Positions 1 to 51,091 of a stretch of DNA of 51,091 nucleotides are shown piece by piece; position 1 is the first letter of the stretch; every line of letters starts with the position of its first letter. Location: assembly GCA_946539175.1 (NCBI GenBank), contig CAMNHH010000001.1, positions 1-51,091 of the forward strand. Direction: 5' to 3'. This DNA comes from an uncultured Clostridia bacterium (lineage in GTDB: Bacteria; Bacillota; Clostridia; Oscillospirales; Oscillospiraceae). The notes under the pieces were generated by a model that saw only the letters and a program-made list of their open reading frames with translations, ran no database searches and had not been told where the DNA came from. The position numbers were made by a program, and so were the translations under genes.

Positions 1-3
1 TAC

Positions 4-80
4 GGAGGCTTAGCTCAGCTGGTTAGAGCGCCTGCTTCACACGCAGGAGGTCACTGGTTCGAGTCCAGCAGTCTCCACCA
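4..80 (+). tRNA. tRNA-Val (anticodon CAC)
   Basis: 77-nt cloverleaf read by eye. Acceptor GGAGGCT/AGTCTCC, D-arm GCTC-AGCTGGTTA-GAGC, anticodon stem CCTGC/GCAGG with loop TTCACAC, T-loop TTCGAGT, encoded CCA end. One A.C mismatch at the base of the T stem. Confidence 0.87.
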
Positions 81-85
81 CCGAG

Positions 86-112
86 AGGCACTTGCATATG
101 CAAGTGCCTTTT
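86..112 (+). terminator. Rho-independent terminator after tRNA-Val
   Basis: Perfect stem AGGCACTTGCA / TGCAAGTGCCT with a 2-nt loop, followed by TTT. Confidence 0.7.
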
Positions 113-133
113 GCATGCACGGAAGGAGATACC

Positions 134-1015
134 ATGATTGTTGACGGTTACGTTCGTTTTTTGGAGTATCAGACATATTACCGCATAGCGGGTCCGCTCA
201 GCTCCAGGAAAACTCCGCTTCTGCTGCTCCACGGCGGCCCCGGCTCCACTCACAATTATTTTGAGATTCTGGATCGCTTGGCGGAGGAGGACGGCAGACT
301 TCTGATCAGCTACGACCAGCTGGGCTGCGGCAATTCCTACGTTGAGGGTCATCCGGAGCTCTGGACCATGGAGACCTGGATCTCGGAGCTGAAAACGATC
401 CGCCATGCCTTGGGTCTGAAGGAAGTTGTGCTTCTGGGCCAGTCCTGGGGCGGCATGCTGCTTCTGGAATACGTCTGCCGTCACGCGCCGGAGGGCGTCA
501 GGGGAATCGTTTTGTCCAGCACGCTGCCCTCCAGCCGCCTGTGGGGAGAGGAACAGGCCAGAATGATCCGCCAGCTTCCATCCGCTATGCAGACCGCCAT
601 CCGCACCGCTGCGGAAAGCGGAGACTATTCCGCTCCCGATTATCGGGAGGCGGAGGAATTCTATATGGAGCTCCATTCCGCTGGTAAGCCGGGTCCCGAC
701 GCGCCGGAATGTCTGACCCGTCCCAAGCAGAAGGGGAGGGAGAGCTATCTGATCGGCTGGGGGCCAAATGAGTTCACGCCCACCGGCACGCTAAAGGACT
801 ATGACGTAACGGAGCTGCTCTCCGGGATCCGGGTCCCGGCGCTGATTTTCAGCGGCGGAAATGATCTCTGTACGCCATACATTGCCAAAACCATGTTTGA
901 CAGGATCCCCAACGCCCAATGGGAGCTGTTCCGTGACTGCCGCCACATGTGCTTTGCGGAGGACACCGAGCGCTATATCGCGGTTTTGCGGCAATGGTTA
1001 AGTGGATTGAACTGA
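134..1015 (+). CDS. Proline iminopeptidase-family alpha/beta hydrolase (S33)
   Basis: ORF 92..1015 trimmed to ATG 134, which follows GGAAGGAG. Carries the HGGPGS oxyanion motif and the GQSWGG nucleophile elbow typical of prolyl aminopeptidases. Confidence 0.85.
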   Translation: MIVDGYVRFLEYQTYYRIAGPLSSRKTPLLLLHGGPGSTHNYFEILDRLAEEDGRLLISYDQLGCGNSYVEGHPELWTMETWISELKTIRHALGLKEVVLLGQSWGGMLLLEYVCRHAPEGVRGIVLSSTLPSSRLWGEEQARMIRQLPSAMQTAIRTAAESGDYSAPDYREAEEFYMELHSAGKPGPDAPECLTRPKQKGRESYLIGWGPNEFTPTGTLKDYDVTELLSGIRVPALIFSGGNDLCTPYIAKTMFDRIPNAQWELFRDCRHMCFAEDTERYIAVLRQWLSGLN

Positions 1016-1030
1016 ATCCCGCTTTCTTTG

Positions 1031-1270
1031 TTATTTCGCAATTTCCACCGACCGACGAATCAGATCATCTATTCTGTCGATCTTTCTGCCGCATTTATGC
1101 ATTTCATCCATTAAGGAGCTGCGGCACTTTCTCAGATGCTTTATAAGCGCTTCATAGCTTCCGGTCTGCAGCAGTCTTTCCGCGTCTGTGATTTCTTCCG
1201 CACTGCAGCCGATCTCCAGCATATCATCGCGCAGATATCGGAGCGCTTCGTCCAATGTCATCCCTCCCAC
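1031..1270 (-). CDS. Hypothetical 79-aa helical protein
   Basis: Intact ORF divergent from the LysR gene. Motif LRKCRSSLMDEMHKCGRKIDRIDDLI. No family recognised. Start uncertain (GTG 1270 or ATG 1261). Confidence 0.5.
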   Translation of the reverse strand: MGGMTLDEALRYLRDDMLEIGCSAEEITDAERLLQTGSYEALIKHLRKCRSSLMDEMHKCGRKIDRIDDLIRRSVEIAK

Positions 1271-1298
1271 GGCTTTCGCTTTATTTCATTATACTTCC

Positions 1299-1327
1299 TT
1301 GATTTCTATTGCGCTAATGGTTATAAT
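1299..1327 (+). promoter_or_regulatory. Sigma-A-like promoter of the LysR gene
   Basis: TTGATT, 17-nt spacer, TATAAT, about 50 nt upstream of ATG 1377. Confidence 0.5.
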
Positions 1328-1335
1328 GAATATCA

Positions 1336-1358
1336 TGATATTGCGTGATTGAATATCA
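1336..1358. promoter_or_regulatory. LysR-type operator candidate (inverted repeat)
   Basis: Perfect inverted repeat TGATATT-N9-AATATCA between the -10 box and the RBS of the LysR gene. It lies in the divergent intergenic region. Confidence 0.45.
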
Positions 1359-1376
1359 CAAGGTGGAGGGATCACC

Positions 1377-2267
1377 ATGGAAATTCGCACTTTACGATAT
1401 TTCCTCGCAGTGGCGCGAGAAGAAAATATGACAAAAGCTGCAGAAATTCTGCACGTAACACAGCCAACACTTTCAAAAACACTGAAAGCGTTAGAGGATG
1501 AGCTTGGCAAAAAGCTCTTCGTAAGACACAGTTTTTCCATCTCTCTGACGCAGGAAGGCATTTTGCTGCGGAATCGAGCGGAAGATCTTGTCACGATGGC
1601 TGATAAAATAGAGAAAGAATTCTTGTCATTGGACGACATCACCGGAGGCGAGTTATACCTCGGGCTTGCCGAATCCTATCAAATCCGCTATCTTGCCCAG
1701 GAGATCCGCGCCTTGAAGAACATATACCCGGATCTGCACTATCATATTACAAGCGGCGATACAGAACAGGTCACAGAAAAGCTGGATAAAGGTCTGCTGG
1801 ATTTTGCAGTCGTCTGTGAACTGCCCGATTCACGGAAGTACGCCTATCTGCCGTTTCCCGAAGCGGATATTTGGGGCGTAGTTGTTCCGGCAGATGCGGC
1901 TCTTGCAAAAAAAGAGTCCGTAACAGTGGAGGATCTGATCGGAATACCGATATTTACCTCCGAACAGTCATGGCGAAACGATATCGGAAGATGGTGTGGA
2001 GAGCGGCTGTCTGAGCTAAAATTGGAAGGCTCGTTCCGTCTTGCCTACAATGCTTCCATGTTTGTCAGAGAAGGACTCGGCTGTCAGCTTACCTTCGCAA
2101 AGCTGGTTGATACCTCGGCGGAGAGCGGGCTTGTATTTCGACCGCTCTCGCCTACGCTTGAAACAAATCTTTACTTGATCTGGAACAGATATCAGACCTT
2201 CACTCCCATCGCAGAGCGCTTCCTTGCACAGATACAGAAAACTTTTAACCTCAAAAATTCAAATTAA
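1377..2267 (+). CDS. LysR family transcriptional regulator
   Basis: N-terminal wHTH MEIRTLRYFLAVAREENMTKAAEILHVTQPTLSKTLKALEDELG plus a C-terminal substrate-binding domain. RBS GGTGGAGGG. Confidence 0.92.
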   Translation: MEIRTLRYFLAVAREENMTKAAEILHVTQPTLSKTLKALEDELGKKLFVRHSFSISLTQEGILLRNRAEDLVTMADKIEKEFLSLDDITGGELYLGLAESYQIRYLAQEIRALKNIYPDLHYHITSGDTEQVTEKLDKGLLDFAVVCELPDSRKYAYLPFPEADIWGVVVPADAALAKKESVTVEDLIGIPIFTSEQSWRNDIGRWCGERLSELKLEGSFRLAYNASMFVREGLGCQLTFAKLVDTSAESGLVFRPLSPTLETNLYLIWNRYQTFTPIAERFLAQIQKTFNLKNSN

Positions 2268-2511
2268 ACACTGTAGTATTGCAAGAGGCTGATAAGGAAG
2301 TATTTATGAATTATTAGTCCTGGCATTGTGGGACAAAGCAAGAGCCTGCAGCTCAACCTATAAAGGGTTGTACTGCAGGCTCTTGTCGGATATATCATAC
2401 TTCATTGCTGCGTTGTGCCTACAAATTGCCTACAAAAAATTTTTCCGTCAAAATCGCCAAAGATAAAGGAGAATGAAAAGGTGAAAAAATAGGCAAAAAC
2501 CTCGAAAAACC

Positions 2512-2552
2512 AAATAAAATCACCGCATGTATCTACATGCGGTGATTTTATT
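2512..2552 (-). terminator. Hairpin terminator abutting the tRNA-fMet 3' end (bidirectional shape)
   Basis: Stem ATCACCGCATGTA / TACATGCGGTGAT extended by A/T pairs. On the minus strand it is followed by TTTTATTTGGTTTTT. Confidence 0.7.
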
Positions 2553-2629
<77 letters not shown>

Positions 2630-2654
2630 ATATTGAATTCCTCATTGCTCAAGT

Positions 2655-2683
2655 AGTATAGCACAGAGGAACAGATTTGTCAA
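2655..2683 (-). promoter_or_regulatory. Sigma-A promoter of tRNA-fMet
   Basis: Minus strand reads TTGACA, 17-nt spacer, TATACT, ending about 25 nt upstream of the tRNA 5' end. Confidence 0.6.
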
Positions 2684-2819
2684 GCTTTTTCTTCTCGTGA
2701 TTTCAATCTAATTTCTTTCATATTTCTCTCCTCGATTTCAATTATATCGGGTATATCGGGGATCTGGGTCAGAATTCAGAACTTCTTTATAAATTAATAA
2801 TTATAAAATTAAAATATTG

Positions 2820-2848
2820 TTGAAATACGAAAAAATTTATGTTACTAT
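2820..2848 (+). promoter_or_regulatory. Candidate promoter of the glycan operon
   Basis: TTGAAA, 17-nt spacer, TACTAT, inside a very AT-rich tract about 110 nt upstream of the first glycan gene. Confidence 0.4.
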
Positions 2849-2956
2849 TATGATGTAATTCATAGAATTCACACAATCGCGGCTCCCTTGCTTTCGCGCA
2901 GAAACAGGGTTCAGAGCGAACGAAGCATTCTTTTCCCATGGAGGTGCATTTCAATC

Positions 2957-3634
2957 ATGCCATCCGCGGTCAAATCGGAAGAGTATGATCTCCTCCATTT
3001 TTCTGAGAGAAGGCCGAAAATTTGTACAGAAAAGCTGGGCAGAATAGCTCCGAAGCCTGTCTACGAGAAGGTAAAACGTATTTTTGACCTTTGCTTCTCG
3101 CTTTTGCTTTTGGTCGTTCTGATCCTTCCGATGCTGATCATCGCCGTTATGATCCGGCTGGATTCTCCCGGCAATCCGATCTATCGGCAAACGCGCCTTG
3201 GCAAGAACCAGAAGCCGTTTACGATCTACAAATTCCGAACCATGCACCTCCTGGCTGAACAGGATGGTCCGCGCTGGGCAAAGCCCAACGACAGCAGAAG
3301 TACGAGACTTGGCCGGGCACTGCGGCATGCTCACCTGGATGAGCTTCCCCAGTTGATCAACATAATAGCCGGGCAGATGAGCTTTGTGGGACCAAGACCG
3401 GAGCGCCCCGAGTTTTATGACGTCTTCGATACGTATATCGACGGATTCCGCCAGCGTATGCTGGTGACGCCGGGACTCACCGGGCTGGCGCAGGTTCACG
3501 GCGGTTATGAACTGCTTCCGGAGGAAAAAATCATCTATGATTTGGAATACATCAAAAACAGATCGTTCAGTCAGGATCTGCACTGTATTTTCCTGACCTT
3601 TGGACTTTTGATCACACATAAAGGAGCAAGATAG
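2957..3634 (+). CDS. Undecaprenyl-phosphate sugar-phosphate transferase (small monotopic PGT, bacterial sugar transferase family)
   Basis: ORF 2888..3634 trimmed to ATG 2957 after GGAGGTG. Motifs KRIFDL, one TM helix, PGNPIYRQTRLGKNQKPFTIYKFRTM, DELPQL, MSFVGPRPERPEF. Confidence 0.9.
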   Translation: MPSAVKSEEYDLLHFSERRPKICTEKLGRIAPKPVYEKVKRIFDLCFSLLLLVVLILPMLIIAVMIRLDSPGNPIYRQTRLGKNQKPFTIYKFRTMHLLAEQDGPRWAKPNDSRSTRLGRALRHAHLDELPQLINIIAGQMSFVGPRPERPEFYDVFDTYIDGFRQRMLVTPGLTGLAQVHGGYELLPEEKIIYDLEYIKNRSFSQDLHCIFLTFGLLITHKGAR

Positions 3635-3637
3635 GCA

Positions 3638-4483
3638 ATGGTAACGGACTATTCGGTCCTGATGTCTGTTTATCAAAAAGAAGAGCCGTCCTTTTTCCAT
3701 GACGCAATCCAAAGCATCCTGCGGCAGACGATTCCACCGAAGCAAATCGTACTGGTTTGCGACGGCCCTTTGACCGACGGGCTGGAACAGGAGCTGGAGG
3801 CCCTGCAGGAGAATCAGAGGGATATCCTGCGGCTCGTTCGGCTGCCTGCCTGCGGCGGATTGGGCAGCGCACTGCAGAAGGGGCTGCAATCCTGCAGCTG
3901 TGAACTGGTGGCCCGTATGGATACGGATGATCTGGCTGTGCCGAACCGAATGGAGCTGCAGCTGGCCGAGCTGGACCGGGACCCGTCACTTTCCGTTCTC
4001 GGCGGGCAGATCACGGAATTCTGGATCTCTCCGGACCGAATCTCCGGGAGCAGAAGGGTACCCTGTGATAACGAGGCGATCAGAACCTTCGCTGCCAGTA
4101 GAAATCCAATGAACCACATGACGGTCATGTTCCGAAAAAGCGCTGTGCTTGCCGCCGGAAGCTACCGGTCGTTTGACCGTTTTGAGGACTATGATCTCTG
4201 GTCGCGAATGCTGGCCGGGGGAGCGCGTTTCCGGAATCTGGATCAGGTTCTGGTGTACGCCAGAGTTGCGCCGGATTCCTACAGAAGACGCGGCGGCATG
4301 GACTATTTCAGACAGAGCGTCCGTATGCAGAAGCAGCTTCGCGCCTGCGGGCTGCTCGGCCCTGCCGCTTACTGCCGCAATCTGGCAGTTCGCTTTGCAG
4401 GGACAGTTCTGCTGCCGAACCGGCTTCGGGGGCTGGTATATCAAAAGCATCTGCACAAAAAGCTTCCGTCAGAGGAATCCTGA
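3638..4483 (+). CDS. Glycosyltransferase family 2
   Basis: N-terminal YSVLMSVYQKEEPSFFHDAIQSILRQT and the acidic motif ARMDTDDLA. Lies 3 nt after the PGT stop. Confidence 0.88.
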   Translation: MVTDYSVLMSVYQKEEPSFFHDAIQSILRQTIPPKQIVLVCDGPLTDGLEQELEALQENQRDILRLVRLPACGGLGSALQKGLQSCSCELVARMDTDDLAVPNRMELQLAELDRDPSLSVLGGQITEFWISPDRISGSRRVPCDNEAIRTFAASRNPMNHMTVMFRKSAVLAAGSYRSFDRFEDYDLWSRMLAGGARFRNLDQVLVYARVAPDSYRRRGGMDYFRQSVRMQKQLRACGLLGPAAYCRNLAVRFAGTVLLPNRLRGLVYQKHLHKKLPSEES

Positions 4484-4484
4484 T

Positions 4485-5357
4485 ATGGGCGGATTCATCC
4501 CAGACGAAAAGCTCCTGGCCCATCAGCGGGTGATGCTGGAGCTGCTGCGGCAGGCGGACGCGATCTGCCGTGCCCATAAAATTCCTTACGTTCTGTTCGC
4601 CGGGACCATGCTGGGCGCGGTCCGGCACCGGGGCTTTATTCCTTGGGACGACGATCTGGATCTGTTGTTTTTGCGGGAGGACTACGATCGTTTCCTCGCC
4701 GCTGCGGAAACGGAGCTGGACCCGGAGAAGTATTATCTGCAGAGGGAATTCAGTCCCCATTGGCCCATGCAAAGCTCCAAGCTGCGGAGAAATGATACCG
4801 CCTGCTTTGAGAAATATTATCCCCGGGACCCGGAAACCCACATGGGGATCTACATCGATCTGTTCCCCTGTGATAATCTGTCCGACAGCCCATTGATCGC
4901 GCGTCTTCAATTTCTGGCCTCCAAGATCGTGATCGCAAAGGCTCTGGACGCAAGAGGCTATTTGACCCGCAGCCCCGCCAAAAAGATCTTTCTTGCCGTT
5001 TCCCGCCTGATTCCCGGCAAGCCCCTGGTCCGCTTTGTGCAGCTGCGGAGCCGGACCGGTACAAGCTGCGTTCACGTTTTTTTTGGCGGCGCAAAGCGTT
5101 ACGGCAAGAGCGTGTTTCCCCGCTCCTGGCTGGAGCAGCGGACAGAGCTGCCCTTTGAGGGTGGGAGCTATCCTGTTTCCGCGCACTATGAGGCTTTCCT
5201 CCGGCTGCTGTACGGTAATTATCAGGAGATACCCGACGCGAACGCACGGGCGCAGAAGAATCACGCGTTTTTTGTGGATCCCGCCCATTCCTACCGGGCG
5301 TATCCAAATATCTATGACGGAGTCAAATTTGACGTGCTGACAAAGAGTATTCGCTGA
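4485..5357 (+). CDS. LicD-family phosphotransferase (copy 1)
   Basis: ORF 4149..5357 trimmed to ATG 4485, 1 nt after the GT2 stop. Motif FAGTMLGAVRHRGFIPWDDDLDL. Confidence 0.9.
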   Translation: MGGFIPDEKLLAHQRVMLELLRQADAICRAHKIPYVLFAGTMLGAVRHRGFIPWDDDLDLLFLREDYDRFLAAAETELDPEKYYLQREFSPHWPMQSSKLRRNDTACFEKYYPRDPETHMGIYIDLFPCDNLSDSPLIARLQFLASKIVIAKALDARGYLTRSPAKKIFLAVSRLIPGKPLVRFVQLRSRTGTSCVHVFFGGAKRYGKSVFPRSWLEQRTELPFEGGSYPVSAHYEAFLRLLYGNYQEIPDANARAQKNHAFFVDPAHSYRAYPNIYDGVKFDVLTKSIR

Positions 5358-5374
5358 CAGGAGGTTGATTGCCT

Positions 5375-5815
5375 ATGCGAAACAAGAAACTGCTCGTCGC
5401 GGTCTGTGGAATCGTACTGGCGCTGTTTCTGGGCTGTGGAAAAAACAGCCCGCAGCCAAGCCTGAGTCCAAGCCAGGATGATCGGGCGAATCACGCAATC
5501 AAAACTGCCTGCGGCGATCTGTACTTCCCGGAGGAATGGAACGACGCGGTCGCCGTCCGGGAACAGACCACCGAATTCGGCAGCAGCGTGGTGTTTGAAA
5601 CGGAGCTGGAGGGTGAAAAAATTATTCTTTTCACCTTGAACATAGGCGGGGGAGAAGGCGATGAGATCGGAAAGCTGACCGATCAAAACGGTCAGGTCCG
5701 CAGCGTCCGGATGGTGATCAGTGAGCTGCACCCGGAGGGTGTTGACGAGCAGAGCGCTAATCGCCTGTTTGCCATGCAGGAGGATATCAATTATCTGATC
5801 GATCATTTGAAATGA
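5375..5815 (+). CDS. Small lipoprotein, unknown function
   Basis: Signal peptide with lipobox LFLGC (MRNKKLLVAVCGIVLALFLGCGKN). AGGAGG upstream. TTG 5369 is an alternative start. Confidence 0.75.
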   Translation: MRNKKLLVAVCGIVLALFLGCGKNSPQPSLSPSQDDRANHAIKTACGDLYFPEEWNDAVAVREQTTEFGSSVVFETELEGEKIILFTLNIGGGEGDEIGKLTDQNGQVRSVRMVISELHPEGVDEQSANRLFAMQEDINYLIDHLK

Positions 5816-5863
5816 TTTAGGAGTATTTACAGTCCCATGTCACGAGGAAGGAGCGTAAATGCA

Positions 5864-8800
5864 ATGAGGAACATCCGATTCAGAAGAATTCTCGCAATTC
5901 TGCTGGTACTGTGCCTGTCTTTGGGCTACGGATCCCCCCTGGCCAGCGCCGCGGATCCGGCAGAAGAGAACAACGCATCCGCGCTTGAAGCGTTTCTTGA
6001 GAAGTTGGTCAGCCTGGAGCAGTACGCGGCGGATTACGCGGCGGCAAACCCGGACTGCGGCAGCGACGCCTTTGAACTGGTACTGAATTACTGCAGAACC
6101 GCCAAGGAGGATTATACCTCCAGCAATTGGTCCAGTCTCGCAGGTGAGGAAAACGAAGGCTTCCGGGACTACGTCGCTCAGCAGGACGAGGAAAATGGGA
6201 CCAGCGTAGGGGAGATCAAGACCTACTCCGCCACCGGAAAGGACTTTATTCCCGTGGCCAACGGGAACAAAATTGACCTGTTCCATATCTTCGGCACCAT
6301 GAATATCAGCTATTACTGGGGCAGCCGATATCCGGAGCTCTCCGCCCGTCCTTACGCCGATCTGGGCGGCTGGGCCGGAGATCTGGTGGATCTGCTGACC
6401 AAGTGTACGGACCTTTCCGGTACGGAAGACGAGATGATCCGGGAAGTCTATTGGAACCGCTTTGCCAACGACCTCGGGCCTGGGTCCTTTGACATCGACG
6501 ACGTCTACGGGGACTTTGACGCCTATTACTTCATGCAGACCGCCGGGGCCGGTCAGGGCTCTCTGAGCCAGATCATGCGGGAGTATTATACCCCTGAGCT
6601 TTCCATGAAGGATCGGGCAGTCTTCTTTACGGAGCATCGCTTCTCCGGGAATCTCAGCCGGGAAGCGCTGCGGGACGCGGTGAAGAGCGCCTATTCCGGC
6701 AATATCCTGCTGGCGGCCCTGGAAAGCAACGAGGGGCTGGAGAATGTGGACGCCCAACGGGAAGCCTGCGTGTACGCCTTTGCCGATTACCTGTACATGC
6801 TGGTCAACGGTCCGGCGTTTGAGACGGACGAGGCCGCGCTCAACGCGGGTCAGACCCTGGAGGAGACCCCTGTCAGCGGCAGCGCGGCGAGCCTTTACGG
6901 CGATCCGGTGGAAGGCAGCTTCAGCTGGAAGCAGCCGCAGACGGTCGTGGAGCAGAGTGGATACTATACTGCGGTTTTCACCCCTGCAGACAGCTTCCAC
7001 TTCGGCGAAACAGAGCTCTCCGTGCCTGTGATCGTAGACGGACAGCCCATTGACGAGCCGGATCCCGATCCCGACCCGGACCCAGAGCCGAATCCCGATC
7101 CCGAACCGGAGCCGGATCCCGTCCCGGATAACAGCTATTTCTCCATCTTCTATAATAATACTTCCGTCCTGGCGCCGGGCGTCCAGCAGAGAATCCTGCA
7201 TACCCGCACCAGAGACAACAAGCAGATGGTGATCTACGCCGCTACCATCGACGTCTCCCGGCAGGACGTAGCCCTGCAGGCCAATTACAACGAAAACGAT
7301 CCGACCACCATCCCTACGCTTTCTCCGGTATCTGATCAGATGAAGGCGGCCCAGGCCAAGCACACGGATCCCGCCGACCCGGAGCATTACGTGGAGAATT
7401 ATAACGTGGTGTTCGGCTCCAACGCGGACTTCTTCACCATGGCCAACGGCAAGCCCACCAGCGCCTTTGTGATGGAGGGCGTCGTCTACTCGGACGCCGC
7501 CACCAGCGGATCTGGCAGCAGCAACTACTTCTTCGCGATTCTGAAGGACGGCACCCCGATCATCAGCCGAAACAGCACCTGGAACACTTACCGCGACAAC
7601 TGCCAGGAGGCGGTTGGCGGCGGCGCGCTTCTGGTGGAAAACGGCGAGACCAAGGTTTCCTCTTCTTCGAATTATTACAACAGCCGGGCGCCTCGTACCT
7701 GCATCGGCATCACCGCGGACAACAAGGTCGTGGTCATGTGTATCGACGGCCGCCAGGAGCCCTGGTCCTGCGGCGCTTCCTCCCAGGAAATGGCGGCAGC
7801 CATGATATCTCTGGGCTGCGTCAAGGCCATGAACCTGGACGGCGGCGGCTCCACCACCTTCGTCTCCAAGCCGGAGGGAGAGGACGAGCTTCGGGTCATC
7901 AACAGGCCCTCTGACGGATATGAGCGCCGGGTCTCCACCAGCTTGATGGTGGTCTCTACCGCGCCGAATTCCAATGTTTTGGATCACGTCTCCCTGCAGC
8001 CGGAAAACGAATATCTGATGCCGGGCGCAAGTGTTTCCGTGTCTGAGATCGGCGTTAACGCGGCCGGCGGCTCTGCCGAGCTTCCGGCGGATCTTCAGAT
8101 CGTATTGGACAAGCCTGACTTTGGCAGCTTCCAGGACGGCTGCTTCACCGCAGGCAGCGAGACCGGGGACGTGGTCCTCAGCGCGATCAGCGGCGATGCC
8201 GTTTTGGGCTCTGTGACGCTGCACGTTGTGATCCCGGATGCCCTGGCCTTTGATACCAACGAGGTTTCCGCGATCTACGGACAGACTGTTGAGCTGCCTC
8301 TGGTGGGGTATTACAACGGAAACAAGATCGCAATGAATTTTGCTTCCGATCTGCTCATCTATGGCTTGATGAATCCGAACGCGGGCTCCATCACCGCGGC
8401 GGTGCTGACGGCGGCAGACGAATCCTGCGGCGTCCGGTCTACGGACATCGGCGCCGCTCTTGCGGCGGACAACTCCATCTACGCCCGGACCACGCTGTAT
8501 TTGTATCACGAGAACGAGGCGGTGTTCGATTTTAACCACGCCACCGCCGGAAGCCGGAAGCTTGCCTGGAACCGGGTCGTTTCCAATTCCGAGATGACCA
8601 GGGATGAAAATGGTACTCTGGATGTTTACAATCTCGTGGAGCCCGGTGTCCCCATGGAGATTTCCTATACCTTCGCCCTTGATATGAACGACCTGGAGAT
8701 CCCGGACAACATCGCCGAGGCTCTGCCTGTCGTGGCATCGTTCCTGGGCGTTGACGCATCTGAGCTTGGTGCCTGGCAGCTGCTGCTGGCACTGGCGGAA

Positions 8801-10600
8801 CGGGTCAGCCCGTTGACGACTGTCACGGTCAAGGTCTTCGTAGACCCCAGACTGGATCTGGATATCAGCGATATGCAGATCAACTGCGATTATTTTGAGC
8901 TGACCGATAAGGAATTCGACTCTGAAAGCTCTACGCTCACGCTGAAAGCCCACTGGATCAAGGTCTACGGCCCGATCCCGGCGGCCACCGCGAATCCACT
9001 GTGCATCGTTTCCGGTCTCAAGGCCCACGTAAAGCCCGGCGCCCAGTGGGATGCGAACGACCGCCTCACCATTACGAACAGCGGTGAAATCACCTATGAG
9101 GTGGGCGTCCGCAGCTCCCAGGCCTACAGTCTGGCCAGCGGCGCGCTGGGGAAGCAGTACGGTCTGTACCCCTATGATAATACCGCGAATCTGGAAGGCG
9201 ATAAGGGCGCCATGTTCGGCGGCAAGCACACTGAGTTTTCCGACAGCTTCATCCTCGACAGCACGGACTATGAGGGCTGGGTTACCACCGAAGACGGCAC
9301 GGTATTCTATTACGTCAACAATAAGAAGCTGACCGGATTGCAGAAGCTGCCCACGCCGGAAGGGGACAAGCAGCTATATTACGTCTTTGCCGAAAATGGC
9401 GTACTGCTGCGGAAATACACCGGCAAACTGGAGCTGGAGGACGGGCTGCACTACGTGGTGCTGGGCCAGGAGGTCACCCGTTGGTATGAGCTGGACGACG
9501 GGATCCACTACTTCGATCCCGCGACCGGCGTTTCCGTTACCGGTACGCAGACCATTGACGGCTTTACCTATCTCTTTGAGGATTACGTCCTTGTCCGAGG
9601 TGAGTTCCGCCAGTTGGATACCGGCGCCTGGCGTTATCGCTGGGCCGGTCAGTGGTATGCCAAGGGCTGGTTTGTTGTGGAAGGCAAGAAATACTTTGCC
9701 ATTCGCGGCGGCAATCTGCACACCGGCATCCAGAACGTGGAAAAGTTCGGTGAATCCGGCAATGAATCCGTCCGCTTCCATCTCTTTGACGATCACGGAG
9801 TCTGGCAGGAGAATGCCAACGGTCTGTATCTGAATCTTGACGGCAAGACTTACCTGGCGGAGAACGGCTTTATGGTCCAGTATCCCGGACTTGTTCAGAT
9901 CGACGGGGATTATTACTACTTCACTTCCAAGAATTACATGGTACAGGGTACGGATTACTGGGTCAGCAAGACCAACGGTCTGATGCCCTCGGCCCGATAC
10001 AGTTTCGCGGAGGACGGAAAAATGATTCTGCACACGGAGCCGGATCCCGAGCCTACCGAACCTTCTGAGCCCACGGAGCCGGATCCCACGGAACCGGATC
10101 CCACGGAGCCGGAACCTGAAGTTAAGAACGGCATCTACGCCGAGGACGGCAGCCTGTATTACTACAAGAACGGCGCCCGGTACTACGCCGGCCTGATCAT
10201 CATCGACGGAGATTATTACTACGTCCGCACCGGCGGTGAGGTAGTCCACGGCAAGCGCTACACCGCTTCCAAGACCAACGGTCTGCTGCCCATCAAGCAG
10301 TATCTTTTCGCCGACGACGGCAAGCTGATTCTGGATGAGACGCCTCCCACGCCTACGGAGCCCACGGAGCCGGATCCTGACGTAAAGAACGGCATCTACG
10401 CCGAGGACGGCAGCCTGTATTATTACAAGAACGGCGCCCGGTACTACGCGGGACTGATCATCATCGACGGAGATTATTACTACGTGCGTACCGGCGGCGA
10501 GGTGGTCCATGGCAAGCGCTACACTGTTTCCAAAAATAACGGCCTTCTGCCCATCAAGCAGTATCTCTTCGCCGACGACGGCAAGCTGATCCTGCCGTAA
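5864..10600 (+). CDS. Giant secreted protein (1578 aa) with a phosphodiester glycosidase (NAGPA-like) domain and cell-wall-binding repeats
   Basis: SPase-I signal peptide (ILAILLVLCLSLGYGSPLASA/AD). About 390 aa of unknown N-terminal domain, then a PD/PE linker. NAGPA-like block (GSNADFF, ALLVENGE, PRTCIGITADNKVVVMCIDGRQ, MNLDGGGSTTF). One Ig-like (Big_2-type) segment, about 340 aa unknown, then C-terminal YG/choline-binding-type repeats (DGSLYYYKNG, IDGDYYYV). ATG 5864 follows GGAAGGAG; ATG 5837 is an alternative start. Confidence 0.9.
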   Translation: MRNIRFRRILAILLVLCLSLGYGSPLASAADPAEENNASALEAFLEKLVSLEQYAADYAAANPDCGSDAFELVLNYCRTAKEDYTSSNWSSLAGEENEGFRDYVAQQDEENGTSVGEIKTYSATGKDFIPVANGNKIDLFHIFGTMNISYYWGSRYPELSARPYADLGGWAGDLVDLLTKCTDLSGTEDEMIREVYWNRFANDLGPGSFDIDDVYGDFDAYYFMQTAGAGQGSLSQIMREYYTPELSMKDRAVFFTEHRFSGNLSREALRDAVKSAYSGNILLAALESNEGLENVDAQREACVYAFADYLYMLVNGPAFETDEAALNAGQTLEETPVSGSAASLYGDPVEGSFSWKQPQTVVEQSGYYTAVFTPADSFHFGETELSVPVIVDGQPIDEPDPDPDPDPEPNPDPEPEPDPVPDNSYFSIFYNNTSVLAPGVQQRILHTRTRDNKQMVIYAATIDVSRQDVALQANYNENDPTTIPTLSPVSDQMKAAQAKHTDPADPEHYVENYNVVFGSNADFFTMANGKPTSAFVMEGVVYSDAATSGSGSSNYFFAILKDGTPIISRNSTWNTYRDNCQEAVGGGALLVENGETKVSSSSNYYNSRAPRTCIGITADNKVVVMCIDGRQEPWSCGASSQEMAAAMISLGCVKAMNLDGGGSTTFVSKPEGEDELRVINRPSDGYERRVSTSLMVVSTAPNSNVLDHVSLQPENEYLMPGASVSVSEIGVNAAGGSAELPADLQIVLDKPDFGSFQDGCFTAGSETGDVVLSAISGDAVLGSVTLHVVIPDALAFDTNEVSAIYGQTVELPLVGYYNGNKIAMNFASDLLIYGLMNPNAGSITAAVLTAADESCGVRSTDIGAALAADNSIYARTTLYLYHENEAVFDFNHATAGSRKLAWNRVVSNSEMTRDENGTLDVYNLVEPGVPMEISYTFALDMNDLEIPDNIAEALPVVASFLGVDASELGAWQLLLALAERVSPLTTVTVKVFVDPRLDLDISDMQINCDYFELTDKEFDSESSTLTLKAHWIKVYGPIPAATANPLCIVSGLKAHVKPGAQWDANDRLTITNSGEITYEVGVRSSQAYSLASGALGKQYGLYPYDNTANLEGDKGAMFGGKHTEFSDSFILDSTDYEGWVTTEDGTVFYYVNNKKLTGLQKLPTPEGDKQLYYVFAENGVLLRKYTGKLELEDGLHYVVLGQEVTRWYELDDGIHYFDPATGVSVTGTQTIDGFTYLFEDYVLVRGEFRQLDTGAWRYRWAGQWYAKGWFVVEGKKYFAIRGGNLHTGIQNVEKFGESGNESVRFHLFDDHGVWQENANGLYLNLDGKTYLAENGFMVQYPGLVQIDGDYYYFTSKNYMVQGTDYWVSKTNGLMPSARYSFAEDGKMILHTEPDPEPTEPSEPTEPDPTEPDPTEPEPEVKNGIYAEDGSLYYYKNGARYYAGLIIIDGDYYYVRTGGEVVHGKRYTASKTNGLLPIKQYLFADDGKLILDETPPTPTEPTEPDPDVKNGIYAEDGSLYYYKNGARYYAGLIIIDGDYYYVRTGGEVVHGKRYTVSKNNGLLPIKQYLFADDGKLILP
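7055..7129 (+). repeat. Low-complexity Pro-Asp/Pro-Glu linker coding repeat
   Basis: A run of (GAY/GAR CCN) codons encoding EPDPDPDPDPEPNPDPEPEPDPVPD. Similar PT/PE linkers occur at 10034-10120 and 10336-10381. Confidence 0.85.
10121..10597 (+). repeat. 261-bp in-frame tandem duplication (87-aa wall-binding module plus linker)
   Basis: The unit starting GTTAAGAACGGCATCTACGCCGAGGACGGCAGCCTG at 10121 recurs at 10382. About 216 nt align, with roughly 18 substitutions counted by eye. Confidence 0.9.
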
Positions 10601-10612
10601 AACCTCACGATA

Positions 10613-10638
10613 CCCGCCCGCGTTCAGACGCGGGCGGG
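10613..10638 (+). terminator. GC-rich hairpin after giant gene 1 (no U-tract)
   Basis: CCCGCCCGCG-TTCAGA-CGCGGGCGGG, a perfect 10-bp stem 13 nt after the stop. No T run follows, so it may be only a partial terminator or a stabiliser. Confidence 0.4.
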
Positions 10639-10689
10639 AGAGAACCCGGCTGCGGATACCCGTTCGGGGAAGGAGCGTGACAGCTTATC

Positions 10690-11370
10690 ATGGTATTGCA
10701 ATTTGTGAAGGAACACGTCCTTTGGTGGATCCTTTTGTTTGCGGCTGTCTTTACCTTCTATTGGCTGATGCAGTTCCGCAAACGCCTGCGGATGTCCTGG
10801 CAGGCGGCTCTGCCGCTCAGCCTCCTTCACGTCGTATTCGGCGTCGCCTGCGTTCGGGTCTTTGCCAGGCTTGAGGGAGCTGATGCGGGGGCCATGAGTA
10901 TTTTCGGCGCGGTATTCTTCATGCCGATCGGTTATTATCTTGGCGCAAAGCTCTTCAAACGGCAAACTGCGGAGATATTTGATATTTTCGCTGTACCGAT
11001 GATTTTCACACTGCTGTGTGCTCGGGTCAACTGCCTGTTTTCGGGCTGCTGTCTTGGTTTGCCAATCGGAAGCACCGGCCTGCGCTGGCCGACCCGGGAG
11101 GCGGAAATGCTGTTTTATCTGACGTTTCTGCTGGTTGAAGCGCCGAAGGTGCGAAAGGGAAAAACACGAGGCGAGGTCTATCCGCTTTATATGTTTGCAT
11201 ACGGCTTATTCCGATTTGTGGTAGAGTTCTTGCGTGTTTCCACTTCCACAAATCATCCGTTTCATCTGTCCCACGCGTGGGCAATTCTTTCCCTCGTCGT
11301 AGGACTGGCGATAGTCGTGTTCATAACAAAACAGGCCAAGCGCCTCCAACGCAAGGCCAGGAAAAACTGA
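10690..11370 (+). CDS. Prolipoprotein diacylglyceryl transferase (Lgt) family protein, short paralogue
   Basis: Polytopic membrane protein. Lgt-like blocks CARVNCLFSGCCLG, WPTREAEMLFY and YPLYMFAYGLFRFVVEFLR. At 226 aa it is shorter than canonical Lgt. Confidence 0.72.
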   Translation: MVLQFVKEHVLWWILLFAAVFTFYWLMQFRKRLRMSWQAALPLSLLHVVFGVACVRVFARLEGADAGAMSIFGAVFFMPIGYYLGAKLFKRQTAEIFDIFAVPMIFTLLCARVNCLFSGCCLGLPIGSTGLRWPTREAEMLFYLTFLLVEAPKVRKGKTRGEVYPLYMFAYGLFRFVVEFLRVSTSTNHPFHLSHAWAILSLVVGLAIVVFITKQAKRLQRKARKN

Positions 11371-11385
11371 AGAGGAGGAATCTAT

Positions 11386-14300
11386 ATGGTAAACAACCTG
11401 TCAAAGCGTTTCCTCGCGTGTCTGATGGCGATTTTGATCGTCGTCACGCTGCTACCCGGCACCGTTCTGGCTGCCAGCGTCAATACCGGCGTCTCCGGTC
11501 TGACGGCTGAAAGCAGCGGCAGCGCAAGCTGGAACAGCTCCGGCGGAACGGTCACCGGATCGGTGGAAGCAAGCAAAAGTTCTGGCTGCGCCGGAGATTC
11601 GTATACGCCCCAAACCGGCACGCTGACTTTCACCAACAGTTCGGGCGCTACCGCTCTTTTGAGCTTTGATTACGCCCTTGGCTTGAGCGGTGGCAGCGCC
11701 ACTGTAGATGGGTCTGCCGTCTCTGCTGGATCCGGTTTTGCCAAGAAGCTGGCGGCCGGGGACAATGTTGCGATTTCGATCACGTCTCCCAGTGGCGAGG
11801 GAACCACCAGCATTGTATTGAGTAATCTGGCTCTGACCCCCGAACAGAGCATTACTCTGACCTGCAAGGCTCCCAGTCACGGCAGCTACACTGTGGACGG
11901 CACGGCAATCACTGCGGATACCGCTCTCTCACGGTTGACCACCGACAGTGTTAACCTGGCTGCAACCCCTGCCAGTGGCTATAAGTTTTTGGGCTGGTAC
12001 AGTGAGACTGAGGAAATCTACTTCTCCATAACAGCTTCTCTGACCACCAGCTTCACCGGTAATAAGACAATCTACCCGGTATTTGTTTCCAGCAGCATCC
12101 CCGTGTTCCAGGTAGGCTCCAAGCTCTTTACGGATCTGAACGAGGCCATCAGCTATTCCCAGAGCAGCGGCATTGCAAAGATTGTGCTGGTTTCCAACGG
12201 CACCCTGCCTGCCGGGACCTACACCATTCCCAGCGGGAAGACGCTGTTGATTCCCTTCGACGACGCTTTTACTGTCTTTACCTCCACACCGGAGGTGGTC
12301 TACGGAGCGCACGAAAATCCCTCCGCTTTCCGGACACTGACCATGGCCAATGGCGCGAAGATTGTGGTGTCCAACGGCGCTGTACTCTCCGTGCCCTCCA
12401 AGCTCTCCGCCACAGGGACCGGCAGCGGCTCCTGGAACGGAACGCCAACCGGTAAGCACGGCAGAATCAGCATGAATGCCGGCAGCTCCATCGACGTACA
12501 GTCCGGCGGCAAGCTCTATGCCTACGGCTACATTTCCGGTTCCGGCAACGTCTACGCCCGGTCCGGCTCCGAGATCTGGGAGTGCTTCCAGATCCGCTGC
12601 TGGCGAGGCGGTACGGCCACCTCCGGCATGGCAGATAACACGCAGAAGGTTTTCCCCCTGAACCAGTATTACGTTCAGAATGTGGAAGCCCCTCTGACCT
12701 TCTATCCCGGCGCAACCGAGAAGGTATATACCGCTGTGAATATGAGCAGCAAGGCCTTTGCGGCCTCTGCTACCTTCATTGGTTCCGGAGGTATGTTCAC
12801 AATCAATGACGGCAGTGTCACCAAGCGCTTCACCGGTGCTTCTGATCGGTTGGAGCTGAACGTGGATGGCAATTTTTCTATCACACCCATGTCCTTGAAT
12901 ATTACCGGACTTCCTCTGATTGGTGACCTAAATCTGAATACTGCTGACTATGTTCTGCCCATCAACAGCAACATCACCATCAATGTGGATACCGGAAACA
13001 CTATAATCAGCCAGGATGTCGCTTTCTTCCCCGGCACAGAGATGAATATTGCCAATGGCGCCACAGTAGAGCTTACCAGTGGCCACAAGGCATATATCTA
13101 TGACCAGGATCAGTGGGGCGCATACGCAGCAGCCAGTCAACAACTGGTGCCCGTTGGGTATTCTACTGTAAACGGTACTACGGCCAAGCGGACAGTTAAT
13201 AGCCTTGTTGATGCAAAGATTGATATCAACGGAACTTTTGCTGCCTATGGTTCTGCGTATACCACCGAGAGTGGTGCTCAGATTATCAGTTCACAGGGTA
13301 CGGGTAAGTACATTTTGCAAAGCGCCCCTGGAACTGAGAGTAACACTTACCAAGCGACACAGGGTGGATCAGAAGGTAAGGAAATCACCTATGTCAGTAT
13401 CCCCATAACCGCTGCCAGGCTTCAGAACGCCGATGGGAGCTACTTTGAAACCGCGGGCAAGGCCGCCGGTACGGAAATTCCCTATTACGAGGGAGAGTGG
13501 GGCAAGGTGCCTCCCGCCGTGCAGAACGGCTATTATCTCGTGGGCAGCAGAAATGACTGGAATACCGACGCGCCGGACCAGAACCTGATGTTCCAGCTGA
13601 ATCAAGATTCCAACGAAAACGAGTACCAGCTGACCCTGGATCTGACCGAAACTGAAGAATTCAAGGTCGTAGGGTATGAGGACGGTGTTGTGACCTGGTA
13701 TCCCGGCGGCAGCAACTACGTCGTGGACGCCGCCCACGCCGGGGCAGGGAAGACCGTCTTCTTCCGGCCTGACGCCAACGGCGGCAGCGACTGGCACGAG
13801 CAGACCATCTTCGTGGCCAAAAACCGGTATACCATTACCTGGAAGAACGAGGACGGCTCCGTCATCGACACCACCACCGTAGAACACGGTGAAATCCCCA
13901 CCCATGCGGATCCTGTAAAGGAAAGCAGTGCGGAATTTCATTACAGCTTTGCCGGTTGGACGCCCGCTCCCGTGGCTGCCGTGGCCGACACGGAGTACAC
14001 CGCCACCTTTACCTCCGCCACGAGAACCTATCTGATCCGCTTCCTCAACGATGATGGAACCGTGCTGCAGAGTGACCAGGTGGCCTACGGCGTAACGCCT
14101 GCCTATACTGGCGAGACGCCTCAGAAGGCCTCCACTGCGCAGTACAGCTACGAATTCACCGGCTGGAGTCCCGAGGTTGCAGAAGTAACCGGCGATGCCG
14201 ACTACACAGCCACATATCGGGAGATTCTGAACACTTACGAAATCACCTTCAACAACTGGGACGGCACTGAGTTGTTCAGTTTCGAATTCCCCTACGACAC

Positions 14301-17300
14301 CATACCCACCTACGACGGCCCGACGCCTGAGAAGCCCGACGACGAGCGCTACAGCTACACCTTCGCCGGATGGGATCCCGAGCTCGCAGCAGTCACCGGT
14401 CCCGCAGTCTATACCGCCAAGTTCACCGCCGCCCCGCTGATCTCCGACGGTTATTATCTGGTGGGCAGCTTTAACGACTGGAAGGCGGAGAACGCCTACA
14501 AGTTCCAGCATCAGGATGGTAAGTACCTGTTGGAGAACATCGCGCTGGCAGTAAACGACGAAATGAAGGTTGTAGGGTTCCGGGATGGAGCCCCGTTCAA
14601 ATGGTTCCCCGATGGCTCCGGCAACAACTACGTGCTTCCTGAGGGCAGAGAGGGCCTGAAGACCGTCTTCTTCAGCCCTGAATATCTGGATGAGTACGCC
14701 GATTGCAACGGTTTCCTCTTTATCCCGCTGAACACCTTCACCGTCACCTGGAACGACGATCAGGGCAATGAGCTGAAGAAGGACGAGGACGTTCCCTATG
14801 GCACCATGCCCAGCTTTGGGGATCAGGATCCTGTGAAGGAGGCCACTGCCCAGTACACCTACACCTTCAGCGGCTGGTCCCCCGAGCTGGCTCCCGTCAC
14901 CAGCGACGTAACCTACACCGCCACCTTTGGGTCTCACGTCAGAAGCTATACCATTACCTTCCAGAATGAGGACGGCAGCTTCCTATGGGCAGGAGACTTT
15001 GAGTATGGGTCCATTCCTGAATACCATGGCGAGATCCCCGTCAAACAGGGCGACGCGGAGCATTCCTACACCTTCGCCGGTTGGGAGCCCAACGTCACCG
15101 AGGTTACCGGCCCTGCTACCTACAAAGCAGTCTACACCGAAGCCACCAACACCTACACCGTCACCTGGGTCAACTACAACGGCGACGTTCTGGAAAAAGA
15201 CGAGGATGTACCCTACGGCGCGACTCCCAGCTATGACGGCGATGAGCCCGAAAAGCCTGCGGACGCCGAGTTCACCTACAGCTTCATCGGCTGGACTCCG
15301 GAAGTTTCTACCGTCAAAGGCAACGTGACCTACATTGCTACTTTCGAGCCTCACACCAGAAGCTATACCATTACCTTCCAGAATGAGGACAGCAGCTTCC
15401 TATGGGCAGGAGACTTTGAGTATGGGTCCATTCCTGAATACCAGGGCGAGATCCCCGTCAAACAGGGCGACGCGGAGCATTCCTACACCTTCGCCGGCTG
15501 GACGCCTGCGATTGCTGCGGTCACCGGAGAGGCCACCTACACCGCCGTCTTTGCGGAGCACACCAACAGCTATCTCATCATCTTCAACAACTGGGATGGC
15601 ACCGAGCTGTACCGCACCACGGTAGAATACGGTCAGATTCCTGTGTACGCGGGTGACACTCCCGTGAAGCAGGGCAGCGCCCAGTACAGCTACACCTTCA
15701 AGGATTGGGATCCCACGCTGAATCCCGTCACCGGCGAAGCTGTCTATACCGCCACCTTCACCGAATCCGTGAACAGCTACCCCATCACCTGGGTCGTGGG
15801 CGAGGAAAGGGAAACTGTGGAGCTTGAGTATGGCACCATGCCCACCCATGCGGATCCCGACAAGGAGTCTGACGCCCAGTACAGCTACTCCTTCGTGGGT
15901 TGGGAGCCCGAGATTGTCCCGGTCACTGGCCCCGCCACCTACACCGCCGTTTTCAACAAAACTGTGAACAAGTACACCGTTACCTGGAGCATCAACGGCA
16001 ACGAGACCACCGAGGAATACGAGTACGGCGACACTCCGTCCTATAAGGGAGAGACCCCTGTCAAGGAAGGCAATGCCCAGTATTCCTACGAGTTCACCGG
16101 CTGGGATCCGGACATCCAGGAGGTAACCGGCAATATTACCTATACCGCTCAGTTCCGGGAATCCGTGAACAAGTACACCGTCACCTGGAGCATCAACGGC
16201 GAAGAGACCACAGAGGAATACGAGTTCGGCGCTGTGCCTAGCCATGAAAACCCGGCGAACTACGAGGACGAGAACGGCAGTTACAAATTCATCGGTTGGG
16301 ATCCTGAAATTGAGAGTGTCACCGGCGATGTCACTTACACCGCAAAGTTCCAGGCTTTCCTCCGCAACGGTTTCTACCTGATTGGTCTGCGCGGCTGGAA
16401 TTACGAGTCTTTGTCCGCAGATGACCGATTCGTCGTGAACCCCAATGCGGAGAACGAGTACATGATCAATGAGGTTCTGCTCAGCGAGGGGGATACCCTA
16501 AAAGTCGCCCGGGTGGAGTATGGCGAGATTACAGGCTGGTTCCCCGATGGAATGGACAATCATTACGTCGTTGACGCTGCTCACGCCGGATCGCATACCG
16601 TATTCTTCAATCCCGACGGTAAGAATGAATGGCAAGATTTTGGCGGTTACATCTTTATCGATACGTCTTTCTTCGTGGTGACCTGGAGCGTGGATGGCGT
16701 CGAAACTTACGAGACCTACGTCTACGGTCAGATGCCTGCGCATGATGTCCCCGTCAAGGCGGAAACGATGCTGGAAAGCTACGAATTTGCAGGCTGGGAG
16801 CCCGAGCTGACTGTCGTGACCGGCCCGGCGACCTATACCGCTCAATTCACTGCCGTTCCCAAGGCCGGCTGGATCGCCTGGGAAGGCCAGCGGTACTATA
16901 TCGCGGATGGTGCGCCTGTCAGGGGCGTGTATGAGATCGAGGACGAGTTCTACATCTTTGATCTGGAAACCGGCGCTTTCCGCAGCGACGCCAACGGCGT
17001 CACCGACGTCGGGGAGGACACTTATCTGGCTGAAAATGGCAAGGTCGTCAAGAATCCCGGCCTGGTCCGGATTCCCGAGACAGAAGAGTATTTCTACTTT
17101 GGCGAGGACAACAAGGCTCTGAAGAACCAGCGTACCTGGATTGATCGGACCAACGACCTGCTGCCTGTGTGGGCCTACACCTTTACCGAGACCGGAGCCA
17201 TCGAGCACGTGGACGTCACTTGGGAGGGGCTGCAGGAAGACGGCTATACCTACATCGACGGTATTCGCGTTTACCTGGGTCTGGTACAGGAAGCCGACGG

Positions 17301-18222
17301 CAGCTACCACTACTACAATTCAACTGGCCTGCATATCGTTGGCCGCAGATACTGGATCAGCAAGACCAACCCGGAAACCGTCAAAGATCCCAACGGCAAT
17401 CCCTTCCCCGAGGGCAATTACGAGTTTGACGAGCAGGGCCGCATGATTCTGCCCGGCGACCCGCAGGCCAAGAACGGCATCGTTGCCGAGGACGGCAGCC
17501 TGTATTATTACGTGGATAACGTCCGCAGCTATGCCGGTCTGATCCTGATTGACGGCGATTACTACTACGTCCGCTACGGCGGCGAGGTGGTCCACGGCAC
17601 CGATTACTGGGTCACCAAGAACAACGGTCTGCTGCCCTCTGCCCGCTATCAGTTTGCGGACGACGGCAAGCTCATTCTGGAGCAGCCCAAGAACGGCATC
17701 GTGGCCGAGGACGGCAGCCTGTTCTACTATGTGGACGGTGCCAGGAACTATGCCGGACTGATTGAGATTGACGGTGACTACTATTACGTCCGTCAGACCG
17801 GCGAGCTGGTCCACGGCACCGATTACTGGGTCACCAAGCATAACGACCTGGTTCCCGCAGGCCGCTACAGCTTCGATGAAGACGGCAAGATGATCCTCAC
17901 CGGCACCCCCCTGGATCCGGAGCCGCAGCCTGAGGTGAAGAACGGCGTTTACGAAGAGGACGGCGTCAAGTACTATTACGAAAACGGTGTAAAAAAGTAT
18001 GCCGGTCTGATCGTCCTGGAGGACCCCGCGAACCCCGGCAGCTACGCGTACTTCTACGTCACCAGTTCCTGCCAGCTCAAGACCAGCGGCGCGGAGGGCA
18101 GCTTCGTGAAGTACACCGCAAGCTATACCAACGGATTGCTTCCGGCCGCAAGGTATCAGTTTGACTACCTTGGCAGGATGTATGATCTGGATGGCAATCT
18201 GCTGACGCCTGCCGCACCCTGA
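11386..18222 (+). CDS. Giant secreted protein (2278 aa) with InlB-B-type repeats and cell-wall-binding repeats
   Basis: RBS GAGGAGGA. SPase-I signal peptide (ILIVVTLLPGTVLA/AS). About 700-aa G/S/T/N-rich N-terminal region, possibly beta-helical. Three GYYLVGSxNDW modules, 12 roughly 70-aa repeats ending Y-x-F-x-GW, and C-terminal choline-binding-type repeats. Confidence 0.9.
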   Translation: MVNNLSKRFLACLMAILIVVTLLPGTVLAASVNTGVSGLTAESSGSASWNSSGGTVTGSVEASKSSGCAGDSYTPQTGTLTFTNSSGATALLSFDYALGLSGGSATVDGSAVSAGSGFAKKLAAGDNVAISITSPSGEGTTSIVLSNLALTPEQSITLTCKAPSHGSYTVDGTAITADTALSRLTTDSVNLAATPASGYKFLGWYSETEEIYFSITASLTTSFTGNKTIYPVFVSSSIPVFQVGSKLFTDLNEAISYSQSSGIAKIVLVSNGTLPAGTYTIPSGKTLLIPFDDAFTVFTSTPEVVYGAHENPSAFRTLTMANGAKIVVSNGAVLSVPSKLSATGTGSGSWNGTPTGKHGRISMNAGSSIDVQSGGKLYAYGYISGSGNVYARSGSEIWECFQIRCWRGGTATSGMADNTQKVFPLNQYYVQNVEAPLTFYPGATEKVYTAVNMSSKAFAASATFIGSGGMFTINDGSVTKRFTGASDRLELNVDGNFSITPMSLNITGLPLIGDLNLNTADYVLPINSNITINVDTGNTIISQDVAFFPGTEMNIANGATVELTSGHKAYIYDQDQWGAYAAASQQLVPVGYSTVNGTTAKRTVNSLVDAKIDINGTFAAYGSAYTTESGAQIISSQGTGKYILQSAPGTESNTYQATQGGSEGKEITYVSIPITAARLQNADGSYFETAGKAAGTEIPYYEGEWGKVPPAVQNGYYLVGSRNDWNTDAPDQNLMFQLNQDSNENEYQLTLDLTETEEFKVVGYEDGVVTWYPGGSNYVVDAAHAGAGKTVFFRPDANGGSDWHEQTIFVAKNRYTITWKNEDGSVIDTTTVEHGEIPTHADPVKESSAEFHYSFAGWTPAPVAAVADTEYTATFTSATRTYLIRFLNDDGTVLQSDQVAYGVTPAYTGETPQKASTAQYSYEFTGWSPEVAEVTGDADYTATYREILNTYEITFNNWDGTELFSFEFPYDTIPTYDGPTPEKPDDERYSYTFAGWDPELAAVTGPAVYTAKFTAAPLISDGYYLVGSFNDWKAENAYKFQHQDGKYLLENIALAVNDEMKVVGFRDGAPFKWFPDGSGNNYVLPEGREGLKTVFFSPEYLDEYADCNGFLFIPLNTFTVTWNDDQGNELKKDEDVPYGTMPSFGDQDPVKEATAQYTYTFSGWSPELAPVTSDVTYTATFGSHVRSYTITFQNEDGSFLWAGDFEYGSIPEYHGEIPVKQGDAEHSYTFAGWEPNVTEVTGPATYKAVYTEATNTYTVTWVNYNGDVLEKDEDVPYGATPSYDGDEPEKPADAEFTYSFIGWTPEVSTVKGNVTYIATFEPHTRSYTITFQNEDSSFLWAGDFEYGSIPEYQGEIPVKQGDAEHSYTFAGWTPAIAAVTGEATYTAVFAEHTNSYLIIFNNWDGTELYRTTVEYGQIPVYAGDTPVKQGSAQYSYTFKDWDPTLNPVTGEAVYTATFTESVNSYPITWVVGEERETVELEYGTMPTHADPDKESDAQYSYSFVGWEPEIVPVTGPATYTAVFNKTVNKYTVTWSINGNETTEEYEYGDTPSYKGETPVKEGNAQYSYEFTGWDPDIQEVTGNITYTAQFRESVNKYTVTWSINGEETTEEYEFGAVPSHENPANYEDENGSYKFIGWDPEIESVTGDVTYTAKFQAFLRNGFYLIGLRGWNYESLSADDRFVVNPNAENEYMINEVLLSEGDTLKVARVEYGEITGWFPDGMDNHYVVDAAHAGSHTVFFNPDGKNEWQDFGGYIFIDTSFFVVTWSVDGVETYETYVYGQMPAHDVPVKAETMLESYEFAGWEPELTVVTGPATYTAQFTAVPKAGWIAWEGQRYYIADGAPVRGVYEIEDEFYIFDLETGAFRSDANGVTDVGEDTYLAENGKVVKNPGLVRIPETEEYFYFGEDNKALKNQRTWIDRTNDLLPVWAYTFTETGAIEHVDVTWEGLQEDGYTYIDGIRVYLGLVQEADGSYHYYNSTGLHIVGRRYWISKTNPETVKDPNGNPFPEGNYEFDEQGRMILPGDPQAKNGIVAEDGSLYYYVDNVRSYAGLILIDGDYYYVRYGGEVVHGTDYWVTKNNGLLPSARYQFADDGKLILEQPKNGIVAEDGSLFYYVDGARNYAGLIEIDGDYYYVRQTGELVHGTDYWVTKHNDLVPAGRYSFDEDGKMILTGTPLDPEPQPEVKNGVYEEDGVKYYYENGVKKYAGLIVLEDPANPGSYAYFYVTSSCQLKTSGAEGSFVKYTASYTNGLLPAARYQFDYLGRMYDLDGNLLTPAAP
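13828..16860 (+). repeat. Array of 12 coding repeats (~200-210 bp each, InlB B-repeat / Listeria-Bacteroides repeat-like) interrupted by two beta-sandwich-like modules
   Basis: Each unit reads Y-T-(I/V)-T-(W/F) ... G ... P ... Y-(S/T)-(Y/F)-x-F-x-G-W-x-P-E ... T-G ... Y-T-A-x-F. Repeat 5 (14941-15080) and repeat 7 (15358-15497) differ at only 2 of 140 nt. Confidence 0.85.
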
Positions 18223-18261
18223 TTCCGGCGCGGGCTTTGTCCCGCTGAAGCAATGAACAAC

Positions 18262-18295
18262 AGCAGGGATACGGGTTTCGACCCGTATCCCTGCT
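18262..18295 (+). terminator. Perfect 15-bp hairpin after giant gene 2 (no U-tract)
   Basis: AGCAGGGATACGGGT-TTCG-ACCCGTATCCCTGCT. Flanked by a small hairpin at 18229-18246 and a 13-bp hairpin at 18307-18335. Confidence 0.5.
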
Positions 18296-18370
18296 CAAAA
18301 ACACTGATAGAAGGGGAGAGCGTCTCCCTTTCTATGAGTGCTTTTCACCTTGGTCGAAAGGAGACGAGCC

Positions 18371-19594
18371 ATGCGCGCAGCCTTTGTCAACGCGGTATGC
18401 GGCAGCGGCAGCACCGGTAAGATTGTAACCGGTCTGCTGCGTTCTTTGCGTGGGGCAGGGGACGATGGCCGCGTTTTTTTCGGCATCGGCAAAGCCCAGG
18501 ACATTGCCTTGGAGGACACGTGCCGCTTTGGCAGTACCGCGGATTATTACCTGCACAACGCCGTCTCCAGGCTGACGGATCACGCCGGTTTTTATTCCAC
18601 CGCCGCCACCCGTCGGATGATCAAAGCCATAGAAGCCTATCAGCCGGATCTGATCCATTTGCACAATCTGCACGGTTACTATCTCAACGTGGAAGAGCTG
18701 TTCCATTTCCTGTCCGGCTGCGGAAAACCGGTGCTTTGGACTCTGCACGACTGTTGGGCCTTCACCGGGCATTGCACGCACTTCAGCGCGGCAGGTTGTG
18801 AGCAGTGGAAAACCGGATGCCGCAGCTGTTCCCAGCTTTCACGTTATCCAAAATGCCTGCTGAGGGGAGACGTGGAGCGGAACTATGCCCGGAAGCGCAG
18901 CCTGTTCACCTCCGTGCCGGGCCTTACGCTGATCACGCCCTCTGTTTGGCTGGCCGGCATCGTTCGGCAGTCCTTTCTGGGAAAATTGGAGATCATCCCC
19001 ATTCCAAACGGGATCGACACGGAGCGGTTTTGCCCCGTCAAGAGCGACGTCAAGGAGCGATTGGGATTAACGGGCAAAAAGATGGCATTGGGCGTCGCTT
19101 CGGTCTGGAATGAACGAAAGGGTCTGCAGGATCTTCTGCGCTTGTCTGAACTGCTGCCGGATGATTGGCGTCTGGTTCTGGTAGGACTTACAAAGCAACA
19201 GCAGGCCTTGTTCCCGAAGCTGGTCGTCACCATGGAGCGGACCTCCTCCCAGGAGGCGCTTGCCCGGCTTTATTCCGCCGCTGACGTTTTCATCAACCCC
19301 AGCTATGAGGAAACCATGGGCATGACCACGGCGGAGGCCCTGGCCTGCGGTACGCCTGCTGTGGTCTATGATCGGACCGCGGTGCCGGAGCTGGTAGATG
19401 AAAGCTGCGGCGCAATCGTACCGGCAGGCGACGTGAAGGCCCTTTGCGCGGCGATCACCTCCATTTCATTGGATCGTAAAGCCGCACGCGCCAGAGGCCT
19501 GCGATATGCCCAATCCAAGCAGAACGAAGCACATCTTCGGCTCTACAGGCGTTTGGTACAGGCAAGTAAAAATGGATTGGAGGCTCCGCTATGA
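18371..19594 (+). CDS. Glycosyltransferase family 4 (GT-B)
   Basis: ORF 18338..19594 trimmed to ATG 18371 after AAGGAGA. Cys-rich HDCWAFTGHC...C..W..GC..C block, then a C-terminal GT1/GT4 core (SYEETMGMTTAEALACGTPAVV). Confidence 0.85.
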   Translation: MRAAFVNAVCGSGSTGKIVTGLLRSLRGAGDDGRVFFGIGKAQDIALEDTCRFGSTADYYLHNAVSRLTDHAGFYSTAATRRMIKAIEAYQPDLIHLHNLHGYYLNVEELFHFLSGCGKPVLWTLHDCWAFTGHCTHFSAAGCEQWKTGCRSCSQLSRYPKCLLRGDVERNYARKRSLFTSVPGLTLITPSVWLAGIVRQSFLGKLEIIPIPNGIDTERFCPVKSDVKERLGLTGKKMALGVASVWNERKGLQDLLRLSELLPDDWRLVLVGLTKQQQALFPKLVVTMERTSSQEALARLYSAADVFINPSYEETMGMTTAEALACGTPAVVYDRTAVPELVDESCGAIVPAGDVKALCAAITSISLDRKAARARGLRYAQSKQNEAHLRLYRRLVQASKNGLEAPL

Positions 19595-20790
19595 ATCAGC
19601 CCAGCCAATCCGGAATGATCGGCAACGGCCAGTTTTCCAACAGACTGCTGAAGCTGCAGTTTATTATGGTGCTGCTGTATTTCCTGATGATCCCATTTAA
19701 CAATGCTACGGTCACGCATTATATTCTGCTGGCCGGTACATTTTTGAGCATGTACTGTATCGCGAGCATCTGCATTGTCCGGGAACTCAACGCGAAACGC
19801 TTGCTTATGATCCTGATGCTGGGCATCACCGCCCTGGTCAGCATGCTGTTTTCCTATCGCCATCTGCGTTCGGACCTGCTGTATTCTCTTGTCTGCTTCT
19901 TTTTCCTGGCCGTAATGATCTCGATCAACAACTATGAGAAGCCCCAGGTGGATTTTATCCATTTTGTGTTTTGGGTTTGTCTGCTGATGGCCGTGATCGT
20001 AAGCATCTATTCTTTCCTGCCCTTTGCCTACCTGCGAAAAAACGGTACCGTCGCGCCGACACTGACATTGAATCTGGGCAATTCCAACTACACCGGCGTA
20101 CTGCTGCTGAATATTCTCTGCGTCCTCTGGGCTTCCTCCTATGGGGAGAAGTACCATTGGCTTGTACTTCCTCTGACTGCCTACCTTCTGTACTTGATTC
20201 TGAAAACCGGCTCCAGAACCTGTATACTGGGCAGTATCGTGTTTGCCGCGCTGTCTGTGCTGCGCTCAAAACGCCCCATTTCAAGATGGATCGTCCTTGG
20301 CTGTCTGATCCTGCCGATTTTTTTCGTACCGTTTTATTTGTGGCTGTTTGATCACAGCAATTACTGGGGAGTCCGTATTCTCGGAAAATCTCTGTTTACC
20401 GGGCGGGAGGAAACCTTCGTTTATTATCTGTCCTATCTGAAAAAACCGGTCCAGATTATTGTGGGTAATTTCTGTGAGGCGGCGCTGCAAAACGCCCACA
20501 ACGCACCGCTTTCCGTGCTTTGCTCGCTGGGCGTGGTCGGGGCTGTTCTCTATTATGCTCTGTTCATTCCCTCCGTATGGCAGAACAATAAAAACGTCCG
20601 GCATCCCACTGCCCATACCGCTGTGGCGGCGCTGCTGGCTGTCAGCGTCGCTTCCTGCGGGGAATCCTCCATGTTTTTAGGGGGATTTCCCGGTGTGAGC
20701 TTTATGCTGCTTTATTTATGGTTGTCCAATTATTCCGGAACGGATAACGGAACAGAGGAGGGAGACTCCACATGCACCCCCGTGTACTAA
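19591..20790 (+). CDS. O-antigen polymerase/ligase-like (Wzy_C family) membrane protein
   Basis: About 10 predicted TM helices. Central LKTGSRTCILGS loop region typical of Wzy_C proteins. ATGA start/stop overlap with the upstream GT. Confidence 0.72.
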   Translation: MNQPSQSGMIGNGQFSNRLLKLQFIMVLLYFLMIPFNNATVTHYILLAGTFLSMYCIASICIVRELNAKRLLMILMLGITALVSMLFSYRHLRSDLLYSLVCFFFLAVMISINNYEKPQVDFIHFVFWVCLLMAVIVSIYSFLPFAYLRKNGTVAPTLTLNLGNSNYTGVLLLNILCVLWASSYGEKYHWLVLPLTAYLLYLILKTGSRTCILGSIVFAALSVLRSKRPISRWIVLGCLILPIFFVPFYLWLFDHSNYWGVRILGKSLFTGREETFVYYLSYLKKPVQIIVGNFCEAALQNAHNAPLSVLCSLGVVGAVLYYALFIPSVWQNNKNVRHPTAHTAVAALLAVSVASCGESSMFLGGFPGVSFMLLYLWLSNYSGTDNGTEEGDSTCTPVY

Positions 20791-22079
20791 TTGTCGGAAC
20801 TGTCCCTTACAATCGGAAATCCACCTCCCGGGCCTTTGACGCCTATTTCCATTTTTGGGAGCCCGAGAATCTGGCGCAGATCTTTTCGAACACAAAAAAA
20901 CCATGCAAGGGCCACTGCGCGGAGCTTTATCAGATCACCGACCAGCGTATGCTTCGCCGGTGGTTTGCCCCTCGCACCCGGACCGGGCGGATCTTTCGCC
21001 GAGTGGAGCTGCCCGAACGCTGGGAAAGCACGGACCTGGAAACCGGTAGTGCCGCGGCAGACCGCGCCTATCGACTGGGCAGCCGCCATACGCCGCTGAC
21101 GCATCTGCTGCGGGGCCTTCTGTGGCGCAAGCGCTTCTGGTGTACCGCGGAGCTGAACGCCTGGTTGGACGCATTTCAGCCGGAATGCGTTTTCCTGGCC
21201 TTCTCCAACGACTATTTTATTTTGCGGATTGCTCTGTATGCGGCCCAGCGGTATCACATTCCCATTGTTTCCGCCATTGGCGACGACTATTATTTTTGCC
21301 GCAATCGCTCGCTTTCTCCTCTGTATCAGCTCTACATGGGCACTTATCAACGCCTGGTCCGTCGGGTATTGGCTCATCCGGGCAGCGCTGTCTATATCAG
21401 TGACAAGATCCGGGACAAATATAACGAAGCCTTCCGCCTAAAGGGAGAAACCGTCTATCTGAGCAGCGAGCTGTGCCGCAGGCCCTTCCACCCGGTGGAT
21501 CTCAGCCAGCCGAGGATTACGTATTTTGGCAACATACGCATGGGCCGCAATCAATCCCTATGCGATCTTGCGAACGCACTGCGGCAGATCAATCCCGCCT
21601 GGCGACTGGACGTGTATTCCAACGAACGGGAGCCCTCTGTAACGAAACTTTTTTCCAGCTGCGAGAACCTACGCTTTCATGGCTCTGTTCCCTATGAAAG
21701 CGTTTGCCGTATGATTGTTGAGAGCGATATTACGGTTATTGTGGAGGGCTTTCGCCCCGCCGACGTAGACAAATCCCGCTACTCCTTATCCACTAAGGCG
21801 GCGGATGCGCTGGCCTCCGGCGCGGCCATTCTGGCCTACGGCTCATTCGAATGCGGTGTAATCGAATATATGCACAGCACCGGCGCTGCCGCGGTTTGTA
21901 CCGATCCGGCGAAACTGGAGCAGACCATCCGGGCCATGACGGGGGATCCGCAAGCTCAGCGTCGAATGTATGAGAACGCCATGCGGATATCCACAGAGCA
22001 CCATGATCTGTGGGTCAGCACAGAAACCGTCAGAAGGGTCGTGGAGCGGGCGATCCGCGAGATGGAGGAAGCGCGATGA
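20772..22079 (+). CDS. Putative GT-B-fold glycosyltransferase, unassigned family
   Basis: The C-terminal half looks like a GT1/GT4 Rossmann domain (ITYFGNIRMGRNQSL ... STKAADALASGAAILAYG). I do not recognise the N-terminal half. Overlaps the Wzy-like gene by 19 nt. Confidence 0.55.
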   Translation: MHPRVLIVGTVPYNRKSTSRAFDAYFHFWEPENLAQIFSNTKKPCKGHCAELYQITDQRMLRRWFAPRTRTGRIFRRVELPERWESTDLETGSAAADRAYRLGSRHTPLTHLLRGLLWRKRFWCTAELNAWLDAFQPECVFLAFSNDYFILRIALYAAQRYHIPIVSAIGDDYYFCRNRSLSPLYQLYMGTYQRLVRRVLAHPGSAVYISDKIRDKYNEAFRLKGETVYLSSELCRRPFHPVDLSQPRITYFGNIRMGRNQSLCDLANALRQINPAWRLDVYSNEREPSVTKLFSSCENLRFHGSVPYESVCRMIVESDITVIVEGFRPADVDKSRYSLSTKAADALASGAAILAYGSFECGVIEYMHSTGAAAVCTDPAKLEQTIRAMTGDPQAQRRMYENAMRISTEHHDLWVSTETVRRVVERAIREMEEAR

Positions 22080-23104
22080 GTACGATTCGGTTCCGCTCCG
22101 CTGTCCTTGACCGGGTTCGCGGCGCCGCAATGCTCCTGGTGATTCTTGGGCACACTATGATCGGCTGCACCGTCGGGGCTCAAAACAGCTTTTTGTATCG
22201 GGTCATATGGTCATTGCAGATGCCGCTGTTCTTTCTGCTCAGCGGATATCTGACCCGATATGCAAAGCCGCTTCCGAACGCAAGGGCCCTGCTGCGTCAG
22301 CTTGGCCGCCGCAGCCTGCAGCTGCTGTTTCCCTTCGGAGTCTGGAGCTTTTTGATCCGAGGTCTGCTTTTCGGGCAGCGTTCCTTTCTGAACCTGGCTT
22401 GGCTTGCGCGGCACATGGACAGCGGATACTGGTTTTTGTTCTCCCTTTGGGTGATCTCCGCGGCGTACCTGCTGGCATCCTTCCTTGGGGGCAAAGTTAT
22501 TTGGAAGCGACCCCAGATCGCTGTGACGCTGTTCTTCGGCCTGCTTCTCGCAATTCTGGGGATAGTTGCCCTGTGGCAGGGCGTTGAATTTCTGGGCGCC
22601 AAGCTCAGCTTGTATTACGCAAGCTTTTACTTTCTGGGCGTGTTGGTTGGTCGTGCCAGGGACCGTCTGCCATCTTCCGGTCGGGGGCGGACACTGGTAT
22701 TTGCGGTCAGCTTTGTGGGCTGGATCCTGTTTTTGCTCAAGTTTGATTTCTTCTCCGCCGCGGACAGTGTCGGAAGCATAGCGCTGCGGTGGGTCTCCTC
22801 TGTGTTGGGTTGCAGCGCAGTCTTCCTTGCCGCTCTGGAGCTGAAGCGTTGGCGGTCGGATCCGCTGCCGCGCAGGGTGTTGCGCTGGATCGGTGCGCAT
22901 ACTTTGGAGCTGTATCTGGTCCATTATCTTTGCTTGAATCTGATTCGAAAAGCGCCGGCTCCAGACTGTGAAAGCCTTTCAGGGGCTACGCTGATTCTGC
23001 TGAATTTTTGCCTGACGCTGGGTATTTCCGCATTTGTAACGCTGCTTTTCAGCCGGACGCGGTTTTTGCGCTTCCTGCTTTTTGGCAAGACCGATAAAAG
23101 GTGA
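22076..23104 (+). CDS. Acyltransferase family 3 (membrane O-acyltransferase)
   Basis: ATGA overlap with the upstream stop. N-terminal LDRVRGAAMLLVILGHT motif and about 10 TM helices. Confidence 0.85.
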   Translation: MSTIRFRSAVLDRVRGAAMLLVILGHTMIGCTVGAQNSFLYRVIWSLQMPLFFLLSGYLTRYAKPLPNARALLRQLGRRSLQLLFPFGVWSFLIRGLLFGQRSFLNLAWLARHMDSGYWFLFSLWVISAAYLLASFLGGKVIWKRPQIAVTLFFGLLLAILGIVALWQGVEFLGAKLSLYYASFYFLGVLVGRARDRLPSSGRGRTLVFAVSFVGWILFLLKFDFFSAADSVGSIALRWVSSVLGCSAVFLAALELKRWRSDPLPRRVLRWIGAHTLELYLVHYLCLNLIRKAPAPDCESLSGATLILLNFCLTLGISAFVTLLFSRTRFLRFLLFGKTDKR

Positions 23105-23109
23105 ATCCG

Positions 23110-23943
23110 ATGAATGATTTGACCCTGCTCATTTTTACCTGTGAAAAGTTTTCCGATCTTTGGGATCCGCATGTGAAGCTCCTGGAGGAAAACTGGCCGG
23201 ATCGCGGCATGGACAGCTATCTTGTGACCGACGCTCCTCACGATACGTGGTACGATGGGGTTTCTGTCCTGGCCGCAGGACCGGATGCCTCCTTCACAGC
23301 CCGCGTTCGCTGTGCCTGCGAGACAGTACGAACCAAGTATGTGTTCGTGACGCTGGATGATTATTTTTTGCTCCGGCCCGTTGACAGCGGCAGGATCCGG
23401 CAGCTGGTCTCCATCATGGAAGAGGAGCGTCTGGATTATCTTCGTCTCTACGATCGCCCGAAGCGGGCTTCCGCCGCGCCGCTGGCCTCGGATCCTACGC
23501 TGCGGCATATTGTGAACGATACCCGCTACAGCGTGAACCTTTACGCCGGGATCTGGCGCAGGGAATTTTTGCTGCGGACGGCAGTGGGAGAAAGGAATCC
23601 TTGGAGCTATGAGGCCTCACTATCACGGGCTGCCACAGCTTTGAAGGCAAACTGCGCCGTAGACGAGGCCAGGGATTTTGTTACCTTGGACGTGGTGCGG
23701 AAGGGAAAGATTCTGAACAGAGCCAATCGCTATCTGAAGAAGCACGATCTGTACCACGGAGACCGACCGGTACAGTCCCGGTGGTATGAGTTTGCTCTGG
23801 CGGTACGGACCTTTGGTGTACGCCACATGCCACGCCCGGCGGTGGAACTGGCCCGGCGCTTCATGATGAAGCGGGGGCGCCATTACTACAGCCAGGAGCA
23901 GTTTGAATATCCAATACCGGAGCAAACGGAGTCTAAGGAATGA
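23110..23943 (+). CDS. Hypothetical protein in the glycan operon (possible GT-A-like enzyme)
   Basis: Soluble 277-aa ORF with an FVTLDDYF acidic motif after a beta-alpha-like N-terminus. No family recognised. GTG 23101 is an alternative start. Confidence 0.55.
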   Translation: MNDLTLLIFTCEKFSDLWDPHVKLLEENWPDRGMDSYLVTDAPHDTWYDGVSVLAAGPDASFTARVRCACETVRTKYVFVTLDDYFLLRPVDSGRIRQLVSIMEEERLDYLRLYDRPKRASAAPLASDPTLRHIVNDTRYSVNLYAGIWRREFLLRTAVGERNPWSYEASLSRAATALKANCAVDEARDFVTLDVVRKGKILNRANRYLKKHDLYHGDRPVQSRWYEFALAVRTFGVRHMPRPAVELARRFMMKRGRHYYSQEQFEYPIPEQTESKE

Positions 23944-25103
23944 AAATTGTCTTCGTAAACTGTTACTTCAATCACCACCAGAAGCCGTTCTCAGACGCTA
24001 TGGTGGCGCTTGGCGCGGACTACAGCTTTCTGGAAACCATGCCCATGCCGGAGTACCGCCGCGCTCTGGGCTATCAGGAGCTTCCAAAACCGGAATACGT
24101 TCATTCCTGGCTCGAGGAGCCCGCTCGATGTGAAAAGCTGATTGATGAGGCGGATACGGTATTGTTCAGTTCCGCGCCGGAGAAGCTCTTCCGACGCTGC
24201 TTTGGGCAGGGTAAGCTGCTGTTTCGCGTGACAGAACGTCCCCTGAAGCGGCAGGGTGAATGGCAGAAGTTTCTGCCTCGGCTGCTCCGTTGGCGATGGC
24301 GCAATCCCGGCAGGGAAGGGATCCGCCTGCTCAGCGCCAGCGCTTTCGCGCCGTCAGATTACGCGAAATTCGGACTCTTTCGGGGCCGTGCTTATCGCTG
24401 GGGTTACTTTCCGCAGTGCAATCGGCAGGCTGATACGGAACGCCTGCTGGCAGGAAAAACTCCGGGCAGTATGCTCTGGGTAGGGCGTTTTCTGGATTGG
24501 AAGCACCCGGATGACGCGCTGCGTGCAGCCGCGTGGCTTCGGCATCAGGGATATCCGGTTCTACTGAAAATGATCGGGACCGGACCCATGGAGAAGGCGC
24601 TGCAGGAAATGCGGGAACAACTGGACCTGGAAGGCTCTGTCTCATTTCCCGGGTCGATGACGCCTGCGGAGGTTCGCCGGGAGATGGACAAGGCTGAACT
24701 GTTTTTATTTACCAGTGACCGCTGTGAAGGCTGGGGCGCCGTATTGAACGAGGCTATGGACAGCGCCTGTGCCATTGTGGCAGGCCACGCGGCAGGGGCG
24801 ACCCCCTACTTGATCCGGCCCGGTCAGAACGGGCTTGTATATCGCTCCGGCGATTGGGAAGCGATGGCCCACTGTCTGAAGTCCCTGCTGGACAGCAGAC
24901 AAAGCGCTGCAGGTTTGGGGCGGGAGGCCAGAAACACCGTCCTCACGGAGTGGAACGCCGAATATGCGGCCCGCAGCTTACTGGCTCTGGCCGAGGCCCT
25001 TCGAAGCGGAACATCTGCCGGGCTGCCCGCTTCCGCGGGACCCTGCAGTAAAGCTGAAATCATAAAAGAGGATTGGTTTTATGCGTCTGAAAACCCTTCA
25101 TAA
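23940..25103 (+). CDS. Glycosyltransferase family 4 (GT-B)
   Basis: ATGA overlap with the upstream gene. C-terminal E-x7-E region FTSDRCEGWGAVLNEAMDSACAIVAG. Confidence 0.85.
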   Translation: MKIVFVNCYFNHHQKPFSDAMVALGADYSFLETMPMPEYRRALGYQELPKPEYVHSWLEEPARCEKLIDEADTVLFSSAPEKLFRRCFGQGKLLFRVTERPLKRQGEWQKFLPRLLRWRWRNPGREGIRLLSASAFAPSDYAKFGLFRGRAYRWGYFPQCNRQADTERLLAGKTPGSMLWVGRFLDWKHPDDALRAAAWLRHQGYPVLLKMIGTGPMEKALQEMREQLDLEGSVSFPGSMTPAEVRREMDKAELFLFTSDRCEGWGAVLNEAMDSACAIVAGHAAGATPYLIRPGQNGLVYRSGDWEAMAHCLKSLLDSRQSAAGLGREARNTVLTEWNAEYAARSLLALAEALRSGTSAGLPASAGPCSKAEIIKEDWFYASENPS

Positions 25104-25575
25104 GCGCTGGATCTATTTTCTTGTGAACCACGTTTACGCCGGAACTGAGGCCTGGGACAGGAAGCGGCATCTGTTGCGTGCGGCAGGATGGAAGATCGGG
25201 GAAGGGACCCGGATCGTTGGGCCTGTAGCTTGCAGCGCGTCGGTTGAAATCGGCGCCGATTGCTGGATCGGACGGGATTTCAAGGTACACGGGAACGGCT
25301 GTCTGATCATCGGAGACCGCTGCGATCTTGGCCCCGAAACAGCGTTTTTTACCGGCGGACACGTGATCGGCGGCCCGGAACGAAGGGCGGGTGCAGGGGA
25401 GAGCTATACCATACGGATCGGCAGCGGCTGTTGGCTGGGGGGAAGAAGCAGCTTTTTACGGAATGTAACGGTCGGGGAAGCTTCGGTGGTGGCAGCCTGT
25501 GCTTGCGTAACAGAGGACGTTCCGCCGTATACGCTGACCGCCGGAGTTCCGGCCAGAGAGATTCGGAGACTCTGA
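25081..25575 (+). CDS. Hexapeptide-repeat (LbH) O-acetyltransferase
   Basis: Left-handed beta-helix repeats (IGEGTRIVGPV, IGADCWIGRDFKV, IGDRCDLGPE, IGSGCWLGGRS, VGEASVVAA). Overlaps the upstream gene by 23 nt. Confidence 0.85.
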   Translation: MRLKTLHKRWIYFLVNHVYAGTEAWDRKRHLLRAAGWKIGEGTRIVGPVACSASVEIGADCWIGRDFKVHGNGCLIIGDRCDLGPETAFFTGGHVIGGPERRAGAGESYTIRIGSGCWLGGRSSFLRNVTVGEASVVAACACVTEDVPPYTLTAGVPAREIRRL

Positions 25576-25576
25576 T

Positions 25577-26872
25577 ATGGGATTTCATCAACTGAAGCAG
25601 AACCGCATGGCGAAAAACGCGGTCTGGCTAATATTGGGCAAGCTGATCCATATGGTGCTTTCTTTTATGGTGGGTCTGCTCACGGCCAGATATCTGGGGC
25701 CCGCACACTTCGGACTCATTAACTACGCCTCGGCGTATACATCGTTCTTTGCCGCCCTCTGTACCCTTGGCATCAATTCAATCATCGTAAAAAACTTTGT
25801 GGATCATCCCGAGCAGGAAGGGGAGACCGTCGGCACCACGCTCCTGCTGCGGGGATTGTCCAGCCTGCTCAGTGGGCTGATGATCGTCGGGATTGTTTCT
25901 ATCATCGACCGCAACGAGCCGCTGACGCTGACAGTTGTCGCCCTGTATTGCGTGGGACTGCTGTTCCAGATCTATGATACGTTGAACTATTGGTTTCAGG
26001 TCCGCCTGCAATCGAAGTATTATACCTTCGCTACCCTGGCTGCCTACGTCATCGTTTCGGCTTATAAAATCCTGCTGCTCGCGCTGGAGAAAAGCGTAAA
26101 ATGGTTCGCGCTGGCCAACGCCGTAGAATACTTTATCGCGGGGGCCGTTATGCTCTGGCAGTATCGCAGGCGGGGCGGTCCGGGCTTTTCCTGTTCCGTC
26201 GGTAAGGCGAAGCAGCTGCTCCGGGACAGCCACAGCTTTATTATCGCGGGCTTGATGGTCGCCGTCTATGCCAGTACGGACCGGCTGATGCTCAAGCAAA
26301 TGCTGGATGAATCCTCGGTGGCTTATTACGCGCTGGCGGTATCCTTCAGTTCGTCCTGGGGCTTTCTGCTGTCCGCAATCATCGACTCTATGGCGCCGGA
26401 GATCATGCGGATGCACAGCGTGGATCGGCAGGCATATCTCCGTATGAACCGGCAGCTCTATGCCTACGTTTTTTATACCGCCGCTGTCGTATCCCTACTG
26501 GTTTCTCTGTTGGCCCCCTGGCTCATCGTACTCTTATACGGCGAGGCGTTCCGCCCAGCGGTTGCTCCGCTGCGGGTGGTCGTCTGGTACACGGCCTTTT
26601 CTTATCTGGGTGTGGCGAGGAATACCTGGATGGTGTGTGAAAACGCGCAGCGCTGCCTGCAGCTGCTCTATCTGATTGCCGCGCTCATGAACGTGATCTT
26701 GAATCTCGTCCTGATTCCGCTTTGGGGAGCCACCGGCGCCGCGTCGGCTTCGCTCCTGACCCAGATGTCCACCGTGATCGTGATCCCGTTTTTGATAAAA
26801 AACCTGCGTCCGAACGGAAAGCTCATTTTGGACGCGATCTTTCTGAGGAAAATACGGGATAAAAAGAACTGA
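25577..26872 (+). CDS. Wzx-type oligosaccharide flippase (MOP superfamily)
   Basis: 431 aa with about 12-14 TM helices. N-terminal NAVWLILGKLIHMVLSFMVGLLTARYLGPAHFG is typical of polysaccharide biosynthesis protein flippases. Confidence 0.85.
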   Translation: MGFHQLKQNRMAKNAVWLILGKLIHMVLSFMVGLLTARYLGPAHFGLINYASAYTSFFAALCTLGINSIIVKNFVDHPEQEGETVGTTLLLRGLSSLLSGLMIVGIVSIIDRNEPLTLTVVALYCVGLLFQIYDTLNYWFQVRLQSKYYTFATLAAYVIVSAYKILLLALEKSVKWFALANAVEYFIAGAVMLWQYRRRGGPGFSCSVGKAKQLLRDSHSFIIAGLMVAVYASTDRLMLKQMLDESSVAYYALAVSFSSSWGFLLSAIIDSMAPEIMRMHSVDRQAYLRMNRQLYAYVFYTAAVVSLLVSLLAPWLIVLLYGEAFRPAVAPLRVVVWYTAFSYLGVARNTWMVCENAQRCLQLLYLIAALMNVILNLVLIPLWGATGAASASLLTQMSTVIVIPFLIKNLRPNGKLILDAIFLRKIRDKKN

Positions 26873-26887
26873 TTAAGAGAGGTTACT

Positions 26888-27745
26888 ATGACACAGGACG
26901 AATCCCTTGCGCGGGTCAAGCAGATTGAGCTTTCTCTTTTGCGGGATTTTATCGAGCTCTGCAACGCCTTGAACTTGCAATATTTTGCTTTAGGCGGTAC
27001 ACTATTAGGCGCGGTACGTCATGCCGGATTTATTCCCTGGGACGACGATATCGACGTGGGGATGCCCCGAGGCGACTATGAGCGATTACTCACGGAGGCT
27101 CCCGCTCTGCTGCCGGAAAACGATTTTCTGCAGACCTGGCGTACGGATCCCGAATTCCCCGCTAATTTCGCTAAGCTTCGCAGGAGCGGAACCGCTTTTG
27201 TCGAACGCAGCTTGAAAAATCGCAAAATCCACCATGGGATCTATATTGATATTTTTCCGCTGGATTACTGTCCGGCCCCTGGCAGGGCCCGGAAACGCCT
27301 GTTGCTTTACAGCAATCTGCTGCTTCAGCGGCTGAGCTGTCGTTTCTATCATCCCCAAAAAAGCATCAAAATGCGTCTGCGGCAAATAGCTGCCTGCCTG
27401 CTGTTCCCATCCTGTTCCGCCGCCGTTTCCCGACGGGAGCGGCTTCTTTCCCGGAACCCGGAAAGCGATTGGGTCGCCAATTACTGCGGCGCCTGGGGGG
27501 AACGGGAGATCGTTCCAGCAAGCTGGTATGGCCAAGGGCAGGAGCTTTCCTTTGAGGGGCTGCGGCTGCGGGTTCCCTCCGACTACCGTGCCTGGCTGTC
27601 CCAGGTCTACGGCGATTATACGCGCCTGCCGCCCGAATCCGAGCGGCATGGACATCACACCACAGAATATATTGATCCCGATCACGCCTGGCCGGAGCCG
27701 CCAGGCAACGCAAGAGATCCTGACAATAGGAAAAGGAGTCATTAA
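26888..27745 (+). CDS. LicD-family phosphotransferase (copy 2)
   Basis: Motif GGTLLGAVRHAGFIPWDDDIDVGM, same family as 4485-5357. Confidence 0.9.
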   Translation: MTQDESLARVKQIELSLLRDFIELCNALNLQYFALGGTLLGAVRHAGFIPWDDDIDVGMPRGDYERLLTEAPALLPENDFLQTWRTDPEFPANFAKLRRSGTAFVERSLKNRKIHHGIYIDIFPLDYCPAPGRARKRLLLYSNLLLQRLSCRFYHPQKSIKMRLRQIAACLLFPSCSAAVSRRERLLSRNPESDWVANYCGAWGEREIVPASWYGQGQELSFEGLRLRVPSDYRAWLSQVYGDYTRLPPESERHGHHTTEYIDPDHAWPEPPGNARDPDNRKRSH

Positions 27746-28528
27746 ATGGAAACAAAAAGTTTTACAAAGATGGTCTCGCTCTCGGATCTTTGGAGCGTGT
27801 TCACGCAAAGACTTTGGATCATACTGCTTGCTGCTGTTGTGGCGGTGATCGGGACCCGAATCTATGAGACCCATTTCAAAACACCGATGTACGAATCCAC
27901 GGCAACACTTTACATTCTTCGCAGAGACAATGAGGTGGATTACACCTACACCCAATCGGATTTTAAGCTGGCACTGGACGTGGTCAACGATTGCACCTAC
28001 GTTCTGAAAAGCACGGACGTTCTGCTTTCGGTGCAGCAGGCCCTGAATCTGGACATGAGTCTCAACCGTCTGTCCCAGAGCATTACCACGAAAAACCCCG
28101 AAAACACCCGCTTTTTGGAGATCACGGTTTCCAATCCGTCTCCTTCTATGGCAAAGGCGATCGTAGACTGCCTCTGTGACAAGGGATCTGTTCGCATCAC
28201 GGAATCCATGGGTTTTGATCAGGTTAATCTGTATTCCTACGGCAGGATTCCCGGGAATCCCTCCAATATGCTGACTCTCTTTGCCTACGCGATCATCGGT
28301 CTGGGCGTCATGCTGGTGGTGTACAGTATCTTTTTGATGGCGTTTTTCCTGGATGACAAGCTGAAAACCGCTGACGATATCAACAAATATTTGGGCGTCA
28401 GTCTGCTCTCCGAAATCCCGAACGAGGAGAGCAACACCATGAGAAAGAAATACCGGTATCGGGATCGAAGCAAATATCAGTACGCAAGCAGCAAATATAC
28501 AAAACAGAGCACCGGAAAGAGAGGGTAA
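27746..28528 (+). CDS. Wzz/CpsC-type chain-length determinant (tyrosine-kinase transmembrane modulator)
   Basis: Two TM helices flank a periplasmic-type Wzz domain. Sits directly upstream of the CpsD-like kinase. RBS AAAGGAG. Confidence 0.85.
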   Translation: METKSFTKMVSLSDLWSVFTQRLWIILLAAVVAVIGTRIYETHFKTPMYESTATLYILRRDNEVDYTYTQSDFKLALDVVNDCTYVLKSTDVLLSVQQALNLDMSLNRLSQSITTKNPENTRFLEITVSNPSPSMAKAIVDCLCDKGSVRITESMGFDQVNLYSYGRIPGNPSNMLTLFAYAIIGLGVMLVVYSIFLMAFFLDDKLKTADDINKYLGVSLLSEIPNEESNTMRKKYRYRDRSKYQYASSKYTKQSTGKRG

Positions 28529-28529
28529 A

Positions 28530-29213
28530 ATGAAACAGACACAGCTGAAAATCTCCGGAACAGACAATTATTTTACCCAGGAAGCCTTCAACGTCTTTCG
28601 TACGAATCTTCAGTTCTGCGGACAGGATATCAAGGTCATCGTACTGACAAGCTGTACCATGAATGAGGGTAAGTCCTACACTGCACTGCATCTGGGCTAC
28701 AGCCTGGCGGAGATTGGCAAGAGAACGCTCCTGATTGATGCGGATATGAGAAAATCCGTAATGGCAGGAAGAAACTCCGACTCGAAAAACGTAGAGGGGC
28801 TGAGTGAGGTCCTGACCGGACAGGCCGATCTGAAGGACTGCATCTACACGACGCAATTTGAATATCTGCACGTACTGTTTTCCGGTAAATATCCGCCGAA
28901 CCCGGTTGAGCTACTGGAGGGCAAATATTTCAAGGCGCTGCTTTCACAGTCCAGGGAATTCTATGATTACGTGATCGTGGATACGCCGCCTCTTGGCATG
29001 GTGATTGATGCGGCGGTTATCGCCGCTGAAGCAGACGGCGCGGTATTGGTGATCGGCAGCAACCACGCAAAGTATACGCAGGCGCAGGAAGTCCTTTCGC
29101 AATTGCGAAAGGCCGACTGCAACGTTCTCGGCGCTGTATTGAACAATAGCGAAAAGAAAGGGAGCGGCTATTATCGAAAGAAGCACGGTTATGGCTACGG
29201 CTATTATGCCTGA
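28530..29213 (+). CDS. CpsD/CapB-type BY-kinase (protein tyrosine kinase)
   Basis: Walker A-like SCTMNEGKSYT, Walker A' LLIDADMRK, Walker B VIVDTPP, and a C-terminal Tyr cluster GSGYYRKKHGYGYGYYA. Confidence 0.9.
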   Translation: MKQTQLKISGTDNYFTQEAFNVFRTNLQFCGQDIKVIVLTSCTMNEGKSYTALHLGYSLAEIGKRTLLIDADMRKSVMAGRNSDSKNVEGLSEVLTGQADLKDCIYTTQFEYLHVLFSGKYPPNPVELLEGKYFKALLSQSREFYDYVIVDTPPLGMVIDAAVIAAEADGAVLVIGSNHAKYTQAQEVLSQLRKADCNVLGAVLNNSEKKGSGYYRKKHGYGYGYYA

Positions 29214-29226
29214 TCCTCAAATGCCT

Positions 29227-29952
29227 ATGGTATTTGCTGATATTCACTGCCACATTTTGTTCGGTGTGGACGACGGTGCCCGGTCAGAGCAGGAAATGCT
29301 GGAGCTGTTGGACGCAGCCTATCATGACGGCACACGGGAACTCTGCTTTACGCCCCATTATCATCCTGCTTACTTCGGAGCGTCGCCGGAGCAAATCGAC
29401 GCCGCCTTTCAGACAGCCAACGCTTACGTCAGCCAAAAATACCCCGATCTTCATCTGTATCTGGGCAGTGAACTGCGATATGAGCAAAGCTTTTCCGATT
29501 GGCTGAAATCCAAACGCTGCAGGACCTTGAATGGTACAGAGTATCTTTTGGCCGATTTCCTTTCGGGAGATGCGCTGGATATGATCGTTAAGGCCATGCT
29601 GAACGTGATCAACTGCGGTTATCGTCCGGTATTGGCCCACGTAGAACGTTATGAGGCTCTGCAGAAGAGGCAAGAGGAGCTCAGGCAGCTTAAGACCTGG
29701 GGCACCATTTTCCAAATCGACGCACAGTCTCTCCTGGGTGGTTTTGGATATGGGGCAAAAAAACGTAGCCGTCGGTTGCTGGAGGAGGGTATGGTGGATC
29801 TGATCGCCTCTGATGCGCATGACATGCAAAGCCGATCCCCCGATCTGAGGCCATGTTATTACTATATCGTAAAAAAATACGGACAGACCCTTGCCAGGCG
29901 TCTCTTTTATGAGAATCCGATGCACATTCTGCGGGGGGAAGCGTTCCGTTAA
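29227..29952 (+). CDS. CpsB-type PHP-family protein-tyrosine phosphatase
   Basis: FADIHCHILFGVDDGA N-terminal metal motif and a later SDAHD motif. Start ambiguous (29191, 29221 or 29227). Confidence 0.85.
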   Translation: MVFADIHCHILFGVDDGARSEQEMLELLDAAYHDGTRELCFTPHYHPAYFGASPEQIDAAFQTANAYVSQKYPDLHLYLGSELRYEQSFSDWLKSKRCRTLNGTEYLLADFLSGDALDMIVKAMLNVINCGYRPVLAHVERYEALQKRQEELRQLKTWGTIFQIDAQSLLGGFGYGAKKRSRRLLEEGMVDLIASDAHDMQSRSPDLRPCYYYIVKKYGQTLARRLFYENPMHILRGEAFR

Positions 29953-30005
29953 AAGAACGCGGGCAAACTTGGACAAACTTTTCTCAGAAAAAATGTGCGG
30001 AATTG

Positions 30006-30034
30006 TTGAATTTTACATAAAAGTATGGTACTAT
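30006..30034 (+). promoter_or_regulatory. Sigma-A-like promoter of yegP-like gene
   Basis: TTGAAT, 17-nt spacer, TACTAT, about 40 nt upstream of ATG 30077. Confidence 0.5.
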
Positions 30035-30076
30035 AGCTACAGCGAGATATCCTACACTACTTTAGGAGGTAATATC

Positions 30077-30448
30077 ATGGGTAAGTTTGTTATTAAGACC
30101 ACCAAGTCCGGCATCAAGTTCGACCTGAAGGCCACCAACGGCGAGGTCATTGCCACCAGCGAAGTTTATACCACTGAGGCTGCCTGCCGCAAGGGCATCG
30201 AAAGCGTCCGCAACAACGCTCTCTCCGCCGTCGAGGATCAGACCGTGGAGCCCATTGAGGTTCAGAAGCACCCCAAGTACGAGGTCTACCAGGACAAGGC
30301 AGGGGAATATCGCTTCCGTCTGAAGGCCAGAAACGGCGAGATCATTGCCGTCAGCGAAGGCTACGTGAAGAAGCCCAGTTGCCTCAACGGCATCGAGAGC
30401 GTCAAGCGCAATGCCCCTGAGGCCGAGATCGTCAAGATCGAGGAGTAA
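30077..30448 (+). CDS. YegP/UPF0339 (tandem DUF1508) protein
   Basis: ORF trimmed to ATG 30077 after AGGAGGT. Two DUF1508 repeats (FDLKATNGEVIATSEVY and FRLKARNGEIIAVSEGY). Confidence 0.85.
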   Translation: MGKFVIKTTKSGIKFDLKATNGEVIATSEVYTTEAACRKGIESVRNNALSAVEDQTVEPIEVQKHPKYEVYQDKAGEYRFRLKARNGEIIAVSEGYVKKPSCLNGIESVKRNAPEAEIVKIEE

Positions 30449-30464
30449 TCTGAAGCATAAGCAT

Positions 30465-30499
30465 AAAACAAGCTCCCGGTTGATCCGGGAGCTTGTTTT
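30465..30499. terminator. Bidirectional terminator between yegP-like gene and pfkA
   Basis: AAAACAAGCTCCCGG-TTGAT-CCGGGAGCTTGTTTT, a perfect 15-bp stem with A/T runs on both sides, between convergent genes. Confidence 0.8.
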
Positions 30500-30508
30500 A
30501 TGTCAGTT

Positions 30509-31498
30509 TTATTTATGAGATATGCCGGTCATGGCGTGGAGGGTTTCGGCGTCCAGGGGATAGATGGTCTTGGTCATGGCCAGAGCCTCTTCGATGTCGA
30601 TGTCCAGCATGTCGCCGCTCTGCACACAGACCACTCGATTGGCCTTGCCCTCCATCAGGGCCTTGACCGCGTAGTAGCCCATACGGGTGGCGGTAACACG
30701 ATCACGGGCAGTGGGGGCGCCGCCCCGCTGGATATGGCCGAGAATGGTGACCCGGGGATCCAGACCCAAGCCATCGCGAATCTTGTCAGCCACAACGTAG
30801 GCGCCGTTGGCCGCACCCTCGGCCACCACAATCATGTAGTGCGTGAAGCCATTGAGCCGGGCGTTGCGGATCTTCTCGATGACGTCCCGCTCGAAGTCGA
30901 TGTCCTCTTCGGGCACCAGCACAGCGGTGGCGCCGACAGCGATGCCCACGTACATGGCCAGATAACCGGCATTGCGGCCCATGACCTCCACCACTGAGCA
31001 GCGCTCATGGGACTGCATGGTATCCCGCAGCTTGTCGATGCATTCGATGGCGGTATTGGCAGCAGTATCAAAGCCGATGGTATAGCCGGTGGAGGAGATG
31101 TCATTGTCGATGGTGCCGGGAATCCCGATGACGGGAATGCCGTATTTGGAAAGCGCCAGAGCGCCCCGGAAGGTGCCGTCGCCGCCGATGGCGACGATGC
31201 CGTCGATGCCGAAGAGCTTGCAGGTGGCCACAGCCTTTTTCTGGCCCTCCTCGGTCATAAATTCCTTGCTGCGGGCAGAATAGAGTATGGTGCCGCCGCG
31301 GTTGATGATGTGGCTGACGTCGTGGGGGTTGAGTCTCCGAACGTCGCTGTTGATCAGACCGTTCCAGCCGCGATAAATACCGAGACAATCAATACCGAAG
31401 TTGACGCAGGCGCGATAGACAGCGCGCACCGCGGCGTTCATTCCGGGCGCGTCGCCGCCGGAAGTCAGGACTGCGATTCGTTTTACTGCGGAGTTCAT
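30509..31498 (-). CDS. pfkA: ATP-dependent 6-phosphofructokinase
   Basis: RIAVLTSGGDAPGMNAAVRAV, GIPGTIDND and VMGRNAGYLA motifs. ATG 31498 follows GAGGTGA. Confidence 0.93.
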   Translation of the reverse strand: MNSAVKRIAVLTSGGDAPGMNAAVRAVYRACVNFGIDCLGIYRGWNGLINSDVRRLNPHDVSHIINRGGTILYSARSKEFMTEEGQKKAVATCKLFGIDGIVAIGGDGTFRGALALSKYGIPVIGIPGTIDNDISSTGYTIGFDTAANTAIECIDKLRDTMQSHERCSVVEVMGRNAGYLAMYVGIAVGATAVLVPEEDIDFERDVIEKIRNARLNGFTHYMIVVAEGAANGAYVVADKIRDGLGLDPRVTILGHIQRGGAPTARDRVTATRMGYYAVKALMEGKANRVVCVQSGDMLDIDIEEALAMTKTIYPLDAETLHAMTGISHK

Positions 31499-31526
31499 AT
31501 AAATCACCTCGAACGTATTTTACATC

Positions 31527-31536
31527 GTAACGTTAC
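31527..31536. promoter_or_regulatory. Perfect 10-bp palindrome GTAACGTTAC upstream of pfkA (LacI/CcpA-type operator candidate)
   Basis: Lies about 30 nt upstream of the pfkA start, within a TTACTT-16-TAAAAT promoter-like stretch on the minus strand. Resembles LacI-family half-sites but is not a clean cre consensus. Confidence 0.3.
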
Positions 31537-31666
31537 AAAAGTAAATAACCAATCGAAAAAAAATTACGTGAGAGGGTAAGAAAAGACAACTTTCACATAG
31601 ATCATAGTATGGCCTGAACAGAAAACAGACTAATTGAACAAAAATTAAAAAAAATTAAAAAAAACG

Positions 31667-31694
31667 TTGAAAAATCAAGAAATCGGTGTAAAAT
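31667..31694 (+). promoter_or_regulatory. Orphan sigma-A-like promoter preceded by A-tracts
   Basis: TTGAAA, 16-nt spacer, TAAAAT, directly downstream of AAAAATTAAAAAAAATTAAAAAAAA (UP-element-like). No protein gene follows before the next promoter at 31881. Confidence 0.4.
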
Positions 31695-31880
31695 ATGTTC
31701 TGTAATTGCTTGAGGGCAATTGCATATTTACCGCTTTCGGCTGGTGCTGGGGGCGGTTTTTTAAGCCCGGAAAGGGAAGCGGGCAATTGACGCGGCGGAG
31801 AGCGCTTTCGGAGGCGTCCGGCCTCCGATTATCATCGGTTCCACGAACGCAACAAAATAAAAATTTTGTTGCGTTCAGGC

Positions 31881-31909
31881 TTGAAATTTCAACGCAGGGG
31901 CTGTATAAT
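31881..31909 (+). promoter_or_regulatory. Sigma-A promoter of the XerC-like recombinase gene
   Basis: TTGAAA, 17-nt spacer, TATAAT, about 68 nt upstream of ATG 31977. Confidence 0.55.
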
Positions 31910-31976
31910 AGCTTTGTCGGCACCAGCGGAAGCTCTACGCTGCGCACACGCGATTTCAGCCGCTTTTGGAGGTTTT

Positions 31977-32978
31977 ATGGAACGTTATCAGGATTGTCCG
32001 CAGCTGCTGCGGGAGTTCCTTTCTTATCACGAGACCATTAAGGGTCAATCCCAGCGAACCATCTCAGAGTACTACCTGGATCTGCGAATGTTCCTACGCT
32101 TTATGAAGCTGATCAAAAACGAAATGCCCTACGATACGGATCTGGAAACCATTCCCATCAAGGATGTGGATCTCAATTTCATCCGACAGATCAGCGTGAC
32201 GGACATTTACGACTTTTTGTCCTACCTGGCCAACGACCGGATCGTCCACGAGGGCTCCTACTCCGAAAGCCGCGGCATCAGCTCTGCCAGCCGCTTTCGG
32301 AAGCTGTCAGCCATCAAATCCTTCTATAAATATCTGACGGTACGAACCAGGCAGCTCGGTGACAATCCTGTGCAGGATATGGAATATCCCAAGCTCCGAA
32401 AATCGCTGCCCCGGTATCTGACTCTGGAGCAATCCACGGCGCTATTGCACGCTGTGGACGGGCCCAACAGAAAACGGGATTTTGCGATTCTGATGATCTT
32501 CCTGAACTGCGGGATCCGGCGCTCTGAACTGGTCAACTTAAATATAAGTGATATATATGAAGATCGGATCCGCGTGGTGGGAAAAGGCAACAAGGAACGG
32601 ATCGTCTATATGGGCTCTGCCTGCAAGGCTGCCATTGACGCCTATTTAATCGAGCGCAATCAAATTGTTCTGACGGATAACCGGGCCCTGTTCGGTTCCC
32701 GGGATCACAACCGGATCAGCGTCTCCGCGGTCCATCGGCTGGTGAAAAAGCATCTGCTGGAGGCCGGACTGGACAGTTCCACCCTCTCTGCCCACAAGCT
32801 CCGTCACACTGCCGCTACGTTGATGCTGCAGAACGGCGTGGACGTGAAAACTGTCCAGGAGGTACTGGGCCATGAGCATTTGAACACGACGCAGATCTAT
32901 ACCCACATCGAAAACACAGAACTGAAGATTGCTTCCGAAGCGAACCCCCTCTCCAAAATCAAAATTGACGAAATATGA
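31977..32978 (+). CDS. Tyrosine recombinase, XerC/integrase family (333 aa)
   Basis: ORF trimmed to ATG 31977 after GGAGG. SAM-like N-terminal domain (TISEYYLDLRMFLRF). Catalytic blocks NCGIRRSEL, VVGKGNKERIVYM, AHKLRHTAAT, LGHEHLNTTQIYTH. Confidence 0.88.
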   Translation: MERYQDCPQLLREFLSYHETIKGQSQRTISEYYLDLRMFLRFMKLIKNEMPYDTDLETIPIKDVDLNFIRQISVTDIYDFLSYLANDRIVHEGSYSESRGISSASRFRKLSAIKSFYKYLTVRTRQLGDNPVQDMEYPKLRKSLPRYLTLEQSTALLHAVDGPNRKRDFAILMIFLNCGIRRSELVNLNISDIYEDRIRVVGKGNKERIVYMGSACKAAIDAYLIERNQIVLTDNRALFGSRDHNRISVSAVHRLVKKHLLEAGLDSSTLSAHKLRHTAATLMLQNGVDVKTVQEVLGHEHLNTTQIYTHIENTELKIASEANPLSKIKIDEI

Positions 32979-32985
32979 TCCGGAC

Positions 32986-33027
32986 GGAAAGGCGCTGTTT
33001 CCAAGCGATGGGAAACAGCGCCTTTCC
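32986..33027. terminator. Bidirectional terminator between convergent genes
   Basis: GGAAAGGCGCTGTTTCC-AAGCGAT-GGGAAACAGCGCCTTTCC, a 17-bp stem. Confidence 0.8.
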
Positions 33028-33033
33028 TGTTCA

Positions 33034-33522
33034 TTATGCCCAGGGATCATCTTTGGCAGGAGTACGGATATCGGAAAGCAGCATCTGTTCCCAGAGCAGC
33101 CACTGCTCCCCTTTTTGCCGGAGCGTTATGGGACGGGGATTGTCCGCGCCGAAGGACTGCAGCTGCAGCCGGGCATAGCCCTCGTTCTGATAGCTGTAGG
33201 GATCGTCCCGGATCGTTATGGTATAGGGCTGGTCCGGCGTGTAGTTGTTGGCGGGCGACGCGCCCTGGAAGAAGGAATAGGGCTTATACCCCTTCCCTGC
33301 CAGCCGATCCCGCAGAAACTGGATTTCGTAGGTGGACAAGGGGCGGGGGCCCTTCAGGGCGTTCAGCATCTCCACCGCCGCGTTGGGATCCGCTTCATAG
33401 CGGCAGAGCACGGCTACGGTGAGGGCGGCGGTCATAAAGGGATCGGACATGGCGAATTCCGGCAAAGACTTTAGCTCCTCCAGATTTTGCGGGAGAGATT
33501 TGAAAACAAAACTACGTTCCAT
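33034..33522 (-). CDS. Conserved hypothetical protein (162 aa)
   Basis: Intact ORF with clean coding character, downstream of radA. Ends KDDPWA. No family assigned from memory. Confidence 0.65.
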   Translation of the reverse strand: MERSFVFKSLPQNLEELKSLPEFAMSDPFMTAALTVAVLCRYEADPNAAVEMLNALKGPRPLSTYEIQFLRDRLAGKGYKPYSFFQGASPANNYTPDQPYTITIRDDPYSYQNEGYARLQLQSFGADNPRPITLRQKGEQWLLWEQMLLSDIRTPAKDDPWA

Positions 33523-33557
33523 GCGCTTGACCTCCTATGTAAATTTGATCAGATTGC

Positions 33558-34919
33558 TTACACGAGAGCGATTTCAATGGCTTCCCGGATGTTGCGTACC
33601 CGGAGAAGCTGCAATCCCCTGGGAGCGGCTATCGTTTCCGTGCCGTGCCTTGGGATGATGCACTTGGTAAAGCCCAGCCGGGCTATCTCCGCCAGACGCT
33701 GGTCCAGGTTGGAGATCATGCGGGTCTCCCCTGTCAAGCCCAGTTCTCCGATGGCGGTCAGATCCTCCGCCACAGGCAGATCCCGGAAGCTGGAGGCGAT
33801 GGCGATGGCCACCGGCAGATCGGAGCCGGGCTCGTCGATCCGCAGGCCGCCGATCACGTTCAGAAACAGATCGCAGTCAGACAGCCGCAGACCGCCCCGC
33901 TTTTCCAGCACGGCGATCAGCAGGGCCGCCCGATTGTAATCAAAACCGTCGGTGGTTCTGCGCGGAACGTTCAGAAAACTCCTGGTCACAAGGGCCTGGA
34001 CCTCCGCCAGCACAGGCCGTGTCCCCTCCATGGCGCAGGCCACGCAGGTCCCTGCGGTGCCCTTTGGGCGCCCCGCCAGCAGCACCTCGGATGGGTTCGG
34101 AATCTCCCGCAGGCCGGAGCTGACCATCTCAAAGACACCGATCTCATTGGTGGAGCCGAAACGGTTTTTTGCGGCCCGCAGCAGCCGGTATGGCCCGCTG
34201 CGCTCTCCCTCAAAGTATAGAACGCAGTCCACCATGTGCTCCAGTACCTTGGGCCCTGCGATGGAGCCCTCCTTATTGACGTGGCCAACCACAAACACCG
34301 TGATGCCGCTCTGCTTGGAGAGCTGCAGCAGGGCCATGGTGCAGTCCTTTACTTGGGAGATTCCGCCGGGAGATGTGGCGTTTTCAGAGGCGTACATGGT
34401 CTGGATAGAGTCCACGATCAGAATATTCGGCCGGATCTCGTTGGCCGCCCGCAGCACCTCATCCATATCTGTCTCCGCGTAGAGCAGCAGTTTTTCCGAG
34501 TTGACCCCAAGGCGTTCGGCCCGCATTTTTAACTGGCTTTCACTCTCCTCCCCGGAAACGTAAAGCACAGTCCGATCCCGGCAGAGCTCCTTACAGATCT
34601 GCAGCAGCAGAGTGGATTTGCCGATGCCGGGAGCGCCGCCCACAAGCACGAGAGAGCCTGTCACGGCACCGCCGCCCAGAACCCGGTCCAGTTCCCCCAG
34701 GCCGGTCAAAAAGCGCTGCTCGCTGCCTGAGAGGATCTGGGACAAATGCTTGGGCTTTCTCTCCGAACGCTCCGCGGCGGAAACCCGTTTGCCTGGCTTT
34801 GCGGGGGCCTCCACGTGCTCAGCCAGAGTGTTCCAGGCCCCGCAGGCTGGACATTTTCCCATCCACTGCAGAGTCTCGTTGCCGCAGTTGGTGCAGTAAT
34901 AAATCGTTTTTGTCTTCAT
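33558..34919 (-). CDS. radA: DNA repair protein RadA/Sms
   Basis: N-terminal zinc finger YYCTNCGNETLQWMGKCPACGAWNT, Walker A GGAPGIGKST, KNRFG motif, and a Lon-protease-like C-terminal domain. Confidence 0.95.
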   Translation of the reverse strand: MKTKTIYYCTNCGNETLQWMGKCPACGAWNTLAEHVEAPAKPGKRVSAAERSERKPKHLSQILSGSEQRFLTGLGELDRVLGGGAVTGSLVLVGGAPGIGKSTLLLQICKELCRDRTVLYVSGEESESQLKMRAERLGVNSEKLLLYAETDMDEVLRAANEIRPNILIVDSIQTMYASENATSPGGISQVKDCTMALLQLSKQSGITVFVVGHVNKEGSIAGPKVLEHMVDCVLYFEGERSGPYRLLRAAKNRFGSTNEIGVFEMVSSGLREIPNPSEVLLAGRPKGTAGTCVACAMEGTRPVLAEVQALVTRSFLNVPRRTTDGFDYNRAALLIAVLEKRGGLRLSDCDLFLNVIGGLRIDEPGSDLPVAIAIASSFRDLPVAEDLTAIGELGLTGETRMISNLDQRLAEIARLGFTKCIIPRHGTETIAAPRGLQLLRVRNIREAIEIALV

Positions 34920-34940
34920 AGTGCCTTCCCTTTCGAGGCT

Positions 34941-35663
34941 TCAGGTTTCTTTTTGCTCCTGCAAATGTGTCCACAATCCGGCGCATACGGCAGCGGCGAG
35001 CTTTTTTTGATAAGCCGCCGTCTGCAGCAGCGCTTCCTCCTCGGGATTGGAGAGGAAGCCGCATTCCACCAGCACGGCGGTGCAGTGGATGTGGGTCAGC
35101 AGATAGGCCGTTTGATTCTCCTTGGCCTTTCGGTGATTGCCGGGGTCCAGGGACCTGCGCAGGAGCTCCTGGATTGTCTCCGCCAAGGTCCGGCTGCCGG
35201 AAGAATCCCGGTAGAACACCTGGGCGCCCCGGTATTTGGACTGGGAGAACATGTTTTGATGGATGCTGATCAGCAGGGCGTTGGGGGTCTGCTCCACCAG
35301 TCGCACCCGGTTTTTCAGATCGGATATCTTCTTCTCCGAAACGGTACGAGCCTCCGGGCTGAAAATGGAAAGATCGGTCCGCCTGGTCATTACGGTGGGG
35401 ATCCCCACGAAGTCCAACAGATCCCGCAGCCGAAGACTCGTCTCCAGATTGAGATCGCTTTCCTTGACCCCGCCGGGAGAGACCGCGCCCCCGTCCTCCC
35501 CGCCGTGACCGGGATCCACCACCACCGTAGGCAGGAGGGCGGGCAGTTCCGCTGACGCCGTCCGGGCCAGAAGGCCGACAGCCCGGGAAGTAAGGACAGC
35601 ACACGCCAGCACAACCGAAAGAGAAAACAGATAGAGCGGAATCATCCGCTTGACAGCCTGCAT
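34941..35663 (-). CDS. cwlD: N-acetylmuramoyl-L-alanine amidase (Amidase_3), CwlD-like
   Basis: N-terminal membrane anchor, VVVDPGHGGEDGGAV, LISIHQN and ECGFLSNPEE motifs. The size and the sporulation-gene neighbourhood fit germination-specific CwlD. Confidence 0.78.
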   Translation of the reverse strand: MQAVKRMIPLYLFSLSVVLACAVLTSRAVGLLARTASAELPALLPTVVVDPGHGGEDGGAVSPGGVKESDLNLETSLRLRDLLDFVGIPTVMTRRTDLSIFSPEARTVSEKKISDLKNRVRLVEQTPNALLISIHQNMFSQSKYRGAQVFYRDSSGSRTLAETIQELLRRSLDPGNHRKAKENQTAYLLTHIHCTAVLVECGFLSNPEEEALLQTAAYQKKLAAAVCAGLWTHLQEQKET

Positions 35664-35805
35664 TATACCACCTCACGGCAGTCTATGCGCGACGCAGGCA
35701 AAGCATTCTGAAACCAGTATAACACAAAAAAGCGGTTTTGCATAGAATAAGTTTGAAAACGTCAAAAATTGACGGTTTCAATTTCAAATATCGGGAGGAA
35801 TCCGA

Positions 35806-36246
35806 ATGGATCATAAAATGAACCGCGGGTGCATGGGCGTATTGCCTGCCAGCGCGCCCCTGGCCAATCCCTATGTGCCCTTCCAGGAGAAGGATCCGCC
35901 TCAATACACGGCAACGGTCGGTTTGGTCCGCGGCACCCTGTTCCCGGGCCTGGACCTTCCCTTCCTGGGCATGGTCAACACGGAGGAAAAGTCCGATACC
36001 ATAATGCATCAGCTGCAGGCCCTGGGCTTTGCCATTCAGGAGCTGGGACTGTATCTGGATACCCACGGCGACGATCGAGAGGCAGCGGAGCTGTTCCGCC
36101 AATACACGGAGCTTTACAAGGCCGGGATGGCCGGGTATCAGGAGAACTGCGGGCCGCTGTTCCAGCAACAGGCAATCCGGGACGGCGCCTACAGCTGGAA
36201 CGACAGCCCATGGCCCTGGGAATATCGAGCGAATCGGGAGGATTGA
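35806..36246 (+). CDS. CotJA-CotJB fusion protein (spore coat associated)
   Basis: N-terminal LANPYVPFQ...Y...GLVRGTLFPGLDLPF (CotJA signature) is followed in the same ORF by FAIQELGLYLDTHGDD...GPL...SPWPWEY (CotJB signature). RBS GGGAGGA. Confidence 0.72.
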   Translation: MDHKMNRGCMGVLPASAPLANPYVPFQEKDPPQYTATVGLVRGTLFPGLDLPFLGMVNTEEKSDTIMHQLQALGFAIQELGLYLDTHGDDREAAELFRQYTELYKAGMAGYQENCGPLFQQQAIRDGAYSWNDSPWPWEYRANRED

Positions 36247-36248
36247 CT

Positions 36249-36842
36249 ATGTTCGTATATGAAAAGAAGCTTCAATACCCCGTGAAAATCGCTGCGGTCA
36301 ACCCCAAGCTGGCCGCTGTCATCATCAGCCAATACGGTGGCCCGGACGGGGAACTGGGCGCTTCCCTGCGTTACTTGAGCCAGCGCTATTCCATGCCCTA
36401 CCCGGAGCTGCGGGGTCTGCTGACCGACATCGGAACGGAGGAGCTGGGACATCTGGAGATGGTGGGTGCCATTGTCCATCAGTTGACCCGGAAGCTGACG
36501 GAGGATCAGATCCGGTCCGATGGCTTCGCTCCCTACTTTGTGGACCACACGGCGGGGGTCTACCCCACCGCAGCCTCCGGTTTCCCCTGGTCTGCTGCCT
36601 CTATGCAGGTGAAAGGCGACCCCATTGCTGACCTCACAGAGGATCTGGCCGCGGAACAGAAGGCCCGTGTCACCTACGACAACATTCTTCGGCTTTCTGA
36701 CGACCCAGACGTAAACGACGTAATCAAGTTCCTGCGGGAGCGGGAAATCGTCCACTTCCAGCGCTTCGGTGAAGCTCTGCAGAATCTGCGGGAGCGTCTG
36801 GATCAGCGGAACGTCTACTATATGAATCCGGCCTTCGACTGA
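36249..36842 (+). CDS. cotJC: Spore coat protein CotJC (manganese catalase / ferritin-like family)
   Basis: MFVYEKKLQYPVKI N-terminus, GELGASLRYLSQRYS, EELGHLEMV. ATG 36249 follows GGGAGGA, 2 nt after the upstream stop. Confidence 0.9.
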   Translation: MFVYEKKLQYPVKIAAVNPKLAAVIISQYGGPDGELGASLRYLSQRYSMPYPELRGLLTDIGTEELGHLEMVGAIVHQLTRKLTEDQIRSDGFAPYFVDHTAGVYPTAASGFPWSAASMQVKGDPIADLTEDLAAEQKARVTYDNILRLSDDPDVNDVIKFLREREIVHFQRFGEALQNLRERLDQRNVYYMNPAFD

Positions 36843-36850
36843 ATGTGATA

Positions 36851-36885
36851 AAATACCCGGGACAGCTTTCGCTTCCCGGGTATTT
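36851..36885. terminator. Bidirectional terminator between cotJC and tspO
   Basis: AAATACCCGGGA-(11 nt loop)-TCCCGGGTATTT, a 12-bp stem between convergent genes. Confidence 0.72.
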
Positions 36886-36887
36886 CC

Positions 36888-37382
36888 CTATCCGTTAAGT
36901 CTCCAGACTCCGTAATTGAGCCACGCCGCGAAGGCTACCCAAAGGACGTAGGGAATCTGCAGCAGGGCGGCGGGCCGGTCCACCCGGCGGAAGCGAAGGA
37001 TCATCCAGACGATCAACGCCAGCAGCAACAGCAGCACGATGAGCGCGCCGCCGTAGGATCGGAGCTGAAAGAAAATGATGCTCCAGGCGAAATTCACCGC
37101 CAGCTGCAGCAAATAGACCTGAATCGCGTCGCTGCGTTCCTCGCTGCGGGCCGAGAGCACCACCCGCGCCATGCCGATGCCCATCAGAGCGTATAAAAGT
37201 CCCCATACGATGGGAAATACAATGGGCGGCGGAGAAATGGCCGGCTTTACCACCTGTGTCTTGTAGAGCTCCATGCCTTCCCGGGTCAGCCAGCTGACCA
37301 GGCCGCCCACCGCCTCCGCGGATAAGATCCAAAACAGATAGGTCCATAGTCTTCGATGCTTCAATTTGATCACCCGAAGCAA
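36888..37382 (-). CDS. tspO: TspO/MBR family tryptophan-rich sensory protein
   Basis: Five TM helices. KP..SPPPIVFPIVWGLLYALMG and the W-rich C-terminal YVLWVAFAAWLNYGVWRLN. Start uncertain (TTG 37382). Confidence 0.8.
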   Translation of the reverse strand: MLRVIKLKHRRLWTYLFWILSAEAVGGLVSWLTREGMELYKTQVVKPAISPPPIVFPIVWGLLYALMGIGMARVVLSARSEERSDAIQVYLLQLAVNFAWSIIFFQLRSYGGALIVLLLLLALIVWMILRFRRVDRPAALLQIPYVLWVAFAAWLNYGVWRLNG

Positions 37383-37411
37383 GTATATGCGAAAACCAGA
37401 GAAATATAAGC

Positions 37412-37441
37412 GCCGCGCCCCGTTTTTTTACGGGACGCGGC
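37412..37441 (-). terminator. Hairpin after the CapD-like gene
   Basis: GCCGCGCCCCG / CGGGACGCGGC, an 11-bp stem with one mismatch, immediately 3' of the stop at 37448. Only a modest T-rich tail on the minus strand. Confidence 0.45.
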
Positions 37442-37447
37442 AGGGCT

Positions 37448-39316
37448 TTATACAGCCACGGGGGCCTTGTGATAGGTTTTAACAATCTGCGCCACCTGCT
37501 CCCGGATCTCGGGACTGTTGGCCTCGCAGGCCTCGTAGAGGCGCACAAGCTGCTTCTGGAAACGTTCTTCATCGATCTCAAGGGGCTTGCCGATGTGGAT
37601 CAGCTCGTTCTCCGTGGTCCGAAGCCCTTCCTCCTTCATCAGCATCTCCTCGTAGAGCTTCTCACCGGGACGCAGGCCTGTGTATCGGATTTCAATATCT
37701 ACGTCCGGCTCAAAGCCGGAGAGTCGGATCATATTCCGGGCCAGGTCGTCAATGCGGACAGGCTCGCCCATATCCAGCACGAAGATCTCACCGCGCTTCG
37801 CCAGGGCGCCTGCCTGGAGCACGAGAGAGACAGCCTCCGGGATGGTCATAAAATAGCGAATGATGTCCTTGTGGGTCACGGTGACGGGGCCGCCCTCCGC
37901 GATCTGTTTCTTGAACAGGGGAATCACGCTGCCGTTGCTGCCCAGCACGTTTCCGAAGCGGACCGCCACAAACACGGTATCTGAGCGGTTGGACATGGTT
38001 TGGACAATCATCTCACAAATCCGCTTGCTGGCGCCCATGATATTGGTGGGGTTGACCGCCTTATCCGTGGAGATCAGAACAAATTTGCTGGCGTGATACT
38101 CATCTGCTGCCATGGCCACGTTCAACGTGCCGAAGACATTGTTTTTGATGGCCTCGTTGGGGCTCTCCTCCATCAGCGGCACATGCTTGTGGGCCGCTGC
38201 ATGGAACACCAGGTCGGGATGATACTGGGAGAACACCAGCTCCACCCGGTCCTTGTCCCGAACGGATCCGATCAAGGTGGTCAGAGTCAGATCCGGGAAG
38301 CCTCGGCGCAGCTCCTGCTGGATGTCATAGGCATTATTCTCGTAAATATCGAAGATAATCAGGCGCTTCGGATCATACTTCGCAATTTGACGGCAGAGCT
38401 CGCTGCCAATGGAACCGCCGCCCCCGGTGACCAGAACGGTCTTACCCTTGATGTAGGCGGAAATACCGGAGAGGTCCACGTTCACGCTGTCTCGTCCCAG
38501 CAGATCCAGCACGTCCACGTCCCGCATCTTTTGCAGGGTGACCTCGCCGTTTGCCAGCTGGAAAATGCCGGGCAGGGTCCTAAGACTGCACTTGGTCTGC
38601 TGGCAGAGGGCCAGAATCTCCCGTTTATCCTTGGCTGAGGCGGTGGGGATGGCCAGAACGATTTCGTCGATCCGGTACTTCTCAACCACTGCCTTGATGT
38701 CAAAGCGATTTCCGACGATCTTGACGCCCCGCAGATAGCTGCCCCGCTTGGTATAATCGTCGTCCACGATGCAGATCACCTTGTTGGCGGACTTCACGCT
38801 GGTCTGAAATTCCCGCAGGGCCATGGCGCCCGCGTTGCCGCCGCCGATCAGGAGTGTACGGCGCTTTACCGGTTCATTTTCCGGCCGTATCTTGGAGCGA
38901 AGCAGACGATAGCTGATCCTGGACAAACCCACGAATGCGATCAGAAGAATACCGCTGATCAGCGGATAGCTCACAGGGAAATCCGTCAGCGTGCCGAACT
39001 GATTTACGATAAACTTCAAAATACTAACCAGCGCGCCGGCCAGAACGATGTGCATCAGCTCGTCCACGCTGGCAAACTGCCAGAGACTGTTATACAGCTT
39101 GAAGGGGATAAAGACCAGTATGGTAAGGATGCTGCTGACGACAGAATAGTTGACGATGTAGCTCATGTAATTGCGATACATCATCCTGCTCCAGTTGAAG
39201 TTTTCCAGCAGCAACAGCGCCAGGATCGAAGCCAGATTGATGAGAAGCAGATCCAGCACCACCAAAAAGGCGATCCGAATCGGCTTTTTATCCCAAGCGT
39301 TTATTTTGCGTTTCAT
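37448..39316 (-). CDS. CapD/PglF/WbpM-type membrane-anchored NDP-sugar 4,6-dehydratase (polysaccharide biosynthesis protein)
   Basis: Four N-terminal TM helices, first Rossmann LLIGGGNAGA, second VLVTGGGGSIGSEL, SDR-type catalytic region. Confidence 0.9.
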   Translation of the reverse strand: MKRKINAWDKKPIRIAFLVVLDLLLINLASILALLLLENFNWSRMMYRNYMSYIVNYSVVSSILTILVFIPFKLYNSLWQFASVDELMHIVLAGALVSILKFIVNQFGTLTDFPVSYPLISGILLIAFVGLSRISYRLLRSKIRPENEPVKRRTLLIGGGNAGAMALREFQTSVKSANKVICIVDDDYTKRGSYLRGVKIVGNRFDIKAVVEKYRIDEIVLAIPTASAKDKREILALCQQTKCSLRTLPGIFQLANGEVTLQKMRDVDVLDLLGRDSVNVDLSGISAYIKGKTVLVTGGGGSIGSELCRQIAKYDPKRLIIFDIYENNAYDIQQELRRGFPDLTLTTLIGSVRDKDRVELVFSQYHPDLVFHAAAHKHVPLMEESPNEAIKNNVFGTLNVAMAADEYHASKFVLISTDKAVNPTNIMGASKRICEMIVQTMSNRSDTVFVAVRFGNVLGSNGSVIPLFKKQIAEGGPVTVTHKDIIRYFMTIPEAVSLVLQAGALAKRGEIFVLDMGEPVRIDDLARNMIRLSGFEPDVDIEIRYTGLRPGEKLYEEMLMKEEGLRTTENELIHIGKPLEIDEERFQKQLVRLYEACEANSPEIREQVAQIVKTYHKAPVAV

Positions 39317-39320
39317 TGGT

Positions 39321-39830
39321 TCACTTCCTGTTTGTTTTGCCGTGGGTCACGCGGAAAAGACCGCGGCGGAGTTTTCCTGCCGCATGAAAGACCCGAATCA
39401 ATGGCCCTCTGCACGGAAACAGCCAGACCCAGATCCGGACCCAGACACGGTATCCTGTTTGCCGGACGGAGAATTGCTTGTCCTTCCGCTGCACCCATGT
39501 GACCAGACCAATCATCTGCTCCGGTCGGACCGCTTCTTTCTGGTGCTGGTGGTCACCGCAGCAGAAAAAAACGCCGTTGTGTGAGACGGAAACGATCCTG
39601 TGCAGCACGAACTGTCCGTTGTCCCGCCGATACAGAGGAAGATCTCCGGTCTTCAGCGGCGCCCGGACGGCCTCCAGAATCACTGAATCCCGATCAGGCA
39701 ACAGGGTGGGGTAATTGCTGACGCCGGTCACCGGCAGCCAGAAGCCCTTCCCTTCCCGGAAGGCCTCCTGCATCCGTGGAAGCAGCTCTTCCAGCGTATA
39801 CTCCGGCAGCTTCTGTTCCGGATCATTCAT
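39321..39830 (-). CDS. SipW/Sec11-like (S26B, Ser/His-type) peptidase homologue lacking an N-terminal anchor
   Basis: ORF 39321..39902 trimmed to ATG 39830. Motifs VTGVSNYPTL (Ser box), KTGDLPLY, FVLHRIVSV (His in the position of the SPase Lys, as in SipW VTHRIV), CCGDHQHQ. No TM helix before the Ser box. Confidence 0.62.
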   Translation of the reverse strand: MNDPEQKLPEYTLEELLPRMQEAFREGKGFWLPVTGVSNYPTLLPDRDSVILEAVRAPLKTGDLPLYRRDNGQFVLHRIVSVSHNGVFFCCGDHQHQKEAVRPEQMIGLVTWVQRKDKQFSVRQTGYRVWVRIWVWLFPCRGPLIRVFHAAGKLRRGLFRVTHGKTNRK

Positions 39831-40092
39831 CCAGACAGCCTGCCTCCTGCAGCGCGGCGATGAATTCCCGGGCGCTCTGCCGGGCGGTGGGCTCGTCCAC
39901 ATCGGTGTAGCGCTCCAGAATGTCTGCGGTCAGCCGGTCCTCGTCGGAGCCCTGCTCCAATCTGGTCCAGAGAAAAGCGCCGCTCTCGTTCAGATTGATG
40001 ATTCCGTTGAATTCTGTGGTCCGTTTGCCGACGGCAACCACGATCTTAGCCCCGGCAATGTCGCGAAGCTTAAAACCGGATTTGATCTTCAT
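39823..40092 (-). CDS. PqqD-family (RRE-like) small protein
   Basis: 89 aa. The pattern FKLRDIAG...VAVG......NGIINLNESGAFLWTRLEQG.....L...ILERYDVDE..A..S..EFI..L.EAG is typical of PqqD-like peptide-binding domains. Confidence 0.75.
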   Translation of the reverse strand: MKIKSGFKLRDIAGAKIVVAVGKRTTEFNGIINLNESGAFLWTRLEQGSDEDRLTADILERYTDVDEPTARQSAREFIAALQEAGCLDE

Positions 40093-40123
40093 GTTACGAT
40101 TTCTCGCTTTCTGATGAAATGAA

Positions 40124-41014
40124 TTATGCTTTGGGGTGGAATTTGTTGTAAACAGATTTCAGATTTTGCTTGACGATCTGCGCATAGATCTGGGTGGAAG
40201 AAATGTCGCTGTGCCCCAGCATCTCCTGAATAGACTTCAGATCGGCGCCGTTTTCCAGCAGGTGCGCCGCAAAGCTGTGGCGCAGGGTGTGAGGCGTAAT
40301 GTCCTTTTGGATATTGGCGGTCTGCTGATAATGCTTGATGATCTTCCAGAAGCCCTGGCGTGACATCCGCTCTCCGCTGAGATTGACGAAAACGGCCTGC
40401 TCCGTGGGATCTGCGATCATGCTGGGACGAATCTGATTCATATAAGTCTGCAGAGCGCGAATGGCTGCCGGATAAAGGGGGATCATCCGGGATTTGCCGT
40501 TAGAAGCGCAGCGAATAAAGCCGGCTGGAACGTTCACGTCCTCCACGTTCAGAGAAATCAGCTCACTGACCCGGATCCCGGTGGCGTAAAGCAGCTCCAG
40601 CATAGCCTTGTCCCGGAAGCCCTTCGGATCGGTACACTGGGGCTGCTCCAGAAGCAGCTCCACCTCCCGACCGGTCAGAATCTGGGGCAGCTTCTTTTCA
40701 ACCTTGGCCAGGTGGATGGCTTTGACCGGGTTGGACTCCAGGATCCCGCTGGTGACAAGGTAGCCGTAAAACCCCTTGATGGAGGCCAGGCTGCGGGTCA
40801 CCGTGGCGGAGGATTTGCCGCAGTTGGTCAGCCAGGCAAAGTAGACCGTGGATTGATCCCCTGTGACCTGCTCCAGAGAGCAGCCGAGATTCGCAGAAAC
40901 GTAAGTATCAAATTGTTTCAAATCCCGTATGTAAGAGGCCACCGTATTGGCGGAGGCGTGTTTCACCTCAAGAAGGTAGCTTTCATACAGATTGATGTAA
41001 TCCGTCATATTCAA
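40124..41014 (-). CDS. xerD: Tyrosine recombinase XerD
   Basis: ELLYATGIRVSELISL, HTLRHSFAAHLLENGADLKSIQEMLGHSDISSTQIY and a C-terminal HPKA tail typical of XerD. Confidence 0.85.
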   Translation of the reverse strand: MNMTDYINLYESYLLEVKHASANTVASYIRDLKQFDTYVSANLGCSLEQVTGDQSTVYFAWLTNCGKSSATVTRSLASIKGFYGYLVTSGILESNPVKAIHLAKVEKKLPQILTGREVELLLEQPQCTDPKGFRDKAMLELLYATGIRVSELISLNVEDVNVPAGFIRCASNGKSRMIPLYPAAIRALQTYMNQIRPSMIADPTEQAVFVNLSGERMSRQGFWKIIKHYQQTANIQKDITPHTLRHSFAAHLLENGADLKSIQEMLGHSDISSTQIYAQIVKQNLKSVYNKFHPKA

Positions 41015-41038
41015 TCGCTCTTTCGTCAGATCGAAATA

Positions 41039-41533
41039 TCATAGAAACGTCAGCATAAGAGGGCCGAAGCAGGATGAAGCAAGCAATGGGACCGCGAGCC
41101 ACAGCTCCGGGAAACCATCGTCCGTCTCGGCAGCCCAAACCGATCCCACCATAAGATGCAGGGGTAAAGGCAGAACGCGCTCCAGCAAAACCATAAGCAA
41201 AAGCTCGCGGCGGGTGAGCAGGCCGGAGATCGCAAAAACGCAGAGGGAAAAGGAAACCGCAAATCCTCTGCCGAAAAACAACAGGCGGAACAGAGATTTG
41301 TCACGCAGGGTCAGCGCCCCCAGCAGCAGCATCGGAAACAGCAGCGCTCTGAACCACATTCGGAGCAGCGGCAAGGATCGAAGCTGCGGCAAAAAGGACA
41401 CGTTCAAAACACATTCAGACCGCTTCGCGCAGAACGCGCCCATCAGTGAGCCCAGCAAAAGAAACGCCAGGAGTCGGTGCTGTTCCAGCCGATTGAAGCG
41501 AAACCCGCCGGTGAACACCCGCAATTGTGCCAT
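41039..41533 (-). CDS. SpoIIM-like integral membrane protein (tentative)
   Basis: 4-5 TM helices. LFFGRGFAVSFSLCVF and VLLERVLPLPLHLMVGSVWA resemble the SpoIIM FLKGVVVGF / LPQNLLLIPAYL blocks. Adjacent to xerD, as I recall spoIIM is in Bacillus. ATG 41533 follows GGAGGA. Confidence 0.42.
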   Translation of the reverse strand: MAQLRVFTGGFRFNRLEQHRLLAFLLLGSLMGAFCAKRSECVLNVSFLPQLRSLPLLRMWFRALLFPMLLLGALTLRDKSLFRLLFFGRGFAVSFSLCVFAISGLLTRRELLLMVLLERVLPLPLHLMVGSVWAAETDDGFPELWLAVPLLASSCFGPLMLTFL

Positions 41534-41841
41534 AGCATCCTCCGAAAACAAGATATTGTGTCGGGTACGGTGTCAGAGCACAAATTAGCAAATGGCGTTA
41601 TTTTGACCAATAATCCAATCGTGATGCTCTGTTACTATACTCGAAAACAGGCGATTTTTCAAGCCCTTTTATGGAAAGACTAAAATTTTGTTAATTATTG
41701 ACATATATTATGTAAATTGCGTTATGTTAACTATTGAACCAAATCAATCCATAGTGCCGCAAACACCTGTCAAGACCCCAGATGTTGATTCAGGTTTCGC
41801 GAATCCGGGATAAATTCGCATGGTCAATAAGCACAAACACG

Positions 41842-42240
41842 TTACAAGCAGGAATTCTTTCGTGCTCCGGCGCCAAGCAGGGCGCCCAAAAGGATGGATG
41901 CGCCGCTTAGCAGAAGCGCCCAGGTCCAGGCCGGCTGCTTCAGTCCTGTTCCCATGGTGCAGCCCAGCGTCAACAGCAGCAAACAGCACCCCGCCCCGGC
42001 GGTCCAGAGAAAGCGCTTGCTTTTTGCAGCACGAGCAGTCAGGTAACAGCAGAGCAGCGAGGATAAACCGTAAGCCGACTTCGCAATCCCCTGCACGTTC
42101 TCCAAGCTCAACGCAGACTTATGCGCCGCAAGCGCCAGGGTGCTGATCAGTAGCAGCATCGCCAAGCCGCCGCAGGCAAGTCCCTGCAGCAGTGGGGATC
42201 GCAGGGCCCCTCCCCTTCCGGTTTTCAGCGTTTTTTTCAT
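41842..42240 (-). CDS. Small 4-TM membrane protein (YrzE/TIGR04086-like, tentative)
   Basis: ORF trimmed to ATG 42240 after GGAGGGA. 132 aa, four hydrophobic segments rich in G/A/L/C. Confidence 0.55.
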   Translation of the reverse strand: MKKTLKTGRGGALRSPLLQGLACGGLAMLLLISTLALAAHKSALSLENVQGIAKSAYGLSSLLCCYLTARAAKSKRFLWTAGAGCCLLLLTLGCTMGTGLKQPAWTWALLLSGASILLGALLGAGARKNSCL

Positions 42241-42376
42241 AGTGCGTTCCCTCCTTTGCTGCATCCTATGTTCCAAATCGCTTGCTCATGAAAGAAAAGT
42301 ACTTGTGTTTTCGTCTGATTTCACGTATACTGGAACCAGAGGATGCCTGTTCTGCTCTGATTTGGAGGACTGCAAG

Positions 42377-42796
42377 ATGTATTTCAGAGAACCTCACAAA
42401 CCCAAATGCGCTGTGATCTTCGCCCGGCAGGATCCGGAGATCAATAATCTCAACACCGTCGACACACAGGAGGCCATCTGTCGACGTTACTGCAACGACA
42501 ACGGGATTCCGGTGCTGCGTTCCGTACGCATTCGCTGCGGGTCCCAGGAGGCGCTGGAGCTTCTGCGATATCTGCTTCGGACACTGCCTCCGGAAGTGGA
42601 TACCGTTTTCGCCTACAATGCCACGACCTACTCTATTCTGCTGCGGGAGCTGGGGCTTTTATGTCTGCAGTTTCAGTGCCGAAAAACCTGGCTTTGCAGT
42701 CTGGACATAACCGGACGCATGTATCAGGAATTTCATATGATTACGCCGGAGGATATGCGAGAGGCGAACCAGCGTTATCTGGAGGCCATCCAATAG
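42377..42796 (+). CDS. Hypothetical protein with degenerate resolvase-like N-terminus
   Basis: ATG 42377 follows GGAGGA. CAVIFARQDPE...VDTQEAICRRYCNDNGIPV mimics the serine-recombinase block AxIYARVSSxxQ...Q...C..Y....G but lacks the catalytic Ser. Confidence 0.5.
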   Translation: MYFREPHKPKCAVIFARQDPEINNLNTVDTQEAICRRYCNDNGIPVLRSVRIRCGSQEALELLRYLLRTLPPEVDTVFAYNATTYSILLRELGLLCLQFQCRKTWLCSLDITGRMYQEFHMITPEDMREANQRYLEAIQ

Positions 42797-43015
42797 AATG
42801 CCGTCCTCTACCATTCACGGCTTTCTTCTGCGCTTCAGTTTATTCTTTGCCGCATAACAACGCTCCCCCTATGAGGACGATGACCTGTTGGTTCACCGTC
42901 ACTCATAGAGGGAGCTTATCTTTCCGTCGCGTTAAAATCTTTGAATGCCCCGCTCAGGCTTATATATTCTTTTGAATGGCCTTGCGAAAATCGGAAGCTG
43001 TTTTTCAAGCCAGAC

Positions 43016-44467
43016 TTACAGCGGTTGGGGAACGACGCGCAGCATGCTCCAGGAGCGGGGCGGCAGCAGAGACTCCGACTGTCCAGGCCGCAGCGCGCAG
43101 GGCTCGGAAACAATCCGCAGCCCCCGCAGAGTGCTCAGCTCCGCGGCAGCATAGGAACGGGGCAACTCCAGGCTAAGCTCCACGGGCTCCTCAGAGCGAT
43201 TGACCAAAAAGAAATTCATGCTGCCGTCTCTTCCCTCCACCGCTGCGCAGTCCAGATACGGAACATTGCTGCGGAACGCGCAGTCATAGTGCGGGACCTC
43301 CGACTCCAGCGTCAGCGCGGTGCCGCGACCAAAGCGGGAGGCCAGCAGGAAAGGATAGTAGATGGTCTGGATCCGGGCAGGGCCGCCGGGCTCCGTCATG
43401 ATGGGCGCGATCACGTTGACAAGCTGGGCCAGGCAGGCGATCTTGACCCGGTCCGCATGCCGCAGCAGAGCGTTCATCATGGCGCCGGTAACCAGCGGGT
43501 CCACATCGTCGTAATTCTCCTCTTCAATGGGTCTGGGCACAGTCCATTTGGGCGGAAAGATCCCCGCTTTCTGATAGTGATACCAAACATTCCACTCATC
43601 AAAGGAGAGGTGGATATCCCGGCTGCTCCCCCGGGCGGCCTTTTCCTGATCGCAGATGGCGGAAATCTCCCGAATGCTGTCCTCCATCTCCAGCGGCTTC
43701 GCCAGGAAGGATGGCAGGTCATCCTCCTCGTTGGTATAGTACTGATGCAGGGAGATGTAGTCAATATAAGGATAGCAGTGCTCCAGGACCGTCTTCTCCC
43801 AGCTTCCAAAGCTTGGCATGGCCCGGAAGGAGGAGCCGCAGGCCACCAGCTCAATGCTGGGGTCCAGCCATTTCATCATCTTGGCAGTCTCGCAGGCCGT
43901 TCTTGCGTATTCTTCAGCGGTTTTGGCGCAGATCTGCCAGGGCCCGTCCATCTCATTGCCCAGGCACCAGAGCTTGACGCCATAGGGCGCTTCCCTGCCG
44001 TTCTCCCGCCGTCGGTCTGCCCAGTAGCTGGAATGACTTCCATTGACATATTCCAGCAGCTCCACGGCCTCCCGGGGTGTTCCCGTTCCCAGATTGACCC
44101 CCAGCATGGGCTGGATTTCCAAGCGCTCACACCACTGCAGAAACTCATCTGTGCCCACTTGATTGGGTTCTAAAGCGAACCATGCAAGATCCGGGCGGAC
44201 CGGTCTTCTTTCCTTGGGCCCTATCCCATCCTTCCACTGGTAGCCAGACAAAAAATTCCCGCCGGGATAGCGGATATGAGAGAGCCGCAGGGGGCGGATC
44301 AGATCCGCTACGTCGCCCCGAAAGCCCTCGGCGTCTGCGGTGGGGTGCCCCGGCTCATAGATCCCCGTATAGACGGCACGGCCCATATGCTCAATGAAGG
44401 AGCTGTAGAGTCGATCGTCCACGGGGGCAAGGGATCCGTTGATTCGAAGTCTGGCGCGCATTGTCAT
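43016..44467 (-). CDS. Alpha-L-arabinofuranosidase, GH51
   Basis: IEHMGRAVYTGIYEP, IRYPGGNFLSGYQWKDGIGP, CLGNEMDGPWQ (acid/base Glu block). Start at 44467 or 44461. Abuts the LacI stop. Confidence 0.9.
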   Translation of the reverse strand: MTMRARLRINGSLAPVDDRLYSSFIEHMGRAVYTGIYEPGHPTADAEGFRGDVADLIRPLRLSHIRYPGGNFLSGYQWKDGIGPKERRPVRPDLAWFALEPNQVGTDEFLQWCERLEIQPMLGVNLGTGTPREAVELLEYVNGSHSSYWADRRRENGREAPYGVKLWCLGNEMDGPWQICAKTAEEYARTACETAKMMKWLDPSIELVACGSSFRAMPSFGSWEKTVLEHCYPYIDYISLHQYYTNEEDDLPSFLAKPLEMEDSIREISAICDQEKAARGSSRDIHLSFDEWNVWYHYQKAGIFPPKWTVPRPIEEENYDDVDPLVTGAMMNALLRHADRVKIACLAQLVNVIAPIMTEPGGPARIQTIYYPFLLASRFGRGTALTLESEVPHYDCAFRSNVPYLDCAAVEGRDGSMNFFLVNRSEEPVELSLELPRSYAAAELSTLRGLRIVSEPCALRPGQSESLLPPRSWSMLRVVPQPL

Positions 44468-45492
44468 TCCTCTTTTCGTAAGGTGGATTCCCGTTCGATA
44501 AACGTACAGGGCAGCTTGGTCAGCAGAGCAGGCGTCTCCCCGTCAGAAATCAGCTTCAGCAGATGTTCGGCAGCGGTTTGTCCAATCTCAAACAGCGGCA
44601 GCGCCACGGTGGAGAGCCGGGGGCGACAGACCTGGCAAATCTCCCGGTTGTCGAAGCCCACCAGCTGAAGCTCCCTGCCCACTGCAACGCCCCTCGCGCT
44701 GCAGCAATCCAGAACCCCGAGGGCCATGTTGTCGTTGTGGGCGTAAACGGCATCGACACCCGCGTCCAATAGCTGCCCGGTGAGCTGATACCCGCTGTCC
44801 CGTTCCCAGTCACCGGTGAGGGTAAGGACAGGGTTATACGGAACATTGTGATCATACAGGGCACGCATCAGTCCCCGGGCCCGGGACATGCTGTGGAGGC
44901 TGTCCATGGGGCCGGTGATCATACCGATGCGTGTCGCTCCGTTCTGCAGCAGTCGCTCCGTCAGATCATAGGAGGCAGTCTCATCGTCATAAACCACGGA
45001 GGGCAGGCTCTCGCATGTACAGTAAGCGCATACAAAGGGAAGCTCATTGTACTCCGCCAGCAGCGGCACCTGATGACTGTGGCTGCCGATATAGATAACA
45101 CCCGCCACCTGCTTGGAAAGAAGCATATCAAGCGCCTCCCGGATCAGAGACGCATGGACAGTCGGTTCCGGCATTCTGTGACCAAAGTGCTTGAACAGCC
45201 GCAGGTTTGCCAAAATATAGTGATAACCAACATTGTCACAGCCAACAGCGATCCCGTCGATGATCTCCGGCGTATTAAAAACCGTCAGATCCTCCGCAAT
45301 GATGCCGATGGTACGAGCAATGCCGGACTTCAAACTTCTGGCATTGAGATTTGGACGATAGTTAAGCTCTTGTGCAACGTTTAAAATCAACTGCCGAGTG
45401 TCCTCTTTCACGCCGGTTTTCCCGTTCAGAACCTTGCTGACGGTGGCGATAGAAACATTAGCCCGCTGTGCGATGGAACGGATTGTAGCCAT
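44464..45492 (-). CDS. LacI family transcriptional regulator
   Basis: ORF trimmed to ATG 45492 after GGAGG. HTH MATIRSIAQRANVSIATVSKVLNG plus a periplasmic-binding-protein-like sugar domain. Confidence 0.9.
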   Translation of the reverse strand: MATIRSIAQRANVSIATVSKVLNGKTGVKEDTRQLILNVAQELNYRPNLNARSLKSGIARTIGIIAEDLTVFNTPEIIDGIAVGCDNVGYHYILANLRLFKHFGHRMPEPTVHASLIREALDMLLSKQVAGVIYIGSHSHQVPLLAEYNELPFVCAYCTCESLPSVVYDDETASYDLTERLLQNGATRIGMITGPMDSLHSMSRARGLMRALYDHNVPYNPVLTLTGDWERDSGYQLTGQLLDAGVDAVYAHNDNMALGVLDCCSARGVAVGRELQLVGFDNREICQVCRPRLSTVALPLFEIGQTAAEHLLKLISDGETPALLTKLPCTFIERESTLRKEE

Positions 45493-45685
45493 TGGGTGGA
45501 GCCTCCAAAAGATTGATGGGAACAATGCAATTCTGTTCAACATATTTTAGTATACAACGCTTTACTGAAAAATCAAGAGCGTTTCTTGAAATTGTTGAAT
45601 GTGCATAATATCATCAATAAAAAAACAGCAAAATGAATAATTTACAAATCAATCAAACTGGTGTATAGTATTAATCAAGATGGAG

Positions 45686-45695
45686 TAAACGTTTA
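45686..45695. promoter_or_regulatory. Perfect palindrome TAAACGTTTA (LacI-family operator candidate)
   Basis: Lies in the divergent lacI/GH127 intergenic region, about 130 nt upstream of the GH127 start. Matches the core of LacI-family TGTAAACGTTTACA-type operators. Confidence 0.35.
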
Positions 45696-45825
45696 ATATT
45701 TTGTGCGCTTCAATCTGTTTTTTCTCCGCTCATCTTTTGTTATCTGAATCGGCCTCCCCCTGCTCTGCGCCTGGAGGCCAATTTTACACACAGTATGGTA
45801 AACGATTAACTTCCAGGAGGAGCCT

Positions 45826-47793
45826 ATGAAAAACCATATCCTCGTTCCAACTCTGAGCCATATCAGAGTTACGGATCCTCTGTTTGGCAGCTATATCGAC
45901 CAGGTCAGCAGGCAGCTGCTGCCCTATCAGTGGAATGTTCTGAACGACAAACTTCCCGACGTAAAATCCTCTTACTGCATCTCCAACTTCCGCATCGCCG
46001 CAGGGTTGGAGCAGGGACATCATCGCGGTGCTGTCTTCTGTGACACGGACGCCTACAAATGGCTCGAGACCCTGGCCTACTGTTTGCAGTGCGGGCATGG
46101 GCAGGAGCTTCTCCCCGCGGCGGAGGAGCTGATCGCCTTGATCGAATCGGCGCAGGAGGAGGACGGTTATCTGCAGACTTACTTCACCGTTGACCACCCG
46201 GATCAGAAATGGAAAAACCTGGCCGAGGGCCACGAACTCTACGGCGCCGGTCATCTGATGGAGGCTGCCGTTGCATTTCATCAAGCGACGGGAAACGAAA
46301 CGATCCTTCAAGTCGCTGTCCGACTGGCGGATCTGATCTGCTGCGTTTTCGGTGACGCGCCGGATTGCTGCCATGGATACCCTGGGCACCAGGAGGTGGA
46401 GCTGGGACTGGTGAAGCTCTATCAGCTGACCGGGACACAACGTTATCTGGAGATGGCCCGGCACTTCCTCCGCATTCGGGGCCAAAAGCCCAATTATCTG
46501 ATGCGAGAGCTGGCTGAGACGGGTGACGCCCGGATCTTCCCGGAATTTGCCGACTATGATGAAAAATATGCCCAGAGCCATCTGCCCCCCGTTGAACAGC
46601 GGACGGCGGAAGGACATGCGGTGCGGGCCATGTATATGTATTCCGCAATGGCTGACATTGCCCGGGAATGCGAGGACGAGGAGCTTAAGACCGCCTGCCT
46701 GGAGCTCTGGCGGAACGTCACCGAAAAGCGGATGTACATCACCGGAGGGATCGGCTCCTCCGGCCACCTGGAGCGATTTACAACGGATTACGATCTGCCG
46801 AATGATCGCATGTATTGCGAAAGCTGTGCCTCCGTTGGGCTGATGATGTTCGGCAGACGGATGGCCGCCCTGACGGGCTCTGCCGCGTACTATGACACAG
46901 TGGAGCGGGCCCTGTGCAATACCGTCCTGGCAGGCGTTCAGGATCAGGGCGACCGGTATTTTTACGTCAATCCTCTGGAGGTGTGGCCGGACAACTGCCT
47001 GCCCTCCACCTCCATGGCCCATGTGAAGCCTGTGCGGCAGCGTTGGTTCGACGTGGCCTGCTGCCCCTCCAACATCGGCAGGACTCTGGCCTCTCTGGGG
47101 CAGTACCTCTACGCCCGGGATGAGAAATCTCTCTACGTGAATCAGTTGATCTCCTCCACGATTACCGAGGAGATTCGCGGTCTGCGCCTGCATTTGGAAA
47201 TGCAGGTTTCCCTGCAGGAAGCATTTCGAGGGGATTTTCAGCTGGAGCTGGAGGGCGAGGGTACAATCATGCTGCGAATCCGTATCCCGTCCTGGCTTGA
47301 GTATCACAGCTTCACGTTGGACGGTCGCGTAATCCGTCCGGCCGTGGAGAACGGTTACGCGGTTCTGGCCTTGTCCCGCCCCGGGGTGCAGCATTTGGTG
47401 CTGACGGGTCATACGACCCCCCGCTGGGTAACGGCAAACGCCAGAGTCCGGGCGGATCTGGGCAGGCTGGCGCTGGCATACGGTCCCTACGTCTACTGTT
47501 TGGAGCAGACCGACAACGGGGACAATCTTGCACAGATCTATGTGCGGCCCGACGCAGCCGTCACGGTGGAAGCGGGTGACCCGACGCTGCCCGGCACGCT
47601 GCCCGCTCTTCGCTTTTCCGGGCTTCGGCTGGACTCCGGCGTGGATGGGCTTTACGGTACGCCCCGTTTCCGCTTCACGGAACAACGTCTGACTGCAGTT
47701 CCCTATGGGCTCTGGTGCAACCGTCAGCCCGGGGAAATGATTGTCTGGCTCAAGGCCCTGCTGCCCGTCATGGATCATCTGATCCCGAGCTGA
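45826..47793 (+). CDS. Beta-L-arabinofuranosidase, GH127 (HypBA1/DUF1680 family)
   Basis: RBS AGGAGGAG. MYCESCASVG and VACCPSNIGR Cys motifs match the Zn/Cys catalytic centre described for HypBA1. 655 aa. Confidence 0.88.
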   Translation: MKNHILVPTLSHIRVTDPLFGSYIDQVSRQLLPYQWNVLNDKLPDVKSSYCISNFRIAAGLEQGHHRGAVFCDTDAYKWLETLAYCLQCGHGQELLPAAEELIALIESAQEEDGYLQTYFTVDHPDQKWKNLAEGHELYGAGHLMEAAVAFHQATGNETILQVAVRLADLICCVFGDAPDCCHGYPGHQEVELGLVKLYQLTGTQRYLEMARHFLRIRGQKPNYLMRELAETGDARIFPEFADYDEKYAQSHLPPVEQRTAEGHAVRAMYMYSAMADIARECEDEELKTACLELWRNVTEKRMYITGGIGSSGHLERFTTDYDLPNDRMYCESCASVGLMMFGRRMAALTGSAAYYDTVERALCNTVLAGVQDQGDRYFYVNPLEVWPDNCLPSTSMAHVKPVRQRWFDVACCPSNIGRTLASLGQYLYARDEKSLYVNQLISSTITEEIRGLRLHLEMQVSLQEAFRGDFQLELEGEGTIMLRIRIPSWLEYHSFTLDGRVIRPAVENGYAVLALSRPGVQHLVLTGHTTPRWVTANARVRADLGRLALAYGPYVYCLEQTDNGDNLAQIYVRPDAAVTVEAGDPTLPGTLPALRFSGLRLDSGVDGLYGTPRFRFTEQRLTAVPYGLWCNRQPGEMIVWLKALLPVMDHLIPS

Positions 47794-47860
47794 AACAGAA
47801 TTATACTTCGGCAGGAAGTCGATGTGTAAGATAACATCATCACCAATTATGTAAGAAAGG

Positions 47861-49273
47861 ATGAATCAAAACATGAAGAAGCTAATTTCGATTCTGCTCT
47901 GCGTCCTGCTGGTTGCCGCTCTTTTTGTTGGCTGCAACAGCACAGACAAGCCTGCCGAAACCGGCAGCAAAGACACCAAAGCCCCTGCCACCAACGCGCC
48001 TGCAACCGACGCCCCTGCAACCAACGCGCCCAGCGGCGAGAAAGTGACCATCACTTACTCCTACTGGGGCACTCCTGAAGAGGCCAAGGATACCCAGGCC
48101 ATCCTGGACAAGTTCAACGCTGAAAACGATCACATCTTCGTGGAGTTGCTGGCAATCCCCAACGAGCAGTACACCACCACCCTGAACTCCATGGCCGCCG
48201 GCAATCAGCTGCCCGACTGCGGCATCATGAATGAGAACGGCGTTCTGGACTTCGCTGCCGACGGTCTGCTGGCCGACGTCTCCTCCATGTATGAGGGCGC
48301 CTCCTCCATGCCTCTGGACTCCATCACCTTCAAGTCCAACGGCGTTCCTGTTGCCTACTCCGGCGCCAACGAGGCCCTGTTCCTGTATTACAACAAGGAC
48401 ATGTTTGACGCTGCCAATCTGGATTACCCCGACGCCCGTACTCCCATGAGCTGGGATAAGTTCGTGGAGACCGCCAAGCTGCTGACCCTGGACGCCAATG
48501 GCAAGAACGCCACTGACCCCGACTTCGACCCCAACAACATCGTGCAGTACGGCTGCAACGTGGACAACTGGACCTGGCAGCTGGAGGTTTGGGCCCTGTC
48601 CAACGGCGGCCGCTGGTTCTCCGAGGACGGCTCCGCCTGCACCATCAACAGTCCCGAGGTGGCCGAGTCCATTCAGAAGGTTGCTGACCTGTATCTGGTG
48701 GAGCATGTAGCCCAGTACCGTGACGGCCTGGAGGATTCCGGCATTCAGTCCACCATCGCTGCCGGCAACGTGGCCATGGCCACCGGTGGCGCCTGGAACG
48801 TTGGCACCTGCATGAACACCGTAGAGTTCAACTACGGCGTGGCCCGTCTGCCCGTGATGAAGAACGAAGTCACCATCGTCACCGGCGGTCCCCAGGTGGT
48901 CTTCTCCCAGACCAAGCACCTGGCCGAAGCTATGGAGTTTATCCGCTGGTACTCTCAGATCGAGAACAACTGGGGTCTGGTGGAGAGCGGCATCTGGATG
49001 CCTACTCTGGAAGAGTACTACACCAACGAAGAGCTGACCCACAAGTGGGTAGACAACCCCAACTTCCCTGCCTATGACGAGTACAAGGCTGCCGTGGTGG
49101 ACTACACCATGGAGAAGTCTGTCTCCACCTGCTGGTACTATGTGCCCCACACCAACGAGTTCCTGGAGTACCTGCGTTCTGAGCTGGGCCCCGTCTGGAC
49201 CGGCGACAAGACCGCGGCTGACGCCCTGGCAGGCGCTGACGCCCACCTGCAGGAGATCTTTAAGGGTGAATAA
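47861..49273 (+). CDS. ABC transporter sugar-binding lipoprotein (family 1 SBP)
   Basis: Lipobox LFVGC followed by an Ala/Pro/Thr-rich tether (APATNAPATDAPATNAPS). ATG 47873 is an alternative start. Confidence 0.88.
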   Translation: MNQNMKKLISILLCVLLVAALFVGCNSTDKPAETGSKDTKAPATNAPATDAPATNAPSGEKVTITYSYWGTPEEAKDTQAILDKFNAENDHIFVELLAIPNEQYTTTLNSMAAGNQLPDCGIMNENGVLDFAADGLLADVSSMYEGASSMPLDSITFKSNGVPVAYSGANEALFLYYNKDMFDAANLDYPDARTPMSWDKFVETAKLLTLDANGKNATDPDFDPNNIVQYGCNVDNWTWQLEVWALSNGGRWFSEDGSACTINSPEVAESIQKVADLYLVEHVAQYRDGLEDSGIQSTIAAGNVAMATGGAWNVGTCMNTVEFNYGVARLPVMKNEVTIVTGGPQVVFSQTKHLAEAMEFIRWYSQIENNWGLVESGIWMPTLEEYYTNEELTHKWVDNPNFPAYDEYKAAVVDYTMEKSVSTCWYYVPHTNEFLEYLRSELGPVWTGDKTAADALAGADAHLQEIFKGE

Positions 49274-49306
49274 GCCCACAGTCTGACCCCTGTATCGCGA
49301 TATCGG

Positions 49307-49340
49307 GGCGTCCGTCCGTTATCGGGCGGACGCCTCTTTT
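49307..49340 (+). terminator. Intra-operon terminator/attenuator after the SBP gene
   Basis: GGCGTCCGTCCG-TTAT-CGGGCGGACGCC (one mismatch) followed by TCTTTT. Confidence 0.6.
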
Positions 49341-49372
49341 GCATTGAATCACAAGAAATGAGGTGATCTCCC

Positions 49373-50296
49373 TTGTCCAAGCGCAGCAAAAAGCCCCGCA
49401 ACGCTTTGATGCGGGCGGAAAACCGCACCGCATATCTCTGCCTGATTCCCTCCATCATCGGTCTGATCTTCCTGACCTACGTACCTCTGCTGGAGGTCTT
49501 TGGTCTGAGCTTCTTCAGTTGGAAGGGCAACGGCTTTACCAGCTTCAGCTTTGTAGGTCTGCAGAACTATATCAAGCTGCTGACCACCGACCCCTATTTC
49601 AAGACCTCCGTAGTCGTCACCCTCTATTACACCTTCATGGCCGTCATCGGCTCCATGATCTACTCGCTGATCATTGCTCTGCTCCTAAATCGGAAAATTC
49701 CTGCCCGCGGCTTTTGGCGCGCCATCTTCTATCTTCCCTATCTTCTGCCTGCCGTGGCGGTTTACCTCGGCTGGAACTGGCTGTACAACATCAACTACGG
49801 TCTGTTTAACTTCATCCTCAACCGAGTCTTCGGCCTTTCCAGAGTTGGCTTCGTCAACGATGCAAAGTTGGTGTCCCCCTCTCTGGCTCTGGTCTCTGTG
49901 TGGCTGGCAGGCAATCTCATTGTCATCTTCCTTGCAGGTCTGCAGAACGTTCCCAAAACCTACCTGGAGGCGGCGGAGGTGGACGGTGCAAACGCCTGGC
50001 AGCGCTTCTGGCATATCACCGTTCCCTGCATGAGCCCCATCATCTTCTATAATCTTTTGATGGCCTTGATCACCAACCTTCAGGTCATCACGCCGGCTCT
50101 GGCCCTCACCAAGGGCGGACCGGGCTCCTCCTCTCGCTTCGTATCCTATGTAATGTACCAATACGCCTTTGAAAGTCGAAAGTTTGGCTATGCCGCGGCG
50201 GTGTCTGTAATGCTTTTTGTCCTGATCGGCATCTTCACGGTGATTCTGTTTGCCACCAGCAAATCCTGGATGTTCTCACAAGGAGGCGATGACTGA
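49373..50296 (+). CDS. ABC sugar transporter permease (MalF/UgpA-like)
   Basis: TTG start after GAGGTGA. Six TM helices. EAA loop LEAAEVDGANAWQRFWHITVP. Confidence 0.88.
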   Translation: MSKRSKKPRNALMRAENRTAYLCLIPSIIGLIFLTYVPLLEVFGLSFFSWKGNGFTSFSFVGLQNYIKLLTTDPYFKTSVVVTLYYTFMAVIGSMIYSLIIALLLNRKIPARGFWRAIFYLPYLLPAVAVYLGWNWLYNINYGLFNFILNRVFGLSRVGFVNDAKLVSPSLALVSVWLAGNLIVIFLAGLQNVPKTYLEAAEVDGANAWQRFWHITVPCMSPIIFYNLLMALITNLQVITPALALTKGGPGSSSRFVSYVMYQYAFESRKFGYAAAVSVMLFVLIGIFTVILFATSKSWMFSQGGDD

Positions 50297-51091
50297 TGGA
50301 AAAGCACGCAAGTCTTGCCAACCGGAAAAAGCGGGAGCGGGTCATCAACGCCGTTTGTTTTATCCTGGTGGTCTTTTTTTCCGCTCTGTGCCTGCTGCCC
50401 ATCTGGTGGATTTTCCGCTCGTCCTTGATGAGCAATAACCAGTTGTTTGCCAACGAGGTTCCCTTCTTCCCACCGGATTGGCTTTTCTCCAATTACCCGA
50501 AGGCCCTGGAAAATTTCGACTTCTGGAACTATCTGAAAAATACCATGATCATCATCGTGCCCTCGGTACTTGCGGGCACCGTCACCGCTGTGATGGGCGG
50601 ATACGCCTTTGCCCGGATGCGTTTTCGGGGCAAAAAATTCCTGTTTACTCTGGTAATTGGCTCCATGTTCCTGCCGATCATGGTTACTTTGATCCCCCTG
50701 TATATCATGTGGACCAACATATTTGAGCTGAACGGCACCTATTGGCCGCTGATCCTCCCCTACTTCTGCGGCGGCGGCGCCTTCAACATCTACCTGATCC
50801 GGCAGTTCATCATGACCATTCCCAGAGAGCTGGACGAGGCCGCCACAATCGACGGAGCGGGCCATTTCCGCATTCTGATCAGCATCATTGTACCTGCAAT
50901 CAAGGCTGCCATGATCGTGGTGGCGCTGCTGCTCTTTACTCAGATGTGGAACGATCTGATTCAGCAGTCCCTTTATATCCACGACGCCAAAAAATACACC
51001 ATCGCGCTGGGCCTTTCCCAGTTCAAGGGCTCTCTGAAGCAGGACTACTCCGCCATCATGTGCGCCACCTGTATGTCCTTTGCGCCTGGCA
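50296..51091 (+). CDS. ABC sugar transporter permease (MalG/UgpE-like), 3'-truncated by the window end
   Basis: ATG 50296 overlaps the upstream TGA. Read by eye as MEKHASLANRKKRERVINAV.... EAA loop LDEAATIDGAGHFRILISIIVP. No stop before 51091. Confidence 0.85.
   Translation, partial: MEKHASLANRKKRERVINAVCFILVVFFSALCLLPIWWIFRSSLMSNNQLFANEVPFFPPDWLFSNYPKALENFDFWNYLKNTMIIIVPSVLAGTVTAVMGGYAFARMRFRGKKFLFTLVIGSMFLPIMVTLIPLYIMWTNIFELNGTYWPLILPYFCGGGAFNIYLIRQFIMTIPRELDEAATIDGAGHFRILISIIVPAIKAAMIVVALLLFTQMWNDLIQQSLYIHDAKKYTIALGLSQFKGSLKQDYSAIMCATCMSFAPG

Follow-up and report, generated by a model that had tools for sequence, protein, structure and literature searches.

A four-gene block with two giant secreted proteins and a short Lgt homologue as a conserved core of envelope-glycan operons in gut Clostridia

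The four genes at positions 5375 to 18222 of a 51,091-nucleotide stretch of DNA from an uncultured Clostridia bacterium (GCA_946539175.1 CAMNHH010000001.1:1-51091; the whole stretch is called the window) belong to the operon itself and make up the core that is conserved among related Wzx/Wzy-type envelope-glycan operons of gut Clostridia (Oscillospiraceae, Lachnospiraceae and relatives). The block is built of two nested modules, a short Lgt homologue with a beta-helix giant and a small protein with a TelC-like/NAGPA giant. The reading that we prefer joins four elements: the block as operon core, an Lgt homologue acting on a cysteine of the beta-helix giant, a NAGPA giant editing the LicD polymer, and repeats docking both giants. 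Taken whole, it holds about half of our confidence. The genes of the locus were as follows:

1377..2267, + strand: LysR-type regulator (Pfam HTH_1 and LysR_substrate), upstream of the operon and possibly its regulator
2888..3634, + strand: initiating phosphoglycosyl transferase, PGT (Bac_transf, PF02397, 209 bits), upstream in related loci too
3638..4483, + strand: GT2 glycosyltransferase (PF00535), conserved partner of LicD
4488..5357, + strand: LicD1, LicD-family phosphotransferase (PF04991, 122 bits), the glycan gene whose presence goes with that of the NAGPA giant
5375..5815, + strand: small membrane-anchored protein, here with lipobox LFLGC in the lipobox-type signal MRNKKLLVAVCGIVLALFLGC
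5837..10600, + strand: secreted two-enzyme (NAGPA) giant, predicted, 1587 aa (1578 aa if translation begins at the in-frame ATG at 5864, the start used by the earlier note)
10690..11370, + strand: short head-less Lgt homologue, 226 aa (PF01790), with an invariant N-C...G-C-C motif
11386..18222, + strand: secreted beta-helix / B-repeat giant, 2278 aa, whose family has at least 1495 members
18371..29952, + strand: late glycan genes (Pfam), in an order shared with locus L001: GT4, Wzy-like, GT, acyltransferase_3, an unknown 280-aa protein, GT1, hexapeptide acetyltransferase, Wzx, LicD2, Wzz, CpsD, CpsB

ORF calls on the window agreed with the earlier note, which had placed four non-glycan genes of one orientation (a lipobox protein, a NAGPA protein, a short Lgt and a B-repeat protein) between early and late glycan genes with gaps of 17, 48, 89 and 15 nt; LicD ended at 5357 and the ORF of the small protein started at 5375. 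Pfam also returned the flanking genes that it had named, with PGT, GT2 and LicD upstream, and GTs, Wzx, a second LicD, Wzz, CpsD and CpsB downstream. The components of a Wzx/Wzy-dependent capsule-type locus were all present: PGT, flippase, polymerase, Wzz/CpsC, CpsD kinase and CpsB phosphatase. Each had a Pfam match except the polymerase, which was predicted from a multi-pass 399-aa protein at 19591-20790. The Pfam scan of the flanking genes gave no LCP ligase in the window, and donor-synthesis genes (e.g. licA, licC) were seen neither in the window nor in the listed loci. GT2 and LicD were adjacent in most related loci, and locus L071 had a LysR gene at the equivalent position.

The comparison covered about 75 related loci, every one reached via Lgt or the beta-helix giant, and locus counts are raw, uncorrected for shared ancestry. 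The gene set of the block was found again in dozens of these loci from several families, and gene order was conserved even where Lgt was only 44-70% identical. The GC content of the block equalled that of its flanks. With a gene order common to families and no break in composition, the cassette described earlier as "spliced in" was not borne out. Nor did the four genes form a single unit, since the pair of Lgt and beta-helix giant was found without nearby LicD or glycan genes (e.g. L016, L027, L061-L064, L072). The co-occurrence and co-variation of block and glycan genes, proposed earlier as a check, was seen: the NAGPA giant was present in 27 of 28 LicD loci and in none of nine loci without LicD (raw counts).

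The NAGPA giant was divided as follows:

5954..6820, + strand: TelC-like (Lipocone) N-terminal domain, with invariant D222/D226/D228 and a weak profile match
7400..7951, + strand: NAGPA / DUF2233 phosphodiester glycosidase domain (PF09992, 136 bits, aa 522-705)
9815..10594, + strand: three cell-wall-binding-type repeat modules of about 70 aa (module profile)

The PF09992 score was 136.4 bits against a cut-off of 25, and the domain matched PDB entries 3OHG at E=1.5e-17 and vertebrate NAGPA (6PKU) at 1.7e-9. The DGGGS motif, described as invariant and catalytic in the NAGPA family (PMC13474241), was intact when the codons were checked (D668-G-G-G-S672, nt 7838-7852). The N-terminal domain had no Pfam match; a profile of 24 homologues matched TelC (5UKH) at E=0.014 over 57 residues, amid equally weak unrelated matches, and D222, D226 and D228 (D-x3-D-x-D) aligned with the TelC segment D-D-Y-K-A-D-L-D. 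The prok-TelC passages of PMC12419801 name an active-site Asp and a second conserved Asp six residues downstream, and this spacing was found in the D222/D228 region of the giant. The E value of 0.014 and the motif, in agreement with the literature, faintly suggest a TelC-like domain. The sequence predicts a two-enzyme protein with an intact catalytic DGGGS and, probably, phosphodiester glycosidase activity.

In the preferred reading, the NAGPA giant would act on the sugar-1-phosphate/phosphodiester bonds made by the initiating transferase and LicD. Its action could leave a phosphate uncovered, shorten the polymer or free it from its undecaprenyl carrier. A likeness may be drawn to lysosomal NAGPA, which follows GlcNAc-1-phosphotransferase: a transferase builds a phosphodiester and a DGGGS glycosidase can remove the covering sugar. 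Here, the transferase is of the LicD family rather than Stealth/GNPTAB, and a cover/uncover logic would hold by analogy.

The small protein accompanied the NAGPA giant in 24 of 27 loci and was present in 1 of 10 loci without that giant (raw counts). Pfam and NCBIfam scans of it gave no match. Its AF2 model (pLDDT 70) had an extracytoplasmic curved beta-sheet and a C-terminal helix, and Foldseek gave no match with this model, a weak negative at a pLDDT of only 70. Homologues carried either a lipobox or a plain Cys-free transmembrane anchor, about half of them the latter, with no cysteine. A pairing of the Lgt paralogue with this lipoprotein is thus not supported; in the loci the Lgt goes with the beta-helix giant, whose parts were as follows:

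11476..13530, + strand: conserved head of about 685-690 aa, with beta-sandwich, B-repeat and right-handed beta-helix (AF2 pLDDT 93.4)
11587..11589, + strand: codon of Cys68, which is invariant and sits in a hairpin turn within the head
13828..16875, + strand: stalk of about a dozen B-repeats of about 69 aa and three inserted modules of about 105 aa (FxGW periodicity)
16990..18186, + strand: five cell-wall-binding-type repeat modules (module profile; superfamily from profile search)

The head had many invariant polar residues, and Foldseek gave weak partial matches only (GH87, Ag43, CBM29), with no convincing structural relative to tell an enzyme from an adhesin; on its modelled fold it may be either. 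The stalk had 12 FxGW motifs, mostly about 69 aa apart. In the window giant, Flg_new_2 (InlB B-repeat, PF09479 / PF18998) reached 21.6 bits against a cut-off of 23.6, and homologues carry precomputed PF09479/PF18998 (Flg_new/Flg_new_2) matches.

Cys68 was present in all 52 Lgt-adjacent giants, compared with 85 of 116 across the whole family. Three Cys-bearing members chosen independently of Lgt all had Lgt directly upstream, and two Cys-less relatives had no Lgt neighbour. Cys68 is the sole conserved cysteine of the Lgt-adjacent giants, follows the start of the mature protein by about 38 residues and, in the AF2 model (pLDDT 93), occupies an exposed hairpin turn. In many cases a T, M or L preceded it, which does not resemble a lipobox, and an adjacent hydrophobic segment was absent.

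Among 51 non-redundant short-Lgt genes, 46 had the beta-helix giant directly downstream, often with overlapping reading frames; the short-Lgt family comprised 85 cluster representatives at E<=1e-30. The short Lgt scored 62.2 bits with PF01790 (cut-off 24.9) and fell far below the cut-offs of the NCBIfam equivalogs (TIGR00544-type Lgt), with 32.9 bits against 118.9 and 37 against 334. By sequence it is a superfamily member and not an equivalog. In E. coli Lgt, residues Y26, H103, R143, N146, E151, G154, Y235, R239 and E243 are reportedly catalytic or essential, as Pailler in 2012 and Mao in 2016 are said to have found. The equivalents of R143, G154, Y235, R239, E243 and R246 were invariant across the family alignment, and canonical Lgt (E. 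coli, 5AZB) is of the same fold family, with the PG-binding arginines and the C-terminal signature common to both. The match with 5AZB was weak: the short Lgt is about 60 residues shorter, residues of about 160-195, the periplasmic head, are missing, and the alignment and comparison gave H103 replaced by F, N146 by C and E151 by C, so that the full set of residues essential in E. coli was not retained. Its constant partner also differs from a lipobox substrate, having AxA-type (SPase-I) signal peptides without a conserved cysteine.

The short Lgt would transfer a phosphatidylglycerol-derived group, most simply diacylglycerol, to Cys68, or would otherwise tether the giant; action of the homologue on the invariant cysteine is suggested by the sequence pattern. 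A lipidated Cys68 would hold the N-terminal head on the outside of the membrane. A more specific form of this idea is possible and, in our estimate, doubtful: a second, non-canonical branch of lipidation in which a head-less Lgt with a remodelled, cysteine-rich active site modifies a surface-hairpin Cys of a folded, SPase-I-processed giant, and so anchors a fibre of 2000 residues of beta-helix and B-repeats in the membrane without a lipobox, beside a LicD/NAGPA cover/uncover pair. A lipidated N-terminal head fits poorly with C-terminal wall or dockerin anchors.

Since residues important in E. coli Lgt are lost, the short Lgt may catalyse something else or nothing. It could have lost catalysis and act as the giant's partner in the membrane: a receptor, a helper in secretion or folding, or a disulfide tether via its invariant cysteines. 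Loss of the H103, N146 and E151 equivalents and gain of three invariant cysteines at the former active site speak for this, as do fusions of the short Lgt to the beta-helix head and to a B-repeat protein. In mycobacteria, an Lnt-like domain is a non-catalytic partner of Ppm1, a precedent on the same side. The invariance of the phosphate-binding and catalytic arginines and of Y-x3-R-x3-E-x2-R is hard to explain without binding of a lipid head group, and we consider a dead partner improbable. On the side of the preferred reading, one natural fusion (P0385) joins a short Lgt to a beta-helix head with the Cys-bearing domain missing. P0385 is a single database sequence and keeps a signal-peptide-like segment, possibly still cleaved.

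Both giants carried the same C-terminal repeat module, as noted earlier: a profile of about 70 aa gave three copies in the NAGPA giant (aa 1327-1586) and five in the beta-helix giant (aa 1869-2267). LPXTG was absent, and the Pfam scan gave no match to CWB2 (PF04122) or SLH (PF00395) in either giant, in line with the SLH- and LPXTG-free proteins of that description. Choline_bind_3 scored 18.3 bits, under the Pfam cut-off of 27. The profile of the eight window copies matched TcsL CROPs at 2.7e-9, plus TcdA, TcdB, CbpF, LytA and glucansucrases, which puts the repeats, by profile similarity, in the CROP/choline-binding superfamily (PF01473, PF19127, glucan-binding repeats). They were Tyr-rich, with Trp in some copies (YW/TW) but not at choline-site positions; a choline-type site (two Trp and a Tyr between hairpins) was not present in them, and neither the window nor the listed neighbourhoods had a choline kinase or cytidylyltransferase (licA/licC). 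The ligand is more likely a glycan. The beta-helix giant had the repeats in 25 of 27 LicD loci and in 3 of 8 without LicD (raw counts), a co-variation that backs the proposal that the repeats would dock both giants on the LicD-modified polymer and so place the enzymes beside their own substrate.

Two known systems resemble this arrangement. In C. difficile, polymer and surface-protein genes are chromosomal neighbours. There, PSII and the CWB2 Cwp proteins likewise use a wall glycopolymer as a non-covalent dock for tandem-repeat proteins (Willing et al. 2015, PMC4973711; locus PMC5065235); the modules are CWB2 instead of CROP/choline-binding-type hairpins, there is no Lgt, NAGPA/TelC or LicD, and only here are the protein genes part of the operon, with products that seem to be enzymes. 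In the phosphocholine teichoic acid of pneumococcus, LicD1/LicD2 provide a phosphodiester substituent on a Wzx/Wzy polymer, which is the ligand for the same repeat superfamily, and Pce is a choline-binding phosphodiesterase that acts on it. Here, in contrast, the giants are embedded in the operon, genes for choline uptake or activation and the choline-site tryptophans are missing, and the enzyme is a NAGPA glycosidase, not a phosphocholine esterase.

The earlier note had proposed a polymer with docked proteins. In the version of this idea weighed here, the giants would be no more than surface cargo (adhesins or fibrils), tied to the locus only by repeat docking, with the Lgt for the small lipoprotein. 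The dock itself gained from the repeat superfamily assignment and from the co-variation of the repeats with LicD, and the long B-repeat stalk is typical of adhesins. The cargo part fared worse. From their sequences the giants seem to be processing enzymes: one combines two predicted enzymes, its NAGPA catalytic motif being intact and its TelC-like domain conserved, and in the other the beta-helix head is conserved. The Lgt tracks the beta-helix giant and not the small, often Cys-less protein, and the pair also occurs without glycan genes. Wall-polymer binding as the only anchoring is also unsupported, the anchor module being interchangeable: locus L079 has a dockerin in place of the repeats and keeps the rest. 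The cargo version as a whole is rather unlikely.

A conflict system was also considered. The TelC-like/NAGPA giant would be a secreted weapon, and the beta-helix giant might be another. They would strip or cleave the wall polymers of competitors and their lipid-linked precursors, with the small protein as immunity factor and the glycan locus as a variable hot spot that houses them. TelC is a proven lipid II-cleaving toxin, integrase genes lie beside several loci, and the small protein, anchored in the membrane and evolving fast, goes together with the NAGPA giant. Giants with prok-TelC, NAGPA and cell-wall-binding domains in spore-forming Bacillota have been proposed as conflict effectors (Burroughs, Nicastro and Aravind 2025, PMC12419801); from the passages on them, with TelC-like, NAGPA and variable hairpin regions, they are apparently of the same family as the 1587-aa protein, and those passages make no mention of a LicD/glycan-operon context, a small partner or the Lgt-giant pair. 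Against this stand the strict link to LicD and the tight, same-strand spacing inside the operon. The signal peptides are ordinary Sec ones, with no dedicated export marker, T7SS/LXG or other polymorphic-toxin feature, and the catalytic core is conserved and not swapped. The small protein had no PDB sequence match and no similarity in sequence or fold (model pLDDT 70) to TipC or any solved immunity protein, and the supposed weapon would be docked through repeats whose presence co-varies with LicD of the producer itself. We judge a conflict system to be a weak candidate.

Hairpins were found behind both giant genes by sequence inspection:

10613..10638, + strand: 10-bp GC-rich hairpin after the NAGPA gene, without a T tract
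18262..18335, + strand: two strong hairpins with 15-bp and 13-bp stems (18262-18295 and 18307-18335) after the B-repeat giant gene, a possible attenuator or terminator

They had not been mentioned in the earlier note. They allow partly independent transcription of the genes. That unrelated surface-protein genes are merely housed by chance, or hitch-hike, in the glycan operon of this genome is very hard to believe: the hairpins could insulate both giants transcriptionally, but the comparative data contradict it, with the arrangement repeated across several families and with gene fusions, among them ORFs that join the beta-helix head and the NAGPA enzyme (L020, L047).

The Oscillospiraceae and Lachnospiraceae, dominant in the gut and little studied, interact with the host in ways shaped by their surface chemistry. 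The block is found in many of their envelope-glycan operons and codes for their largest surface proteins, and all four genes await functional study. The comparative pattern yields testable enzyme-substrate pairs: the short Lgt and Cys68, LicD and NAGPA, and the C-terminal repeats and the LicD-modified polymer. Should the Lgt pairing be true, protein lipidation would no longer be bound to the lipobox. Should the NAGPA pairing be true, a bacterial member of the uncovering-enzyme family would for the first time have a physiological substrate, and there would be an alternative to the reading of TelC-NAGPA giants as conflict effectors.

The block studied here, within an envelope-glycan operon, comprises the genes for the small protein, the NAGPA giant, the short Lgt and the beta-helix giant, and the genes were arranged as follows:

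1377-2267, + strand, LysR gene, which precedes a long run of co-oriented genes
2888-3634, + strand, initiating phosphoglycosyl transferase (PGT)
3638-4483, + strand, GT2
4488-5357, + strand, LicD
5375-5815, + strand, small protein of 146 aa with a lipobox-type signal
5837-10600, + strand, NAGPA giant of 1587 aa (1578 aa from the ATG at 5864)
10690-11370, + strand, Lgt homologue of 226 aa (short Lgt)
11386-18222, + strand, beta-helix giant of 2278 aa
after the beta-helix giant to 29952, + strand, late genes: GT4, Wzy-like membrane protein, GT, acyltransferase_3, unknown 280-aa protein, GT1, hexapeptide acetyltransferase, Wzx, second LicD, Wzz, CpsD and CpsB

ORF calling and Pfam searches confirmed the coordinates, gaps and domain calls of the earlier note. 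The window proteins scored 136 bits for NAGPA and 62 bits for LGT, and their B-repeat and choline-binding matches fell below the Pfam cut-off. LPXTG, SLH and CWB2 were absent from both giants in Pfam and motif searches, and the remainder of the window contained no LCP ligase or choline-activation genes. Strong hairpins were found 3' of both giant genes.

Between the LysR gene and PGT, positions 2001-3000 are AT-rich (GC 0.41-0.46 vs about 0.56 elsewhere). This stretch is likely the operon's control region, since it contains a perfect palindrome with a 20-bp stem (hairpin 2510-2555) and the best promoter-like matches. The 280-aa protein (23101-23943) had no Pfam or NCBIfam match, and its position was kept in the related locus L001. 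A tandem DUF1508 protein (30080-30448, 146 bits) lies directly 3' of CpsB at the operon end. Next comes a minus-strand phosphofructokinase gene (30509-31507), whose antisense shadows account for the long + strand ORFs at 30500-31579. Two tyrosine recombinase genes, at 31866-32978 (+) and 40124-41014 (-), bracket a segment encoding a RadA/KaiC-like ATPase, amidase_3, Mn catalase and a CapD-like UDP-sugar dehydratase (37448-39316, minus strand). The glycan locus was also flanked by integrases in three related loci (L006, L073 and L077), and a recombination hot spot may adjoin it.

Neighbourhoods were taken from single-gene look-ups and from 61 genome loci located by means of an Lgt alignment, and loci were scored by matching pieces of the window proteins to six-frame ORFs. 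The short Lgt had 258 close homologues in MAGs of Oscillospiraceae and other Clostridia, nearly all of 215-240 aa, and an exhaustive search returned 85 cluster representatives at E ≤ 1e-30. Cultured carriers among the loci include Flintibacter porci (L032), Brotocaccenecus cirricatena (L030), Pseudoflavonifractor sp. MSJ-30 (L047) and Fusibacillus kribbianus (L048). Two gene orders dominated: LicD, small protein, NAGPA giant, Lgt and beta-helix giant, as in the window, and PGT, Wzz, CpsD, CpsB, GT2, LicD, small protein, hexapeptide transferase, Lgt, beta-helix giant and NAGPA giant. The following counts and Fisher p values are for non-redundant loci, every one of them reached via Lgt or the beta-helix giant, and are uncorrected for shared ancestry. 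The NAGPA giant was present in 27 of 28 loci with LicD and in none of 9 without it (p 8e-8), the small protein in 24 of 27 loci with the NAGPA giant vs 1 of 10 without it (p 1.6e-5), and repeats on the beta-helix giant in 25 of 27 LicD loci vs 3 of 8 non-LicD loci (p 0.003).

The cassette had been read as self-contained and spliced into the operon. Neither point held: its GC content was that of the flanks, synteny was conserved, and the block consists of two nested modules, one of which, the Lgt and beta-helix giant pair, also occurs away from glycan loci (L016, L027, L061-L064 and L072 among others). The beta-helix giant directly followed the short Lgt in 46 of the 51 non-redundant loci with at least 3 kb of downstream sequence, and in two of the five exceptions the gene after Lgt encoded a divergent giant of this type. 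Single fused ORFs in L020 (10642-20382, 3247 aa) and L047 (10522-19551, >3010 aa) contained the beta-helix head, B-repeats, a TelC-like domain, the NAGPA domain and wall-binding repeats; since head and NAGPA enzyme share one ORF there, the block is integral to the operon. In L070 (9773-20558), a tandem pair of more distant Lgt-like genes (28% identity) precedes a gene for a giant secreted protein of >2969 aa, so the association of Lgt with giants may reach beyond the studied family. These Lgt-like proteins carry Lys at the R143 equivalent, keep a G-C...G-C-C motif and are without the head domain.

The NAGPA domain matched the bacterial DUF2233 structure 3OHG (1.5e-17) and vertebrate NAGPA, and its DGGGS motif was kept. 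Phosphodiesters are the products of LicD-family enzymes, and sugar-1-phosphodiesters are the substrates of NAGPA enzymes. In the proposed mechanism, LicD would make phosphodiesters on the polymer and the NAGPA enzyme would cut them, the two acting as a cover/uncover pair or the second trimming the polymer. LicD was unaccompanied here by donor-synthesis genes, and a common nucleotide-sugar donor would fit this. The DGGGS motif was described as invariant and catalytic in a 2026 structural study (PMC13474241).

A profile of the N-terminal approximately 290 residues of the NAGPA giant weakly matched the TelC toxin structure 5UKH (E = 0.014), and the three invariant aspartates D222, D226 and D228 aligned with TelC D-D-Y-K-A-D-L-D; a Pfam search of this domain returned no match. 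Burroughs et al. (PMC12419801) already describe, computationally, giants with prok-TelC, NAGPA and wall-binding hairpins and propose a role for them in inter-bacterial conflict. Both the aspartates, as a TelC-family feature, and the giant's architecture fit that description, whose available passages do not mention a glycan-operon context. The strict link with LicD argues that the giant acts on the polymer of the producer itself rather than in conflict; we could not find an earlier description of this linkage in the literature. The small protein was considered as a TipC-like immunity protein, and this was unsupported: a 27-sequence profile matched no PDB sequence, and an AF2 model based on just 7 sequences (pLDDT 70) gave no meaningful Foldseek match. 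On NAGPA giants of related loci a precomputed match to PF27189 'YkzU' is recorded; as a guess, it could be the TelC-like N-terminal domain.

Eight copies of an approximately 70-aa module, three in the NAGPA protein and five in the beta-helix giant, were aligned into a profile. Against PDB sequences, this profile matched the CROP regions of TcsL (2.7e-9), TcdA and TcdB; matches to CbpF, LytA and the glucan-binding repeats of glucansucrases were weaker. By sequence, the repeats thus belong to the beta-hairpin wall/carbohydrate-binding superfamily. Because the copies are rich in tyrosine and lack a conserved tryptophan, their ligand would more likely be a glycan than choline. The co-variation of LicD, NAGPA giant, small protein and repeats makes the polymer-dependent docking proposed earlier plausible. 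Wall polymers with docked, nearby-encoded proteins are an established concept: pneumococcal phosphocholine carries choline-binding proteins and pyruvylated polymers carry SLH proteins. In C. difficile, CWB2 proteins dock on PSII (PMC4973711). A literature search returned nothing relevant on an arrangement of LicD with repeat proteins in Clostridia. Rather than cargo, each giant is probably a processing enzyme or a functional head.

The head of the beta-helix giant (its first 685 mature residues) defines a family of at least 1495 proteins whose C-terminal anchors vary among wall-binding repeats, dockerin and SLH. The AlphaFold2 model of the head (51-sequence alignment, pLDDT 93.4) contained a beta-sandwich, a B-repeat and a long right-handed beta-helix. 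Foldseek found no convincing relative in the PDB and BFVD, with weak partial matches to GH87 glucanase, antigen 43, CBM29 and B-repeat phage proteins. Three modules of approximately 105 aa (GYYLVGS.NDW...) interrupt the B-repeat stalk at aa 711-815, 1008-1115 and 1655-1760 (approximately 13516-13830, 14407-14730 and 16348-16665 in the window, respectively); the first was rarely detected in homologues. The giants' signal peptides have a KRFLS-type start and an AxA cleavage site in common and no shared cysteine; a lipobox was rejected, as the cysteine of the window's FLAC is Ser or Thr in homologues.

The family profile of the short Lgt matched E. coli Lgt (5AZB) weakly. The equivalents of R143, G154, Y235, R239, E243 and R246 were invariant, H103 was replaced by Phe and N146 and E151 by Cys, producing an invariant N-C...G-C-C motif, and the periplasmic head (approximately residues 160-195 of E. 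coli Lgt) was absent. The comparison sequence of E. coli Lgt agrees with the 5AZB alignment and with published residue numbering; the roles of its residues are reportedly those given by Pailler in 2012 and Mao in 2016. A role for the short Lgt as an enzyme dedicated to the neighbouring lipoprotein was considered and rejected: in about half of the small-protein homologues the TM anchor is cysteine-free while Lgt persists, so the small protein cannot be a conserved Lgt substrate. The partner of the short Lgt is the beta-helix giant. No relevant account of an Lgt paralogue of this sort was found in the literature, nor could we find it described before that a remodelled Lgt is constantly paired with a cysteine-bearing beta-helix giant.

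Cys-less head relatives of approximately 1000 aa in L074 (8001-11003), L075 (8001-10949) and L076 (4019-6967) sit after genes for pilin-like N_methyl proteins, PilM and prepilin peptidase, near Wzz/CpsD/CpsB, PqqD, ScmC and SLH genes, which suggests that loci lacking Lgt present the same head on a type IV pilus-like apparatus.

C68 (motif S-S-G-C) lies in a hairpin turn of the head's first domain. This cysteine was present in all 52 distinct Lgt-adjacent giants vs 85 of 116 family members at large. Lgt lay directly upstream of all three cysteine-bearing members that had been picked independently of it, LicD and the NAGPA giant were present there as well, and one of the three carried a dockerin in place of the repeats; two Cys-less members from different clades had no Lgt neighbour and lay in clusters with pilin-like N_methyl proteins. 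In the single database protein P0385 a short Lgt is fused to a beta-helix head that misses the Cys-bearing domain, and in P0368 it is fused to B-repeats. From these patterns we infer that C68 serves the Lgt homologue as a substrate or as a tether, the chemistry being putative; on a minority reading it would be protein lipidation outside a lipobox, which would be categorically new.

Follow-up and report, generated by a model that had tools for sequence, protein, structure and literature searches.

Closest described systems

TelC of Streptococcus intermedius, a lipid II phosphatase that acts outside the membrane, is a proven antibacterial toxin. It carries an LXG domain, relies on a type VII system for delivery, and TipC neutralises it. 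It acts by cleaving the head groups of undecaprenyl-PP (PMC12419801). In human NAGPA, the prototype of a phosphodiester glycosidase family, D286 within the DGGGS motif is essential, and the active-site pocket buries the sugar O6 and is built for a terminal sugar (PMC13474241). Proteins of spore-forming Bacillota that join both domain types (Pfam PF27189 and PF09992) were catalogued computationally by Burroughs, Nicastro and Aravind (eLife 2025; PMC12419801) as NAGPA-fused prok-TelC proteins, along with a neighbourhood of GT-A/GT-B glycosyltransferases, flippase, Wzy, lgt and LicD ('Fukutin'), and were read as an inter-bacterial conflict system. Pneumococcal Pce (CbpE) provides an example of a wall-docked eraser of LicD-written marks, as it removes phosphocholine from teichoic acids (PMC4929436), and WceF, the product of a Wzy-type exopolysaccharide (EPS) locus, is a secreted enzyme that trims polymer (PMC7949094).

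[quoted passage not shown] Neither its architecture nor its gene neighbourhood differs from those described for that family; the difference lies in interpretation, as our analysis favours the producer's own polymer as the target.

Domain organisation of the giant protein

The open reading frame at 5837-10600 on the forward strand has a stop-free translation of 1587 aa. The start codon is probably M10 at 5864, which gives the length of the 1578-aa database entry P0003, and a Shine-Dalgarno-like AGGAAGGAG lies 10 nt upstream of this position. The features of the gene are as follows.

5864..10600, + strand: giant secreted protein gene, 1578 aa from M10
5864..5950, + strand: Sec signal peptide (MRNIRFRRILAILLVLCLSLGYGSPLASA/ADP), as read from the sequence
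5975..6808, + strand: TelC-like lipocone phosphoesterase domain (Pfam PF27189 'YkzU'), aa 47-324 (AF2, hhalign, conservation)
6815..7036, + strand: Ig-like beta-sandwich, aa 327-400 (AF2 model; Foldseek matches to S-layer and Ig domains)
7043..7132, + strand: Pro/Asp/Glu-rich linker (sequence; low pLDDT at the end of AF2 model 1)
7133..7972, + strand: NAGPA-type phosphodiester glycosidase domain, aa 433-712 (Pfam, phmmer)
7838..7852, + strand: catalytic DGGGS loop, D668-S672 (N666-L-D668-G-G-G-S672; alignment of 34 relatives)
7973..9256, + strand: two Ig/Big_2-like domains and an adhesin-like beta-sandwich with a helical insert, aa 713-1140 (AF2, Foldseek)
9257..10597, + strand: CROP/choline-binding-type carbohydrate-binding repeats, including two tandem 87-aa modules (sequence, Pfam, NCBIfam, PDB)

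The protein thus runs from the signal peptide through the TelC-like lipocone phosphoesterase, an Ig domain, the Pro-rich linker, NAGPA, two Ig domains and the adhesin-like sandwich to the carbohydrate-binding repeats. Neither a lipobox nor an LXG/T7SS domain was found in the sequence or in Pfam and NCBIfam profile searches, and the giant is predicted to be a Sec-secreted surface protein with two hydrolase domains.

A sequence-only reading of the window had proposed a NAGPA-type domain at 7133-7965, and the profile search bore this out. Pfam PF09992 (NAGPA) matched aa 522-705 (window 7400-7951) at 136.4 bits (E 1.5e-39; curated cut-off 25), with positions 1-168 of the 169 in the profile aligned, and a whole-genome profile search recovered the same match in the giant. 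In phmmer searches of the PDB, aa 437-706 matched 3OHG, the structure of a DUF2233 protein from Bacteroides ovatus, at E 1.5e-17, and the vertebrate NAGPA entries 6PKU/6PKY at E 1e-9; the PF09992 and PDB matches are far beyond chance. Every motif block quoted in the earlier reading was present, with SIFYNNTSVLAPGV at aa 435, GSNADFFTM at 527, PRTCIGITADNKVVVMCIDGRQ at 619 and MNLDGGGSTTF at 665. Among 34 relatives, D668 and G670 were invariant and the other residues of the DGGGS loop were at least 90% conserved. The phosphate ligands of the human enzyme (T260 and R316) were mapped by sequence alignment only, in which R620-T621 corresponded to the SART motif of 6PKU and R697, C-terminal to the DGGGS loop and at least 90% conserved, also mapped onto the human enzyme. 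With its catalytic residues kept, the block is a genuine, intact domain of the NAGPA type, sharing with 6PKU and 3OHG the catalytic domain, the DGGGS loop, the R-T pair and the Arg phosphate ligands. Unlike the vertebrate enzyme and the DUF2233 protein, the domain here is one module in a 1578-aa bacterial protein, fused to a second predicted hydrolase, and the N-acetyl-recognising residues of vertebrate NAGPA are not conserved across the family. A lactococcal plasmid EpsL, considered as another NAGPA example, was absent from the plasmid search results.

That second hydrolase had been missed in the sequence-only reading, which left about 390 aa of the N-terminal region and about 340 aa downstream of NAGPA unassigned. 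The N-terminal region comprises the TelC-like domain, for which AF2 gave an all-helical model (pLDDT 92), and the first Ig domain. Alignment of profiles by hhalign against canonical prok-TelC gave 95% probability (E 3.5e-8) over H2-H4, compared with at most 1.4% for 30 column-shuffled controls and 0.5% for the reversed profile. The single-sequence HMM was weak, with E 0.42 for the window's domain, and matched 64 of 73 relatives versus 9 of 500 shuffles. The motifs DLFHIF (H150), GGWAGD (D182) and DDVYGDFDA (D221/D222, D226, D228) supply the set expected for a TelC active site, namely H150 in H2, D182 of GWxGD in H3, D222 in H4 and the TelC-specific D228 six residues on, each invariant or at least 90% conserved among relatives. 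The lipocone core with its H / GWxGD / DDxxxDxD pattern and the predicted extracellular location are common to TelC and the giant, whereas the giant has a Sec signal, places the TelC-like domain at the N-terminus and lacks LXG and TipC. Other searches of this part of the protein were negative: Foldseek of the AF2 model against the PDB gave nothing below E 0.1, with TelC outside the top 50, phmmer against the PDB found no match even at E 10 for the N-terminal and middle regions, and the Pfam and NCBIfam profile sets searched, from which PF27189 was missing, yielded no match to the N-terminal region. As the N-terminal region is TelC-like, it points either to the lipid- or wall-linked end of a polymer or to a toxin role.

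Downstream of NAGPA, aa 713-1140 were modelled with high confidence (pLDDT 95.5), and Foldseek returned only S-layer, adhesin and Ig arrays. A third enzyme in this middle region was considered and ruled out, the fold being Ig and adhesin-like and not that of an enzyme. The terminal repeats matched clostridial CROP and cell wall-binding repeat chains in the PDB (E 7e-14 to 5e-3), whereas Choline_bind_3 reached 18 bits (cut-off 27), and glucan-binding repeat and PspA models were also below threshold. On the basis of these matches, the earlier description of the protein as wall-docked is a reasonable inference.

Genomic context

The giant gene lies within an operon, on the same strand as its neighbours and separated from them by gaps of 17-115 nt. 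Other genes of the window are listed below; the two LicD enzymes named in the sequence-only reading are among them.

2888..3634, + strand: priming polyprenyl-phosphate hexose-1-phosphate transferase, predicted to make the Und-PP-sugar bond, well conserved among loci
4485..5357, + strand: LicD_A phosphotransferase (PF04991), from the clade linked to NAGPA giants (profile search, loci comparison)
5375..5815, + strand: 146-aa lipoprotein (lipobox FLGC), recurrent directly 5' of giants (loci comparison)
10690..11370, + strand: short Lgt paralogue, kept 3' of the giant in loci L008, L009 and G186 (loci comparison)
11386..18222, + strand: second giant surface protein of the InlB B-repeat adhesin type (sequence, Pfam)
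25577..26872, + strand: Wzx flippase, with orthologues of >300 bits directly 3' of the giant in LicD-less loci
26888..27745, + strand: LicD_B, a second LicD outside the giant-linked clade (profile search, loci comparison)

C-terminal choline-binding-type repeats are common to both giants of the window. The 146-aa lipoprotein showed no detectable similarity to solved structures and no TipC-like match.

Priming transferase, glycosyltransferase, Wzx or CpsBCD genes adjoin the giant in 16-17 of about 20 TelC-NAGPA loci, and the giants are an integral component of a Wzx/Wzy glycopolymer locus family of gut and rumen Clostridia. Conservation among these loci is strong for the priming transferase and Wzx but not for the glycosyltransferases, which suggests that the reducing end does not vary. 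The catalytic domains of the relatives are N-terminal and conserved, while their C-terminal anchors vary (dockerin, SLH, Big_2, repeats); this is the layout of a surface enzyme rather than that of a polymorphic toxin. One relative, P0101, carries a Metallophos addition and is encoded in a mobile or defence-type region with no EPS genes.

Linkage with LicD_A

Linkage was surveyed in 401 genomes of the order. TelC-NAGPA giants are patchily distributed, in about 2% of the genomes, and LicD_A-type genes occur in eight genomes, in six of which the operon of that gene also holds an ORF with a NAGPA domain. Two of the LicD_A-linked NAGPA giants lack the TelC domain and are encoded immediately downstream of the LicD_A-type genes. 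LicD_A was present in four of the seven genomes with TelC-NAGPA giants, against 0.14 expected for the overlap (Fisher p 2e-6, uncorrected for kinship), and LicD_A is much better conserved than the surrounding glycosyltransferases. The LicD_A clade is therefore frequently found in the giant's operon, far above chance and including TelC-less NAGPA giants, but the coupling is not obligatory. The three remaining genomes (G152, G344 and G426, 97-100% complete) had the giant and no LicD_A-type gene genome-wide; the closest relative of the window's giant (L003, 78% identity) had no LicD within 10 kb upstream; and G476 carries sister paralogues, one with LicD and one without. Five other genomes of the family have large NAGPA ORFs with neither a TelC domain nor an accompanying LicD_A. 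Near-identical NAGPA domains occur at loci without any LicD, and in the NAGPA tree LicD-linked and LicD-less loci were intermixed, with the domain equally conserved in both; a LicD-specific NAGPA subclade was sought on this tree and none was found.

Bacterial LicD proteins are mostly associated with phosphocholine, glycerol-phosphate or ribitol-phosphate, linkages that NAGPA chemistry cannot cleave. LicD-family enzymes can nevertheless make sugar-1-phosphate diesters, Man-1-P transferases included, and yeast Mnn14 carries a PF04991 domain (PMC9705852). The absence of a CDP donor was considered as a case for a sugar-1-phosphate-transferring LicD and was dropped, since the genome has cytidylyltransferase genes at other positions, one of which is located among three additional LicD genes. 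A choline kinase was not found in this 75% complete assembly.

Possible roles of the giant protein

From the domains and the locus we infer the substrates, the self-directed action and the biological outcome of the giant. The favoured explanation, to which we assign a probability of about 0.4, is that the giant cuts glycosyl-(pyro)phosphate bonds of its own locus's polymer. After export, the repeats would hold the protein on the cell surface, where the NAGPA domain would break the sugar C1-O-P bond and the TelC-like domain the adjoining (pyro)phosphate ester. The target would be the sugar-1-(pyro)phosphate at the reducing end, through which the chain is attached to undecaprenyl phosphate or, once ligated, to peptidoglycan; as this is the only bond type open to both domains and present in every locus, the expected outcome would be polymer chains that are released, shed or trimmed. 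Where LicD_A is present, a sugar-1-phosphate made by it would be a possible additional target. The embedding in the operon and the LicD coupling of TelC-less variants favour such action on the producer's own polymer. WceF/AmsF-type enzymes are likewise locus-encoded and extracellular and process their own locus's polymer, as proposed for the giant, but WceF is a tailspike-fold glycosidase of Gram-negatives with no phosphodiester chemistry. If the pocket encloses O6 in the manner of human NAGPA, it might not accommodate a reducing-end sugar that carries the chain. A specific form of this mechanism, which we consider quite unlikely, is a two-step release of Gram-positive Wzy polymers, in which TelC would free the chain from undecaprenol and NAGPA would then strip the pyrophosphate off the reducing sugar, with LicD_A caps as an optional second substrate. 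Exopolysaccharides would then leave the lipid carrier without an LCP ligase, and free undecaprenol would gain a source.

Points against cutting of the producer's own polymer are the TelC toxin precedent, the adjacent conserved lipoprotein, which could be an immunity protein, the context of P0101, the Foldseek result without TelC and the patchy distribution in about 2% of genomes. Several of these fit the published alternative, a conflict effector that attacks rival bacteria: TelC would destroy the lipid II or wall-polymer carrier links of rivals, NAGPA would strip phosphodiester-linked sugars or detach wall polymers, the variable binding domains would track targets, and the lipoprotein and Lgt paralogue would confer immunity. 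The TelC homology with its intact active site, the varied anchors of the relatives, the small fast-evolving lipoprotein adjoining the gene, the mobile or defence context of P0101 and the patchy occurrence of the giants are in line with this role, and the diversity of the binding domains has been read as an 'arms race' (PMC12419801). We regard it as doubtful, since the gene sits in the middle of a biosynthetic operon, profile and structure searches found no delivery system, LXG domain or TipC-like match, the toxin-like domain is N-terminal and conserved rather than a variable C-terminal tip, and a 170-kDa wall-docked protein would have poor reach to a rival membrane. Nor would the association with LicD, glycosyltransferases, flippase and Wzy have a role, and the authors of the conflict reading flag 'Fukutin' as unexplained (PMC12419801).

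The sequence-only reading had instead proposed a possible write/erase pair of LicD enzymes and NAGPA. In such a pair, LicD_A would cap the repeat unit with a sugar-1-phosphate in the cytoplasm and the docked NAGPA domain would remove the sugar outside, so that a phosphomonoester stays behind, and bacteria would thereby replicate the GlcNAc-phosphotransferase/uncovering-enzyme logic. The domain is intact and secreted, and LicD_A, although rare, shares the operon in six of eight genomes, TelC-less giants included, with a marked overlap with TelC giants and a conservation far exceeding that of the surrounding glycosyltransferases. Man-1-P transferases within the LicD family (PMC9705852) and the fit of the human pocket to a terminal sugar (PMC13474241) agree with it as well. 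Given the LicD-less NAGPA loci and split paralogues described above, and given that known bacterial LicD products are phospho-alcohols, the pair is only partly supported; with cytidylyltransferases elsewhere in the genome and a linkage that may merely reflect a common locus family, it seems unlikely. LicD_A could also install a ligand (e.g. phosphocholine) for the repeats or the adhesin module, as suggested by the choline-binding-type repeats on both giants and the pneumococcal precedent of LicD and choline-binding proteins (PMC4929436), or the enzymes could take phosphate or sugars from foreign phosphoglycans (teichoic acids of other microbes, dietary or host glycans), for which phosphoesterase additions such as Metallophos in P0101 might speak. 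These last two possibilities are improbable: LicD_A is also found beside dockerin-anchored giants, repeat-bearing giants also occur without it, and nothing links the locus to nutrient uptake.

Members of the giant family are found repeatedly in the capsule/EPS loci of Clostridia that are abundant in gut and rumen. If they process the producer's own polymer at glycosyl-phosphate bonds, the Gram-positive Wzx/Wzy pathway would gain a step outside the cell in which chains mature or are released; if they are toxins, capsule loci would conceal a wall-docked weapon delivered by the Sec route. The predictions of these alternatives are opposite and easy to assay. The sequence-only reading took the trimming or uncovering of sugar-1-phosphate decorations for a maturation step not known to be documented for Gram-positive wall glycopolymers, but Pce is a documented wall-docked eraser of LicD-written marks (PMC4929436). 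The pneumococcal system, with LicD1/LicD2 and Pce, shares with the window a LicD writer and a secreted enzyme with repeats resembling the choline-binding type, and Pce is docked by its repeats on the polymer that LicD1/LicD2 decorate. Pce takes off phosphocholine as a phosphodiesterase of the metallo-beta-lactamase fold, whereas NAGPA cleaves the glycosidic side of sugar-1-phosphate, and a sugar-uncovering variant would be new.

A secreted protein with two predicted enzyme domains

The ORF at 5837-10600 (+) runs for 1587 codons without a stop, and M10 at 5864 is the likely start because it has a good ribosome-binding site and agrees with a 1578-aa database entry. The product, hereafter the giant, has a typical Sec signal peptide ahead of the mature protein, and CROP/choline-binding-type repeats occupy its last 450 aa. 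The sequence blocks on which the sequence-only reading was based were all present in this ORF, and the phosphodiester glycosidase identity proposed there was confirmed: PF09992 (NAGPA) matched aa 522-705 over the full profile (136 bits, E 1.5e-39 in Pfam). In the PDB sequence search, the Bacteroides ovatus DUF2233 structure 3OHG (E 1.5e-17) extended the domain to aa 437-706, and vertebrate NAGPA was also matched. [quoted passage not shown] The catalytic residues expected by the sequence-only reading were found by alignment: the loop of the giant is N666-L-D-G-G-G-S672, with D668 invariant across 34 relatives, R697 conserved, and R620-T621 matching the vertebrate SART. The residues with which human NAGPA recognises the N-acetyl group lack conservation among the bacterial proteins, so the sugar that is cleaved off may be other than GlcNAc.

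The regions on either side of this domain, previously left unassigned, could both be assigned. An all-helical domain at aa 47-324 (pLDDT 92 in the predicted structure) is followed by a predicted Ig domain at aa 327-400. The helical domain matched no solved fold in Foldseek, and PF27189 (YkzU) in the N-terminal region accompanied PF09992 in 107/107 large homologues. In large Bacillota proteins described earlier (Burroughs, Nicastro and Aravind, eLife 2025, PMC12419801), a prok-TelC lipocone and NAGPA make up a "two-enzyme core", accompanied by Ig domains and cell-wall-binding repeats; TelC cuts undecaprenyl-PP head groups (PMC12419801). When the family profile of the N-terminal domain was compared by hhalign with 22 canonical TelC cores from the supplement of that paper, the match reached 95% probability (E 3.5e-8), against at most 1.4% for 30 column-shuffled controls. 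The aligned motifs DLFHIF (H150), GGWAGD (D182) and DDVYGDFDA (D221/D222, D226, D228) form the predicted active site, are invariant or nearly so in the family, and include the TelC-specific Asp six residues past the H4 Asp. Downstream, aa 713-1140 are predicted (pLDDT 95.5) to form a pair of Ig domains plus a larger beta-sandwich; the Foldseek matches of this region were solely to S-layer and adhesin Ig arrays, and it has no enzyme fold.

The polymer locus and its relatives

The giant lies in a Wzx/Wzy locus encoded on one strand, with intergenic gaps of 0-115 nt or overlapping genes. The order is priming hexose-1-phosphate transferase, GT2, LicD_A, lipoprotein, giant, short Lgt paralogue, second giant adhesin, GT4, Wzy-like protein, further glycosyltransferases and acyltransferases, Wzx, LicD_B and Wzz/CpsD/CpsB. 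No LCP ligase was found in the window. The exopolysaccharide (EPS) locus ends at about 29952, and the region at 29891-41014 looks like a mobile-element border.

Features of the locus and the adjoining region
4485-5357, +, LicD_A phosphotransferase
5375-5815, lipoprotein of 146 aa, lipobox FLGC
26888-27745, +, LicD_B, second LicD
29891-41014 (region), tandem-DUF1508 protein past the EPS locus end; RadA-like ATPase, Amidase_3 and Mn-catalase
31866-32978, +, tyrosine integrase
37448-39316, -, CapD-like dehydratase
40124-41014, -, tyrosine integrase

The lipoprotein recurs directly upstream of TelC-bearing giants and is absent ahead of both TelC-less giants examined. It has no detectable homologue of known structure and may serve as an immunity or partner protein.

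About 20 loci with TelC-NAGPA giants were collected from assemblies, named MAGs (Ruminococcus, Faecousia, Oscillospiraceae), an Olsenella MAG, and same-family and same-order genomes; in 16-17 of them EPS genes are adjacent on the same strand. One relative (P0101) lies instead in a mobile/defence-type region. The cassette of lipoprotein, giant, Lgt paralogue and adhesin giant recurs in L009 and in the Olsenella locus L008 (9505-21365), where it sits within the EPS locus of an actinobacterial MAG, which suggests transfer of the whole cassette across phyla. Directly upstream in the closest relative (L003/L004 5068-9920, 66% overall identity), the place of the LicD and lipoprotein is taken by genes for a CotH kinase-like protein, Cthe_2159, VTC and DUF4956. 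In the LicD-less loci L099, L100, L101 and L011, a highly conserved Wzx orthologue (>300 bits to window 25577-26872) immediately follows the giant. Adhesin and enzyme giants form a single fused gene in L039 (5168-15265), L100 (8613-18146) and L102 (314-10192); the TelC-NAGPA unit begins at about aa 1450-1550 of these >3100-aa proteins. A 2550-aa relative (L010 10001-17653) adds a purple-acid-phosphatase/Metallophos domain to the core and is surrounded by Fic, methylase, ParAB and TnpV genes, not an EPS locus.

Among the neighbours recorded before in the eLife supplement are GT-A/GT-B, flippase, Wzy, lgt (12 loci) and LicD, named "Fukutin" there (22 loci) (PMC12419801). The family and its gene context are thus already known computationally, and the giant is a newly found member; our literature search found no experimental work on the family.

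Association with LicD_A

LicD_A orthologues across the loci scored 280-365 bits, against about 20-35 bits for the flanking glycosyltransferases. Just three of 151 same-family genomes have LicD_A-type genes at E below 1e-40: the window's genome, G121, where the giant lies 6.5 kb downstream, and G138, whose NAGPA giant is TelC-less and on a different contig. Across 401 genomes of the order, TelC giants occur in 7 and LicD_A-type genes in 8; both occur in 4, in the same operon in 4/4 (0.14 expected, Fisher p 2e-6, kinship not corrected for). Among the genomes with LicD_A only, G176 and G280 carry a TelC-less NAGPA giant immediately downstream of it, the G305 locus is interrupted by a contig end, and in G376 the lipoprotein and an adhesin giant alone are seen. 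LicD_A thus accompanies NAGPA rather than TelC.

The association has limits. Genomes G152, G344 and G426 (97-100% complete) carry the giant beside a conserved Wzx with no LicD in the locus, and no LicD_A-type gene was found elsewhere in them. In the closest relative (NAGPA domain 78% identical), CotH, VTC and sugar-nucleotide genes take the upstream position; one of the sister paralogues in G476 is accompanied by LicD and the other is not; and LicD-linked and LicD-less loci are intermixed in the NAGPA-domain tree. As the priming transferase and Wzx are likewise strongly conserved among these loci, LicD_A may be just another gene that occurs often in a single family of loci.

Possible functions of the giant

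The observation behind the sequence-only reading was real, and its interpretation, that LicD writes sugar-1-phosphate marks which the NAGPA domain erases outside the cell, was partly supported. LicD_A does travel with NAGPA, and the chemistry would be possible by analogy with yeast Mnn14, a PF04991 enzyme able to transfer mannose-1-phosphate (PMC9705852). The LicD-less loci speak against such a pair, as does the tie of bacterial LicD enzymes to transfer of phosphocholine, glycerol-phosphate and ribitol-phosphate, whose diesters cannot be cleaved by an enzyme breaking the anomeric C-O bond; we regard the specific pair as unlikely. The accompanying claim that no such maturation is documented was too strong, since pneumococcal Pce, a choline-binding-repeat protein, strips LicD-installed phosphocholine off teichoic acids (PMC4929436); only uncovering of a sugar, as opposed to phosphocholine, would be new.

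The fusion of the TelC-like and NAGPA domains, the constancy of the priming transferase and the flippase, and the lack of dependence on LicD all suggest the reducing-end sugar-1-(pyro)phosphate as target. This region, by which every Wzy-made chain is attached to its lipid carrier or, once ligated, to peptidoglycan, would as a shared substrate best account for the fusion of a TelC-like enzyme with a glycosyl-phosphate glycosidase. On the reading we favour, the giant would act on the polymer of its own locus, in release, shedding or trimming (probability roughly 0.4). The published reading as a conflict effector (PMC12419801) draws on the known toxicity of TelC, the fast-evolving lipoprotein as candidate immunity protein and the one relative in a mobile-element context; it appears doubtful and leaves the operon embedding and the LicD and glycan genes unexplained, the LicD genes being noted as such in the paper itself. 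Docking or foraging roles seem improbable.

Other loci in the same genome

A missing CDP-donor pathway was rejected as an argument for a sugar-1-phosphate LicD, because the window's genome has several cytidylyltransferases, one of them among three further LicD genes on contig 4. That second glycopolymer locus (9000-27000), in which one of the LicD genes has an in-frame TAG, also encodes a cytidylyltransferase-oxidoreductase fusion, a class-V aminotransferase, a TupA-like ATP-grasp protein, Wzy and a flippase of the MurJ type. A CDP/CMP donor comes from this locus, and the decoration it makes is possibly an aminated phospho-alcohol or a phosphonate. Contig 57 carries, at 312-836 (-), another NAGPA paralogue of much smaller size (62 bits, open frame of 506 aa).
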